Source: Blastocladiella emersonii ATCC 22665 (lineage: Eukaryota > Fungi > Blastocladiomycota). Taken from it: 64,000 nucleotides of DNA. A model generated the notes under the pieces. That model was not told the origin of the DNA and ran no database searches. It saw only the letters and a list, made by a program, of their open reading frames with translations. Shown here in pieces: positions 1 through 64,000 of the stretch (its first letter is position 1; each line of letters starts with the position of its first letter). Both the position numbers and the translations under genes were made by a program. The DNA is taken from the NCBI GenBank assembly GCA_025594325.1, contig JANHCV010000012.1, forward strand, positions 248,001-312,000. Direction: 5' to 3'.

Positions 1-619
1 GCGCGCGCGTCGAGCGGCGGATCCCGGCGCCCTCCGTGTCGGCCGCAGCCTCGGCCATCACGGCATCTGCATCGCCGCCCGTGCCCGCGGCCTTGCGCCC
101 GCGCTTACGCGGAGCCGCCGCGCCGCCCGTCGCCGGGTCCTCGGCCTTGCGCTTGCGCGCGGTCGTGTCCTTCTTGTTGATGCGGGTGCGCGCCTGGCTC
201 AGCATCTCCGAGATGCGGCCCGCTAGCGTGCCCGTCTTGTCAAGCAGCTTCTCGAGCGCGTCGAGCCGGCGCAGGCCCTCGTTCTGGTCGGCTTCGAGTT
301 TGAGGCGGGCTTCCTCCTGTTGATGGGGTGATGGCGTGGGTGAGTGGATGCGGGTTTTAGGGATCAGAGCGGCGAAGGAAGGGTGAACGTACGCGAAGGC
401 GCGCGGCCTCGGCCTCCTCGGCCTGCTCGACCTCGGCGGCCGCCTTGGCGTCGGCCTCGTCAAAGGTCAGCGGGACCTCAACGACCAGCTGCGAGGTCGT
501 CTACACGGGGTCGGAGCGGGTCAGGGTCCTGAGCATGGAGCATGACGATGACGGCGGCCGGTAGTGCATACATCCTCGAGCTCCACGTCGGGACGCGGGT
601 GGTCCAGTTTGCCTGTCAT
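1..619 (-). CDS. 5' part of a HELLS/LSH/DDM1-like SNF2 chromatin remodeler (runs off the left edge)
   Basis: Spliced reading 619-572 / 500-393 / 316-1 (GT-AG introns, phase 0) gives MTGKLDHPRPDVELED-TTSQLVVEV...EEARLKLEADQNEGLRRLDALEKLLDKTGTLAGRISEML...RKRKAEDP. This resembles the coiled-coil 'RL..LL.K' N-terminus of HELLS/Irc5. The ATPase domain is outside the window. Confidence 0.5.
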
Positions 620-666
620 GGTCATGGTTGGCGATCCGTGCAAGGAGACGGTGTATCGACGACGCA

Positions 667-690
667 GACGAAGACGAAGACGAAGACGAA
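667..690 (+). repeat. (GACGAA)4 microsatellite in the divergent intergenic region
   Basis: Seen directly in the sequence. Confidence 0.85.
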
Positions 691-896
691 ATGCGGACGT
701 GAGTTTCAAAAAGCGCATAGCACCGGGTCACGCTGGGTCAGCTGACGCAAACGCACCGCGGGCCGCGCCACGCGACGGTCGCGTTCCATCGCCATCGCCG
801 TCGCAGCGTCCAATCGCAGCAGCGGCATCACCACGAAGCATACCCCCGCCGACTCTCCATGAAACTTGCCCGCTAGAGCGGCCCCACGTCATCAAA

Positions 897-2507
897 ATGG
901 TCAAGCTCACGCCGCTGTTCGTCTCGGAGCACGCCGCGCAGCACCTGCAGGAGATCACCAAGCTCGAACTGAACGGCAAGGAGATTGACGCGATCGAGGA
1001 CATCAGCGCGCTCGTGAACCTGCGCGTGCTCGAGCTCGAGGACAACCGGCTCGACAACGACGCGCTCGAGGGTCTGTCGCACAACGCGGCGCTGACCAAA
1101 CTCAACCTCAAGAAGAACGCGCTCGAGTCCTTCGCCGGGCTCGACAAGCTGCACAAGCTGATTGCCCTCAAGGTGCCGCACAACGCCATCACGCGGTTCA
1201 GCACCCACCTGCTGTCGCTCAAGCACCTCAAGGCGCTCGTCGCCAACGACAACCAGATTGCGCGCATCGAGAACCTCGGCCACTGCACCGAGCTCGAGAC
1301 GCTCGTCATTGCCGGGAACAAGATCTCGGAGCTCAAGAACCTCGCTGCCCTCAAGCAGCTCAAGGCGCTCAACGCCGGCCACAACCCGATCCGCGAGATC
1401 CCGGACCTGCGCGTGCACGAGCACCTCGAGCAGCTGCGCCTCAACAGCTGCAAGCTGACCTCGGTCCCAGACACGATCCGGTACAACCCGGCGCTCAAGA
1501 TCGTCGACCTCGGCAACAACCTCATCACCAGCTACTCGGAAATCGTCAACCTCGCCGCCCTGCCCAACCTCATCAACCTCACCCTCAAGGGCAACCCGCT
1601 GTGCAACGAGCCCGACTACGAGACCCGCATCAAGGCCCTGTTCCCGACCCTCCGCATCCTCGACAACAAGCGCTTCGATCCGAAATACCTCAGCATCAAG
1701 CAGAAGCGCGCCGGGTACAAGATGAAGCAGGCCATCAAGAAGACGGGCGTCAAGCCCGCCAAGCGCCACCGCCGCGGCGACCGTGACGCAGGGTCCGCCT
1801 CCGACACGGGCGCGACCAGCGACACTGGTGCCGCGCCCGCTCGTGGCGGCGACGACGAGGACGCTATGGACGTGGACGGCGACGCGCCCAAGCCTGCCAC
1901 CGCCGTCGACCGCGCGCCCAAGCCCCCGCGCTGCCCGCGGTCCGATGTCGACAACGGCGACGAGTCGGCCGCGTCCGCCGGCGCCGCGTCGTCGGACCCC
2001 GCCGAGCCCCGCGCTAAGCGCCAGCGCACCGCGCCACCCGCCAAGGCGGCGGCCGCCGAGGTCCCCGCCAAGAAGGCGGTGCCCGAGAAGAAGCCGACGG
2101 CGGTCAAGGACGGCAAGCAGAACCAGAAGCAGCAGCAGGGCAAGAAGCAGCCCGCCGCCGGCAAGGACGGCAAGCAGAAGCAGCAGCAGCAGGCCAAGCG
2201 CCCCGCGGCCAACGGGCCCGTCGGCAAGGGCCGCCTGCGGTCCGAGACTTCCCTGTCCGCGCCCGCCAAGCCCGCGCCCGCCGCCGCCGCCGAGCCACCA
2301 GCAGTACCCGCGGCAGCCCCTGCGCCCGCGGCCGACGCGAGCGCGAGTGCCGTCGTGGCGCCACCAGCGAACATCACGGGCGTCCTCGCCGTCGAGAACC
2401 GCCGCCCGCAGCTGTCCACGGCGCGCAAGCAGCAGGTCCTGTTCGAGCTCGAGAAGGCGGCCGAGGCCGCGAACGATGATGGGCTCGGCGTCGGTGGATG
2501 GGATTAG
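897..2507 (+). CDS. SDS22-class leucine-rich repeat protein with LRRcap and K/Q/A-rich low-complexity tail (536 aa)
   Basis: ATG at 897 within the 564..2507 ORF; repeated LxxLxLxxNxI units; cap LTLKGNPLCNEPDYETRIKALFPTLRILD; strong host-like C/G-ending codons. Confidence 0.85.
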   Translation: MVKLTPLFVSEHAAQHLQEITKLELNGKEIDAIEDISALVNLRVLELEDNRLDNDALEGLSHNAALTKLNLKKNALESFAGLDKLHKLIALKVPHNAITRFSTHLLSLKHLKALVANDNQIARIENLGHCTELETLVIAGNKISELKNLAALKQLKALNAGHNPIREIPDLRVHEHLEQLRLNSCKLTSVPDTIRYNPALKIVDLGNNLITSYSEIVNLAALPNLINLTLKGNPLCNEPDYETRIKALFPTLRILDNKRFDPKYLSIKQKRAGYKMKQAIKKTGVKPAKRHRRGDRDAGSASDTGATSDTGAAPARGGDDEDAMDVDGDAPKPATAVDRAPKPPRCPRSDVDNGDESAASAGAASSDPAEPRAKRQRTAPPAKAAAAEVPAKKAVPEKKPTAVKDGKQNQKQQQGKKQPAAGKDGKQKQQQQAKRPAANGPVGKGRLRSETSLSAPAKPAPAAAAEPPAVPAAAPAPAADASASAVVAPPANITGVLAVENRRPQLSTARKQQVLFELEKAAEAANDDGLGVGGWD

Positions 2508-5179
2508 GTGGTGCCCGGGAGGGATATATACATAGGATACATGCCACACGCGGAGTGAGACAGACAGTTGAGTTGTGACGTGCAGGCGGCGAGCGCGTCG
2601 TTCAGTCGCACCCGCTCTCACTCACCTCTAGCTCCCCAACCCAGCTAGACAGCACATGCATCGCCACTTGATGAAACTTGGAGAGCACCGAGCACTTAGT
2701 CCGTAGGCAAGGACCTCATCGAGCCGCTGAGCCGGTTCCTTCCCGCCGGCAGGCGCAGCAGCAGCGGTTGAAGGGTTGGTCGCCCTGTGCCAGCAGACCC
2801 ACCAGCCGCAGCACTCGCCGCGTCTTGTACAGTCCGTCGTGGCCACTCAATTTCGCTAAGCAGCTGAGCCCGCGCTCGTTGACGCAGTCACCGGCGGCGT
2901 GTGCTGAATCCACGCCGCGACGAACTCGCAGTGTGGGCAATGCTAAAAGGTCAAGCGCATGACGGCGAGATTCGTCCAGCTGGCGGCATGCAACTTTACG
3001 CGTGGCATGTGCGCAACTATTGTCGTTTGCAGCCAAAATGCAACTGGCTTGCTCCCGTGGCTGATACCCGGGTGCTATCCCGGCCTGATAATTGTGTGGC
3101 GCCAGTGTGGCGCCACACGTCGCGGTGACCGCTTTCGCGCTCGCTCGGCCCCTCGCGATCTTCCAGTTGCTCAATAAAATCGCATGAACTTCATGCAGCA
3201 CTTGCAGCAACGTCATTGCGTGCTCAGCGGCCAAGCACTGCGCAGGATCCCACGCCGCGTCGCTGGAGCTGGCCGAGCGGCCGGAGCTCGCGAGCGCGCC
3301 GCCCACGCCAACGACCACGATCTCGGGCGCAGAAGCATGATCGGCGAAGAACTGGATGCTTGAGCTCGTGACGCTGCTGTCGGTGAGGTCAAACTTGCGA
3401 GCCTCAGTGAGCATCGCGGCGGGGTTGCCCGCGCGCAAGTCCTGGATCGCGTTCGATCCGTCGCCGGATACGTTCGGCAGCACGAGCGCCGCGCAACCTT
3501 TGGACACGCCCGCTCGTGCGTTGCGCAGCACGCGGTCGATGCCACGTTCGACTCGCGAACCATGCGCATCGGCTAGTTCAGAGTCCGCGGCCGCGCGAGT
3601 GCGAGTTTCGCAGCACGAGCAAGATCTTGAGTGTCACCGCTTGCGGCGGGACGAACCGGCGCGTCGCCTACAGTACGCGTGCGTGTCCTGCAGGTTCGCA
3701 ACGTACAAGAGCGAGTAGTAGTTCTCGGGCATGGTGGCGCCGAACACAACGTTGCTTCTAGCACATCTTGAACGCTGAGAGGGCAGGCTAGGGGTTGAGC
3801 CCGGTCCGCGTTCGTCACGGCGTCCTGCACGCGGAGCACCTCGCCAAACACCATCAAGTCGGTTGAGAAACGAGTCAGTGGTCGACGCGCCGTTTACTCG
3901 CGATCCACACGAGCAACCCGATGAACAAACCAGCCGCGAGCATGGCGCTGATACTGAGAACAAAGTCACGCCGCAGACCAACGGCGGCCAAGAGCGCGAC
4001 CGCCGCTGAGCGACGTGGGGCCCGCTCACCTCACTCATTGAGAACCTCGCGCGCCGCGACAGGATCGAGCGCGGCGAGCACATTGGCGGTGCCTTACTGC
4101 TCGAGTTGCGCCACGTACCGCAGGTGCGCACCCCCGCGGGAAGGCAGGACGTAGCGATGCCGTCGGGCAATGTATCCGTGATTATGAGGTACGCCTCGAT
4201 AGCGCGCGGCGCGCCGAGCTGCGTCGCACGCGCTCGGCCTGTCGGGAGCCCGAGGCGACGGGCAGCGGAGCTGTCACGCAGCGACGAGTTCCGCTTGGTG
4301 GCGATCACGGCCGCCTTCACATGGCGTCCGAAAACCGCGGCGCGCCAACTCACTCGCCCGCGGGCCGCTCAAACAGCCGTCCAGGCAGCCGCATCAATGA
4401 GTGCCGCACTACTATCGATCGTCACGCTCACGCGACGATGCGTGGCCTCGGCCGGCTGCGGGTCGCGCGAGCAAGACGTGGCCCGCGACGAGTCGCAGCA
4501 TTTACGCGAGGTTTGAGCGTCCGTGGCCGCTCCGGCGCACTGCCAACGCCGCAAACGTTGCAGACTCTCGTCGGCCCGACAGAGTGTCGCTGAGCGGCTC
4601 ACGGCCGAGTCGCAGAAGGCCGACAAGGGTCCCTCGAGCGCGACGCGTCGCGCGAATCCGCTCACAGCGATCGTCAGTGACGCGAGGAGCAAGTTGCATG
4701 CAGAGAATTATTAAGCTATTGCTTCATGGCAAGGGGAGGGAGCGATGGAGGCAGCGAGCGCTCGACACGGCCGCCGCGGCGCTCGCCAGTGATAATTCGT
4801 GGCACGTGACCGCGGAGTATCAGCCCGCCAGCAGCGGCGAAACTCATTTTGGCTGCAAACGACAATGCACCGATCTGTCGGAAGCCACGCTCTCCCGATT
4901 GGCGCAAATGAGCGGACGTGTGCTTCTTGCCCACTTCCACATCAACTTTCGTGGCTCACCTTTCTTACCGAACTCGCTCAACTTGCGGCACCCTTTTCCT
5001 CACTCCCAGAGTCTACTCGCAATGAGCTGTGCAGCTCACTTCTCGGCCAGTTCAAACACGACCGCGGTATCGACCTAACCGCGTTCGAGCTCAACATGCA
5101 GATCTGCGTGAACACAGCGCGCTGTAATCACGGTGTGGCGCTTCCTGACCAGCGACTCTGGGGTATTCTCATTCATACC

Positions 5180-5205
5180 TGCCGTATCCCTATAGGGATA
5201 CGGCA
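5180..5205. other. Perfect 26-bp palindrome at left terminus
   Basis: TGCCGTATCCCTATAGGGATACGGCA is its own reverse complement. Confidence 0.97.
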
Positions 5206-5419
5206 CGCGGCTGCCCTTAGGGACTTCGCCATCGAGTCGCGATTCACCCGGGGCTCCCAATTGAATTCCCGTTGCTTACCCCGAGTGACACGTCTCATTG
5301 CTTACCCCAAGTGAATGAATCCCCGTTGCTTACCCCAAGTGAATGCTATGAGTCATGCCGAAATCCTTAGGGATTTCGCCACCCGGACCGGAGGCCGAAG
5401 GCCGAAGCAGGTGGGCGGG
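5180..5419 (+). repeat. Left terminal inverted repeat
   Basis: 5180-5230 is the exact reverse complement of 18583-18633 (51 bp); 5363-5419 matches 18448-18504 (57 bp, 1 mismatch). The middle holds 3 copies of TTGCTTACCCC(A/G)AGTGA versus 1 on the right. Confidence 0.95.
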
Positions 5420-5639
5420 CGGGCGGCGGCGGGCGGGTCACGTGGATCACGTGCACATGAACGGCGCGGCGACGCGACCACGGAGTCACTCTACGACTTG
5501 GTCGGCGACTTGGTCGCGGCAATAGGCCCTTGAAGGCTCTCGGAATAATTCCACGAGAGGTCGGCGACTGGTCCAAGAACGCGAGCAGCGACCCAGGTCG
5601 GCGACCAGCCCCGGATGGCTCATCGTGGCCACCACCTTT

Positions 5640-5924
5640 GAACCGTTCGCCGTAAGCCATAGACGGGACTGGACGGGACTGTCCATTGAAAACTCGCTCG
5701 GGCTAAGCAGTGGACGTCAGGACGTCACTAAGGGGGTGTTTTGAAAAGTTAGCAGGGAAAGGGGGGGGAAGTGACCACTCGAGTGACAACTTCCCCCCCC
5801 CTTTCGAGTCTGGAGAGGTCAAAGACCCCCTTCAGTCCCGTCCAGTCCCGTCCATGGCTTACCCCGAGCGAGTTTCAATGGACAGTCCCGTCCAGTCCCG
5901 TCCATGGCTTACAGCAAACGGTTT
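5640..5924. repeat. Nested imperfect fold-back (~285 bp)
   Basis: Outer arms 5640-5708 / 5857-5924 (~70 bp inverted), middle AAGGGGGT/ACCCCCTT, inner hairpin 5758-5804 with central CACTCGAGTG; direct repeat CAGTCCCGTCCAGTCCCGTCCATGGCTTAC at 5833 and 5883. Confidence 0.85.
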
Positions 5925-5959
5925 GATGGAGCGGGCGGGGACGGCGGGTCCGTCCGTGG

Positions 5960-6090
5960 TTGGGGGTGCCAGGTCATGGAGGGTCAGGGCAGCCAGGTCA
6001 GGTGGGGGTCAGGCGGGGTCAGGTGACTGGGTCAGGTGACGGGGTCAGGCGGGGGTCAGATCAGGGGTCGGGTCGGGGGTGCCAGATCAG
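5960..6090 (+). repeat. G-rich GGTCAG(G) repeat block
   Basis: Many GGGGTCAGG / GGGGGTGCCAG units; inverse of the CCTGACCCC / CTGGCACCCCC block at 17398-17585. Confidence 0.8.
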
Positions 6091-6438
6091 GGCCCTGTGA
6101 GGGATTTTTCGCTAACCCTGGCCCTATAAGAACCCCCCGCTCCCCCCGCCCTGAGAACTGCTCTTTGCCACTCACTATGAAAGCCATGTCACAGATTCAC
6201 TGCCTCAAGCCCTGCTCCAAGTGTATAGGCCATCTTTGCAATGCGCCCAATGCTTGCAGTAGGCTTCTGGTATGGGTGCATGGCCAACATTGTGGGTGGC
6301 CACTTCCCTATTCCTTTGGCTTGAGTTTTACAGGGCTATCTGCTTGTGCACAGCAATAGACTTGGTTGACTCCTGTCTTGGTCTGGATCATGGATGCTGC
6401 TTGGATTAGCTACCCATGCAGTGCTCTTTGATCCATTC

Positions 6439-6462
6439 CTCTCTCTCTCTCTCTCTCTCTCT
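6439..6462 (+). repeat. (CT)n microsatellite
   Basis: Seen directly in the sequence. Confidence 0.9.
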
Positions 6463-6628
6463 TTTGGGTGTGTTGGCGCTGTGTGGTTCGATGAGTCTCT
6501 GTGGGATACCAACGGTCTTCCACAGTCTTTTGGGTGTGTTGGCGCTGTGTGGTTCGATGAGTCACTGTGGGATACCAACAGTATTCCACAGGCTTTTGGG
6601 TGTGTTGGCGCTGTGTGGTTCGATGAGT
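6461..6628 (+). repeat. 66-bp tandem repeat, ~2.5 copies
   Basis: CTTTTGGGTGTGTTGGCGCTGTGTGGTTCGATGAGT begins at 6461, 6527 and 6593; the intervening 30-mers are near-identical. Confidence 0.92.
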
Positions 6629-7404
6629 ATTAGCAATGATGCCTGCTCCGTGTTGGAACTCTGATTAGTGGCTGGCCACCATGAAAGGAGACCTCCAGCA
6701 TGGAGCAGTCTGGGAGGCGCTTGGCCAACGCTTCCTGGACAGGGCGGAGCACCCCTTATTTCTACTTTATGTCATTGCCGTAGTGTGTCCCGTTGCTACG
6801 TCATGCCAGGTGTGTTGAACGCGTTTGTTGAATTAAACTTTGTTGGACTACTGTAACCATGCGAGGCTGTATCAAAGAGATTGTTCCCCTGCCCAAGCCG
6901 CCGTGCGATCACTACGATGCTCCCAGCTGGGTCTACGACAATGAGCTGCTGTGGGCCCAAGTTGTGTACCCATGCTGCGGGCACAAGTACACATACCGGC
7001 GGGTAGTCTGAGAGCGACCAGTAAAGGCTTCAAGGTAGCTAACCAAGTTAACTTGAAGGATCTATTCAAAGCAGACAGTGTACACAACCTTGGCACCTGG
7101 CAGGGCCACGTCGCGGATGGCCGTGTAGTTGGCTGTTGACTGGGGGCCCAGACGGCCAGTCCAAGGGATGCTCGTGGAAGGTGCGCGGGGCGTTGATGCA
7201 GTAGAGCCAGTATTCATTGTCCTGTGTCTTACTATGCCTTTGCAGAAAGAATTTAAAGCACATGTTGTTGCTTACTCTACAACGCGGAATACTTTGCTTG
7301 TGTACCCGACAATGGCCAGGTTGGCTACGAGGATCAGGGCGTTGGTCGCAACAAGGAGCGTCTCGAGGATCATGTTTACAGTAAGACAACAATAAAAGTC
7401 AACG

Positions 7405-8148
7405 TCAGATGAACGCAAGCTCGACGTAGAAGGGTTGGCCGAGAAAGTCAACAGAGCGCAGGCTCTCGTCTACCACGTCAATGTCAATACAGTCAATCTG
7501 CTGGGCCTGTCCCTGCGCGTCAAAGCGAAAGTAGTCACCCATGTGTGGTCGATGCTCAAACCAGCTGCCAAAGGGTTGCGTGACATGGATGCTACAAAGT
7601 ACGCCGTTGTCTTGTGGGTAAGCGCTGTACATGTTGTCTGCGAGCCAGGTACCCAGGTTGCGCGAGTAGATGTGAAGCAGGTTGATGGGCGAGATGTTGA
7701 CCAGCGCCGACGCGTACTGGACCTTGCTGTAGCCATACGCTCCAACAAAGCCCATGTGGACGTTCAGCGACGCCGTCCCTGTTCCAATTGTAAAGTCGAC
7801 CGTGTCGTTGGCCAGGCGCATCTTCTGGGTAGTCGAGTCAACCTGGACGTCCCAGGTGCCCTGCCAGAGGTACGCCAAGGGCGCGTTGTTGAGCAGGCTC
7901 TTGAGCGTGGCTGTGAACGTATCGACTGTGTAGTTGCCGTCGGGGACTGTGATGGTGCCAGGGAACGTCAGCGCGCCTCGGCTCTGGGTCAGGTACACTT
8001 TGTTGGCCTTGGAGTTGACCGTGTGCCAGCTGTTGCAGAGGTACGCCGAGTTGACCTTGACGCCGCGCACGGACAGGGGTCGTGGCAGGTACAGGATGCC
8101 GTTCTTGAGGTCGCGGCTGCAGATGGTCAGCGTCTTGTACTCGGACAT
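7405..8148 (-). CDS. PLV minor capsid (penton, single jelly-roll) protein
   Basis: Motifs TLTICSRD, NSWHTVNSKAN, TITVPDGNYT, HMGF, NISPINLLHIYS, IDIDVVDESLRSVDFLGQPFYVELAF match the PLV/virophage mCP pattern as I recall it; located in the capsid cluster. Confidence 0.82.
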   Translation of the reverse strand: MSEYKTLTICSRDLKNGILYLPRPLSVRGVKVNSAYLCNSWHTVNSKANKVYLTQSRGALTFPGTITVPDGNYTVDTFTATLKSLLNNAPLAYLWQGTWDVQVDSTTQKMRLANDTVDFTIGTGTASLNVHMGFVGAYGYSKVQYASALVNISPINLLHIYSRNLGTWLADNMYSAYPQDNGVLCSIHVTQPFGSWFEHRPHMGDYFRFDAQGQAQQIDCIDIDVVDESLRSVDFLGQPFYVELAFI

Positions 8149-8166
8149 TTAAACAAAGACAACAAT

Positions 8167-8433
8167 TTATTGTACGGCCGTGCCTGTGTCGTCGGCGTCT
8201 GCTTCAAAAATCTCGCTCGTTGGTCGGTTGTACCAGGTGTGAATGTCTTGGGCGAGGTCGGCGCCCTTGGTCACCATCTGCGCAATGGAGCTCACGGCGG
8301 GGTTGTGCGACCGCTCAAAGAACTTGGACACGGTCTTGACGCCCTTGAGCACGGTTGGCATGTGTTTGTTGACAAAGGACCCGACTTGGCCAAGCACGTT
8401 GCTAAAGTTGGTCCATAGGTTGCAGAAGATCAT
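8167..8433 (-). CDS. Small viral protein with amphipathic helices (88 aa)
   Basis: Fills the gap between MCP and mCP; TAAACCCCGCCATG start context; N-terminus NLWTNFSNVLGQVGSFVNKHMPTVLKGVKTVSKFF is amphipathic. Confidence 0.65.
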   Translation of the reverse strand: MIFCNLWTNFSNVLGQVGSFVNKHMPTVLKGVKTVSKFFERSHNPAVSSIAQMVTKGADLAQDIHTWYNRPTSEIFEADADDTGTAVQ

Positions 8434-8475
8434 GGCGGGGTTTAACTCTACGCAAGAAAAAAAAGGACAGGGCCG

Positions 8476-9696
8476 TTACTTGTAGATGTTGATCTCGCCA
8501 GTCGGCAGGAACTCGTAGACCACGTCGATGCCAATGAAGGCGTCCACGCGCTGGTTTGGGGCCACGCTTGAAGTCAGGATCACCTGCATGTCCACGGCCC
8601 GCGACTTGCATGACTTGTCGCCACTCACCACGGTGCGACTCGACTCAAGGTCACGGCCAACAACAAAGGTACCCTCGGCCGGCGCGTTGAACTTGTCAAC
8701 TGTGAGGCCAGCGCCAATGACGTGGCCATGGAAGGCATTGGTCAGCTCAACAAACGCCTCAGACGCGTAGTCGTCGCAGCGGACAGGTTGCTGAGGGAAG
8801 AGTTGGCCGGCTACGCTGAACTGGTACGTGGTAATGGTCTTGGCGCGAAGGAACGAGTCCTTGGAGTTGTCATTGAGCACAGCATTGTCGCGGAACGACA
8901 GCAGGATGTCCTTTTGCGAGGCAGAGCGGTCCGAGACGTTGAGCGTTGAGTTGGGCACCGAGTAGTTCAGGAAGTGGTGGTTGTAGGTCGTACCAAAGAG
9001 CTTGAGCCCCTGCTTCTTGAAGGCCGCGTCCATGACCGCGATCTGCTGGTCGTTGAGCTTGATCAGGTCCGAGACAATGCAGACGTCCTTGACTGTGTAG
9101 CCCGGGATGGCATTGTTCTTGACCACTCAAGCGTCGCTGCCAGGCGCAAGGGTGAACTCGACGCGGATACCGCCTGTGTACTTCATGGGGAGGTGCTTCT
9201 GGTTTGCCAGCAGGGCCGACTTGATGGGCAGCATGTACCGGTGCAGCCCAGACAAGACAGCAAACTTGTCGGCGCCGGACGCAAAGTAGCCCTGTGCCAC
9301 GCCAAGACACGAGTCCTTGAGGTACTGGGGGACTGTCACGTCGGCCTCAATGCGCTGACGCAGGTTGTAGTACGGGAGCTCTTCGAGTAGGGCACCAGAC
9401 GCGCTGTAGATGCGGACGCAGTCAATGACGCTGAAGATACCATTGCAGAAGGCGACGTTGGCGTCCGTGGTCTTGGCTGAGAACTGCAGGAAAGTACAGT
9501 GCGTGTCCATCATGTCGTCGCGCGGCGGGAGCAGGACGCTGATGCTGTTGCCAGGAGCAAACTCGGGGCCGCCCTGAGCCGTGAACTGGACAGTCTGGCG
9601 CTCGGCATAGACAGACTCCTTGGGCAGGGTGAACGACATCTCGGGAGGGAGCGTCTTGGACAGGACCTGCGAGAACTGGGCGTTGGTACTGGACAT
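8476..9696 (-). pseudogene. PLV major capsid protein (double jelly-roll, ~406 codons) with one in-frame TGA at 9129-9127
   Basis: ORFs 9127..9696 and 8476..9126 are in frame and contiguous (...LAPGSDA*VVKNN...). Motifs FAPGNSISVLLP, SVIDCVRIYSASGALLEELPYYN, HLPMKYTGGIRVEFTL, YQFSVAGQLFPQQPV, FVVGRDLE, SG, DAFIGIDVVYEF...GEI are typical of PLV MCPs. Confidence 0.88.
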
Positions 9697-9736
9697 GGTT
9701 TGGTTTAGAACACTGCAACAAAAAAAAGTCGGCGGT

Positions 9737-10534
9737 CTATCCCTTCACGATCCACTCGCTGAAGCTGTCTACGAGCCGGTACTTGGGCGGGTTCTGGTTG
9801 TTGACGCCCAGGAAGCGTCGCTTTGTGTTGCCAGTACGCGTGTCAAAGAGCTGTTCGATGATGGCCTCAAACTCCTTGAGGTCGAACTGCGACCCAATCT
9901 CCTTGTGCAGCGTCTGGACCTCAGTCTTGTCGTAGATTGGGTAGACGACGCTGTACAAGCAGTTGATACGCAGAGTCTTGGGCAGGGCACACCACCGCTG
10001 GACGCCAATGATGCAGCTGATCTTTAAGTGCCGCGAGTTGCACAGAAAGTTGGTCAGCGTCTTGTGGCTCAGGAGCTTGAGCCCGAGCACGTTGTCGATG
10101 ATCAGCAGCTGGTCCTGGAGCGCCTTCTTGCCAGACTCTTCAAACGTCTTGGTCAGGTCTTGGCGCATCTTGAGCAGGGTTGGGATGAACTGCTCGGGGT
10201 CTGTGACAATGCAGCTTGGCTTGATCTTGAGCCGGTCCGGGTCGCGCTCCTGGGGGTCCAGCACGTTGCGCTCCTTCTTGGGCGGTCGCAGGATCGGTTG
10301 ACTGGCAATGTACTCGTACTTGTCGTTGGCGTGGAATGTTGGGTTGAACACCCAGATGTTGTCGAACTGGCCCTTGTAAAAGTGCGGGAAGCAGACCATG
10401 TTCGCGATCAGCGTTGACTTGCCCTGACCCTTGGCGCCAATGACGTTCATGGTAAATGGGTGCTTGGGGATTGGCAGCGGCTCGCCATCGTCGTTGCGTG
10501 TAAAGCCGTTGTCAATGGCAACAATGTCGTACAT
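9737..10534 (-). CDS. A32-like (FtsK/HerA) DNA packaging ATPase
   Basis: Walker A GAKGQGKS, Walker B LLIIDN, motif NSRHLKISCIIGVQRWCALPKTLRIN. Confidence 0.93.
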   Translation of the reverse strand: MYDIVAIDNGFTRNDDGEPLPIPKHPFTMNVIGAKGQGKSTLIANMVCFPHFYKGQFDNIWVFNPTFHANDKYEYIASQPILRPPKKERNVLDPQERDPDRLKIKPSCIVTDPEQFIPTLLKMRQDLTKTFEESGKKALQDQLLIIDNVLGLKLLSHKTLTNFLCNSRHLKISCIIGVQRWCALPKTLRINCLYSVVYPIYDKTEVQTLHKEIGSQFDLKEFEAIIEQLFDTRTGNTKRRFLGVNNQNPPKYRLVDSFSEWIVKG

Positions 10535-10560
10535 TTAAAGACTGCAAACAAAAAAGGGCG

Positions 10561-12276
10561 TCAGTCCCAGCCAAGGTCAAAGACAATGCCGCTGCGCTTT
10601 GGGGTCTCGCGGACCTGCTTGACGGGCCGCTCAGGGATCTTCTGGTGACGCTGGATCTTGGGCGCCGTCAGCCCGCTACCCGCTGCCCGCTTGTCCGTGA
10701 ACAGCTTCGCGTCGGTCGGCTTCTTGTAGCCCAGTTGCTTGAGGATCTGTTCGAGGAGCATGTCGGTCTTCTTAGAAGTACCACCGGAATTGTTTTGCGC
10801 GGCGAGCTCCCTGATCATGGCCTCGAGGCTGCTCGTGTCAGCAGGCTGGACAACGACTTGGGGTGCAGGAATAGTGTCCAGCTTGGACCCAAGGTCTTGG
10901 AGCGTCTTGGTCATGGCCTCGTTGCTCTGGGTCTGCCCTTGGATCGCGCCCTGGACGCCGCTTGCGAGCTGGTTCATGAGCACCTGCTGGTTGCTGAGCG
11001 CCGAGGACATGCCCGTGGCAATCTCGGACACAATCGCGCGGTTGCCAGCGTCGATCTGGCGGACAAAGTCGTTGCGTTCGGCTCAGAGCGTGTCCACGAT
11101 CCTGGACGCGAGGTTGGCAAACGAGTCCATGGCCAGTCCCTGAGCGGCCGCCGTCTGATCAATGAGCGCCTGGTACGCCTGGTACTGCATGACCTGGGAC
11201 CCAGCAAACTGCGAGGCAATGAGCTCAAGCGCGGCCATGACGTTTGGGTCATTGTTGTACTGGACCAGGATCTGCTGCCGCATGTCCACGTTCTGCTCGT
11301 AGTAGTTGTTCTCATACTGGGTGATGAACTGCCGCATGTCAATGTTCTGGGTGTCCTGCTGCGTGTAGCTGTTGTAGACGAACTGGTTGAACTGTTGAAA
11401 GTTCTGGACGACGTCGACTTCCATGTCGTCCGTGGTCATCAGCGCCCGCTCGGGGTTGTAGACCTGCAAGTCCTTGGAGCCCTCAATCATGCGTGCCTCG
11501 TCCATGGCCGGGTGGACGTGACCCTCGTTGTACACGCTTGGTCGCTGTGCCACGTCAGGGGCATAGCTTGGTGGCATGACCACAATGTCGCGTGTGCCGT
11601 CATCAAGTCGTGGTGGGAGGTCGTTGCCGCCGTCATTGTCGTTCTGGATCAGTTACCAGCCAGGGATCATGGCGCCGTACTCGTCAATGTCTTGGCCAAC
11701 GTAGTCGCCAGCCTCAACTGGGTACTGCTCGGGCATGACTGGCCGGACAGGCACGGGGAGCAAGTGGTCTGGTACAGCGTCCTCGTCAATGACGTCCAGG
11801 GCTCGCGAGATCTCTTCTGCCAGCTCGTCGCGTTCCTCTTCGCTGCTACCCCTGTCGCTGTCCGTGGCTGACTCGGGGGGCTCTGGTCCAGGACTTGCCG
11901 CTGGTGGAGCGACTGGGACTCGAGTAACCTTGCCCGTTGCCTGGTGCTCTTCCCACGCTTTAAGCGTATCTCGGACGTGCTCCTGGAGGTCCTTGACCTC
12001 GTACCCAGTGACGCTGTCCTGGTGCTTGAGGTAGAACAGCGAGTCGCCTCTTTTGCGGTCAAAGTCGTTGGCATAGCTCTCGGGCGTCACCTTGTAGTCA
12101 AAGGCAAGGATGTAAGGCACCCAGACGTCGAGGAGCTCTTTGGCATTGGGGAACGTGTACTCGCGGCCGTCAATGGTCGCCTTGATCTTCTGCCCTACAA
12201 GGCGCTCTGCCGTGATGCGCCCACCAGTTGCCTTGGTCACTCTTGCAAGTAGATCTGGTACTGTTCTTCGGCCCAT
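10561..12276 (-). pseudogene. Long viral ORF (~571 codons, Q/N-rich helical) interrupted by TAA (11655-11653) and TGA (11085-11083)
   Basis: ORFs 11653..12276, 11083..11583 and 10561..11031 share one frame. The linkers read open: PGW*LIQNDNDGGNDLPPRLDDGTRDIV and VDTL*AERNDFVRQIDAGNRAIV. Confidence 0.7.
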
Positions 12277-12353
12277 GATAGTTACTGTATGGACCGAAAA
12301 TAAAACGTCCCCCTGTTGGTACCTTTTTCCCCGTGGCAGGTGCCTTTTGTCCC

Positions 12354-12605
12354 TCAGACGGTGCTATTTGCCCCCTGGTCCCGGCGCTTGGCGTTGAGTG
12401 CCTTGTAGATCCGGATCTTGACCCGTTCGGCCCGCGCTGCCTCGTCGTTGACGTGTGTGTACCGGTTGGCCTTGCGGTCGCGCTTCCGTAGCCACTTGGC
12501 CTTGTCCTCGTCGCTCTTGCTGTACCAGCTGCTTGGCACAGGCATGGTCCCGGCGAGGTGCTCCTGCCACTTGTCCAGGCTCAGGTCATGGTCGCTGGAA
12601 ATCAT
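12354..12605 (-). CDS. Small basic hypothetical viral protein (83 aa)
   Basis: Fills the gap between neighbouring viral genes; K/R-rich helical C-terminus. Confidence 0.5.
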   Translation of the reverse strand: MISSDHDLSLDKWQEHLAGTMPVPSSWYSKSDEDKAKWLRKRDRKANRYTHVNDEAARAERVKIRIYKALNAKRRDQGANSTV

Positions 12606-12625
12606 TCTGTTTGCTTAAGTTAAAC

Positions 12626-14569
12626 ATGGTCAAGAATATCTTTAACGTCTCAAGTACTGCGTCTCTGACCGTGTCTGCCACTGGGGTCTCTGACGTGTCC
12701 AAGGCATACGTCGACGCGGCCATCAGTACCGTGTATGCCACAGTCGGTGCACCTGTTGCTGGCCCTGGCGTGGCAGTCTCAGGGACCACTGTCTCGGCCA
12801 AGGTCGACGACCAGACCCTTGGCGTGGGCGCAGCAGGGCTCTTTGTCAAGTCGGTCGGCACGGCACAGCTGCTCCCGGCCAGCGTCACGGCCGACAAGGT
12901 CGCGACCATTACAGCAGGGCAGGTCACAGGCAAGCTCGTTGATGCTCAGCTGGATACTGTGTCTGCGTCCAAGGTCGTGGGCGTGCTCAGTGCGTCCAAC
13001 CTCCCAGCCGTTGGGACCTTGGTCCTGGCAGACGGCTCAGTGACTGATGCCAAGGTCGCGTCCGTGTCTGGGTCCAAGCTTGTGGCAGGCACAGTCGGGA
13101 CCTCGGTCCTGGCAGACGGCGCAGTGACTGATGCCAAGGTCGCGTCCGTGTCCGGGTCCAAGCTCGTGGCAGGCACAGTCGGCACGGCAGCTCTCATTGA
13201 CCTGGCAGTCACGGATGCCAAGGTCGCGTCCGTGTCTGGGTCCAAACTCGTTGCAGGGACTATTGGGACGGGAGCCCTGGCAGACGCAGCCGTATCCAAC
13301 GCCAAACTGGCAACTGGCATTGATGGGTCCAAGCTGGCAGCCGGCACAGTCGGCACCTCGGTCCTGGCAGACGCGGCTGTGACCAACGCCAAGCTGGCAA
13401 CTGGCATTGACGGGGCCAAGCTCAACGTCGGGTCCATTGGAACGGTCCAGCTGGCAGCAGGCGCAGTCACAGACGCCAAGGTCACGGACGTGTCGGCGGT
13501 CAAGCTCACTGGGACCCTCGACCCTGCCCGCATCGCCAACGGGACCCTGACCAACGCCAAGCTGGCATCTGGCATTGACTCGGCCAAGCTTGCAGGGACC
13601 ATTGACCTGGCACGACTCCCCGACGTCTCGGCCAAGGTCACAGCCGTGAGCGCGGCCTCGGTCACTGGCACGCTCCCCCAGTCCACCCTTGGGCTCGGCG
13701 CTGACTTTGCCTTTGCGAATACGACGGACAGCTCGACGTCAAGCACTGGAGCAGTCACCATTGCTGGTGGTCTTGGAGTCAGCAAGCAACTGACTGTGCC
13801 CAACGTCCTGGTCCAAAATGCCACGAGCGCAAACCTTGTCTTTGACTCAGCTGCCAATACATTGACGTACGTCGACTTTAAGCAGGCAGGCGTCCTCAAG
13901 AGCAACCTGGCATGCACGGCGGCGGGTAACATTGAGATTGCGTCCGCGACCACGGGCGGGGTCTCCCTTGTGGCAGGTGGCGGCAACGTGGTCGTGGGCT
14001 CGGCGACGCTTGGCACAGAAAAGCTCCGCGTCAATGGCACTGGTCGGTTTACAGGGCAGCTCACCCTTGACCTCGCTCCCGTGGCAGGCACTGACGCGGC
14101 AAACAAGGCGTACGTCGACTCGCGGTCCAGCCTGACCCGGTACGTTGCTCAGGCCGAGCACCGCTCCACAAACGGAGTGACCACGGGCGGCAAGATCATT
14201 GGCGGCACAGCGTCGACAGGTCCGGCCACCTTTGCGTTCCAGTCCACGGCGGGCGCGTTCACGTCCGTGATCAATGGATGCGTCAAACCCCCTGTCAGTG
14301 GCTACTACCTTGTCCATGCAAAGGGCTACTACGCAAACGGCACGCTCCCTGGATCCCACACTGTGAACTTTGCGCTGTACAACATGACGGACATGATTGC
14401 AGTGTCGCTTGTCACCGGGTGCCGCGCTGAAGGCAACGTCCAGTTCCTTCAGTTCTTGAGCATCGAGTACCTTGACGCGGCCAAGAGCTACTCTTTCATC
14501 TGGATCCCGTTGGTGGCAGTTGCCAACGACTGCCAGGTCATCATTCAAAGCCATTGGGCCATGCTCTAA
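12626..14569 (+). CDS. Fibre/spike-like protein (647 aa) with 28-29 aa repeats and putative C1q/TNF-like head
   Basis: ATG in TAAACATG context; repeats (T)xxLADxAVTDAKVASVSGSKLVAGTVG (84-bp DNA period at 13042/13126/13210); KAYVD motifs; TTDSSTSSTGAVTIAGGLGV motif; C-terminal VKPPVSGYYLVHA. Confidence 0.78.
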   Translation: MVKNIFNVSSTASLTVSATGVSDVSKAYVDAAISTVYATVGAPVAGPGVAVSGTTVSAKVDDQTLGVGAAGLFVKSVGTAQLLPASVTADKVATITAGQVTGKLVDAQLDTVSASKVVGVLSASNLPAVGTLVLADGSVTDAKVASVSGSKLVAGTVGTSVLADGAVTDAKVASVSGSKLVAGTVGTAALIDLAVTDAKVASVSGSKLVAGTIGTGALADAAVSNAKLATGIDGSKLAAGTVGTSVLADAAVTNAKLATGIDGAKLNVGSIGTVQLAAGAVTDAKVTDVSAVKLTGTLDPARIANGTLTNAKLASGIDSAKLAGTIDLARLPDVSAKVTAVSAASVTGTLPQSTLGLGADFAFANTTDSSTSSTGAVTIAGGLGVSKQLTVPNVLVQNATSANLVFDSAANTLTYVDFKQAGVLKSNLACTAAGNIEIASATTGGVSLVAGGGNVVVGSATLGTEKLRVNGTGRFTGQLTLDLAPVAGTDAANKAYVDSRSSLTRYVAQAEHRSTNGVTTGGKIIGGTASTGPATFAFQSTAGAFTSVINGCVKPPVSGYYLVHAKGYYANGTLPGSHTVNFALYNMTDMIAVSLVTGCRAEGNVQFLQFLSIEYLDAAKSYSFIWIPLVAVANDCQVIIQSHWAML

Positions 14570-15678
14570 AGCCCGCGGTCCCACTTTTCTTGGACTCGGA
14601 CTGGGACGCGCCTGACCCGGGTCGAGGGCTCCCTTGGTGTGACCGGGGTGCGCGCAACAGGGGGCCTTGGAAGACTTGGGGCCATGCGTGGCCTGGTCGG
14701 CGGGTCCTGGGTTGCTGTGACTGGCTGGACGTCGCTTCGAGGGTAGAAGCCCTTGAGACCTTGGACCTTGTAGCTTGGATTGCTCATGCCTGACCCCTTG
14801 CGCACAACCTGGACCTGGCTCACAGTTGGCGACCAGACCGGCTTCCCCTTGGCCTCCATGGCAGTCTTGTACGGCTCGCGGACTCGGACCTGGGCCCCTA
14901 CCTTCAGCAACGCGCTCAGAGGGTCGCCTTCTGGCTTGCCCTTGGCAGCTCGGATCGCCTTGAGTGTGTCCTTGGCCATTTCGCGGGGCATGTCATGGAA
15001 CTCGTTGGGCGCCCTGCCCGTGGCCCTTGACTTGCTGCTGTTGATCACAGATTCAATGGTCTCGAGGTGCTTGGGCCAGTCGTTGTTGCCTGGGATGGAC
15101 AGCCACGGCGTCAGCATCCGGCGGATGGTCCCATTCATACGCTCAACAACACCTTGACCGTATGGCACGCCTGCCTTGCCCTTGATGTGCTTGACGTCGG
15201 TCCCGGCCTCAATGCCAAAGAACTCGGTGCCATTGTCCGTCTGGATTGTGGCAGGTACAAGGCTGTGCTTGGCGACCACGCCAGACCATGCTTCCCGCGT
15301 CTTGTCCTTGGTCTTGACTGGGCGTAGGTAGACGCGCCGACTCGCGAGGTCGACACACGTAAGAATGTAATGGAAGCCTTTGTACGTACCGTTTTTGCCC
15401 ATGTCAATGAGGTCAAGCTGGAAGTTGCGTCCCGGACTGGTTGAGCTGATGCTTCGAATGTCTTGCCGCTTCTGTGGTGCGCGCTTGTACTGCTGCCACA
15501 CGGACTGGTCGTTGAGCCACCGCTCGAGCTGGGCGCGGTAGATGTGCTTCCCTGTATGCTCGCGGTCAACAATGTCAAAGAGCCGGTGGATCCCAACCCC
15601 GACGTGGCCGCGTTTGTAGTACAAGTCTGTCAGGTACTCGGTCTGTTCAGCAGTCAAAGGTTCTTTGTGTGGGTACAT
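14566..15678 (-). CDS. Polinton-type rve (DDE) integrase with C-terminal SH3-like domain
   Basis: FQLDLIDM (D), YILTCVDLASR, IQTDNGTEF (D), QGVVERMNGTIRR (E), DWPKHL, LKVGAQVRV. Stop overlaps the fibre stop by 4 bp. Confidence 0.95.
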   Translation of the reverse strand: MYPHKEPLTAEQTEYLTDLYYKRGHVGVGIHRLFDIVDREHTGKHIYRAQLERWLNDQSVWQQYKRAPQKRQDIRSISSTSPGRNFQLDLIDMGKNGTYKGFHYILTCVDLASRRVYLRPVKTKDKTREAWSGVVAKHSLVPATIQTDNGTEFFGIEAGTDVKHIKGKAGVPYGQGVVERMNGTIRRMLTPWLSIPGNNDWPKHLETIESVINSSKSRATGRAPNEFHDMPREMAKDTLKAIRAAKGKPEGDPLSALLKVGAQVRVREPYKTAMEAKGKPVWSPTVSQVQVVRKGSGMSNPSYKVQGLKGFYPRSDVQPVTATQDPPTRPRMAPSLPRPPVARTPVTPREPSTRVRRVPVRVQEKWDRGL

Positions 15679-15698
15679 TACAATACAACAGACAAAAG

Positions 15699-16841
15699 TT
15701 ACACCATGTAGTGGGCGACGGCGACAGGCACGCTGTGACCCATCTCATTGGCGCGCTGGGCAATGGCCGCGTAAGCCCCGGCGTTCTCGCTCGCGGCAAT
15801 CCAACGGATCTGCTGCACGCCGCACCCGTCAAACTTGAGCTTCTTGGTAGCAAGGCCAATCGTCTTGGACCAGTCCTTGCAAATGGCCGTGTTCACCTTG
15901 GCGTTGTCAAGGTCCTTGATCGTGTAGTCAAAGAACAGCAGCTCGTAGCCGTCTTCCTTGCGCTTGGCCATGACCCGCTCCAGGGCGTCTGCCACGTTGG
16001 GGTTGGCAATGACGTGCGAGAACTCATAGCCACGACCCTCGGTCTTGACACAGATTGGGCCAGCCAGCGTCTTGGTCTTGGGGTTGTAGGATGGGTACTT
16101 GTCGCTTGGGGCTGTGGTCAGGAACGCGAGGTCGCTGCGGGTCGCGCACACAACTTGGAGGTACAGGCGGAGGTAGCGCATGGTGCCCGTGCACTCGAGC
16201 TTGTCCCATTTCTCAGCAGCAACCGCGGCGGCCAGCAGAACGGCACGGCTTGGAAGGGCGCCCGACTTGAGCTCCTTGCGCACGTCCACGCTGGCGTCGG
16301 CGTCCCGCTTCTTGGCCTCCGTGTACTTGGCCCCAAGCTCAGTCCACCCGTTCCACGTACAGTACTTGGCCAAGGCCTTGAGCGTCTCGACCTGCAGGCC
16401 CTGGACGTTCTTGGACCCCTTGGTCGCGCGGTACGTGGCCACGGCCTTGGACACGGCCTCGACGTCCTGGATGTCCATGCCTGACTTGGCAAATGCAAGG
16501 AGCACGCGAGTCGTCTTCGCCTTGTCCATGTCGCTCAGCGTAGCCTGCTCCCCGTTCTTGTTCACCACGGGCGCGTTGACACATGCCTCAATGGCCTCCT
16601 CGGTCAGCTCGGCGAACTTGACCTCGGGTGCATCGACTTCCACGGGAGTGACTTGCTGATCAGCGCCGTGATCTGGGTCGTGTGACTCGATGGCCTTGAG
16701 TCGCGCGTCAAAGTCCATGAAGCGCTTGTCAATAGACCCAAATACGGGCTGGAGCTTGTCCATGACTTGCTGCACCACGTCTGCGGCAACATGCTGAGCA
16801 AGGGCAACGGCGACCTGGGAGACAAGAGACTTGAGCGACAT
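15699..16841 (-). CDS. Tyrosine recombinase (PLV/virophage type)
   Basis: Catalytic residues in the expected order: ATRSD (R), VKT (K), QQIRWIAAS (R; the HxxR His is Gln), EMGHS (H), AHY (Y) at the C-terminus. Confidence 0.82.
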   Translation of the reverse strand: MSLKSLVSQVAVALAQHVAADVVQQVMDKLQPVFGSIDKRFMDFDARLKAIESHDPDHGADQQVTPVEVDAPEVKFAELTEEAIEACVNAPVVNKNGEQATLSDMDKAKTTRVLLAFAKSGMDIQDVEAVSKAVATYRATKGSKNVQGLQVETLKALAKYCTWNGWTELGAKYTEAKKRDADASVDVRKELKSGALPSRAVLLAAAVAAEKWDKLECTGTMRYLRLYLQVVCATRSDLAFLTTAPSDKYPSYNPKTKTLAGPICVKTEGRGYEFSHVIANPNVADALERVMAKRKEDGYELLFFDYTIKDLDNAKVNTAICKDWSKTIGLATKKLKFDGCGVQQIRWIAASENAGAYAAIAQRANEMGHSVPVAVAHYMV

Positions 16842-16966
16842 GGTTTACTGACTGTCAACAAAAAGGCTCCATGGGCTCAAGTGCGTTTGAACGCAACGTT
16901 CTTTTTTCTGGGTAGCTGGGCCTGGGTCAGGGTCAGGGTGGTGGCAAGTCATGGACCGTGGGAGGG

Positions 16967-17400
16967 CCCAGGTCACGGTTTGAGCGGATTGTGACCTCGG
17001 CCTCTGCTGGCGCCCAAGTCGGGGTCATGGGGGGGGTGGAGGTCAGGTTCTTTGCCCTCAGTCGTGTCCCAGGTCACGGTTTGAGCGGATTGTGACCTTG
17101 GCCTCAACTGGCTCCCAAGTTGAGCTCATGGGGGGTTCGTGACCTCGGCCTCTGCTGGCGCCCAAGTTGGGGTCATGGGGGGGGTGGAGGTCCGGTTCTT
17201 TGCCCTCAGTCGCGTCCCAGGTCACGGTTTGAGCGGATCGTGACCTCGGCCTCAACTGGCTCCCAAGTTGAGCTCATGGGGGGTTTGTGACCTCGGCCTC
17301 TGCTGGCGCCCAAGTCGGGGTCATGGGGGGGGGGGGGGGGGGTGGAGGTCCGGTTCTTCGCCCTCAGTTGCATCCCAGGTCACGGTTTGAGCGGATCGCC
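16967..17400 (+). repeat. Modular tandem repeat, 4 copies (101/148/158-bp spacing)
   Basis: CCCAGGTCACGGTTTGAGCGGAT at 16967, 17068, 17216 and 17374; optional ~47-bp module in copies 2-3; G18 run at 17325-17342. Confidence 0.92.
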
Positions 17401-17585
17401 TGACCCCCCAACCTGACCCCCTGACCTGGCACCCCCGACCCTCCTTGACCCGGCACCCCCAACCTGGCACCCCTGACCTGGCACCCCCGACCCTCCTTGA
17501 CCCGGCACCCCCAACCTGGCACCCCCGACCCTCCTTGACCCGGCACCCCCGACCCTCCTTGACCCAGCACCCCCGACCTGGCACG
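17398..17585 (+). repeat. C-rich CCTGACCCC/CTGGCACCCCCGACCCTCCTTGACC repeats
   Basis: Seen directly; inverse of the left block at 5960-6090. Confidence 0.85.
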
Positions 17586-17606
17586 TCCCTTCCTGCTAAG
17601 ACGCTG

Positions 17607-18183
17607 CCTGCTAAGACGCTCCCCTGCCCTGACCCCGTACCCTGACCCTCTGTCTTTGATTAATACATTGATTAATACATTGATTAATACATTGATGCTG
17701 CTAAGACGCTCCCCTGCCTTGACCCCCGTACCCCAACCTCTTGTCTTTGAAAGTCCCGTTTTTTACTACAGAAACCGTGGTTTGTATAGTACTCTGACTG
17801 TTTCATAGCAAAAAACGGGACTTTTACGGTGATAGCTTCATAGCAGTTGCTTGCGGCAGGTGGTCAGGGACAGGATCGGGGACGGGATCGGAGACTTGAT
17901 CATGGGTTGGCTCATGGATCAGCTCGGGGTCCCTGCTAAGACGCTCCCTCGCCGACCCCCCGTACCCTGACCCTTGTCTTTGATTAATACATTGATTAAT
18001 ACATTGATGCTGCTAAGACGCTCCCCTGCCTTGACCCCCGTACCCCGACCTCTTGTCTTTGAAAGTCCCGTTTTTTACTACAGAAACCGTGGTCTGTATA
18101 GTACTCTGACTGTTTCATAGCAAAAAACGGGACTTTTACGGTGATAGCTTCATAGCAGCCGCTTGCGGCAGGTGGTCAGGGAC
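17607..18183 (+). repeat. ~260-bp direct repeat x2 (17607-17871, 17932-18183), each with a GATTAATACATT array and a 15-bp-stem hairpin
   Basis: Near-identical copies; arms AAAGTCCCGTTTTTT / AAAAAACGGGACTTT at 17750-17764/17810-17824 and 18062-18076/18122-18136; 12-bp unit x3 versus x2. Confidence 0.92.
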
Positions 18184-18410
18184 GGGCTCGGGGGTCAGGT
18201 CAGGGACGGGCTCGGGGGTCAGGTCAGGGACAGGCTCGGGGGTCAGGTCAGGGACCAGACCAGGGAACTCTGTCAGTGGGTAGCCGCAGCTGCGCTGCTC
18301 TTCGTCTCGCTGCGCTCGCCGGCCGCCGCCGACCGCTCAGGGTAAGCAATGGTCAGGGACCAGCTCGGGGGTCAGGTCAGGGACGGGCTCGGGGGTCAGG
18401 TCAGGGACTC
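18170..18410 (+). repeat. GGTCAGGGACGGGCTCGGGGGTCA repeats
   Basis: Several ~28-bp copies seen directly. Confidence 0.85.
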
Positions 18411-18447
18411 ACTCCTCGACCACTCGCCCCTCCCTTCCGCCCACCCT

Positions 18448-18633
18448 CCCGCCCACCTGCTTCGGCCTTCGGCCTCCGATCCGGGTGGCGAAATCCCTAA
18501 GGATATCGCTATATTCATTATGAGTCACTTGGGGTAAGCAATGAGATATCACGTGGGTTAGCCCGGGTGGATAGAGTCCAGAGGCGAAGTCCCTAAGGGC
18601 AGCCGCGTGCCGTATCCCTATAGGGATACGGCA
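18448..18633 (-). repeat. Right terminal inverted repeat ending in the same 26-bp palindrome (18608-18633)
   Basis: Reverse complement of the left TIR blocks. Confidence 0.95.
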
Positions 18634-18732
18634 TGAAGAATGAGATGAGGGTTGTGTTCGCTGCGGATCATGTTCACTGGTCTTGCGGGCGGGTAGAAAC
18701 AATGACATTTATTTATGCTCGACGCACGTGCA

Positions 18733-19013
18733 AGTTGGAGTAATCGCTGTGTGATGGCACATGCGTTTTAGTCCACTCTCGCTTCCCTTCTTCAGGTTAT
18801 GAGCCCTGAATTCGATTCCGTCTGCGCTCGATATTCGTCTCGTCGTCTGTCGCCCCTCACGCTCCATCGCAACGGACCCACGAAAGGTTCGGGAGCAAGC
18901 TCCATGACAGCAGACCCACGGACAGGTTTGGGAGCTCGAGTGAGGGGGAGAGTTGGATTAATCGCTGTATCATGGCACATGCGTTTTAGTCCACTCTCGC
19001 TTCCCTTCTTCAG
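18733..19013 (+). repeat. 63-bp direct repeat x2 (18733-18795, 18951-19013)
   Basis: AGTTGGA.TAATCGCTGT...GCTTCCCTTCTTCAG in both copies; ends like an intron acceptor. Confidence 0.8.
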
Positions 19014-19557
19014 TGCAAGCCCAATCCCCGCCGTAAAATGATCAATCGAGGTGACGCAAAGCGATGAGAAATACAGGAGAGATCGCAGTCGTCATGAGTG
19101 AAACGCGGCGGAGCTCACGGAGTTGGCACTGTGCGGCGCGCGCTGTGTCTGCGCCGAACTTACGCAAGGCACTGCGCGCCATCTTCGCAAACCATTTCGC
19201 GTCTTTGACGCCATCGAGCGCGCCGTTGGGTACAAGTTCCCAAAACTTGAGCAACAACAAGCGCCCAAATGCAGGCAGCTGAAGGCTCGCGTGTGGCAAC
19301 AACAAAGGAGCGGGAAGCGACGCAGACAGCGGTGTGAGGCTGCGCCAACTTAAGAAACGACATGATGACCGAGTTGGGAAGCGCGACAAGCATGGTGGGA
19401 GTTGGGCTCCCCGCCGGGCCCACTGGCAGCGGCGTGGAACCCGCGTCCACATCACCTGTGTCGCCTGTAAAGTTCGCAAACCTTCGCGCGACAAGCGTGT
19501 CGGAGCGAGAAACCATACATTTATGCTACAGAGAAAGCACCAAATCTACCCGCTCAC

Positions 19558-20731
19558 TCACACGTCGTCCTCTAACTTGGCGCGCATCGCAAGCAGCCTG
19601 GCGAGGCGCTCCTCAGAGATGGCGTCCTGGCCGGGCTTGAGCACCTGGATCGACTCGCCGTCCACCTCCTGCAGCAGCTGTTCGAGGATCGCGTTGAACT
19701 CGGCCGCCTGCTCCTTGCCGTCGCCGTCCTCCTCGGTGTCAGCGACCGCTGCGGCCGTCGTGGGCGCGCTGCTGCTGCTGGCCGCGGCGGCATCTGGCTC
19801 CGAGCTCGACCCAAGCCCCGTCTTGTCGTTGAGCTTGCCCTGGCCAATGACCATCTTCTCGAGCTGGCGCTTGGACTGGGCGCGCTCGTAGACCATCTGC
19901 TCAAACTCGGAGATGAACCGGAACACTGTCACTGGGCGATCCTGTCCCATGCGGTGGGCGCGATCCATGGCCTGGAGGTCGACGGCGGGGTTGTCGGACG
20001 AGTCGAGGAGGACCACCGTGTCGGCGGCGACCAGGTTGAGCCCGAGCCCACCGGCCTTGGTGCTGAGCAGGAACAGCTTGCACTCGGGGTCGTTGTGGAA
20101 CTTGGCAATCGCCGCCTTGCGCTCCTCGTGGCCGACAGACCCGTCGAGCCGCGCGTGGCCCCACCCCTTGGACTCGAGGTAGTACTGGACAATGGTCAGG
20201 AACGTCGTGTACTGCGAGAACAGGAGCACCTTGTGCTTCTGGTCGGCCTCGTCGACGAGCAGCGCGCGCAGGATCTGGTCCAGCAGCATCATCTTGCCCG
20301 ACCGCGCCACGAGCGAGGCCTCGGGCTCGTAGTCAATTGGGTACTCGGGGTGCGGGAACAGGAACGGGTGGCACGACAGACGCCGCACCGCCATGTACTT
20401 GTGGCGCAGCCCGACGCTCAGCTCGCGCGTCCGCGGCACGCGCACGTCGAGCGCCTCGAACTTGGCCGTCAGGTACTCGACCAGCGTGTTCTCGCGCACC
20501 GCCGTGAACAGGTCGCGCTGCTCGCGCGTCAGCGGCGCCGTCACCACCAGCTCCTTTTTCGGCGGGAGGTTCAGGTTCACGTCCGCCTTGACGCGGCGAA
20601 GCATGAAGGGGCCCAGGATCTGGTGCATCTTGGTCACAAGCTGATTCGTCAGCTGCAGGTTCAGGATCTTGTCGCGGTTCAGCTTGGTGCCCTCAAGCTC
20701 GAAATCGAACCACCCAAGGAACGAGTCTACA
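19558..20731 (-). pseudogene. 5'-truncated HELLS/DDM1-like helicase (C-terminal half only)
   Basis: SVDSFLGWFDF...KMHQILGPFMLRRVKADVNLNLPPKKE, SGKMMLLD, KVLLFSQ, RLDGS, FLLSTKAGGLGLNLVAADTVV, DLQAMDRAHRMGQ, KRQLEKMVIGQGK. Preceded by an acceptor CAG; no ATPase N-lobe exons before the next gene at 20888. Confidence 0.82.
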
Positions 20732-20887
20732 CTGCAAGTCCCCCTGCTCCAGGCGTGCGTCGCGCCGAGTGGTTGAGGCGACGATCATCTAGAAACACAT
20801 TTCTTTATTGATCAACTCCGCGTTGCTCGCCTGGAAAACATAAAGACGAGGGCGAGTGGTCGATGCGGCTGCGCAACAAATGGCCGG

Positions 20888-22340
20888 TTACGGCATGAAG
20901 CGGTGGCGCGGGAGCAACGCCTGGTATTCGGACATATCGAAAGGCTCGCTGGTCTCTACGCTGTAGACAGGCTGAATCTGCAGAACGTCGACGCTCCTGG
21001 GTAAGCTACGGATGAGACGGTTGATGCTCGCGCGACTGAGCACCGCGCCAACCATTGCCCACCCCTTGATTGCGGGCGGGATGTTGGCAAGAATAGCAGC
21101 GAGTCCGACGTCGCGAAGATTGACCTTGCTCATTGAGAGGAGCAGAAGCGAGTGAGGAAGCACCCGTGCCAGCTCAATGAGGCCCATGTTTTCATCGCTA
21201 GCCCGGTTGCCAGAAATGTCAAGGAAGAGGAGCTGTGGAGGTAAGAAACGTGCCAATGCGACGAATCCGGCATCGGAAATTTCGTTGTCGGCGACGTCGA
21301 GCCGCTCTAGACTGGAGGGAAGCCGCGGAGCGAGGGCGGCCAGTCCGTCAGAGTCAAACATGGTATACTTGAGCTGAAGCTCCTTGAGGCCTTGCGGGAG
21401 GTGTTCGGCCAAAACCGCTGCGGCGCGAGCCGGTAGGGCAGTGAAATTGAGGATCAGCGTGGTGAGCGAGGACGGGAGCGCGCGAAGTAGGCGTTTGACA
21501 TCTGGCACAGAGCGAATGCGGCAAAACTCGAGGTTGAGCTGCTTGAGTCGCAGCGGAAAGACAATGCGCTCAAAAGACTTGGCGCCGTGGCCCAGCCAAG
21601 CTTCGCCGACAATGAGCTCAGTGACAGTCTCTGGTAGCCGGAGCGCATGGAAAATGGGAAAGGTAATGCCGCAACATCTGAGCTCGACCCGGGTGACCTG
21701 CGCACCAGCCATGGCTTGGGCAAGCGTGGTCGCCCCAACCGCGGTGATGCGCTCGCGGTTGAGCTTCACGCACGTCTCCGTCCCAGCAAGATTCGCAGGA
21801 AGCAGTTGCTGAATCCGTGCATCGCCCGGAGGCTCAGCCCGGGGAGAAAATGGCTACGTGGACCAAGGGAGCGAATCAGTTGGACCCAATTCCTGCTCAA
21901 GCTACGTGCTTCCAGTGAAACGTACGTAGAAGCCCTCCTCGTCTTCGAGCTCAATGGGGCAAAGTCCGTTAAAGTGCACCTGGACCGAGGACGCGACGCG
22001 ACACTCGGGCAATTTGAGACCTGAGCGGCGCCACCAGTCGAGCGACTCGTAAGGCATCTCGTCGCCAAGCACGGCCTCCGTGTAAACGAGTGGACGGCCC
22101 GAGCGGCGCCACGCGTCCAGGACGTTGATCTGCGTGAAGAGTAGCATTGTCTATGGAAACTGAAAGCATCTGATGCTGGACAGCGCGGTGAACGCAGGGC
22201 GCCCTCGCGCGCGGGAAGACCTGCGAATACTGCGACAGCTCCCAAACGTCGTTTGGGCAGAACAGTGCAACCGCGGCGCACAAGATGCGCTCGAAGACCA
22301 AGTCAGGCAGTGCAGGTAGTCGTTTGTCCCTTTGCTCCAT
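20888..22340 (-). pseudogene. Family A copy: F-box-like + ankyrin-like + RNI-type LRR; frameshift near 22133
   Basis: Exon 1 MEQRDKRLPALPDLVFERIL...SVSIDNATLH/QINVLDAW...SLDWWRRSGL; intron 21925-21854 joins in frame to PFSPRAEPPGD...LRR exon; frame change at H-G-Q relative to paralogues. Confidence 0.75.
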
Positions 22341-23967
22341 GTGCTCGATGTTAATCGCTCGCGGAGAGGAGAGCGGCTGACGTCGCGCTGCCAGCTCCAC
22401 GTTGGCTGGGCGGCAAGCGTGACGCCACTGTTCTGCACGTGCACATGACCTTCGCGCTAAGGCCTCGACGGCGAGCGCGCCAACCGTGCCGCTGCCAGCA
22501 ACGAGCTTGCTTTGCAACTGAGCGCTTGATACCAACTCGTTTACTTGACGCGACACATCCGGCGGAGACAACCACGCCAAAACCTAGGCGGTCACGCACT
22601 TTAGTTGACGTCGCCCGGAGCCACCCCTTCACTCAAAAATTACTAGCGTCCTGCGGGCGTCTTAAGCAACAAGCTCTCTAACTTCTTTCCGATCGTTTGC
22701 GAAGTGATGGACTATCTTTGCGAAATGATGGACTATCTTTGGTGCACGGTGGTCAAACGAGGAACGTGTCTCCGATCTGCTTGTAGTCGCGCTCGCGATC
22801 CACGTCCCGTCTCGATGAGCAGCGCGTGATCGGAGCGTCAGCTGTCCGGCATACCACTCGAGCGCGCCCCTGCCTGCTCGACCGCGATCCGCAAGGCAGT
22901 GTGGCTGCCCCGGTGCCAGGCGGTGGCCAAGGCCTCGCCAGTCGTGCTCGGCCCGGCGTTGCCGCCGCCCGCCCGGCCTGATCCGCCGCCGCCGCGGCGG
23001 GCGCCCCTCACCCGCGCGAAGCGCGCGGCCAATGGCTACGCACCGTGCTGCCTTGCCCCGCTCGCTGACCCTGACGATGGCTGCTGCGCCGCGGGAAACC
23101 CGCGGCGAAAGGCAGTGGCCCTTGCTGACGCAGCGGTGGCCCGCTGACACAACAGCGGAACCCTCGCTGCGCACCCGGCCCTCCGACCAGCATTCGGGAT
23201 CCCCGTCAACGACGACGGCTCCCTGCTGACCGTCAGGCCGGCCCTGACCCTTTTTGACCCCCTGCATGGCTCGTGGATCGACGCCCGCGTCGCCCCGCGA
23301 CTCGGCGACTGGCAAGTCGCTGAGGACCCTGGCTTCCCACCAGGGCCGCCGTAGCGCATCCCTGCACCACCGGGCGCGTCTGGACTAGCCCTAGTCTAGC
23401 TCGCGCCTGGAGGGTGTGCGGCGACATGCGCTGAGCTGCGGAGCACGCTCACACGCTCCGCTACCACCAGGTGGGTCGAGATTTGGGGCAGCCGGGTTGG
23501 AGGGTTCTTGGCCTCGGGCTGGTCTCCCTGCCAGCCTCCCTGCCTCCGCGCGCGCCCAGCCCCATAGGTTTTTCTCCTGTTGTGCTGCCGTTCGTGAGCT
23601 CTGTTTGGTGACTGTGTGGTGACGATGAGTCGTTTTTTGTCTTTCCTTTGCAATTTTCCTCCTCTAGCACGTGAACACATCTGGGCGAATTTTCAAAAAA
23701 AAAAAAAAAACGCTTGAGCGCGCCCGGCGGTCGCTCAGCGTTGACGTGTTCGTCAAGGTGAGCACAGCCCACGTTGAAGGTAGTTAAGGACTTCCACGAC
23801 TTGGCCAAGTCATGAGACGCGCTGCGCCACACAACCACCCGCCTGGTGTTTCTTGTCACTCCCATGGGCGCGGAGACTCCTCACTGAGCGAATTATATCA
23901 CGAAACAAAACAAAACACCATGTATTGTGTTTGAGCTGGCTCGTGAGGAGACTTGGAGACTTTAAGT

Positions 23968-24444
23968 TCAGCGAAACCACAACACGAAAAGAGCTCGCCC
24001 GAAATTGATAAGGAGTGCGATCAAGGCCAAGGCAAGTTGCGTGTTGTTTACCAGGGCGATTTTGATTGGGACGGCCTCCACCGTAATGACTTGAGTCAGG
24101 CTTGGCCTGACATCATGCACAGCTGAAACGAACAGCGGGAAAGCGAGTGCTGCAGCTACTGAAAGCCAGAGGAGGATCCAAACAAACAGTCTGATCCTGG
24201 TCATGAAGGTCGCCCAAGTCGTTGATCTGCAACTCATGATCAACGCGTAGATACCGCCAAAGAACATGAAGGCCTGGACGACACAGTTGAGCCCAATGAA
24301 CACGATGATCACGATGCGATTGAAAACCGCCAATGCTTTCCAGTGGTCCTGCACGAGACTTCGCAGTTCCCACGCCGCATAGAGAGAAAACACGGGTATC
24401 GCAAACAAGCAGTTTCCAAAGCCGTAGGCTGATACTTGGGTCAA
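23968..24444 (-). CDS. Hypothetical multi-pass membrane protein (may be the 3' part of the gene at 24537..25130)
   Basis: Several hydrophobic segments; AT-richer than host housekeeping genes. Confidence 0.45.
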   Translation of the reverse strand: MTQVSAYGFGNCLFAIPVFSLYAAWELRSLVQDHWKALAVFNRIVIIVFIGLNCVVQAFMFFGGIYALIMSCRSTTWATFMTRIRLFVWILLWLSVAAALAFPLFVSAVHDVRPSLTQVITVEAVPIKIALVNNTQLALALIALLINFGRALFVLWFR

Positions 24445-24536
24445 CCAGTGATACTTTGGTGCAGGATCGGCATCAGGTTCAACGTTGGCCTCCGGCCTGG
24501 GGCCGCGATTGAACCACTCACTAATCCTACAATGGT

Positions 24537-25130
24537 CTACAAGACTTGAAGTCTTAGTCTCCTCTGAGCATTTCGCCAGGCAGTTTTGAGATCAGTACCT
24601 CGCTCATTCAAATTTTGAATAATGTCAACGGGCGATAACTCGTTTTCGAGCTCCAGTGAGACCAATTTGACAAAGAAAACAACAGCGAAGTTGGTAAAAC
24701 AAGTAGTCAGGACGATCCAAAGGTGGGCCAAGGTTTTTTCACCCAAGGGATTTGGATTCCTGGGCACAACCACGGCAAAAAGCCAGACCGCTTGCACAAG
24801 CTCCAGCACCAACGAGACCACGGTCAAGATGGTGGTGAAAGTTTTGGCTTGTGGTTGATCTGGATCGCTGCCACCGTCGTCCTTGGTGGCATCAGCTTTG
24901 CCGTACGTGGGCAAGCACAAGGCACAAGGCGACGACAGCAGGTACGGCAAGACCCGCTCCTTGATCCGCGGAGTGACATAAACCATGAGAAGTTGGAAGA
25001 AGAAGCCAACGATCGCGACGAAGACTCCAGGCCAGCCAAGGATGATGGGGTAGTGCTGGATGATTTCTTCAATGCTGCGGGAAGCCGTGGTCGTAGTGTT
25101 TGCCACAAGGTGTTGCGGAGTTTGATTCAT
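24537..25130 (-). CDS. Hypothetical multi-pass membrane protein
   Basis: ATG start; three hydrophobic stretches. Confidence 0.5.
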   Translation of the reverse strand: MNQTPQHLVANTTTTASRSIEEIIQHYPIILGWPGVFVAIVGFFFQLLMVYVTPRIKERVLPYLLSSPCALCLPTYGKADATKDDGGSDPDQPQAKTFTTILTVVSLVLELVQAVWLFAVVVPRNPNPLGEKTLAHLWIVLTTCFTNFAVVFFVKLVSLELENELSPVDIIQNLNERGTDLKTAWRNAQRRLRLQVL

Positions 25131-25442
25131 GGTTGAGATTCATGTTGTCCCGGGAGAGCAGGGATCGCGCTCGCTCAGCCGCGGCACATGTACGCGTCGG
25201 TTGGCCCTGCACCGCACGATCGCTGTGCACCGCACCGCGGCGACGGTGTACGCTCGGGGCAGCTTGTTGTGAAAGCGACTCGCACCGCAACGAGGGCAAG
25301 GAGCAGCACGACCGCGCTATGCAGTGGAATCCGCCGCGCTGAACCCGTCACCAAAGGCAGCCAAATGATGTGGAAACGCTTTTATGCAATGATAACACGA
25401 CAGCAATGATGGGGAAAGCTAATGAGGAGATGTAGGCAAGCC

Positions 25443-26130
25443 CTAGTACTTGATGGGGGCGTAGACGGGGGCGTCGAGGACGGCGCGGGCGTTGAGGAAC
25501 TCGAGCTCGATGACGAAGAGGTACTCGAGGAGGTTGGCCTCGAGGCCGCGCACGAGCTGGCCAGCTAGAGAGCGAGCGGGATACGGTGAGCGGTCGGAGC
25601 GCTGAAAGTAAGTATGCGAGTGAAACGTACCAGCGCGGGCGGTGCCGCCGGTGGCAGCGAGGTCGTCGAGGATGACGACGTTCTGGCCGGGGGCGATGGC
25701 GTCGGTCTGGATCTCGAGCGTGTCCTATTCGTTACGCAAACGAAGGTCAGCCCAAGCTCAAGCCGCCGCACGAGTAGCGAGGGATACGCACCACGCCGTA
25801 CTCCTTCTCGTACGAGGCCTGCGAGACCTTGCCGGGGAGCTTGCCGGGCTTGCGGACGGGGACGAACGAGGCGCCGATGCGGAGGGCGAGGAGCGGGCCG
25901 AGGAGGAAGCCGCGCGAGTCGATGCCGACGATCACGTCGACCTTCTTGCCGAGGTTGAGCAGGTGCGAGGTGAGGTGCGCAGCGAGGGCCTCGAGGGCGA
26001 GCGGGTCGCGGAAGACGGGGAAGAAGTCCTTGAACTCGATACCGGCCTTGGGGAAGTCGGGGATGGTGGCGATGGCAGCGCGCACGCGGTCGAGGCCGTC
26101 GGGGTTGGGGGTGGTGGCGGCGGAGGACAT
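25443..26130 (-). CDS. APT1: Adenine phosphoribosyltransferase
   Basis: Exons 26130-25792 / 25724-25631 / 25564-25443; [43 protein letters not shown] motif [13 protein letters not shown]. Confidence 0.95.
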
Positions 26131-26730
26131 GGTGGGGAGAGCTGGAGCGGGCACAGAAGCGACGGCGGCGGCGGCGTGCGAGGAGCGGCGGTACGCGGCG
26201 AGGAGCGGGTTCGCGGTGTCGTCAGTGACGGGAACGGGCGCGCGGACGACGCAGGCGTGGAGCAGGTGCGGGCCCCACGGATCCTCCTCGTGCGCGGCGG
26301 CAGACTGTGTTGGCGGGTAGTTCATCGCGGAGAGGTCCGTGCGAGAGAGACGAAGCGAGGACCGCCGCCGGACGACTTGGAGGCCCGCTCGCAGAGATCC
26401 GCGGGCCCGGCTCGGTCGCGCAAAAGGTTACATGAGACGCACGGGTGTTGTGGTATGACGACAGGAAGGGGAGAGGGGAGGGCCGGCGGGTGGGCCGCGC
26501 TTCCTGATAGCAGCGAGGAGCGGCGGAAGATTCCGGGCTGAGGGGGAGTGGCTGATGCATGGATGAAACGCGCGACCCGACTTCCGCCGCGGGCTGACAC
26601 GCGTCACCTGACGTGCGGTTTCGGCGGGATCCGACTCACTGCGCCGCGACGCGTCGCTCACTTCGTCCCTGAATCGCTCCCCGAAACCCCACGATTCCAT
26701 GAAGCAACTGCATGCAACACGCCCATCACC

Positions 26731-29678
26731 ATGAAGTGCGTCAGCCCGCGCAGCCGCAGCGGCCGACCCGCGCTAACCACCCCGCGGCGGGCAGGCTCGA
26801 CATCAACGGCCTCGACGTGCTGTTCCCGTATGACTACATCTACCCGGAGCAGTACAAGTACATGTGCGACCTCAAGGAGTCGATCGACCGCGAGGGCCCG
26901 TGCGTGCTCGAGATGCCCTCGGGCACGGGCAAGACCGTGTCGCTGCTGTCGCTCATCGTCTCGTACATCATGGTGAACCCGGGCAAGCGCAAGCTCGTCT
27001 ACTGCTCGCGCACCGTGCCCGAGATCGAGAAGGCCCTGCTCGAGCTGAAACGCCTCATGGCCTTCCGCACCGCCGCGCTCGGCCACCAGGAGGAGTTCCT
27101 CGCCCTCGGCCTGTCCTCGCGCAAGAACATGTGCGTCAACCCGGACGTCGTCAAGGAGAAGTGGGGCAAGGCCGTCGACGCACGCTGCCGCTCTCTCACC
27201 GCGTCCTGGGTCCGGGCCCGCGCCAACGACGCCCGCGAGCGCGCCCGCGTCGTGCACCACCGCGCGCCGCGCGCCGGGCGCAGCCAGGGCCCCGTGCGCC
27301 GGCCCGGCGGCATGACGGGGGCGCGCGGGCCGACCGGCGCGTCCAACGACTCGTCCTCGGACGACGACGAGGGGATCGCGAACGGCGGTGGCGGCGGCGA
27401 TGCCATGGAAGTGGACGGCGAGGCCGACGTGGAATCGGCAGCGGCGCCCGCGCTGTGCAGCTTCTTCGAGGGCCTCGAGAACGCCGACGAGAACGCAGTC
27501 ATGCCCGTCGGCGTCTACACCATCGACGAGCTGCGCGGGTGGGGCAAGGACCACGGCATGTGCCCGTACTTTCTCAGCCGCCGCATGATCCCGCTCGCCA
27601 ACGTCATCATCTACTCGTACCACTACCTGCTCGACCCCAAGGTCGCCGAGCTCGTCAGTCGCGACCTCACCAAGGACGCCATTGTCGTGTTTGACGAGGC
27701 CCACAACATCGGTACGCTTTTCTTTGGGGGTGGTGCGGTCGCGGTGGCTGATTTTTTTTTCGCGAGTGTGTAGACAACGTGTGCATCGAGTCCATGTCCG
27801 TCGACATCACCCGCCGCGTCCTCGACAGCAGCTCGGCGTGCATCGCCCAGCTCTCGGACCGCATCCAGCAGTACGTTTATCCCAAACTCGCGTCCCGAAA
27901 CCCATCTCACTCCCGCTCGCTCGCACTCGCGTAGCATCAAGCAGACCGACGCCGAGAAGCTGCGCAACGAGTACGACCGCCTCGTCGAGGGCCTGCGGCA
28001 GACCGCGAGCGCGCGCGACACGAACGAGGTTCTCGGCAACCCGGGTACGGTTCCGCTCGCCGCGATTCATGGTGGCGCGCTCGCTGACGCGCTGTCGAGT
28101 AGTGCTGCCCGACAACATTCTCAACGAGGCCGTACCGGGAAATATCCGCAAGGCCGAGCACTTTGTCGCCTTCCTCCGCCGGTTCGTCGAGTACCTCAAG
28201 GTACGCGCGGTTTTGCTCGATCGACAAGAACGCGAAACTCACACACCGCTCTGGTTGTAGACGCGACTCAAGGTCAAGCACGTCGTCGCCGAGTCGCCCG
28301 CCTCGTTCCTGCTGCACCTCACCGAGATGACCTACATTGAGCGCAAGCCGCTGCAGTACGTCACCCCGCGTCCGCTCCCAACCCCTCGCACCGACTCACC
28401 TCATACCGATTTAGGTTCTGCTCGGAGCGCCTGTCGTCGCTGGTGCGCACGCTCGAGATCACGGACATTGACAACTACGCGGAGCTGAGCAAGGTGGCCA
28501 TGTTCGGGACCCTCGTCGCGACATACTTCCGCGGGTTCATGCTGATCCTCGAGCCGCACGATACGGGCACCGACACGGTGCTGCACCTGACGTGCCTGGA
28601 CGCGTCGCTCGCCATCAAGCCTGTGTTCCAGCGGTTCCCGACCGTCATCATCACGTCCGGCACGCTGTCGCCGCTGCACATGTACGGCAAGATGCTCGGG
28701 TTCACGCCCATCATCGAAAAGTCGTACGACATGTCGCTCACGCGCGACTGTTTCTGCCCGCTCGTCATCACGCGCGGGTCCGACCAGGTCGCGATTTCGT
28801 CGAAATTCGAGGTGCGCGACGAGCCCGCCGTCGTGCGCAACTTCGGCCAGATCCTGATCCAGCTCGCGACCATCGTCCCCGACGGCGTCGTGTGCTTCTT
28901 CCCGTCGTACCTGTACATGGAGTCGATCGTCAGCATGTGGAACGCCATGGGCCTGCTCGACGAGGTGTGGCGGCACAAGCTGATCTTTGTCGAGACGCCC
29001 GACGCCGCCGAGACGGCCGTCGCGCTCGAAAACTACCGCGCCGCGTGCGACAACGGGCGCGGCGCCGTGCTCCTGTCGGTGGCCCGCGGCAAGGTGTCCG
29101 AGGGCATCGATTTCGACCACAACTACGGCCGCGCCGTCGTCATGTTCGGGATCCCCTACCAGTACACCGAGTCGCGCACGCTCAAGGCCCGCCTTGAGTA
29201 CCTGCGCGACCACTTTGGGATCCGCGAAAACGATTTCCTCACGTTCGACGCGATGCGCCACGCCGCCCAGTGCGTCGGCCGCGTCCTCCGCGGAAAGACC
29301 GACTACGGGCTCATGATCTTCGCCGACAAGCGGTACGCACGCGCCGACAAGCGCAGCAAGCTGCCGCGCTGGATGGACCAGCGGTTCCAGGACGCGACGA
29401 CCAACTGCTCGACCGATATGGCCATGGCCGTCGCGCGCAATTTCCTGCGGGCGATGGCCCAGCCGTTCGAGCCCGCGGCGCAGCTCGGGTCGAGTCTCTG
29501 GACCATCGACCACGTCCGCGAGTTCGCCAAGGAGCAGATGCGCCGCCGCGCGCTCGCCGCGGGCACCGAGCCGAACCTCGTCGACGAGATCGGGATCGCC
29601 ATGGACGGCGACGAGGAGGACGAGATGGACTACGACGCCGAGGTCGCGGCGCACCTCGCGGCGGGCGGCACCATGTAG
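26731..29678 (+). CDS. RAD3: TFIIH helicase XPD/RAD3 (multi-exon)
   Basis: [97 protein letters not shown]. Confidence 0.97.
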
Positions 29679-29715
29679 TAGTGGGTGGAGCAATACACGC
29701 GCATTCTATTTCTTC

Positions 29716-31322
29716 TCAAATCGAGACGCCCGCGAGCTCGAGCGCGCGGTGGATCCAGTCGCGGATCGCCGGCCACCGCGGCACGTTCGCGTCCCGCACC
29801 ATCGCTTTCGTCTCGACGCCCAGATCGAGCAGCGGGCCGAACAAGTCGGCGTGCGGCCAGTCTTCCGGCACGCACGCGGGGAGGGTCACGGCGAGGTTGT
29901 TGGTCAGGATCGCGGCCGCATCGGCGTTGGAGACGGACGGGGTGAACGGCGCGCGCACGTCGGAGCCGACGACCTCGGGTGTGTTGTGTGGGTCGAGTTT
30001 CGAGAGACCGACGGCGAGCGCGGCGATGTGCGACCACGCGCGCGCGACGTTGGCGTGGTCGTATCCGCCTACACTTCCAGTGTTAGCCGCTCGCCGCGTT
30101 AACTCTCCTGCTCAACGTACCTCCGCCGAGCAACAGCATCCGCGATCTCGGAAACCTCGCGCGGACGAGCGCGACAGCGTGCACGAGCCCAACATGCGAC
30201 AAATTCCACGCGCCCCTCGGGTCGCCCGCGAGCCCGTCGGCGCCACACTGCACGACGACCGCAGCCGGCACCACGCCCGCGTCGGCGATCCGCGCGAGCA
30301 GCACGTCGACGGCCGCGCGCAGCGTCGCGTCGGTGCACCCGCGGTCGAGCGGGACGTTGACGTAGCTGCGTTTCCGCCCGCCCTCCGTGGCGGTCGTCGT
30401 GATGTCAAACACGCCGATCTCGTCGACCGCGGCGCCCGTGCCCGGGTAGAACCCCGGCGAGACGTGGTGGAGCGAGACCGTGAGCACGTCTTCCGCGCCC
30501 AAAAACGCAGACTCGACGCCGTCGCCGTGGTGCACGTCGAGGTCGAGGTACACGACAGGCCGCGCGCGCGTCGAGTGCAGGCCAGAGCGCAGGGTCTGGA
30601 TGGCGAGCGCAATATCGTTCACGTAACAGAACCCGCGCGCGGCGCCGCGCGTCGCGTGGTGTCGCCCGCCGTCAAAGTGGATCGCGATGGGTGCGGGGGA
30701 GGCGGAGGTGAGCAGCCAGCGTGCGGCGGCGAGCGAGCCGCCTGCCGCGTACCGGATGTGTGCGGCCAGGCCGCGGAAGGGCGGGCAGTCCTTTGAGGCG
30801 GAGGGGGTTAGCGGGTGCGGTCGAGAAGGGGAGTGCATGGGGAGGGCGTGTACATCTTCAAGGCCGAGCTGCGCGAGTACGGCGGGCGCGAGCTGCCCTC
30901 CCTTTGCGAGGTGACCGGCCGCGGCTGGGTCCGGTTAGCGCTGCGCGGCATGCGTGGCGAGCCGAGGCCGCGTACCGAGATACCGGAGGCCGTGGAAGGC
31001 CAGGAGCTCCTCCCCCGTCGCGGGCGCGTGCTCGATCGTGCTAGGGCGGACGCGGGGTCAGCTCCGCTGGGCCTATTTGGGATGCGTCCCGCGTACACGA
31101 CATGGGCAGGGTCAAGCAGGCCGAGAGCCTTGATCAGCCCGTGGACGAGAGAGGACTATGACCGAAGTCGTGCGTCAGCCGCGGTTTCCGGAGGCGGCGC
31201 GACAGCCAGGCGGGACCGACCCTTCCGCGGTTCGACGGCAAGTGGTCGTGGACGAGCGCGCTCGCCGCTGACCAGACGTAGGCGACACCGGGACCGTGAT
31301 GCACGGAGTTGTCTAGATTCAT
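29716..31322 (-). CDS. Class I histone deacetylase (HDAC8/Hos1-like, multi-exon)
   Basis: SLVHGLIKALGL, LLAFH, GLED-DCPPF, DGGRHHA, GFCYVNDI, YLDLDVHHGDGV, VSLH...GFYPGTG, VNVPL, QCGADGLAGDP, LGGG-GY across GT-AG introns. Confidence 0.92.
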
Positions 31323-31716
31323 TGCAGGGAGAGTCGGTGGGCGGGGAGGGCGAATGCGGCGTGCGCGACGACGGCGGCCAAGTCAGCTTGACCATTGACC
31401 AGGTGTCACATGATTGATCGACGCGTCTCGCTGTCCTGCGTTCGCGTCGGCGAGCCACGTTCGCGGGCTGCACGGCTGTTTTACTTGAACGGGAGCGGAA
31501 AAGGGAACGCGAAGCGCGCGAAGTGGACTGAAGATCATTCCTCGCGGTATTCAGGGTAACTCGATCCTGTTCTCTCTACGATTTTGCTGCTCTTGAGTAC
31601 TTCTAAACCTGGTGCACCTGCTTGATCTAATTCGTGAATCTGACTGGCTGCCCTGCTGAGGATTCAGACGCGTTGCGCCACACAACTGGTCGCGGCGGAT
31701 TAAACGCGCCGATGCC

Positions 31717-33042
31717 TCACCTAATCGACAGGTATGCCCAAGAATAAAATGCATTTTCTCCTATCCTAACAATTTCCCTGGCCCACATCAGCTGTTGGTG
31801 ATGTATCACCCACTCGCGCGGCGACTGGCGAGCGAACCGCGAGATGGACCCCAATTGCGGACGCGCCGGCACAGATGCGCGGGGCTTCGCGCGCTGGAAC
31901 CGCTTGTTCAATTCTACAAGAAAAGCCTGATCCCAAGCAGTGCGACCGAGCATCCACGTCTCGTTGTCGGCCTTGAGCGTCTCGATGTCAAGCGCGTCAG
32001 CCCACAAGTGATAGTCGCGGATGAACGCCTTGTCAGGCTTGGCGGGATCGAGTCCGAGTTTGGCCAACATGGTGGCGCGATCGTACTTGCAGGAGCAGAA
32101 GTTGTTGATCGCGGACTCGCGCTCCTCGCGCTCCTTGTCGGTCAGCGAAGGGGGAACAAGCACCTCAAGCATTGTACTTGTGTCGCCCACGTAAGCGGGA
32201 TCAGCTAGCTTCTTGGCCATGGCCACGAGCGTTGCAATCCGGAGGCAGTTGACAAAGCGGCGAACGCCGGAATTGGGCTTGGCTGCATTCAGGTAAACCT
32301 CGGACATGAAGCGGTGTGCGAGCTCGTCAGACGTCAAAGTGGCCGCGCCACAGGTGTTGAGGGTACCTGGCCTGCCCGTCTTCGGGTCGTGCGTCAAAAT
32401 CTACCGCGTATTTGTTACGGTGAGTTATGTGTCCATTACGACAGGGCATCAAGCAGACGCACCTTGAAGCCAATGTCGTTAAACCGAGTGAGGGTCCCAG
32501 ATAAATTGCCATCTGCAAGGTTTTTGGGCACTCGGACCTCACATATCCGTTCATACGCGTCCATGACGGCTTTCGGTGACAATGACCAAGGGTCGTCATG
32601 TTCGGTCATCCGAATAAACTTAAGCAAAGCTTGCTCATCAATGGGCCCCTCCTGAAGACGGCTCACCAGCTCCGGCTACACACACAAGCATGACCTATGA
32701 GTCGCTCGGCCGCTGGCCACGACCGAGTAAGATGAAACGCACCGGAATCTGGAGCTGCGGCGGGGGAGCGTCAACCGCCGAGGTCGTTGAGCCAGCGGAA
32801 GCCGAACGCACCGCCGTCCACTGCGCGTACTGCACGACGTTGGCGCGGTGGATCACCGACTTCTTGTGGCGGCGAAGGGCCTCGGTGCGGACGTGCACAC
32901 CGCACGACTCGCACCACTCGTAGCCGTTGCCCGACTCAAAAGCGGGCGGGAGGTCGGCGGGCTGCTTCGAGGGCGGGTTGACGCGGCGCGCAGGCGAGTC
33001 GAGCCACTCGCGGCCGTGCTCATTGGGACTCGGTGTATCCAT
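31717..33042 (-). CDS. Hypothetical protein with N-terminal C2H2 (U1/matrin-like) zinc finger, probably multi-exon
   Basis: WCESCGVHVRTEALRRHKKSVIH in 32695..33042; downstream co-directional ORFs 32436..32666 and 31717..32397 look coding. The exon joins were not fully resolved. Confidence 0.45.
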
Positions 33043-34349
33043 TGCAAGACGCTCGACAAGTTACATGGGCCGCGCTTGGCGTCGGTTCGGGAGGCCAGGC
33101 GCACGAGCGAAAGCGGCGACACTTCGCCTCGCCGAACGGTTAGTCGGCTGCGCTGCGCACGTGACGCCTGCTCCACACGGAGCATGTGATGCACGTGAAG
33201 TGAGCGGCACGTCGCGAGGCCATTTGCGAGGTTGCAACTTTCCAAAGAATGGTATTCGGGGTAGAACGATAAAATGTGTTATAAACATGGGTCAGCGCGT
33301 TGCACGTCGAAATCGAGGCTGAGCCAAGAGTTGTCTTGATATCGGGCAGCGAGTGACCGACCATGGCCGTGTGGGAATACTCGAGGCATTTAGCCAACGC
33401 GGCTGCCCGGGCCAGTTGATGGCCGAGTACGTGTGTGCTTTCACGCGCGCCCGTAAGCATTCCTGGGCTCCTCGATCAGCTTGCACGGATTCTGACCCGT
33501 CGCACGCGCCGCGGGCGAAGCGGCCTAGGTCAGGAACAGCGGCACGATGACGGAACTGAAGTCGAGGGAAAACGCGGGGCTGACGTCGCAGCGGGGTGGT
33601 GCACGAAGACAATGGTGACGAAGACAACGGTGACAAGACCGAGTGGTTCACTGCTGGATATCTTGACTACGAATGCGCCGCCCCCCTGCAAGACGCGATC
33701 TTGAAGAGCTTCGTTATCGCGTCCTTGAGAGCAGCTGCGCGTTCCACTCGCCTGCGCGGCCCGGTAGCTGCGCGATGGGCAGCTTGCTGGCGCGGGAAGC
33801 ACCACTAGGCCATCTTTGTTCGTGTACATTTTGGCGAAAGCGTCAAAAGAACACGGAATTAATGAAGGAAGACACGGGTAAGTCTGTTTTGAGTGCGGCG
33901 AGTGGAGCAAAGCACAGGGTCGGCGGACCGAAGTCAAGCTTAGGTATGACCAGCAGGGGAACTTAGTGACCGGTTACACGATATACGCCCGTCCCTCCAG
34001 CTTGCGTGTTTCTGCAGAAAAGCACGTTGAAATTTAGCCGGGTGAATTTGCCGGGCGCACCGTGCAGGTATGTTTTTGCGTGGAGGCCGCGCACTGGGAC
34101 AGCAGTGGTTGAATAAATCTTGGATGGGCGCGTATGAATAGGGACTGTGGATTTAGGTGAGAAGAAGTGCAAGTTAATGTGTTGGTGACTTAACCCGGGC
34201 TTCAAAGCAAACGCGAGACGCGTCTCGATATCATGGGATCACACGTGGCGCTTGATCACGCGCGAGCGCCACGTTGCAACCGTCGACTCACCTCGCTCGT
34301 CCTTGGCACCCCTCTCTCGCTCCCCCCGCGAACCCCAAACCTCGACGAA

Positions 34350-36658
34350 ATGAAAAACGACTTGATGCAATCGCATGCAAACGACCCGGGCAGCACCTAG
34401 CTGTCGGCGCCGACGGAGCTGATCAACGTCGTCGTCCAACTCGCGGAGCCTCGCGCCACCGTTGCGGCTGCTTCGGCCTTTTTTTACGACTTTGCTCAAG
34501 ACGATCGCGTCAATTTTGCTTGGACCGTTTCCGTCGTGAACCGGCTCATCGTAAGAGGGGATCGCGAGCCGCGGCGCGCTCGCGATGCGTTCACGCGCTT
34601 CATTGAGGTGGATCTCAACCCTCCCGAAGTCAGAGAGGCTGCTTTACGAGACTATGGTACCTACTCAGACTATGGTACCTACTCTTACGCCCCGGCACCG
34701 GCTTAACTTTTCGTCAACTTGGCCAAGCTTCTGCGGCGGCGCGTCCGACTCTGCGACCTCAATTCGGACTCAATGCGTCAGCACCTCGCAGCTCCGCTCT
34801 CCGAGACGATTGACTTCATCTCAAGAAATGCGCTCTCGACACTCGTTCGACTGATTGTCGTGGCCGTCGCGTTTGGGTGGACCGGCCGACTGCGGCAAAT
34901 TCTTGACGACGTTATCGCGGAGAAGCAGTCGCTTCTCGATGTCAAACTATCGCTCGCGGAGTGGTCGCGGGTCGTGCACGCTCACTGTCACAACCCTTTT
35001 TCTGTCGAGGAGTTTGGTGACATGCCTCCCTCGCCGCTTCGGTTTGTGGACGCCCTGGCGTATATTGCCATTCTCTCGTGGGAGCAACCGAGCTTCGACC
35101 TTCTCCTTGGCGATCCCCGACTCATGGTGGACGTGCCGACTTTGGGGTCCCTTGTCTGCATGGAGGGGCCCTCCGTCTACGCGCTCCTCAGCTTGCTCAA
35201 CGGAAGAGTTGATGCCAGCGATTCCGCAAATACTCTCAATGGACTCTTCGCTTGGATTTTCCACCGTGCATCGCGTATGCCTGACGGCGTTCTCAACCTG
35301 TACGTGCACTCAAGCGTTAGCGCGGGCCACCAGGTCTTCATGCCCCTCCTTGCTGAGTTCCCTGGTCCGGTCTTGGCTGCCTTGGAGTATAACGACGGAA
35401 TCCAAGACTTTCCCATCGAGCCCGCACTTCCGTTCTTTGACGAGGGGAACGAGGCCGACTCCCAACTCGGTGCTCAAATAACTGAGTGGTACAACGAGGA
35501 GCTTTCCTTCCAGAGTCTCGAGCTGCTCGACGGCCACGGACTCATTGCTCCCAAGCGCTGGGTCGCGATTCTCGGCGCAGCCCTCGCTCGCGGCCATATC
35601 GATATTGTTGAGCGGATTCGCGGGCGTCATGAACCGGGACATTGGAAGCAACTTCTCCTTGAGGGTACGTGACACAAGCAGCTTTTGATTAGTTTCGGTT
35701 GCTAAGACTGCGCCTGCCGAGTGTAGTATTTTGCGATAGTCACGACAACTTCCGCCTTCGCGAAGGGGTCAGTGCGGCTGTGCTTCGCTACGCGCTAGTT
35801 CCGTGCTCTCTCAACGACGGTAAGGTTCAGCTGAGCCTGTCCGAATTCGTGACGTTCTTTCGCGCAAATGTTCATCGCGAAGGGCGAGAGGTCCCGCTTG
35901 GCGCGTTCTTGCTTGAAGCTGCAGGTCATCTAACGATCCCCGCCGAGCTTGCTGAGCTTCTCGCTTCGTGCTTCGATGACGACGGTCCGCTTGGTTTGGA
36001 GCTGCTCGACCTCGTTTACCTCCTTGCATCGGCCGCTTCGCACCAGTCCACCAAAAGGGGGTTCATGTATTTGCTTGGCAAGTCCGAGACGGTGCATTAC
36101 TACTTGTCCGCTGTAATCCGGTCTCTTTTGCTGCCCAAGTCGGCTTCGGATGCGCATGATCCTCTCACATCTCTTGGTGACCTGGATTTCTCACGTTGCA
36201 CCGATTGCCCCCTTGCGTGGCAGTCAGCCTGGCAGGATCTAGTCCGCACACTCCTATCCAAGTGCAAGCCGGAGCAGCTCCAGTCGCTCATTCCGCACGT
36301 CGAGTACGTGTGGTCGCGATTGTGCAGTGTGGGTCACGATTCCAAGTCAGCGCAGGAGTGCGGCTGCGATCCTCTCAAATCCGCACAGCTCGTCGCGCTC
36401 GCCATGCTCCAGGGCGACTCGGAACGTGCACTAGCTGCGCTTCAGGACGAAGCCCAGTCGGGTAAAATCTCGCCGGGCGTCCTGCGCGTTTTTCCCAACG
36501 GCGCGCTCAAGAACGCAACGGACATTGCTCGGCTGCGTCAGATCGCCCACAGTCTTGTTTCGGACGCAGGCGTGACCTCGGACGGCAAAAATTGGGTTAA
36601 AGTCGAGCTAGCGCGGATCGCTCTCACGTTGGCCCAGTATGCGGAGTCCAGCTTTTGA
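34350..36658 (+). pseudogene. Family B copy 1 (unknown ~750-aa protein) with nonsense codons at 34398 (TAG) and 34704 (TAA)
   Basis: Aligns by eye to copies 2 and 3 from MKNDLMQS onward; intron 35665-35726; 18-bp duplication (DYGTYS x2). Confidence 0.8.
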
Positions 36659-37109
36659 TGTATGACCTTTCTGCTCGCGTTTGCGAGACTCGCGTGAAGT
36701 TGCGGCGGTTCGAACGATGCTCGATATCACGCCCTCTCTATCAGTTGTGACTTCCGCTCCCGCTCGAAGTTGCTCTGTCGTTCCGGATTCAATAAATTAG
36801 TATCCCTGAAAGAACCAATAATTTGGCTGGTGGCCGCGGGGTTTGCGAGTACTCACCAGCTCAACTCGCATCTGTCGTGAGCTCCGGAACCGTAGGAATG
36901 CCAGTTATCCCGAGCAATTATAAGACACAAAGAGTTTTGCAGCATGCACATCGCCACTCTCTTGCGCACGGGGACCAAACAGGGTGTGAGACGTCTCGAT
37001 ATCATGGGATAACACGTGGCGCCGTAAACGCCACATTGCGACCGTCGGCTCCCTTTTCTCGCACGACCCAACTCTCAAGCTCCCCAGAGACCCGACAACT
37101 CCCAAAGCA

Positions 37110-39394
37110 ATGAAAGCCGACTTGATGCAATCAAATGGAAACGACCTGGGCGGCAACTGGCTTGTGCAGCTTCCCACCGAGTTGATCAACGTCGTCATGC
37201 AGCTCGCGGAGCCTCGCGCCATCGTTGCGGCCGCATCGACCCCCTTCTGCGACCTTGTGCGCGAAAAGCGTGTTACCTTTGCTTGGACCGTCGCTGTCGT
37301 GGACCGGCTCATCAAGCCCGCAGGCCACGAGCCGCGCCGCCGATGCGATGCGTTCACACGCCTCCTCCGGGTGGATCTCAACCCTCCCGAAGTCAAGGAG
37401 GAGGCTCTGAGCAAGTTTGGTTTCTACTGTTACGCTCCGCCGCCGGTCGAAGTTTTCGTCAACTTGGCCAAGCTTCTGCGTCGGGGCATCCGACTCTGCG
37501 ACCTTAATTCAGACTCGATCCGTCAGCACCTCGCAGCTCCGCTCTCTGGAACGATTGAATTCATCTCGAAAGACCCTCTCTCGACCCTTATTCGACTTCT
37601 CGTCGTGACCGTCGCGCGCGGCAGGACTAGTGTACTGCGCCAGGTCCTTGACGAAATCGTTGCGGAAAAGCAGCCGCTTCTCGATGTCAAGCTGCCGCTT
37701 GTTGAGTGGTCGCGGCTCGTCCAGAGCCACTGTTGTGGCCCGTTCGCTGCCGACGAGTTCGACATGCCCAGTTCGCCGCTTCGACTTGTGGACGCCCTCG
37801 CTTACTTTGCCTTAGTAGCGTGGGAGCAGCCAAGTTTCGAGCTTCTCCTTGGTGACCCCCGGTACATGGTTCATGAAGCGACTTTGGAGCCGCTCGCTTG
37901 CCTGCTGGGCCCCGCCGCATACGCGCTCCACAGCTTGCTTAACGGAGCGGCTGATATGCGCGATCCCGCCGACACTTTCGACGGCCTATTCGCTTGGATT
38001 TTCCTGCGCGCGTCGCGAATGCCCAATAGCGTTCGCGACCTCTATGCACACTCGGCTGCCAGGGCGGGCTACCAGGTCCTCATGCCTCTGCTGGCTGAAT
38101 TTCTTGATTCAATTTTGGCTGCCTTCACGTTTGATGACGAAATCCAAGACTTTCCGATCGAACCCGCAATCCCGATCTTTGACGAACTGGACGAGATTGA
38201 CCTTCAGCTTGGCGCTCAAATAACCAAGTGGTATGATGAGGAGCTTCCCATCGATAACCTCGAGCTGCTTGACAAACACGGTCTCATTGCCCCAAGGCGC
38301 CTGGCAACCATCCTTGGTGCCTCCCTCTCTCGTGGCGATCTCGCTTTCGTCGAGCGAGTCCGCGGACATCAAGACCCGAGCCAGTGGAAGCGACTCCTTC
38401 TTGAGGGTACGTGACGTGTGTATTTCGCGATCCGATTTGTTCGCTAAAACTGCACCGGTCGAGCGTAGCGTTTTGTGAAGGTCACAGCAGCTATCGCATG
38501 CGTGAAGGAATTTGTCCCGCCGTGCTTCGCTACGCGCTAGTTCCAAGCAGTCTAAACGACGGCAAGGTTCGGCTGAGCCTGTCCGAATTCGTGATTTGGT
38601 TCCGCGCGAATCCCCCTCGCGAAGGTCTAGAGGTGCCGCTTGGCGCGTTCCTGATCGAAGATGAGTGTCTGTCGATTCCCTCTGAGCTTCTTGAACTCCT
38701 CGGATCGTTCTCTGATGACAGCAGCCCGCTTGAGTTGGAGCTGCTCGACCTCTTTTACCTTCTTGTATCGGCCGCGTCGCACCAGTCCACCAAAACGACT
38801 TTTGTCCATTTGCTTGGCAAGTCCGATGTCGTGCACCACTACCTGTCTGCTGTAATCCGGTCTCTTTTCCTGCCCAAGTCGGCTTCGGATGCACATGATC
38901 CTCTCACATCTCTTGGTGACCTGGATTTCTCACGTTGCACCGACTGCCCCCTTGCGTGGCAGCCCGCCTGGCAGGATTTGTTCAGCGCGCTTAACTCTAA
39001 ATGCAAGTCAGAGCAGCTCCAGTCGCTTATTCCGCGCGTTAAGCACGTGTGGTCGCGATTGTGCAGTATTGGTCTTGAATCCGAGTCAGCTCACCAGTGC
39101 GGTTGCGACCCTCTCAAATCCGCTCAGCTCGTCGTGCTCGCTTTGCTCCAAGGCGACGCAAGTCGTGCTCTAGCTTCGCTTCAGGACGAATCCCAGTCGG
39201 GGAAAATTTCGCTCGACGTCCTGCGCGTGTTTCCTGACGGCGCGCTCAATAACGCGTCGGACCTTGAGCTGCTGCAGACGATTGTGCGCAAACTCGTCGC
39301 GGACGCGGGCGCCGATGTTGACCTAAACTGGGTCGCGCGCGAGATGACGCGCATTGCCGCTGTTCTGGGCGAGCATCTCGATCTTGACGCGTGA
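37110..39394 (+). CDS. Family B copy 2: F-box-like N-terminus, unknown function
   Basis: Exon 1 ends CTTGAGG|GTACGT; acceptor CGTAG at 38468 restores the frame (LLE-AFCEGH); N-terminus WLVQLPTELINVVMQL. Confidence 0.82.
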
Positions 39395-39869
39395 TGGCCC
39401 ATGCCGGTCCCTTTCATTTCACGACACGTTTGTTACTCTGCAGCACGCGACATGTCGTAGCTTCATTCTTTGCCTTGGTGCACGCAGGATCAATAAATAC
39501 GCACGTTTTTATCTCTCGAGCCGGTTGAGCCCGTGGAACCTCGATTCTGCGAGAGTCTGGCTAGCGGTTAAATATTGAATTCGTGAAGCGTGAGGTCCAA
39601 CGAGCCGCCCCACGCGCGAGCGGCCGATCTTGTCACGTCGCGTTCAGCGGTTGACTCGGACTATTTAGAAATCAGATTTTTTCCAGCTTGCACGTCGCTG
39701 CTTGCTTGCGCACTAGGACCCAGCAGGGTGTGAGACGCGTCGATCAATCGTGTGACTGCACGTGCTCCTGTCCACGAAGTGTGAACGCCACCTTGCGAGC
39801 GCCGAACTCGCCTCGCTCGCCGGACGCTAACTCTCCGCCCCTGGCGAACCCCACAAACCTTGCGCGACG

Positions 39870-42225
39870 ATGAATAACTTGATGCAATCAAATGAAAACG
39901 ACCCGGGCGGCACTTGGCTGGCGCGCCTCCCCGTTGAGTTGGTCAACGTTGTGATTCAGCTCGCAGCGCCACGCGCCGCCGTTGCAGCTGCATCGGCGTC
40001 CCTCAACAACCTTGCGCGCGACAAACACGTCACACTTTCTTGGACTGTTGCTGTTGTGGGGCGGGTTAGCGAACTTGGTAGTCGTGAGGATGGGGCTCCT
40101 CGAGATGCGTTCACGCGCTTCGTTCTCGTGGACCTGAACCCTCCCGAGGTGCAAGCCGCTGCTTCAAGAACGTGTGACACGTACGTCCGCGTTCCACCGC
40201 CTACTGAAGTTTTTGTAAACTTGGCCAAGCTTCTCCGTCGTGGTGTTCGACTCAACGACTCTGACTCGAGCTCGATGCGTCAACACCTTGAAACTCCTCT
40301 CTCTTGCAAGCTCGACTTCATCTGGAAGAACCCGCTCTCCTCCCTTGTTCAACTCATTGTTCTGGCCGTCGCGTTTGGCTGGACTGATGTGCTGCGACAA
40401 GTTCTTGATGATATTGCCGCAGAGATGCGACCGCTTCTCCAAGTCGCGCTACCGCTCGTGGAGTGGTCGCGCCTCATGGATGACTTTTGCTACAGCCTTG
40501 GCAACGCGGAAGACTTCACCAATATGCCCACTTCCCCGCTTCGGTTTGTCGACACTCTCGCCTTCTTTGCTGTCCTGTCGTGGAGGCAATCGATCTTCGA
40601 GCTTCTCGTTGGGAGTCCCCAGTACACAGTCGAAGTACCCGCCTTAGTTTCGACCCTTTGTCAAACGGGGCCCGCTGCTTACGTGTTGCAGAGCGCGCTC
40701 AACGGGGCATCTGAAAATCTCGGCCCTGGTGAAACATTCAGCGGACTATTTTGTTGGATTTTCGAGCAAGCATCGCAAATGCCGGACGACACTCGTAACC
40801 TTTACGTGCACGTAGCCGTCGGTTCGGGCCACCAAGTATTCATGCCTCTTCTCGTCCGCTTCCCCGGCCCAGTTCGCGCTGCACTCGTATTCGACGATGA
40901 AGTCAAGGATTTTCCGCTTGAAACCCCGCTTCCCGTTTTCAACGGCGACGAAGATGATCTGCTCCAACTTGGTGGTCACATTACGCAGTGGTACGACAAA
41001 GATCTTTCGATCGAGGACCTCGAGCTGCTTGACGACCACCGTCTCATCGCGCCCAAGCGCTTGGCCGGGATCCTTGGCGCCGCCCTCGCTCGTGAGGATT
41101 TTGACATCATTGAGCGAGTCCGCGGACGCCACGACGAGGAACAGTGGAAGCGACTTCTCGTTGACGGTACGATATCCACCACATGTCCGGCAGTACCACC
41201 AACTGAACCTGCGCCGGCCGAGTGTAGCTTTTTGCGCCAGTCACGGTGCCTTTCGACTGCGCAAGGGGATCAGCCAGGCCGTACTTCGCTACGCCCTTGT
41301 TCCGGGCGCTAGCAATAACGAAGCCGTCCAACTGTCCCTGATCGACTTTGTGGCTGCCTATCGTGCCCAAGCAGCAAGCACCAGTCGCCCTTTTCGGATT
41401 GCTAAGTTCCTTATTGACGACGAAGGTTTATCAATTCCAACCGAGCTTCTTGCGCTTCTCGCTTCCTCCGCTGCGACTGACGGTGCGCTTCAGTCGACAC
41501 TGCTTGTCCTTGTCAAGCTTCTCGCGTCAGCCGCTTCGGTTGCTTCGACCAAGCAACGGTTCTTGCGCAATGTCGCGGATTCCGACAGTGCGTTTCACTA
41601 TCTTCGCGCGGTCATCGCGTCGCTGTTTCTCCCCCGCACCGACAGTGCGTGTCACTCTCTTCGCGCGGTCTTCGCGTCGCTGTTTCTCCCCCGCACCGCG
41701 ACGCTGGAGCAGCACGCTTCCGTTATCCTCAATGATTCGAACTGTCAACTTTGCCCGACATGCCCCTTGGCGATGCAGCTCGTCTGGCGCGACATATTTC
41801 ATGCTCTCAGATCTCAATGCGACCCGAAGCCGCTGATCCCGCTCATCCCGCACGTGGAAAACGTTTGGTCGCGGCTTTGCAGCTTCGCGGATGTTAGCCT
41901 CGAGCCCGCGCCTGTGCGTTCGTGCGACTGCGACCCGCTCAAATCGGCTCAACTCGTCGCACTCGCGATGCTTCAGAGCGACCCGCGCGGAGCTCTAGCT
42001 GCGCTGCAGGTCGAGGTCGATTTTGGCAGCGTTCCGCTGAGCGTCCTACGCGTTTTCCCTGACGATGCGCTCAACGACGCGTCCGACCGCGACCTGCTGC
42101 AGACGGTCGTCATCAAGCTCATTGCGGACGCGGGTGCGAGCGTTGACATGGACTGGGTCGCGCGCGAGATGACGCGCATTGACGCAGTTCTGGCTAAGCA
42201 TCTCGACCTTTGCACGTGGTGCTGA
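39870..42225 (+). CDS. Family B copy 3
   Basis: Same two-exon structure (intron 41167-41227); WLARLPVELVNVVIQL; short internal duplication SLFLPRT x2. Confidence 0.82.
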
Positions 42226-42474
42226 TCGCTACCCCCGTTCGCTGTAATATTTCTTTTGCAGCGCACAAGTCGCTGGAGCTTCATTTTCTTTGCCTTTTCC
42301 AGTATCGATAAATACGCGTTTGTACTTTCCTTTTGATCGAACTCATGGAAGTTCCTTGCGAGGTTGGCATGCAGTGACTGAGGTAGGCTTCAGCTCGCTT
42401 TTTGATATGCAACCGCGAGCGCGGTCAATCTCCTTGCGCTCGCTACCCTCTAAAATCCGCTCAACTCGTTGCAC

Positions 42475-42724
42475 TCGCATGCTTCAGAGCGACTCCCGCG
42501 GCGCTCTGGCTGCGCTGCAGGGCGAGGTAGACTCCCGCGGTATTACGCTGAGCGTCCTACACGTTTTCCCTGACGGCGCGCTCAACGACGCGTCCGACCT
42601 CGAACTGCTGCAGGCGATCGTCAGCAAGCTCGTTGCGGACGCGGTTGCGAGCGTTGATTTGGACTCGGTCGCGCGTGAAATGACGCGTATTGCCGCTGTT
42701 CTGCAACTCAGTCATGGCTTGTGA
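42475..42724 (+). pseudogene. Family B copy 4, 3'-end fragment only
   Basis: MLQSDSRGALAALQGEVD...VAREMTRIAAVL matches the C-terminus of copy 3. Confidence 0.75.
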
Positions 42725-45309
42725 TGGCGATCGCTGCCCACATTTGTCGTTAGACTATTTTTTTACAGCACGCAACGGGCCAGAGGCTTTATTTTATTCG
42801 TCGTTGTCCACTCAGTATCGATAAATTCGCGTTTCTATCACTTTAAGTGACCAAACTCGTGGAAATGCAGCGCGAGCTTGACTCGCGGCAATTTCGTCCA
42901 TTGAAGAGGGCGACCGAGCTTTCTGTCATACGCGTGATGGCGTTGTGAGAGCAGTCAACCTCGTCGTGTTCAGCGCTTGATTTTAACGCGTCGTGTCGCG
43001 ACGCGTGAATGTCTCGCAGCCTGTCTCGCACCGCCCACGTGAGCGCGTGGCGTTCGTCCCGCCAATCAGCGGCGTCGCCCCTGAGCATCCGGGCGGATCC
43101 GGTGGTTCCCGCCCGTCCTCCGCCGCCCCGGACCGCTAAATACCGTCCGGCACCCCCGCCTCCCCGCTCGCTGTCCAGTGCCGCGCTTCCCGCTCGGGGT
43201 CGTTGCGAGTACTCGCACTCCCCCGGCGGCGTAGCGCGGCCGTCGGCGCAGCTGTCACGCGCGGGCCAGGTCGGGATCAAGGTCAGCCATCATCAAGCTG
43301 CGCGCGCGGGGCGCATCCTCGCCGCCAAGCAGGGCGCACGCGAGGGTCCGCCCGTGCTCGTGCTGAACGGCGGCCCGAGATCCGCGGATGCAGGTCGACA
43401 GAGCGTACTCGGCCAGTCCCTTCAGGCTGCCGTTTTAGTCTCCCCTTCGAGAAGCAGTTCCACCAACAGGAACTACTCATACATGTACCACTTCCATCAA
43501 CGAGCGGGTGCACAAGCGCCGGTGCGACGTGCCAGGCAAGCAGCCAGTCAAGTGACGCGGACCCGCTGCACATGACGCATGCGTCTTGTCGCTGCCGCGC
43601 AAGGTGCCGATTCCGTCGAGAACTAAGATCCGCATGGTCAACTAAACGGCGCAGAATCCCAAGGAGGTCGAGATCGGCCCGACCGTGTACGCTGTTCCAC
43701 GCGGCCGAGCTGACGAGTTCGCCAGCCTCACACGCACGATCCGCGCGAGCGCAGTACCCGGGCGGGCGGCGTGAAAAATAGCGCGCCGCCCGCGCGGGTA
43801 CTGCGGAACAGCGGGGGTCGTGCGTGTGACGCTGGTGGTGCTTGGAACACGGTTGTGTGGGGGCGGGCGAGGTCGGCGGTGCCAATGGTGGCCGTTGCGG
43901 TTGCGCGAGGCGGCGAGTCGGCTGATGTAAAAATAGACCCGCTCGAAGTTGTGCATCCCTTGGTGCAAGCTCAATGTCCACTCAGCAGTTTCTGAGAAGC
44001 AGAACCATGGCCCGCTGAACGAGCCGCACGCGAAGCTGAGGCGCGGGCAAGCGCGACAGAAGCGGTGCTCGCGGAGTTGGGTTAAGAAATCGAGAAGGTG
44101 TGACTGATCCAGTTGAGCGTAGCCCTCGCGGCGGCGACAAGGGCCCATGCCGTGAGGTGGTGGGCACCGGTCGTCTCGACGGGTTTGAGCGGCAGCACGG
44201 CGCGAACCCAACGACCGCGAGGCTCGACGGTGACCTTCCCCGGTCTCAGGACCTGGCGTGAGGCGGCGGGAAGTCAGCGTCTCGCCTCCGAACACGGGTC
44301 AGTTCGCGGTGACTCGTTTGAGAACCGCCGCGCCGGCCGGGGGCACCGCGAGTACGTCGAGATCGAGCTAAACGCGGGCCCGCGCGAGACAAGCAAGACG
44401 GCCACGAAGACCGAGATGCGGAGCCGCGATGTACGCAGACGAGAAGAGAGTGCGGCAGCATGAGGCGCCCGCACGGCAACCCGCACGCGGGAGCGGTCCA
44501 CCGCAGAAGCTGCATCTCATGGTGCGTCCATTCGGCTGCATGGTGTGTAGCGTGCGAGCAAAGCTCCATGGACATTCGTGGAGCGAGCGAGAGCAGCGGC
44601 AGCGGGGCTAAGCGGAATCGAGAACAAGGACACGCCCACGTGACCCAATCCGACGAGGCCCTCGACGCGGAGCCCACGGTGCAGGAGAGCCCGAGGTCGA
44701 TCAAGATTTCGCATGTCGCCTCGAAGAGTCCCGCGGGGGACATTGCAGGGAGTTACGGGTCGCGAAACCCGATTTGTCTCGCGCCGGGTTGGCGAGCGTC
44801 TCGCACGCGGTTGAGCCGCGCGGTCTCACGCCGCAGCACGCGAGCCGGTTGCCACCTGCTTTTCGGTCTCCCACCCTCGGCGCCGTGGCCGCCGCGCCGC
44901 CCGCCGACGCTGACGCGCCACCGCGATCCTCGCCGCGGAAACAACGACGCAACGCCGCCCGACTCGCACTCGGCACTCTGCGCATTTGCCCCTCCGCGCC
45001 CGCCCGCCGCAGCGTGACTGACCCTGCCCCGCCCACGGCCACGCCCGCCCGTCGTCTGATCCATCCGCTGCTGCCACCGTCCCGTCGCTGCTCGACCCCG
45101 ACCTGCTGCTCGCTCGCGACTGCGCCGTCTGCTTGAGCTCACACCCACGTCCCGCGGCACCGACACCCGGCTCAACTCGCCCGCCGTCGTCCGTCTCCAT
45201 TGACGCCCGCCCCGTCGAGTTCCTCCCCGTCGTCGTGATCCGCTCGACCCGTGCGCGCCGCGCGTGTTCCTGACCGCCCACCACCCTACGCACCACCGCC
45301 ACCGACACC

Positions 45310-50033
<4,724 letters not shown>

Positions 50034-50111
50034 CTGGCGGGGCGAGGCGGAAGGGGACGGGATTATTTATTCATTCATTCATTCATCATTGATTGTGCAT
50101 ACACTATTGGC

Positions 50112-51770
50112 TCATTGCTCCATCGCACCGGCTTTGCTAGACTGGATTGGTGCGGTCGTGAACACAATGGCGCGCCTGTGCGAAATCAGCGTCCGTCCGC
50201 GCTCGCCTCGGCGAGGACGGCGCCCTGTCTGGTCCATCGGGTTCTCCGTGACACTGTAACTGACCATGGCCGTGACCACGGCCGCCGTCGTCACGATGGC
50301 CACGGGCCCCTTGGCGCGTCTATCTCGCTCGACGCAAAGTAAACGATGCTAGTCTTGGGTTGAACATGCACACAATCGTCGCTGCGACCCGGCGCGCCAT
50401 GAGCGAGGCCGCGCCGCCGAGCTTCCCCGCCGGAGCCCGGCCGTACTGGTCCCAGGTAGCGGCGACGCTACAGTGCGCGACGAGTAGGATGGGTGCGAGT
50501 CAGTGATCGGATCCCAAGAGCGAGACAGGTAGCGAGGAGGAACCGTGCATGATAAGCATGTGGCGCAAGACGAGACGTCGTTTCCGTCTGACCCGACTTC
50601 TTGGCCTTGGCCTCGAACTCGATCTCGATGGACTCCTCGGTGGCATACACGTGGCGCGACGCGGTGGTGAACACGCGGTAGTAGCGGACGACAATCGACG
50701 TGGCCAGGAAGAGCAGGACGGCGCCCGTGAACGTGAAGGCGACGTGGCGCAGGAAGCTGATGTTGAGCTTGACGTGGCGGAACGTGTTGCCGAGGACGTG
50801 CTGGCGGACCGGGTCGATGGCCGCGTACAGCAGCGCGTACACCTTGCGCTCGACGGGGGTTAGGGCGCGGCACACGCCCGAGCCGGTGTCGAGGAGGATC
50901 GGGATGGCGTTGAGGACGACGGCGGGCTCGGGGCTGGCGGCGACGGGCGAGGTCGCAACGGGCTCGGGCAGGCCGCCGACGGCGATGCGCGTCGTAGTGG
51001 GTTGGGCGACGGGCGCGGGGAACATGGTCTCGAGGTCGGCCGTGGTGGCTGTCGGGGCTGAGACGGGCCGCGGGAGGCGGCGGCGCAGCAGGTCGATGAT
51101 CGTGGACGCGGGCCGGGTCATGTCCGCCTGGCGGAAGCACGTCCAGTCGCTCTTGCACTTGATGGTCGCCCACTCGAGCTGGCTGGGCGACGTCTTCTCG
51201 TAGTTGTGGCCGAGCGGGCACCGCGCGCGGAACTGGTACCACAGGAGCGTGGCCTCGGACACGCCGAGCATGGCGCGCGGGGACCTTTCGGGCTTACGGC
51301 GGCGGATTGGGCCGATGACTACGCGTCGGGGCGGGTCGCGGGTGAGTGGGAGGCGCGACTCGTGGGGTGAGAGACGCGTCGAGGTGGCGTACCGAAAAAG
51401 GGCGCGTAGCGGTCGATGAACGGGTCGATGGCGGCGGCGACAGGCTTGGTGTGGCGCGTCGCGGGAGCGGGGACGATGACGGCCAGGTCGGTCGAGTTGA
51501 ACACGACCGGCGCCGGCGCGACGAACTTGGGCGGGGCGGGGATGCACGCCGGGACGGCACCGAGCGGGGCGGGGAGGAATCACAGGGCGGGGAGGGACAC
51601 GGACACGGCGACCGAGACGTTGGCGGCCGCGGCGGCGACGGCCAGGGTGGCGTTGCCGAGGGCGAGAAGCGGGGCGACGGCAGCGACGGTGGACACGCTG
51701 AACAGAGCCTGGTAGGTGAGCAGCGCGAACACCGTCGCTCCGACGAAGGCGAGGACGAGGGGGCTGCATG
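50112..51770 (-). CDS. Hypothetical membrane/secreted protein (multi-exon; possible in-frame TGA at 51582-51580)
   Basis: Hydrophobic N-terminal stretch, P/A/T-rich middle, TM segment HVAFTFTGAVLLFLATSIVV; gene model uncertain. Confidence 0.4.
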
Positions 51771-53986
51771 GTGACGGCGGTGGACCGGATCGGGCGGACC
51801 AGGTACTACTTCTTGGGGATCTTGATCTTCTGCTTCTGCTTCTTCTTCTTGGGGCTGCCGGTTACGACATGGGGAACGAGAGAGAGGGGATAGCCGGGGA
51901 AGAGGCGCGGTCTTGTAGGCGCGGGCGCGGACAGCGGGTCGGCAGCGCGAGCACCCGCCGGGCGCGTGCACCGACGCGTCGCGGTGCTCGAGCGCGGCCG
52001 CCGCCACTGCCGTCGTTGTTGTTGTTGTTGTGGAGACGCGTCGCCGTGTACCGTGTCTCGCGACGCGTCGACGCGTCGACGCGTCGCGGCGGCCGAGGTG
52101 GAGACACGCGAGACGTGCAGCGCGGGCCGCAGCAACACGTGCTTGACGCGTCGCGACGGGTGCGAGACACTCGGGTGGAGACACGGCGAGATCAGGTGGG
52201 CGAGGGCGACCGCATCGTGCGCGAGGCGGGCGGCGGACGCGTTGCGTGGTGCGAGTCGGTCGAGCAGCGGGGCGCGGCACGGCGCGTCCGGGCGAGGCCG
52301 AGGTCAAGGGCAGACTGAATATAATGAAGAGCAGAGGAGCGAGTCGCTGAGGGTGGAGGGGAAGTGGTGGGAGACCGGCCGTGGTCGGCTGCTGTCACGC
52401 CACCGCGGCCGCGAGCAGCGACCACTCCGGCGTGCGTCAGCGGCGTGCGTGCGCGTGCTCTCGGCAGCCGCAGATGGTGATGGATCTCGACGATGGATCG
52501 GCGCCGAGACTCGATGCAGGGGAATGGGCGAGCGGCGGCGAGCACGGCGGTGAGTCGCGGCGTGGTCGGTCGCGGGCTCGGCCGGGAGCGGATGCAGTCG
52601 GTGGCGAGAGAGAGGCGAGCGAAACGGATGCTGATGAGCCGAGTGATGATGAGCGGCGGGTTGATGAGGGAGAACACGGGTGCGAGACGCCGCTCCCACA
52701 CGCGCTCCCGCCGCCGGCGCCGACCCGATCGGGCTCGCTCTCCCTCCGCTCCTTTCTCTCACCTCGGCAGCTGCCCCGCAAAACTACTCGGACTCCGTGC
52801 AGCAGTCTCGCAGATGGTCAGCGACGCGCCCGCCCGCTCGCACGGCCTCGGCCACGGCACGACCGCGCTCCCGACGCCGATCGCGCGAGCTCGAGGCAGC
52901 CTTGCAGGTGTCGATGCATTGCGGAAAGTGGTGAGCGTGTGCTGATCGCCCCGAAACGTCGCCGCCGTCGCTTCCGACTCGGTCGACGCGGATGGGGGTG
53001 GTGTGCGCCTTCGCGGATGCGCGGTGACGTCATTCCGCCCTGCCCCGTGCACATGAGCGCCGCGTCGTTCCTCGTCTCTCCTACCGCTCCTACCGACCGT
53101 CCGATGCGAACCCTGAGCCGTCGTTACCCTTCTGCCCGACCAACACCCGGTTCGACTGGACCCTTCCTGCTTTATCCGGCACGCCCCCTCAAGTTGCTAC
53201 TGTATGCACCCTGTCAACACTCTCACACAGCGAGTTTCTCAGTCGAACCGCGTGAGGCGAGCAGTGAGTATCGTCGAGGCCTGCTTCTACCAACAATCCT
53301 TCCTTGCGTCGCGACTTCCGCTCGCTCAACTTCAGGTACAGCCGTTCCAGCGCGACCAAAGCTTTCATCCACGAGCTCGTCGAAGAAGTACTGCACATGT
53401 TTCGCGCCCAGTCATTGCTCCGCTGAGCTAACGCTGGTCGCGTATCAAGCTCTACCGACCATCAATGCCAGTCTGATCAACATCAGGCAGTCCGACGCCC
53501 TCCTCGTCGCCATCGCCCTCATTGTCGAGAACAAAATTCGCAGTACGATTGACTAGATTAACTAGCTCCTCTCGTACCTCTTCGTTCGTCGCATCCTCGT
53601 TCAAAATTGCTGGTTACGGCTCCACTGAGGCCGCTGCCGCCGCGATCGCCCCTTTGTTGAGTCGTTGTACGCCGTAACCGACCGCTGCCGCAGCCACCTT
53701 CGCAGTTTGTCGGGCGCGGTTGTTGGCAAGATCAAACACCAAGGGTGTGGGCGTTGTGCGATAAGTCATGTGCGATGCAAGTCAGCCGTTGTTCGTCACG
53801 GGTACATTGGTCGGTTCAAAATTCAGGAAGGGTTGACGAGTAACGCCATCGAATGACTCGGCAGATACGGTGCAGGCACCGCTGTGGAGCGTGACGGATC
53901 CTTTTCGACCACCAACGCAACGCTGACCTCATTTTCGCTTCGATTTCAAGGGTGAGACATGTACAACGCGAGTCGATACCATTCGG

Positions 53987-54829
53987 CTACTCAACACCAA
54001 CAACTAGATCAGGATGCGCGCCAGGGACGGTCGCAGGGACGCGGAGCATCTCGCCCGTGGCCGCGTCGACGCAGCTCGCAAGGCACAGCCACGTGAGACT
54101 CGACGGAATCCGCGAAAGCATGAATTCGAGCCCGTCCTTCGAGATAATCGCGCCGTCCAAGAGCAGAGAATCGAGATTCGGCGGAACCCTGTCCATGAGC
54201 GCGCGGATCCCAACGTCCGTGGCCCCGATATGCATGAGCCACAGCTGCGTAAGGTGCGGCCCAAACCCGGCCGCCAGCGCTGCGAGCCCGGCGTCGCCCA
54301 GCGGGTTGTCGCCGACTCCCAGGTCCTCGAGCGCGGGCGGGAAGTGCGCCGCCAGCGCCGCCGCGCCGTCAGCCGTGATCCCGTTGGTCCCGAGCCCGAG
54401 CCACTTGAGCGTGCTCGGGAAGTGAGGCGCGAGGACCCGCGCGTACTCGCCGCTCAGCGGAATGTACGACAGACGCAGATGGGTGAGCGATGCAGGCAGG
54501 CCGCGGAACAGCACCGCGGCGTCCGCGGGGGTCCCGAGAATGCTGTAGGAGATGTCGAGCTCGGTCAAGTGCGGCGGGAACGGAGAGACGGGGTCATTGG
54601 TGAACTGCGCGGCACCCTCGCCCAACCAGTTATGACTGAGTCCGAGCTCCGTCACAGACGCTGGTAGGCGCAGGGCGCGAAGCGCCTGGTACGTCAGGTC
54701 GCAGCACGCGAGCTCGACCCAACTCACGTTGGCTGCCGGTTTGGCCATGGCTTTGGCGAGCGCGGACGCGCCGGCCTTGGTGATCCGCGACCCGCCAAAC
54801 CGCACTGTGTCCACGGACCCGTTGCGCAC
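53987..54829 (-). pseudogene. Family A copy: LRR exon only, N-terminal exon not found
   Basis: RNI-type 26-aa repeats nearly identical in part to 55249 copy; one repeat shorter; no in-frame ATG or ankyrin-like exon upstream. Confidence 0.65.
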
Positions 54830-55248
54830 CGTGGATCGTTGCGAGTGGCATGATATTCATTTGATTCGATTACAAGGGTGGGAGGCAGAGAGAGCGAGTG
54901 TGCTGTGGTGAGGATTTGAAGGTTGGCGACGGCGCGAGGCGCCACAAATGGCACCGCACCGAAAGGTCATGGCCGTTGCGATTGGAAACCTGATCCCGGC
55001 CGATCGGGCGCCGAACCAGGCAGTTCTCGCATACGGCGAGGAGTCACACCTGAGCACGACGCGTGCGTAGGTCCGAGCTCGTGGTCCGTTAAGCGAGGGT
55101 GGAGAGGTCGTATGCGACTTCCAAGGTGCCGGATCGTCGCGCAAAGCATGTAATTCACACCCCCACGTGGGTGGTGCAGCGCGTGCTCAAAGGTCGCAAT
55201 GTCATATCCGAGAACGAGTCATGTACAGCACAAACGCACTCTATTCAG

Positions 55249-56704
55249 CTACTCCATGTCAACCTGCAGCCCCGGATGGATCCCAGGGAGGAACGGCGCG
55301 ACATCGGGCAGCTCGCCCGTGGCCGGATCGACGCAGTCCGCAAGACACAGCCCCGTCAGACTCGACGGGATCTGCGCAAACACGGCCTCGAGCCTGACGC
55401 TCGAAATCATCGCGCCGCTCAAACTCAGGTCCTTGAGGTTTGGCGGGATGTTGTCCATGAGCGCCTTGATCCCGGCATCCGTGGCACAAGTCTCGTCGAG
55501 CCATAGCGTCTTGACGCTCGGCGCGAACCCTGCCGCCAGCGCCGCGAGCCCGGCGTCGCCCAGCGGGTTGTCGCCGATTCCCAGGTCCTCGAGCGCGGGC
55601 GGGAAGTGCGCCGCCAGCGCCGCCGCGCCGTCAGCCGTGATCCCGTTGGTCCCGAGCCCGAGCCACTTGAGCGTGCGCGGGAAGTGAGGCGCGAGGACCG
55701 CGAGCCCGTCGGACCCGAGCTCGCAGCCGGACAGAGCCAGCTCCGTCAGCACCGGCGGGAAGTGCCGCGCGAGGACCCGCGCGTACTCGCCGCTCAGCGG
55801 AATGTACGGCAGACGCAGCTCGGTCAGCGACGCGGGGAGCGCGCGGAACAGGACCTCGGCGTCGGCGGGGGTTCCAATGATGTTGCCCGTCAGGACCAGT
55901 CGCGCCAGGTGCGGCGGGAACGGCGATGGCTCGTCGGCGAGCTCGGCGGCGCCCTCGCCCGCCCAGTTGTTCTTGAGCTCGAGCTCCGTGACCGACGCGG
56001 GCAGGCGCAGTGCGTGGAGCAGCGGGTACGTCAGGTCGCAACACTCAAGGTCGACCGAGACGACGTTCGCAGTCGGCTCGGTCATGGCGTCAGCGAACGC
56101 GGACGCGCCCATCTCGGTGATCCGCATGCCGACGCACCACACCTCCTCCATGGTGCCGTCGCGCACCGCAGGCAGCATCGAGTCGAGGCGGAAGTCGCCT
56201 GGCGGGTCGTCATACCACTCGAGGTCCTGTTATGTGTTCAGAGTAAGCTCCGCGAGTATCAAATCAGGTCGCATTCAGCGGGATGAAGCGTACAAAGTCG
56301 AGGTAACTGTCCTCCTCCTCGTCGCACGTCCCGTTGAAGTGCACCTGCACCATATACCCGACCTCGCATTCGGGCAGCGACAGGCCCGAGCGCCGCCACC
56401 AGTCGAGCGACTTGTACGACCGGGCCGCCCCCGTGATCGCGGCACCCGTATACTCGAGCGGCTTGCCCGACCGCACCCAGGCGTCGAGCACGTTGAGCTG
56501 CCCGTTCGCGCTCGCTTCGTCGATCGAGATGGACGTGGCATGGTCGACGATGGCACGGTGCACGCAGGGGGCGTCGTCGCGTAGCATGACGCGGGAGTAA
56601 CGCTGCATCCCCGCCACGTCGTCCGGGTCGAGCAGCCGCACAGCGTGGCACAGGATCCGGTCCAGGACCGTTGCGGGAAGTAACGGGAGCGATGAGCAAT
56701 TCAT
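55249..56704 (-). CDS. Family A copy, intact: F-box-like + ankyrin-like + RNI-LRR
   Basis: Exon 56704-56294 (MNCSSLPLLPATVLDRIL...SLDWWRRSGL...YLDF), intron 56293-56227 (GTACGC..CAG), exon 56226-55249 in frame (DLEWYDDPPGDF...). Confidence 0.85.
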
Positions 56705-57189
56705 TGGATTCGTTTGTGGGGGAGGGAGAGTCGGTTGCGAGGGCAGCGGCCTTTTAAGGACGATCGGCGGAGCGCCACATCTGGCGCCGCACCGCACAGG
56801 TCGGGTGCACCGCCAACCGTTTCTCCGTCGTGATGGTCGGCCTGATCCCAGCCCATTGGATGCGGGAGCATATGGCTAGGAGTCCGAACCGAGTCACGAC
56901 TTCCATGTGCGTTACGTACAACTTTCACTCGGGGTGCGCCGAGCGAGGCAGTAAAGTGCGCCGCGTGGGAACGGCGTCCTGGAGACTGGAAGCTCGTGAC
57001 GTAGATCAGCATACTAGTGATGGCGAAACAGGAGCTTCGATTACGGAGCAATGAGGGGAACAAAACGAGCAGGAAACACGAGAGACGGTGTCCGCGGCGA
57101 CGGGAGTCATAGAGAAATCCGTGGCGCGCGTCGCGCGACAACATGAGGAACCATTCGCCAACCGCTTCGAATGTATCGCAAGTCCACGG

Positions 57190-58580
57190 CTAATCATAAT
57201 TCACGACAAGGCCCGGAGGCGAGTTGAAGAGGAATGGTTGCATGTCAATACCCGGATCAACGATACGATCGGTCAGGGAAAGATATTGCAGGCTCTGAGG
57301 AATGCGCGAAAAAATACTCTCGACCCCAGCACGACCCACTTGCGAGCTGTCGAGCAGCAAGTCCGTAAGCTGAGATGGCACGTGCTCCATAATGGCGGCG
57401 ATACCAGCATCCGCAGCATCGACGTTGCGGAGTATCAATTGACTAAGGCTTGGTGCAAGGCCTTGCGCTATGTAAACGAGGCCTTGGAGCGGGTTGTTGG
57501 ACATGGAGAGGGACTCCAGCCGAGGTGGGAGGTGGCGCGCAGCGAGTTCGGCGCCCGCTTCAGTGATACAGTTTGAACCAAGGTGCAACGTAGTCAGTGT
57601 AGTTGGAACCCGCGGAGCGAGTGCCGCGAGCCCCGAGTAGCCGAGCTTACAGTCGCACAGCGTAAGATCTTTGAGTATCGGCGGAAGATGCTGGGCAAGT
57701 GCGCGCGCGTATTCGAGGCGGAGCGGGACATCGTCGAGCCAGAGACTACTGAGCCCAGGCGGCAGCGACTGAAAGAGAACTTAAGCATCTTGAACATCGA
57801 CAAGGGTGTTGCAAGAAAGGTCGATTTCGCGCAGATGGGGTGGGAACGGACTAGGCTCACCAGCAAAAGTCGCGGCGCTCTCGCCGATCCAGTTTCCCTT
57901 CAGACCAAGGGTCGTGGTCGATTCGGGCAGCCGCAACGCGCGCAACGTGGCAAAGGTGAGGTCGCAGAACTCCAAGTCAAGAGTTTCCACGCGAGCGGTC
58001 GGTTGAGCCATGACGTTCGAAAGGGCGGAGACGCCGGTCTCTGTGCCGCGCATGCCAACGCAATAAATGGAATGATCAGAAGCATCCGCCATCTCGGGTA
58101 TTAGAGCTTGAATGACGTGCGAGTCGCCGGGTGGATCAGTTGCGCGCCGAAGCTCCTACATTTCACAATGTGTGAGGAAGTTACGTCCGAGACCCTCCTT
58201 GGGCGACGAGCTCAACGTACGAGGTCGCCGTTTTCTATCTCCTCCTCGTTGCAGGTCCCGTTGAAATGCACGAGGACCATTGGCCCGACTTGACATTCCG
58301 GAAGCCCGAGTTCGGGGTGCCGCCGCCACCAATCGAGTGACTTGTACGGCCAAGTCGCGTCCGTGATGGCGCGGGCCGTGTATTCAAGCGGACGCCCAAA
58401 TAGACATGAGATCTTCCTGGATTGCACGGTGCACGTATGGCGCGTCGTCACGAAGCAGGACGCGCGAGTATGGAAGCATCCCGACGACGTCGTCCGGGTC
58501 GTGCAGTCGGACCGCGAAGCATTAGATACGGTCTAGGACTATAAGTGGCAATGCAGCAAGTCCCGTATTCATTGGATTCA
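57190..58580 (-). pseudogene. Family A copy with several lesions
   Basis: Stop in DRI*CFAV; deletion/frameshift in the ankyrin-like part; in-frame TAA at 57783-57781 (DVQDA*VLFQSLP). Confidence 0.8.
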
Positions 58581-58917
58581 TGGCGCGTGTGTGCTCAACT
58601 GTTGAACGGGGAGAGCAAAGTAGCCGCCCTCGGCCGAATGACCACCACGGCGCCACACGAGGGTGACTTCAGACCGAGTCCTCGTGAGTGGCGCATCGCG
58701 TCTCGCCTCCCCACAGTTTCGAGCGGGAAATAGACGTGCATGGACAATTTTGCGCAGTTCTCCCATGTGTCACGTTCTTTGGCGCAAGAATGCACGCGTG
58801 CGGGCCGTGTGCGGGTGGGCTGTAAGATGCTTGCGCAAATCCCATTGTTTGCAGTTGATAGCACTGACGATCAAAGATGCGTTGGCGCCAAGACGGCTCG
58901 ATATATATTGCAGCGGT

Positions 58918-60459
58918 TCAAAGATACTGATACGCTTCTGGGTGCTCCTCCTCGTAAATATCGGGATCCGTGTACACGTTATGATCGGGATACTTCACTT
59001 CAAGCGTGAAAGGGACGCGAAGCTCGGCACCCGACTCTGGAACTATGCAATCAACAAGATAGAGTTCAAGAGTCGGCCCTACGCGGGAAAAGATGCTCTC
59101 GAGGCCCGCACGGCTGATCCGTGCGCCATCAAATTTCAGTCCCTTGAGCCTGGGCGGAATGCGCTCCATAAACGCGATGATTCCGACATCCGTTGCACCG
59201 ACATAGACGAGGGACAAATGGTCGAGGTGCGGGGCAAAGCCGCGGGACAAGGCCACGAGCCCCTCGTCAAAAAGTGGATGCTTGCACATTATGAGCGTGT
59301 TGAGCCAAGGCGGGGAATGGCGCGTCATGAATTTGGCGCCGGCACTGGTGATGTTGTTTGATTCCAAATTTAACCTGCTCAGCGTACTCGGGAGACGTGG
59401 TGCGATCGCCGTGAGGCCCTCATCGCCGAGCTGACAGTTTGACAAAGTAAGCCTCCTGAGCGCCGACGGAAGGTTGCAGGCGAGAGACTGCGCGCAGTCT
59501 AGGTTTATGGCGCTATTCTTCGAAGAAAGACTTTCCAACGAAGATGGCAGCGACTGGAAGAGCACATTTGCATCCTGCGAGTGACCAATAACGTTGCTCT
59601 CGAGCTCGAGATGACGAAGTTGAGATGTAAACGGACTACTCTGTCCAACAAAAGCGCGAGCTCCCTCGCTGGTCCAGTTGTCGTTGAGGTAGAAAGATTT
59701 GATCGACTCGGGCAGCTTCAACGCGCGCAACGTTTCGAACGTTATGTCACATCTGTTGAGAAAGACAGTGTCAACCCGAGCAGTAGGTTGATTCATGGCG
59801 GAGGCCATGGCAGATGCGCCGACCTCGGTTATGCGCTTGTTGCGACAAGTTACCCAGCTTTTGTAGCCATTGCGTACGCTGGGGATGAGAGTTTCAAGAA
59901 ACACATCGCCTGGTGGATCAATAAAGGGCATTAGGACTTCCTACCGGGTTTCATGGCAGGGCGAGGTGAGCCATTTGTGCGTTATTTTTTCACACAACTC
60001 GAGTTTGAAGAGGCGTACGAGGTATTCCTGGTCGCCGTCGTCGGAATCTTCCTCGTCCTCAAACTCCTCGTAGGCTTCATTGAAGTGCATAAGAATCATG
60101 GGCCCAACCTTGCAATCGGGAAGCGCAATCTCGGAGTGTCGCCGCCACCAATCGAGGGACTTGGTAATCTTGGCGGCGTCGGTGATCGCGCGGCTCGAGT
60201 ACTCAAGCGGACGGTTGGATCGAGCCCACGCGTAAAGCACGTTGAGGCGGTCCGTCGCGCTCACCTCGTCTATGGAGATTGACAAGATGTGGGCCTGGAT
60301 CTTTCGGTGAACACAAGGAGTGCAAGCGCGAGGCATGATGCGAGAATACTGCAGTATTCCGGATCCGTCGTCTGGGTCGTGACGTCGGACCGCAAAGCAG
60401 AAGATGCGGTCGAGAACAATAAGTGGCAATGCAGGAAGTCTGGATTTCATTCGCTTCAT
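58918..60459 (-). CDS. Family A copy, intact
   Basis: Exon 60459-60019 (MKRMKSRLPALPLIVLDRIF...DQEYL), intron 60018-59941, exon 59940-58918 in frame (EVLMPFIDPPGD...). Confidence 0.85.
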
Positions 60460-60759
60460 CGTGCATGGGTCGGTGGTGTTCGGCAGTGGGAGAGGCGTTG
60501 GGCCGAGCCGCGACTTGAGTCGAGGAGCCCGCGTGAGAACCGACCCCGTCCGTGGCGCTACGCGACAGGTGAGGTTGAGCGGCCGCAGCCTCAACCTCAC
60601 GAATTACCTTTTCACGAATGTGGTGCACTGTCGACATGTGTGCTCCCGCTCGAACCAGTTGCGCGTTGTTCTCTCGACCAAACGACGTTACAACAACGAT
60701 GCTCAGCTCCAAGCAAAAAAAATATTCAGATAGCATTTGCTGAGTCCGCAACCGCCCCG

Positions 60760-62222
60760 TCAAACCGCCCGCTTGCGGCGCGGATCAGGCTTCTCCGGGT
60801 TGCTGTCGTGGAACCGGGCGAGGAGCGAGAGGTGCTTGAGGTCGCTGTACAGCTCCCACGTCGTCTCGTCGTACCCGCGCCACTTGACTTCGTACTCGAC
60901 GGACCGCCCGCAGCGGCGCGCATCCAGGATCGCCTCGACGTGGTACTCGGCCGCGTCGTCATCGTCGGCTTGAGCGTTCGCATCGGCATCGGCATCGTCG
61001 CCGGCCGCGGCGGCGATCTCGGGCGGCGGCGACTCGGCGACCTCGGGTGCCTTGCGCTTGCGAGACGTGCGGGCGGAGCGGAACCGGACGCAGCGGGATC
61101 GAGACGCTGCTGCTGCTCGTGAAGTTTGGTGAAGGCCGACTCGAGTTCGAGCGAGCGGGAGGTCATCCGGCTGACCAGCACGGCCGAGGCGGTGTGCGCA
61201 GCAATCACCTTGTCACACCGCATAAGAGCAGCGGCGAGATCGACAGCAAGCGTTTCCGAGCGTCGCTTCTCCGCGGCAAGCTGCGCCGTCGTCGCGGCAT
61301 GCGCCGAACGCTCGTGCGCCAGCTCGGCCGACAGGGTGGAGGCACGAAGGTTGGCCTCCTCGAACTGCTGCGCGATGGTGGTCGTGCTGGAGTCAGGTTT
61401 ATTGAGATGAGTAAGGAGATCGGTCAGCTTGGCGGTGAGTGCCGTGTGCTTGAGCGTAGCTGCGTCGACCTGCTCGCACGCCTCGGCGAACTGAGAAGCA
61501 GAGACCTTGGGAAGCAGAAGGGCAATCGAGTCGTGGCTGGCGCTGGCGGCAGCAATCTTGGCACTGGCTTCGGCGAGCTGCTTGCCCACCTCGCCGTGCT
61601 CGGCGACCGCGCCCTTGAGGTCGCCGGTAAGAGCGTCGACACGAGCAGCAAGTTCGGTCTTCTCGCGCTGGACGACGGAAAGCTGGGCAAGGCGCGTGTC
61701 GGCGAGGGAAGTCTTTTGGGCGTCAGCGGCATGCTGGGTGCTGAGGTTGGCGATGAGCGACTCGGCATTCTCCTTCCACTTGGTCGCCATGCCGAGCTGC
61801 ACCTTGAGGTCGATCAGCTCGTGCAGCAGCTGGCCCGCGTGGTCCTGGTGGTACTCGGCGAGCGCCTGGGCGGCCGCGAGCGCGGTGATGTGGTCATTCG
61901 AGGGAGTTGGCGGGTGCGGCGAAGCAAAGTAGCCGGACCCCGCGGCGGCAGAATCAGCACCAGCGGCGGAGGGGCCGTCGGGCACGGGAGGCAGCTGCGC
62001 TCCCAGCAGAAAGTGGTTGGTGGACAGCGAGAGAAGAGGAGCACCCGCAGAGCCCGTGGCGGAAGGATTGAAGCCGACCAAGGGCGGCATCTCGGCCAGA
62101 ATCTGCGAGACGAGGTCGTTCGTCGGGGCGTCCAGGCCGGTCAACGCCGGCGGGGCCGGAAGCTGCGGCTGCGAGCCCGGCGGCGGGCCTTGCACCGACT
62201 GCGAGGTTTCATTCGATGCCAT
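60760..62222 (-). CDS. Coiled-coil protein with C-terminal chromodomain in a shifted frame
   Basis: P-rich N-terminus and coiled coil in the 62222 frame. From ~61085 a different frame reads RSARTSRKRKAPE...EYHVEAILDARRCGRSVEYEVKWRGYDETTWELYSDLKHLSLLARFH...KRAV* (TGA at 60762-60760). Confidence 0.72.
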
Positions 62223-63560
62223 GGTGTGTACAGTGTGCGAGGGAGGGAGTGGCGAAGGGCGCCGAGTCCCTGCGGCGAAGACCGCGGCGAAGACCGGGGC
62301 GAGGTGGCGCTTTCGAGCATCATGTGAGTGGCGTCGCGCGACCCCAATCCGCCCTTTCTCCCCCGCTCCCCTCCCACTTGCAAATCTGCCATGTATCCCG
62401 CGCTATGACTTCATGCATACTATTTTAAAGAGGATTGTCGCGGTGTTTACTACTTTCGAAACGCAGACCGTCGCGCCGTTCATGGGGGCGTTCTTGCGAT
62501 TCCGCTGGGCGTCGGCCACTTGCACTCGATCGACGCCCGCGGAGCACGTTTTCATCATGTATTGCGGCTCCTGCACAGCAATTCCCTCGTGTTCGCCGGC
62601 CTGCTTGACCCTCGCGCGTCGCGCGTGAGCGGGAACTTGACGCGGATTGCCTCATAGCACGCGGTTGGGGCATACTGCTCTTCGACGCGCTCAACATGCT
62701 GCTCAGCCACCAGCGCTACTTTCACTTCCACTTCCACTTCCTCGCCTTTATGCAACGGCCGTAATCACAGGTGGCATCCATCGGTACACTGGGTTCGCGC
62801 AAGCACGCTTGGGCGTCTCCTCAATCTCTGGCGCTGAATGCTGCTGGTGCTGGTGGTTAAGCTTGGCGACGGCTGCCACAAGCTCGAGCGCGCGCTTTGT
62901 GAGCGGAGTAACCTGTGCGACAGACACGGCGTAAACGATGATCGCCTTGTTGCAGCGCGCAGTAGCATCGGTGAGGACTTGGTAGCGAGCTGCTCCGCCG
63001 TTACGGACCGCCAGGTCACCGCGATTATCGACGCGTGCGCCGCACGCGTCTTGGTACCGGCCACGGACGGCGCGCGGAACGTCGTCAAGCACGCCACGCT
63101 GCTTGCGGACGCCGACGCCACGGCCGCAATGTCTGTTTTGAAACCGTTACCATTCCCGCGTCAGTCAGGGGTCCGTTGAGCGCGTCGTGCTGCCCGCGCT
63201 CGCAATGAGGAGGAAGGCGATGGCGCCCGGTACATTGCGCGAGACGATGGAAGCGGCTCTCGCAGGGCCCAGGCGGCCGAGACTGTCCAGTAGTTTGCGC
63301 TCCGCCACCCTGGGTGGAGCGTTACTGAAAACGCGATCGCGTCGCGCACAAGGGCACAAGCGAGCAGGTCGTTGTCAGCGGGAGCATTGCATTGGCAAGT
63401 CAGCAAGTGGTTTGCTTGAGTACCGACGGGTTTGAGGCAGAAATGGATCAACGAATGGTGTCGTGTCCTTACTTCAAATCATTGTCCTTCCTCAACCTTC
63501 GCGAGCATGCGGTCTGGCAGAGTCATTGAGATGTATTTGTATCGACAGACAAAGCTGAGC

Positions 63561-64000
63561 TTACGCTTGCGCGTGGGAGCCAGAATCAGATTTGCCTCGT
63601 CCGCGGCCACCGCGGCGACGGCGCCGAGGCAGCTTCTCTTCCTGCGGATTCTGGGGCACCTGTTGCAGTGGCTGCCTGTTCTGGGCAACCGCCGCGGGCA
63701 GCGCGTTGACCTTTGCGATCCAAGCCTGCCGCTTGTGCCACTCGTTGATGCGGTTGCAAAGCTCCTCTAAATCGTCGTATTCATAAAACTTGAAGTACGT
63801 GACGTTGCTGCTCCGAGGTACTCCGTGAGAATAGAAAGGAAGGGCGATTTCCTCGCCGTCGGTGCTGAAGTACCCGCTGCATCGGCGCACGAGTTGCTGA
63901 TTGCCCGTCTTCCCAACGGCGACTTGCTTCCACAAGTACTTGGGCTGCATGAAGTGGAAGAGGACTGAGAGCCGGTGGTCCCATGCCGCGAGACCATTTA
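63561..64000 (-). CDS. Partial hypothetical protein entering from the right edge
   Basis: Frame is open from the window end (NGLAAWDHRLSVLFHFMQPKYLWKQ...); no family recognised. Confidence 0.35.
   Translation of the reverse strand, partial: NGLAAWDHRLSVLFHFMQPKYLWKQVAVGKTGNQQLVRRCSGYFSTDGEEIALPFYSHGVPRSSNVTYFKFYEYDDLEELCNRINEWHKRQAWIAKVNALPAAVAQNRQPLQQVPQNPQEEKLPRRRRRGGRGRGKSDSGSHAQA

Follow-up and report, generated by a model that had tools for sequence, protein, structure and literature searches.

A probable deletion-derived member of a multi-copy family of endogenous Polinton-like viruses in the fungus Blastocladiella emersonii

A 13,454-bp element bounded by terminal inverted repeats (TIRs) occupies positions 5180-18633 of the window, the 64,000-nucleotide stretch of Blastocladiella emersonii ATCC 22665 DNA that was analyzed. 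The initial annotation had described an endogenous Polinton-like virus (PLV) in an apparently fungal host, and this identity was borne out by the double jelly-roll (DJR) major capsid protein (MCP), A32-type ATPase, TIRs and rve integrase found here: the element is an endogenous PLV in the fungus B. emersonii. The annotation had further suggested that elements of this kind encode a capsid and leave replication to host machinery or a helper virus. This proposal did not survive comparison with related copies, since a helicase-type gene is present in 10/10 of the sister loci fetched. We find it likely that the window element is a degenerate, deletion-derived copy of a multi-copy endogenous PLV family, a non-autonomous relic that is copied passively with the chromosome. 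Its features are as follows.

5180-5426, no strand: left TIR, starting with TG; the tip at 5180-5230 pairs perfectly with the right end
5427-6100, no strand: left subterminal repeat region, with internal inverted repeats at 5628-5936
7066-7392, minus strand: conserved ORF of 108 codons (ORF108), open in the window and in 9/9 sister loci tested
7405-8148, minus strand: candidate penton (minor capsid protein, mCP), 247 aa, intact
8167-8433, minus strand: conserved ORF of 88 aa (ORF88), between MCP and mCP
8476-9696, minus strand: MCP gene, predicted double jelly-roll, broken by one in-frame stop in the window
9737-10534, minus strand: A32/FtsK-HerA-type packaging ATPase, 265 aa, intact
10561-12276, minus strand: conserved gene of 571 codons (ORF571), with two in-frame stops and no frameshift
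12626-14569, plus strand: fibre protein, 647 aa from the ATG; ORF open from 12455
14566-15678, minus strand: rve/DDE integrase, 370 aa, intact, with no reverse transcriptase fusion
15699-16841, minus strand: tyrosine-recombinase-like (YR-like) ORF, 380 aa, intact
16966-18241, no strand: empty replication-gene slot, ~1.3 kb of tandem repeats (148-nt repeats at 16966-17400, 14+24-nt at 17400-17600, 2 x 312-nt at 17668-18241)
18441-18633, no strand: right TIR, with its perfect tip at 18583-18633 and CA as final bases

The absence of a replication gene from the window element was upheld: neither a Pfam scan of its ORFs nor tblastn with the sister proteins detected a polymerase, primase or helicase. 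The space in which such a gene could have been sought had, however, been underestimated at ~1.2 kb, because an additional ~1.3 kb of repeats lies at 16966-18241. According to the initial annotation, sister copies with a polymerase or helicase between the left TIR and the mCP gene would mark this copy as a deletion derivative. Such sisters were found at 10/10 loci, but with the gene on the opposite side, in the interval that separates the YR-like gene from the right TIR. In 4/10 sisters (L001, L002, L004 and L005) it encodes an SF3 D5/P4-type primase-helicase of 780-813 aa that matches Pfam DUF5906 (1.8e-17 to 2.2e-20), PHROG DNA primase (4e-26 to 6e-29), PDB 6k9e primase (6e-13) and TIGR01613 P4 primase, as well as 229 phage records, with a primase annotation on most among the matches listed. 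The other 6/10 (L003, L006-L009 and L014) carry a UL9/CyRepA1-like helicase protein of about 940-1071 aa, with matches to Herpes_ori_bp (5e-10) and CyRepA1 (1e-13 to 1e-14); a plasmid tblastn with this second protein returned nothing. The N-terminal domains of both proteins gave no Pfam match at E=10 and no PDB match, so that it is the D5/P4-type domain at the C-terminus that justifies the "primase" label, with an invariant D-x-D in alignment A2 adding no more than a hint of an AEP primase.

The repeats that fill the slot in the window connect it to the gene-bearing copies. Window positions 16966-17387 and 17575-18409 match positions 9656-9216 and 6027-5450 of sister L006, which are the two ends of the L006 gene-bearing segment. 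Because all ten sisters examined carry a replication gene, its absence from the window copy is best explained by loss. That the gene was lost here rather than gained elsewhere is the more parsimonious reading, given that two gene types sit in the same slot of all the others and that the flanking repeats are conserved. A full-length member of the family, at ~15.3 kb, has TG...CA-tipped TIRs and a 5-bp target-site duplication (TSD). It encodes a capsid module made up of the DJR MCP, the penton candidate, the A32-type ATPase, the fibre and the ORFs of 571, 108 and 88 codons, together with an rve integrase, a YR-like protein and one helicase-type replication protein. Insertion of its linear genome by the rve integrase is suggested by the TSD and termini, and the replication protein would presumably initiate replication and recruit host polymerases. 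In the window copy, the ~3-kb replication gene was probably lost through deletion or recombination between the slot-flanking repeat blocks.

The termini were defined from the whole family. The two 51-nt tips (5180-5230 and 18583-18633) are 100% complementary, and imperfect complementarity continues beyond them to ~5426 and ~18441 (101 nt at 85%). Since a TG...CA tip is common to all copies of the family, the true element ends are placed at 5180 and 18633. The earlier ends, 5167 and 18645, correctly delimited a TIR-bounded element but included 8 nt of weak inverted similarity from the flanking DNA. The 38-nt repeat motif of the left subterminal region (5958-6092) is found again, inverted, at 17397-17578. 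The element has a GC content of 58.9% versus 63-65% in the flanks, both of which pass into unique host sequence inside the window, and searches of the window for Rfam families and tRNAs gave no matches. No TSD is present at the window copy with either boundary pair (5180/18633 or 5167/18645), the flanking 5-mers being ATACC on one side and TGAAG on the other. In sister L005, a full-length copy of 15,334 bp and the only one in which a TSD could be read, GAAAT is found at both sides.

The window copy belongs to a large family. We found 18 distinct ATPase proteins (19 accessions) at 88-98% identity, all from B. emersonii ATCC 22665, in agreement with the fungal host proposed initially, and 30 viral regions, making up 1.27% of this B. 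emersonii assembly, are listed in the supplement of a survey. The sister copies, 10 of ~30 of which were inspected, are colinear, with cores that are 78-94% identical over ~10 kb. Against this background the window copy has a mosaic structure, with a core and right TIR nearest to L005, repeats of the L006/L014 type after the YR-like gene, and a left subterminal region of the L001/L004 type. This mosaicism, together with the gene loss, the missing TSD and the interruption of two virion genes by three in-frame stops, points to a decaying, non-autonomous relic. The decay appears to be recent and partial, since rve, the YR-like ORF, ATPase, mCP, fibre and the 51-nt TIR tips are all intact.

Other explanations of the empty slot were weighed against this one. 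Taken alone, the window copy, in which no replicase was detectable, fits the initial interpretation of a distinct capsid-encoding PLV that is replication-less by design and dependent on the host or a helper virus, and many protist EVEs are likewise without a detectable polymerase (Bellas et al. 2023, PMC10120064). However, ten related copies at 78-94% nucleotide identity all have a helicase-type gene in a fixed slot, the repeat blocks flanking that slot are kept in the window, and the copy shows further decay in the form of 3 stops; this reading is extremely improbable. It is also conceivable, albeit unlikely, that the copy is a competent non-autonomous passenger on which the proteins of intact sisters act, in the way of non-autonomous DNA transposons. 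The perfect TIR tips and intact rve, ATPase, mCP, fibre and YR-like ORFs would suit this role, as would the many sisters in the same genome whose genes look intact. Indeed, the element resembles deleted or non-autonomous derivatives of DNA transposons and endogenous viruses in having kept its termini and some genes while losing an essential function. It differs from them in that copying of the deleted form is not in evidence (the replication gene is there in 10/10 sisters, and the replication-less architecture in 1/11 copies examined, the window copy only) and in the lack of a TSD, which leaves its present ends unlike a clean integration product. In addition, the replication origin may have left with the deleted segment. 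With 10 of the ~30 copies inspected, a multiplied sub-lineage of replication-less copies could still exist.

An assembly artefact in which near-identical copies or tandem repeats were collapsed or mis-joined might yield a missing gene, a mosaic and stops all at once. The combination of L005, L006/L014 and L001/L004 types and the missing TSD would be accounted for, and assembly or polishing can introduce false stops into multi-copy endogenous viruses (EVEs), a problem against which the literature warns (Bellas et al. 2023, PMC10120064). Yet contiguity is high in the published assembly, whose contigs are of megabase size, the breaks consist of three in-frame stops and zero frameshifts, and the flanks on both sides reach unique host sequence. 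Moreover, recombination among co-resident copies predicts the mosaicism equally well. We thus consider an artefact very unlikely, and a degenerate, deletion-derived family member remains the preferred explanation.

The capsid module could be assigned with varying certainty. The MCP ORF is intact, at 406 aa, in 9/9 sisters tested, and a sister protein that is 94% identical to the window MCP (P0021) gave an AF2 model with a pLDDT of 91.4. In Foldseek searches this model matched PBCV-1 Vp54 (2e-17) and Sputnik (8e-12), along with iridovirus and faustovirus MCPs; against BFVD, NCLDV and virophage MCPs matched, down to 2.8e-22. The MCP accordingly has a double jelly-roll fold, in line with its initial annotation as an MCP, which had missed the interruption of the window gene by a stop. 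About 38 (~38) MCP sequences were found. Their relatives are distant, the best match outside B. emersonii being 39% identical, and pattern scans with the MCP alignments revealed none in IMG/VR or JGI metagenomes. The claims for the packaging ATPase (Pfam Pox_A32, 2.9e-11, above the cut-off) and for the fibre were both confirmed. The fibre contains 84-nt (28-aa) tandem repeats and matches Pfam Phage_Tail_Tip (4.8e-08), PHROG tail fibres and, by tblastn, cyanophage tail fibres (4e-13). The ORF at 7405-8148 had no family match in Pfam or PHROGs and is a penton candidate based on its MCP neighbour and a homologue at the same position in the metagenome contig L010 (33% identity). A 132-aa homologue of ORF88 at the equivalent place in L010 indicates that ORF88 is a separate gene. 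ORF108 is 91-100% identical in seven sister loci and about 40% identical in two. Three small ORFs in the initial annotation turned out to be pieces of the single 571-aa gene, interrupted twice. ORF571 has no family match and is unbroken in all nine sisters tested (n=9) except L003, in which it has one stop and is split over two frames. In the NCBI gene models, ORF88 is fused to mCP via an intron.

The annotation had also credited the element with two recombinases. For the rve integrase this holds: its ORF matches NCBIfam IS481 transposase (7.7e-19) and IS30 (1.7e-06), PHROG transposases and ~80 PDB chains of the retroviral integrase core (best 4.6e-04), with Pfam rve at 2.2e-06 falling under threshold (28.3 bits vs a 32.6-bit cut-off). 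The case for an RNase H-fold DDE catalytic core predicted from these matches is solid; a plasmid tblastn with the rve query found nothing. The "intact tyrosine recombinase" is intact as an ORF, but its identity drew no support from profile or sequence searches. Its homologues come from B. emersonii only. Eleven family members gave no Pfam match up to E=10, and searches of PHROGs, NCBIfam and PDB (phmmer and profile hmmsearch) and a phage tblastn were all blank. Foldseek matches to an AF2 model all had E>1, with Cre recombinase appearing thrice, a result that is meaningless because the model, built from an 8-sequence alignment, has a pLDDT of 43. In alignment A4, conservation is 90% or higher at residues K266, R346, H369 and Y378, and R235, in an R-S-D-L-x-F-L context, is kept in all copies covering that column, L003 being the exception. 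R346 and H369 lie 23 positions apart and H369 and Y378 9, which are presumably the spacings of XerD. This motif spacing is the sole support for a putative tyrosine recombinase, an assignment that is unconfirmed.

Much of this organization is familiar from other PLVs, which span 14-40 kb, end in TIRs a few hundred bp long, have, with rve-INT, a TSD of 5-6 bp, show modular turnover of replication genes with primase/helicase fusions (AEP-S3H, Prim-S2H) in place of pPolB, and occur in many copies per genome, part of them degraded (PMC10120064; PMC12220804). The B. emersonii family shares with them the DJR MCP, the penton (a candidate here), the A32-type ATPase, phage-like fibres, TIRs, an rve integrase and a short TSD (in sister L005, with none at the window copy), and as a family it has its own replication protein of S3H or S2H type (10/10 sisters), whereas the window copy does not. 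It is unlike them in its distantly related MCP and in its fungal host (Blastocladiomycota); the protist survey of Bellas et al. 2023 (PMC10120064) excluded fungi. It is also unlike them in that a stand-alone rve gene adjoins the YR-like ORF in every B. emersonii copy, whereas among 8,300 PLVs rve and YREC occurred together only via nested retrotransposons (PMC12220804). Should the YR-like ORF prove to be a genuine recombinase, the combination with rve in every copy would be an architecture unseen in that set. Polintons/Mavericks (Orthopolintovirales) have TIRs, rve integration, a DJR MCP, a penton (a candidate here) and an A32-like ATPase in common with the family, which differs from them in its helicase-based replication and in a TSD of 5 bp in the single readable copy. 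No match to protein-primed PolB was obtained in the ORFs of the window element or the slot genes of ten sisters, and none to an adenain-like protease (Peptidase_C5-type) in the ORFs scanned with Pfam, although ORF571 could contain a remote homologue; the initial annotation had likewise reported neither pPolB nor an adenovirus-like protease in the window element.

A capsid-encoding element without a replication gene would have been surprising, and decay of a single copy would explain the absence. What emerges clearly is a family of PLVs present in many copies in a fungal genome. To our knowledge, no isolated dsDNA virus of the PLV class has come from fungi, and intact members are available in which the capsid, integration and replication modules can be described. 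Two unrelated replication genes in the same slot of copies that are 78-94% identical illustrate, in compact and natural form, how modules are exchanged in the polinton-like supergroup. Zoosporic fungi carry persistent giant viruses (Mycodnaviridae), and members of the PLV family could accordingly be virophage-like partners of such viruses. We tentatively suggest, as a possibility somewhat short of even, that B. emersonii harbours ~30 copies of a fungal PLV lineage that had not been described before, each with two integration enzymes (a stand-alone rve and a highly divergent YR) and one or other of two non-homologous helicase-type genes alternating in one slot, and possibly acting as virophage-like partners of giant viruses.

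Outside B. emersonii, a related arrangement is seen in L010, the 8-kb metagenome contig Ga0115924_1392317 (JGI 3300009351). It has a syntenic large ORF, the A32 ATPase, an MCP (36%), the ORF88-like gene and mCP, with part of an rve integrase at the end of the contig. It differs in that an HNH/AP2 endonuclease gene separates the ATPase from the MCP.

The Polinton-like virus (PLV) element was found to occupy positions 5180-18633 (13,454 bp) and to carry inverted repeats at both ends. The outer 51 nt of these terminal inverted repeats (TIRs; 5180-5230 and 18583-18633) are perfectly complementary, and gapped similarity extends inward to about 5426 and 18441. A perfect 51-nt inverted match across 13.4 kb cannot have arisen by chance. 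The initial annotation had bounded the element at 5167 and 18645; its recognition of a TIR-bounded element stands, but the exact ends do not, because alignment with the sister copies showed the same TG...CA tip at the start of all copies, which places the true ends at 5180 and 18633. A weak 8-nt inverted match (TCTCATTC / GAATGAGA) lies 4-5 nt beyond both TIR tips (within 5167-5179 and 18634-18645); it lengthens the apparent repeat in the window copy only and is not a target-site duplication (TSD). The GC content of the element is 58.9%, compared with 63-65% in its flanks. No TSD was found at the window copy, where the two sides read ATACC and TGAAG. The comparison could be made for a single sister with both ends covered, the 15,334-bp locus L005, which has GAAAT at both sides and hence a 5-bp TSD. 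Duplications of 5 bp and TG...CA tips are established for rve integrases, and their occurrence here fits integration by an rve enzyme.

The genes recognized in the window copy are as follows:

7066-7392, minus strand: 108-codon ORF, kept in all copies
7405-8148, minus strand: penton candidate, 247 aa, intact; named as such only from its location and from a homologue in a syntenic metagenome contig
8167-8433, minus strand: 88-aa ORF, kept in all copies; the metagenome relative also has it as a gene of its own
8476-9696, minus strand: MCP, one in-frame stop
9737-10534, minus strand: A32-type packaging ATPase, intact (Pox_A32, 2.9e-11)
10561-12276, minus strand: 571-codon gene with no assigned function, two in-frame stops
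12626-14569, plus strand: fibre, intact (28-aa repeats; Phage_Tail_Tip, PHROG tail fibres, cyanophage tail fibres at 4e-13)
14566-15678, minus strand: rve/DDE integrase, intact (IS481, 7.7e-19; PHROG transposases; about 80 PDB retroviral integrase cores)
15699-16841, minus strand: YR-like ORF, intact, 380 aa, putative identity

These matches confirmed the ATPase, fibre and intact rve integrase proposed from the sequence. Genes interrupted by stops were searched piece by piece or by way of intact sister proteins. The proposed MCP was likewise upheld, through an intact sister protein (P0021) that is 94% identical to it and has 352 relatives in a library of 1.84 billion proteins. An AF2 model of P0021 built from a 64-sequence alignment (pLDDT 91.4) matched PBCV-1 Vp54 at 2e-17 as well as iridovirus, faustovirus, Sputnik and many NCLDV MCPs, and the predicted fold is a double jelly roll. 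By contrast, what had been read as three small ORFs at 10561-12276 is actually the single 571-codon gene interrupted by its two stops. Among the closest relatives found outside B. emersonii is an 8-kb environmental contig (JGI metagenome 3300009351, Ga0115924_1392317) with 36% MCP identity. Its capsid module is syntenic (ATPase, MCP, a gene like the 88-aa ORF, and mCP); an HNH/AP2 endonuclease gene is inserted after the ATPase gene and before that for MCP, and the contig end carries a fragment of rve.

As the initial annotation had reported, no ORF of the window element matched a polymerase, primase or helicase. The question is whether the element lacks a replication module by design, as that annotation supposed, or has lost one. 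The presence of a polymerase or helicase in sister copies had been named beforehand as the refutation of the former reading. Ten sister loci from the assembly (L001-L009 and L014) have cores that are colinear with window positions 6.6-17 kb at 78-94% identity, and in every one of them a large replication gene separates the YR-like gene from the TIR. This slot is at the opposite end from the expected replicase site between the left TIR and mCP. In the window copy, the slot instead contains 148-nt repeats, a short array of 14+24-nt repeats and two 312-nt repeats, and tblastn with all four query proteins detected no replication-gene remnant in the window. The outer repeat blocks have counterparts on either side of the gene in L006 (16966-17387 in the window pairs with 9656-9216 in L006, and 17575-18409 with 6027-5450), and the ∼3.2-kb gene-bearing segment between the matching L006 blocks is missing. 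The window copy is a deletion derivative, and the idea of an element designed without a replication module is refuted.

The slot holds one of two unrelated replication genes. Four of the ten loci (L001, L002, L004 and L005) encode an SF3-type, D5/P4-like primase-helicase, of 780 aa in the first three and 813 aa in L005, where it is 54% identical to the shorter form. In all four, the C-terminus is a D5/P4-type SF3 helicase domain, with matches to DUF5906 (to 2e-20), PHROG 'DNA primase' (to 6e-29), PDB 6k9e 'Primase' (6e-13) and TIGR01613; tblastn matched 229 phage records, and most among the matches listed are annotated as primase. The other six loci (L003, L006-L009 and L014) encode a UL9/CyRepA1-like helicase of about 940-1070 aa whose matches are Herpes_ori_bp (5e-10) and CyRepA1, a plasmid replication family (1e-13 to 1e-14). 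No match was found for the N-terminal half of either type. The SF3 gene is uncalled in the NCBI annotation at all four of its loci. The distance from replication gene to YR-like gene in L007 (6549-10001, about 3.4 kb) is far above that in other copies and may stem from expansion of a repeat array or from a nested insertion. PLVs with AEP-S3H and Prim-S2H replicases have been described, as has turnover of replication genes (PMC12220804). Here two types share one slot among copies with 78-94% identity elsewhere. The B. emersonii PLV family is a clear case of replication-module exchange.

The ORF at 15699-16841 had been called an intact tyrosine recombinase (YR). The reading frame is indeed intact, but the identity is less secure: Pfam, PHROGs, NCBIfam, PDB sequence/profile search and phage tblastn all failed to recognize the ORF, and it is motifs and spacing that favour the assignment. 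Homologues were found in B. emersonii only (55-90% identity), and the protein diverges more between copies than MCP, ATPase and mCP (84-100%). The predicted structure (pLDDT 43) was too low in confidence for an informative fold search. An alignment of the YR-like proteins revealed an R-S-D-L-x-F-L segment, a V-K-T-E-G hairpin, I-R-R/W and a C-terminal G-H-S-x6-Y; the last three are at least 90% conserved, and the R-S-D arginine is kept in every copy covering that column except L003. Motif spacings are presumably equal to those of XerD. Judged from these sequence features, the ORF is somewhat more probably a tyrosine recombinase than something else. In the same alignment, YR-like forms track the replication type (L005-like with the SF3 type B gene, L006-like with the second type), and the YR-like and replication genes may be swapped together, as a single module.

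The neighboring integrase scores below the cut-off for Pfam rve and is not fused to a reverse transcriptase; this stand-alone rve gene adjoins the YR-like gene in every copy. Should the YR assignment be true, the pairing matters: in a set of 8,300 PLVs and virophages, the only cases of rve together with YREC were due to nested retrotransposons (PMC12220804), unlike the arrangement here. The family belongs to a kind already known, in an unusual host and with a possible dual-recombinase architecture; that it constitutes a dual-recombinase fungal PLV at the family level is a tentative proposal, with chances a little short of even.

The three in-frame stops, a mosaic make-up and the missing TSD are further signs that the window copy has decayed and been rearranged. 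Its core and right TIR are nearest to L005, the repeats following the YR-like gene are of the L006/L014 type, and the left subterminal region belongs to the L001/L004 type. If two resident copies recombined, this would account for the mosaic and the missing TSD, and perhaps also for the deletion. Polishing artefacts, which have been considered a source of stops in multi-copy elements (Bellas et al. 2023, PMC10120064), could in principle explain the three in-frame stops. Overall, the window copy represents an ordinary member of its PLV family that is decaying, and the original observation of the element is real yet incomplete.

The apparent fungal host was corroborated: homologues 88-98% identical to the window ATPase are annotated in Blastocladiella emersonii ATCC 22665 (GCA_025594325.1) only, as 18 distinct proteins (19 accessions) on many contigs, and about 38 MCP sequences were found. 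The supplement of a 2025-26 preprint surveying eukaryotic assemblies lists 30 viral regions for GCA_025594325.1, amounting to 1.27% of 32.65 Mb, which agrees with about 30 elements of 14-15 kb. These regions are discussed neither in the main text of that preprint nor in the genome paper; fungi were left out of the large protist survey (Bellas et al. 2023, PMC10120064), and the Mycodnaviridae paper mentions neither Blastocladiella nor PLV elements.

To the right of the element lie two helicase genes that are host genes outside it: a SNF2-family helicase at 19558-20637 (Helicase_C, 1.8e-23; SNF2-rel_dom), with about 0.9 kb between the end of its ORF and the right TIR, and a DEAD_2 (XPD/Rad3-type) helicase at 26712-27773. 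Host sequence at 34357-42732 consists of three to four units arrayed in tandem (period about 2.75 kb, 60-85% identity), and each contains long ORFs (317-480 aa) without a match in Pfam. Two sets of host genes at 53954-60470, duplicated in tandem with periods of about 1.3 and about 1.87 kb, encode LRR_6 leucine-rich-repeat proteins.

Follow-up and report, generated by a model that had tools for sequence, protein, structure and literature searches.

Identical 26-bp palindromes form the tips of an integrated Polinton-like virus in the fungus Blastocladiella emersonii

Organisation of the element

The window, i.e., the whole stretch of 64,000 nucleotides of Blastocladiella emersonii DNA that was analysed, carries a multicopy Polinton-like element of 13,454 bp (5180..18633) whose ends read 5'-TG...CA-3'. 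The ratio of observed to expected CpG is 0.84 within the element versus 1.23-1.27 in the flanks. Hallmarks of Polinton-like viruses (PLVs) are present: an A32-type packaging ATPase, terminal inverted repeats (TIRs) and an integration enzyme, here both an integrase of the retroviral type (RVE) and a tyrosine recombinase (YR). A double-jelly-roll major capsid protein is a further PLV hallmark, for which the element has a candidate gene (see below). The strict hallmarks of Polintons/Mavericks are missing, namely a protein-primed polymerase (pPolB) among the open reading frames (ORFs) of 5180-18633 and a target-site duplication of 5-6 bp at the window copy.

A minus-strand ORF of 247 aa (7405..8148) has no family matches, and its product is assumed, from position and a typical pattern only, to be minor-capsid (penton)-like. 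A major-capsid-like gene of 406 codons follows (8476..9696, minus strand), whose product we take to be capsid-like from PLV motifs and the gene context. The 406-aa protein is multicopy, adjoins the ATPase gene and has one distant relative; family and profile searches with it gave no match confirming the capsid label, and a locus search of viral contigs with the capsid alignment gave no loci. The gene has an in-frame stop at 9127-9129, a place at which the sister proteins are uninterrupted. Read-through of this TGA was rejected because the sisters are open there, and with the stop in its capsid gene the window copy is probably defective.

The packaging ATPase (9737..10534, minus strand; Pfam Pox_A32, E 2.9e-11) is followed by four minus-strand ORFs of 149, 164, 207 and 83 aa without significant family match (10561..12605) and by a 647-aa fibre-like repeat protein on the plus strand (12626..14569; Pfam Phage_Tail_Tip, E 2.7e-8; PHROG tail fibre). 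The RVE integrase (370 aa, 14566..15678) and the YR (380 aa, 15699..16841) adjoin each other on the minus strand. Non-coding direct-repeat arrays with spacings of 148 bp, 312 bp and 14/24 bp occupy 16850..18440 and are a candidate origin or enhancer region. No polymerase or helicase was recognisable among the ORFs filling 7405-16841, and no protease was recognised in the element. An earlier interpretation made from the letters alone (the sequence-only reading) had remarked on the missing pPolB, and indeed no ORF in 5180-18633 has a fitting size or family.

Terminal palindromes and inner repeats

The same reading had described identical perfect palindromes of 26 bp at the two ends, TGCCGTATCCCTATAGGGATACGGCA, and these were recovered at 5180-5205 and 18608-18633, as the outer portion of a perfect 51-bp inverted repeat (5180-5230, plus strand, and 18583-18633). 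The left palindrome is flush with the element boundary, and a short-read contig of run X3 bridges the junction; directly behind 18633, other flanks begin in sister copies. When up to three mismatches were allowed, two matches were found in the window, a number reached by 0 of 100 shuffles, and the chance expectation of perfect 26-bp palindromes in 64 kb is about 0.0013. The window holds 16 perfect palindromes of at least 14 bp, the sole longer one being a 30-bp tandem repeat at 52059. The proposed division into 10+6+10 bp around CTATAG is arithmetically right. A self-complementary 6-bp centre is not diagnostic of a telomere-resolvase site since any even perfect palindrome has one. Likewise, the terminal 74-81 bases fold as single-stranded DNA into a terminal hairpin (z -3.7 and -3.3), which is weak evidence because any palindrome is expected to do so.

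Further copies of the palindrome lie inwards. Half-units with the arm motif are found at 5214..5231 (minus strand) and 18582-18599. Degenerate 26-bp palindromes occur at 5356..5381, again with TG...CA ends and 2 of 13 pairs broken, and at 18486..18511 (3 of 13 broken), both within an inner inverted repeat of 101 bp and 85% identity (5326..5426, plus strand, and 18441-18541). Degenerate palindromes and half-units align to the terminal palindrome without gaps, and the arm motif is present in five copies per end with fixed letters. The left sub-terminal palindrome is possibly a former end or an enzyme-binding site.

Junctions and sister copies

Five different flanks show host DNA starting directly behind the terminal CA: two belong to the window copy, one was seen in short-read runs X1/X2 (partly resolved), and runs X3 and X4 each gave one more. 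The palindromes are the exact tips of the integrated element, and both palindrome arms are element DNA at all five flanks. The X3 contig (4700-5418) crosses the left junction with no differences, and in X1 and X2 a single-copy host contig ends at 5209, from which, given a word length of 31 letters, a boundary at 5180 follows. The four runs come from one sample, possibly the source of the assembly itself, and hence lend the junctions no independent support. The right flank (18638-18740) is covered in 0 of 4 runs, which is uninformative as the records were filtered. Bin arithmetic suggests a short piece at about 18607-18635 in X1 and X2, outside the contigs listed.

A target-site duplication was sought at the window copy in 245 combinations of length and offset, none of which gave one, and no two of the five flanks pair as a duplication. 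An inverted repeat of 8 bp, noticed post hoc, is common to both host flanks near the junctions and is reached by 0.47% of 20,000 random joins. It is missing from both sister flanks that could be fully read. A twin of the window copy's YR, 99% identical, is annotated on the same contig, so that flanks may have been shuffled between the twins.

The expectation that sister copies keep the palindrome was borne out in part. Palindrome-bearing ends at other flanks were found in all four runs, but they are not invariant: the commonest sister right end has three differences to the window within 18604-18633 (positions unlisted), and the sister palindrome may therefore be imperfect. The identity of the two palindromes holds for the window copy, not for every sister. 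Sub-terminal sites of sisters have other arm sequences and arm lengths, are mostly self-complementary over the 30 letters shown and have an asymmetric centre of 3 letters. Variants behind 18476/18478 were considered as sister termini and rejected, because they sit at the sub-terminal site and their contigs continue for at least 18 letters. The nearest named proteins are those of B. emersonii, and related gene models number dozens in a strain kept in a culture collection. A search with the integrase (1 hit among 2756 candidates) was lacking in Blastocladiella matches, which does not mean that sisters are devoid of the enzyme, and one gene model fuses integrase to YR.

Two DNA-joining enzymes

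The integrase is an open frame with D-D-E motifs, stand-alone and not fused to a reverse transcriptase. Its match to Pfam rve (E 2.2e-6) lies under the curated cut-off, and it is 30% identical over 342 columns (E 1e-31) to the integrase of the virophage-like contig L001. The best 3 of 22 viral-contig loci (L001-L003; partial contigs) have no terminal palindrome or TIR. Scans of viral contigs with the palindrome and TIR motif patterns gave 0 matches each, and locus searches with the integrase relative P0041 gave no loci. TG...CA ends are the rule for retroviral-type integrases, which typically make 6-bp duplications, while YRs make none; the ends of the element fit the RVE integrase. The sequence-only reading was centred on the YR, which is indeed present, but left out the intact integrase adjoining it.

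The ORF at 15699-16841 has the YR fold and keeps R235, K266, R346, H369 and Y378 (positions counted by hand), with Q343 in the usual His place; its W347 stands at a residue that is R or H in most sisters. In an alignment of the family, read by eye, K, H and Y are found in 9 of 9 rows and the first R in all 8 covering rows. The second R is kept in 8 of 9 rows, and the usual His is replaced by Q, A or R, in most sisters by Q or A. Protelomerases likewise vary at this second-His place. Fold searches relied on a model of the sister protein P0003 (65% identical; pLDDT 82), which has core-binding and catalytic folds; an earlier model with pLDDT 43 was discarded. VIA gave XerA (Z 10.6, rmsd 13.4, 230 aligned), XerH (Z 9.5, rmsd 3.6, 151 aligned) and Cre (Z 9.5), with TelK at 5.4 and TelA at 4.5-4.6. 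The leading Foldseek matches were TelA, XerA and lambda integrase, level with one another (E 0.015-0.03). The best viral structure matches are unnamed or uncharacterised proteins of giant viruses and virophages together with one protein annotated as Tyr recombinase, and the EhV-86 ResT/TelK protein ranks 20th.

Pfam Phage_integrase matched 2 of 9 family members (best E 0.005) and the telomere-resolvase families none. The YR had no sequence match in PDB, PHROG or NCBIfam, locus searches of viral contigs with the YR alignment gave no loci, and no relation to the YR of L001 was detected (probability 0.4). The YR fold of the encoded protein, as stated in the sequence-only reading, is supported, but it is not nearer to protelomerases than to Xer/Cre. 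Fold cannot decide between resolvase and recombinase, since mutation can turn TelA into a recombinase like Cre, according to the accessible text of PMC12270096.

Comparison with known systems

Palindromic tips are not new: they have been reported for PLVs and virophages that lack pPolB. In Halocafeteria seosinensis, endogenous virophages of subtypes 1, 2, 5 and 6 and PLVs of subtype 4 carry terminal palindromes, as described in the accessible text of a July 2026 preprint (bioRxiv 10.64898/2026.07.28.741278), which proposes hairpin priming for elements with palindromes, an RVE integrase and no pPolB. These three features, the palindrome lying at the TIR extremity, are common to those elements and ours. 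Ours differs in its fungal host, in its palindrome of 26 bp versus 52 nt in their subtype 5, in its additional sub-terminal copies and in the lack of a target-site duplication (one copy), which their palindromes adjoin. Their elements have non-pPolB replicases, whereas ours has no recognisable replication gene. RVE and YR occur together here in a PLV-like element, in contrast to the preprint's accessible part, where they do so only in virophages.

With Polintons/Mavericks and PLVs, the element shares TIRs, an A32 ATPase, capsid-like genes, an RVE integrase and many copies, but its TIR is short and it has no pPolB or recognised protease or helicase. The polymerase is undetected in many PLVs in the consulted portions of two surveys (PMC10120064, PMC12220804). 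In what was accessible of the latter, RVE and YR occur together in 12 of 8300 elements, the RVE always fused to reverse transcriptase, unlike the stand-alone integrase here; the former left fungi out of its survey. In the collection of papers searched, none dealt with both Blastocladiella and Polintons. How the ends of pPolB-less PLVs are copied and protected is described as an unanswered question (bioRxiv 10.64898/2026.07.28.741278, PMC10120064; both consulted in part). The element offers no recognisable replicase, short perfect tips, two adjoining small candidate enzymes and dozens of relatives. The tips, enzymes and relatives together make hairpin priming, opening at CA and resolution by the YR testable.

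Telomere resolvases (TelN, TelK, TelA, ResT) share with the element a YR-type catalytic fold and a short palindrome with a symmetric 6-bp centre. In contrast to them, the candidate site is present twice, flush with the integration boundaries, and the modelled fold scores under Xer/Cre. Cre/loxP and XerA/dif provide the best structural matches and two arms around a short spacer, but here the ends are not host/element hybrids and the spacer is symmetric. In the rolling-hairpin ends of parvoviruses, a terminal palindrome folds back and primes, and P-nucleotides are a palindrome left by off-centre hairpin opening. Unlike parvoviruses, the element has a double-stranded PLV gene set and no recognised HUH Rep nickase, and unlike in both systems, hairpin opening would fall to the RVE integrase.

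Models for the palindromic ends

The reading that we favour, at slightly better than even chances, is one in which cleavage by the integrase behind the CA of a fold-back end is followed by repair that leaves the palindromes, and in which the hairpin would prime copying by the host. With no recognisable DNA-copying gene and the same palindrome at both ends, fold-back tips for copying by host enzymes are likely, and the palindromes are likely the double-stranded trace of such hairpin ends. A hairpin-ended free form, as raised before, is plausible. Each end of the free genome would be folded back over 13 bp; a circle or concatemer with a single palindromic junction would be equivalent. The RVE integrase would cleave behind the CA, at a distance of 13 bases to the fold, and attach this 3' end to host DNA. 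Host repair would then copy through the opened fold, giving the full 26-bp palindrome at each end and keeping the arms matched. After release, the 3' arm would fold back and prime a host or helper-virus polymerase, and such priming would make a protein-primed polymerase unnecessary. The YR would likely bind the repeated arm motif and either release the element or resolve its replication junctions, with circles or hairpins as possible products.

This reading draws on the boundary at the outer CA with its five flanks, the intact stand-alone integrase, the absence of a recognisable replicase and the hairpin-priming model of the Halocafeteria preprint for elements with the same set of features. 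The sub-terminal arms of sisters, which vary yet stay mostly self-complementary, fit copying from arm to arm. Five fixed-letter arm motifs per end suggest protein binding as much as structure and, like the missing target-site duplication, count against this reading, as do the three differences of the commonest sister end and the unconfirmed capsid label. In the accessible part of PMC12220804, only 23-58% of PLVs of RVE-rich clusters have such a duplication. The short-read contigs contained neither a hairpin nor a circle or fold-back joint, though they could hardly show one.

A doubtful alternative, the boldest suggestion of the sequence-only reading and one that can be combined with the favoured model, is that the YR is a telomere resolvase whose 6-base staggered cut and sealed hairpins yield an N15-like linear genome. 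TelA's leading rank in Foldseek, level with XerA and lambda integrase, points this way, as does Q or A for the second His in most sisters, the place being variable in protelomerases. Ends joined at the palindrome would form a perfect 76-bp palindrome, and the self-complementary 6-bp centre matches the 6-bp stagger given for all known protelomerases in the accessible text of PMC3558466. Against it stand the VIA scores of TelK and TelA, below those of XerA and Cre, the Pfam counts, the mostly unnamed or uncharacterised viral matches with EhV-86 ResT/TelK only at rank 20, and the chromosome break that cutting at integrated sites would be expected to cause. Moreover, the YR may be dispensable, as PLV subtype 4 of Halocafeteria has palindromic tips and RVE plus YR is confined to virophages in the preprint's accessible text. 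The fuller scenario, an N15-like eukaryotic cycle of a replicase-free PLV in which the YR closes hairpin telomeres, the host copies and the RVE integrase opens at CA, is likewise a minority possibility; if true, it would explain why one small virus retains two different DNA-joining enzymes. None of the papers in the collection searched dealt with Polinton-like viruses together with protelomerases.

It is unlikely that the palindromes are lox/dif-like sites at which the YR excises a circle or inverts the element, leaving one palindrome behind, and that the integrase reinserts it via a 26-base staggered cut at CA. The fold nearest to XerA and Cre, the 10+6+10 geometry and the repeated arm motif agree with this, and the YRs of polisuviruses are said to yield circular excision products in the accessible text of 10.64898/2026.10.13.758929. 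However, the short-read contigs listed include no solo palindrome between two stretches of host DNA, the sister sub-terminal centre is asymmetric, and replication without a polymerase is left unexplained by this process itself. Integration at a lox/dif-type site with hybrid half-sites fails outright: had the YR crossed over within the 6-bp centre, the outer arms would derive from the host, and both arms are element DNA at the five flanks.

Insertion by the YR, cutting the palindrome's outer edge in the style of conjugative transposons, is improbable. The palindrome would then serve only to bind a dimer, or have arisen as a by-product of repair, without a role in priming, and accidental annealing is named as an alternative in the preprint's accessible text (bioRxiv 10.64898/2026.07.28.741278). 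The lack of a target-site duplication, as in YR-using PLVs (PMC12220804, accessible part), and the 8-bp repeat of the host flanks favour it, but the TG...CA ends, the intact integrase, the two sister flanks without the 8-bp motif and the possible shuffling of flanks with the YR twin argue against it.

Finally, it is very improbable that polishing or mis-joining made or homogenised the palindromes: the three departures in the last 30 bases of the commonest right-end contig and the possibly shared sample cast doubt on at most the exact identity of the window copy's right end, whereas short-read contigs span the left palindrome and junction without differences and palindrome-bearing ends join other flanks in all four runs.

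Terminal palindromes and sub-terminal units

The terminal-palindrome feature of the element is real. As reported in the sequence-only reading, identical 26-bp palindromes, TGCCGTATCCCTATAGGGATACGGCA, are located at both ends of this copy (5180-5205 and 18608-18633), and no third site with up to three mismatches occurs in the whole window. Two matches were reached in 0 of 100 shuffles, and the chance expectation for such 26-bp palindromes in 64 kb is about 0.0013. They form the outermost section of a 51-bp perfect inverted repeat, followed internally by a second inverted repeat of 101 bp (85%). A degenerate 26-bp palindrome lies farther inside each end (5356-5381 and 18486-18511), the left one being TG...CA as well. 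Each end further has one half-unit of the motif, and an alignment of the six units needs no gaps.

Sister sequences at the sub-terminal unit have arms of other letters and lengths, which are still mostly self-pairing around a 3-letter centre; these variants are contig loose ends behind 18476 and 18478, displayed over 30 letters, and may or may not be termini. Judging from sequence, such paired changes and length changes would suit arm-to-arm copying via a hairpin. The fixed, recurring motif would suit a putative binding site of a dimeric enzyme, and both roles may be compatible. The centre of the inner units (5214-5222, 5365-5372, 18495-18502, 18591-18599) is CCCTAAGG(G). It includes the common telomere word CCCTAA/TTAGGG, which may be due to chance or may be a site for a host telomere protein. 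The left non-coding end also carries a 64-bp inverted repeat (5628-5936, 86%), with arms 181 bases apart and tandem motifs inside.

Boundaries and integration

The boundaries were compared with contigs from four short-read runs (X1-X4) of a single sample, possibly the assembly's own source. A unique host contig ends at 5209 in X1 and X2, and one X3 contig covers 4700-5418 with 0 differences from the window. At the right end, contigs from all four runs diverge directly behind 18633. The loose end in X1 and X2 is a mix of two contigs, one of which matches this copy's left flank by eye, and X3 and X4 each contain one further flank. Five different flanks, this copy's right flank included, thus adjoin the terminal CA; therefore, both palindrome arms are element DNA. 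Consequently, integration by YR crossover within the 6-bp centre is ruled out, as it would leave host-derived outer arms.

Conservation of the palindrome in other copies is incomplete: the commonest right-end contig differs from the window at four positions in each of X1, X2, and X4. One difference is at 18530, and the other three fall, judging from X3, somewhere in 18604-18633, so that this sister palindrome may be imperfect. A second X3 right-end variant has one difference.

RVE-type integrases are expected to leave 5'-TG...CA-3' ends, and the ends of the element fit this rule. The RVE integrase (14566-15678, minus strand) is a stand-alone open frame with D-D-E motifs and is 30% identical to the integrase of a virophage-like contig. 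As a point against insertion by the integrase, no target-site duplication was found among 245 combinations in this copy's flanks. Duplications of 6 bp are typical of RVE integrases and not of YRs, although according to PMC12220804 only 23-58% of PLVs from RVE-rich clusters have one.

Gene content

The element contains a penton-like ORF, a capsid-like gene, an A32 ATPase (E 2.9e-11), a fibre-like protein, the RVE integrase, the 380-aa ORF, and four ORFs of up to 207 aa without family assignment. The capsid and penton labels are presumed from known patterns, and searches gave no confirming match for them. None of the ORFs can be recognised as a polymerase, primase, or helicase, and the reported absence of pPolB stands to that extent; the four family-less ORFs could still include one. 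All seven matches of the 380-aa protein (7995 candidates scored) are named B. emersonii gene models representing 20 member sequences, as are 7 of 8 for the capsid-like protein (37 member sequences). One model (P0043) carries the YR of the window along with stretches of the integrase, which makes the window very probably DNA of this fungus. The same contig carries an annotated twin of this YR, 99% identical.

The capsid-like gene of this copy has an in-frame stop at 9127-9129, where the sisters are open. The near-identical twin may share the defect, since gene model P0010 omits the same stretch. Several sister loci (P0025-P0038) have 406-aa and ~300-aa capsid-like models with consecutive locus tags, which suggests that a capsid gene was partly duplicated in tandem or that these loci have a second one.

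The tyrosine recombinase

The 380-aa protein (15699-16841, minus strand) was correctly called a YR, and protelomerase identity is not favoured. In an alignment of nine sequences, R, K, R, H, and Y are kept, and the usual His place is Q, A, or R. The predicted model of a sister protein (P0003, pLDDT 82) gave structural Z scores of 10.6 for XerA, 9.7 for topoisomerase IB, and 9.5 for both Cre and XerH, against 5.4 for TelK and 4.5-4.6 for TelA. Foldseek placed XerA, lambda integrase, and TelA level (E 0.015-0.03). Among viral models, the top matches were giant-virus and virophage proteins that are unnamed or uncharacterised, together with one protein annotated as a Tyr recombinase; the resolvase of EhV-86 ranked 20. 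In Pfam, two of the nine family members matched Phage_integrase weakly and none matched a telomere resolvase.

Directly following the catalytic R346, this copy has W347 (codon TGG at 15801-15803), as does the twin model P0042; in most sisters the residue is R or H. The W may weaken the YR of this copy.

Possible origin of the palindromic ends

As the palindrome is perfect, boundary-flush, CA-ended, and present at both ends, an opened fold-back is the simplest account. On balance, we lean towards this core of the explanation, a fold-back end processed by the integrase. The RVE integrase would cut behind the CA of the returning strand and join that end to the host, and repair would then copy across the fold, leaving the palindrome. 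The same outcome could arise from a circle whose single junction is the palindrome, if the cut there were staggered by 26 bases; from the inverted-repeat data, ends joined at the palindrome give a 76-bp perfect palindrome. Upon release, the 3' arm could fold back as a primer for a host or helper polymerase, and the YR might handle release or junction resolution.

It is rather unlikely that the YR acts as a telomere resolvase, given the low TelK and TelA scores relative to XerA, the EhV-86 rank, and the Pfam result. This role keeps some probability, since a few mutations make TelA Cre-like (PMC12270096, in part) and the 6-bp centre agrees with protelomerase geometry (PMC3558466, in part). Lox-like excision by the YR is somewhat more doubtful still. 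Insertion by the YR, or a palindrome without any hairpin role, is improbable: the missing target-site duplication would agree with YR insertion, as would an 8-bp inverted repeat common to both host flanks (5167-5174, 18639-18646), noticed post hoc and equalled in 0.47% of 20,000 random joins, but this repeat is absent from both fully read sister flanks. An assembly artefact is very improbable.

Relation to known systems

The palindromes are a further case of a recently reported type of viral end, for which the element is a good test system. In bioRxiv 10.64898/2026.07.28.741278, four subtypes of virophages and one of PLVs are described as having palindromes at their TIR ends, beside duplications. 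The palindromes are linked there to RVE integrases and to replicases other than pPolB, with hairpin priming put forward as a hypothesis. In contrast to those elements, as far as described there, the present one has a fungal host, no recognisable replicase, and sub-terminal copies. It also combines a stand-alone RVE integrase with a YR in a PLV-like setting, a pairing that is rare according to the accessible portions of that preprint and PMC12220804. The pairing exists elsewhere, as the virophage-like IMG/VR contig L001 (9995-12125) carries an RVE integrase (30% identical to the window's) right beside a convergent YR-like ORF. PLV inverted repeats were discussed as YR substrates and origins (PMC11296320, excerpt), and many elements without polymerase were found in a survey that excluded fungi (PMC10120064, excerpt). 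The portions seen of PMC13533422 and the PgVV preprint add nothing about ends, and the literature search found nothing joining Blastocladiella with Polinton, or Polinton-like viruses with protelomerase.

Composition and flanking DNA

CpG observed/expected is 0.84 in the element (5180-18633) versus 1.23-1.27 in flanking DNA, with a TpG/CpA excess, which fits methylation-driven decay. The first seven letters of the 8-bp flank repeat reappear within the TIR at 5293 and 18540. Immediately left of the element, a perfect 22-bp inverted repeat (3019-3040 / 4845-4866, 1804 bases apart) possibly delimits a small DNA transposon; its flanks show no obvious duplication. The right flank contains a 63-bp direct repeat (18733-18795, 18951-19013; 95%). 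Tandem arrays of host genes occupy 34357-42732 and 56318-60470, with periods of ~2.75 kb and ~1.87 kb, respectively.
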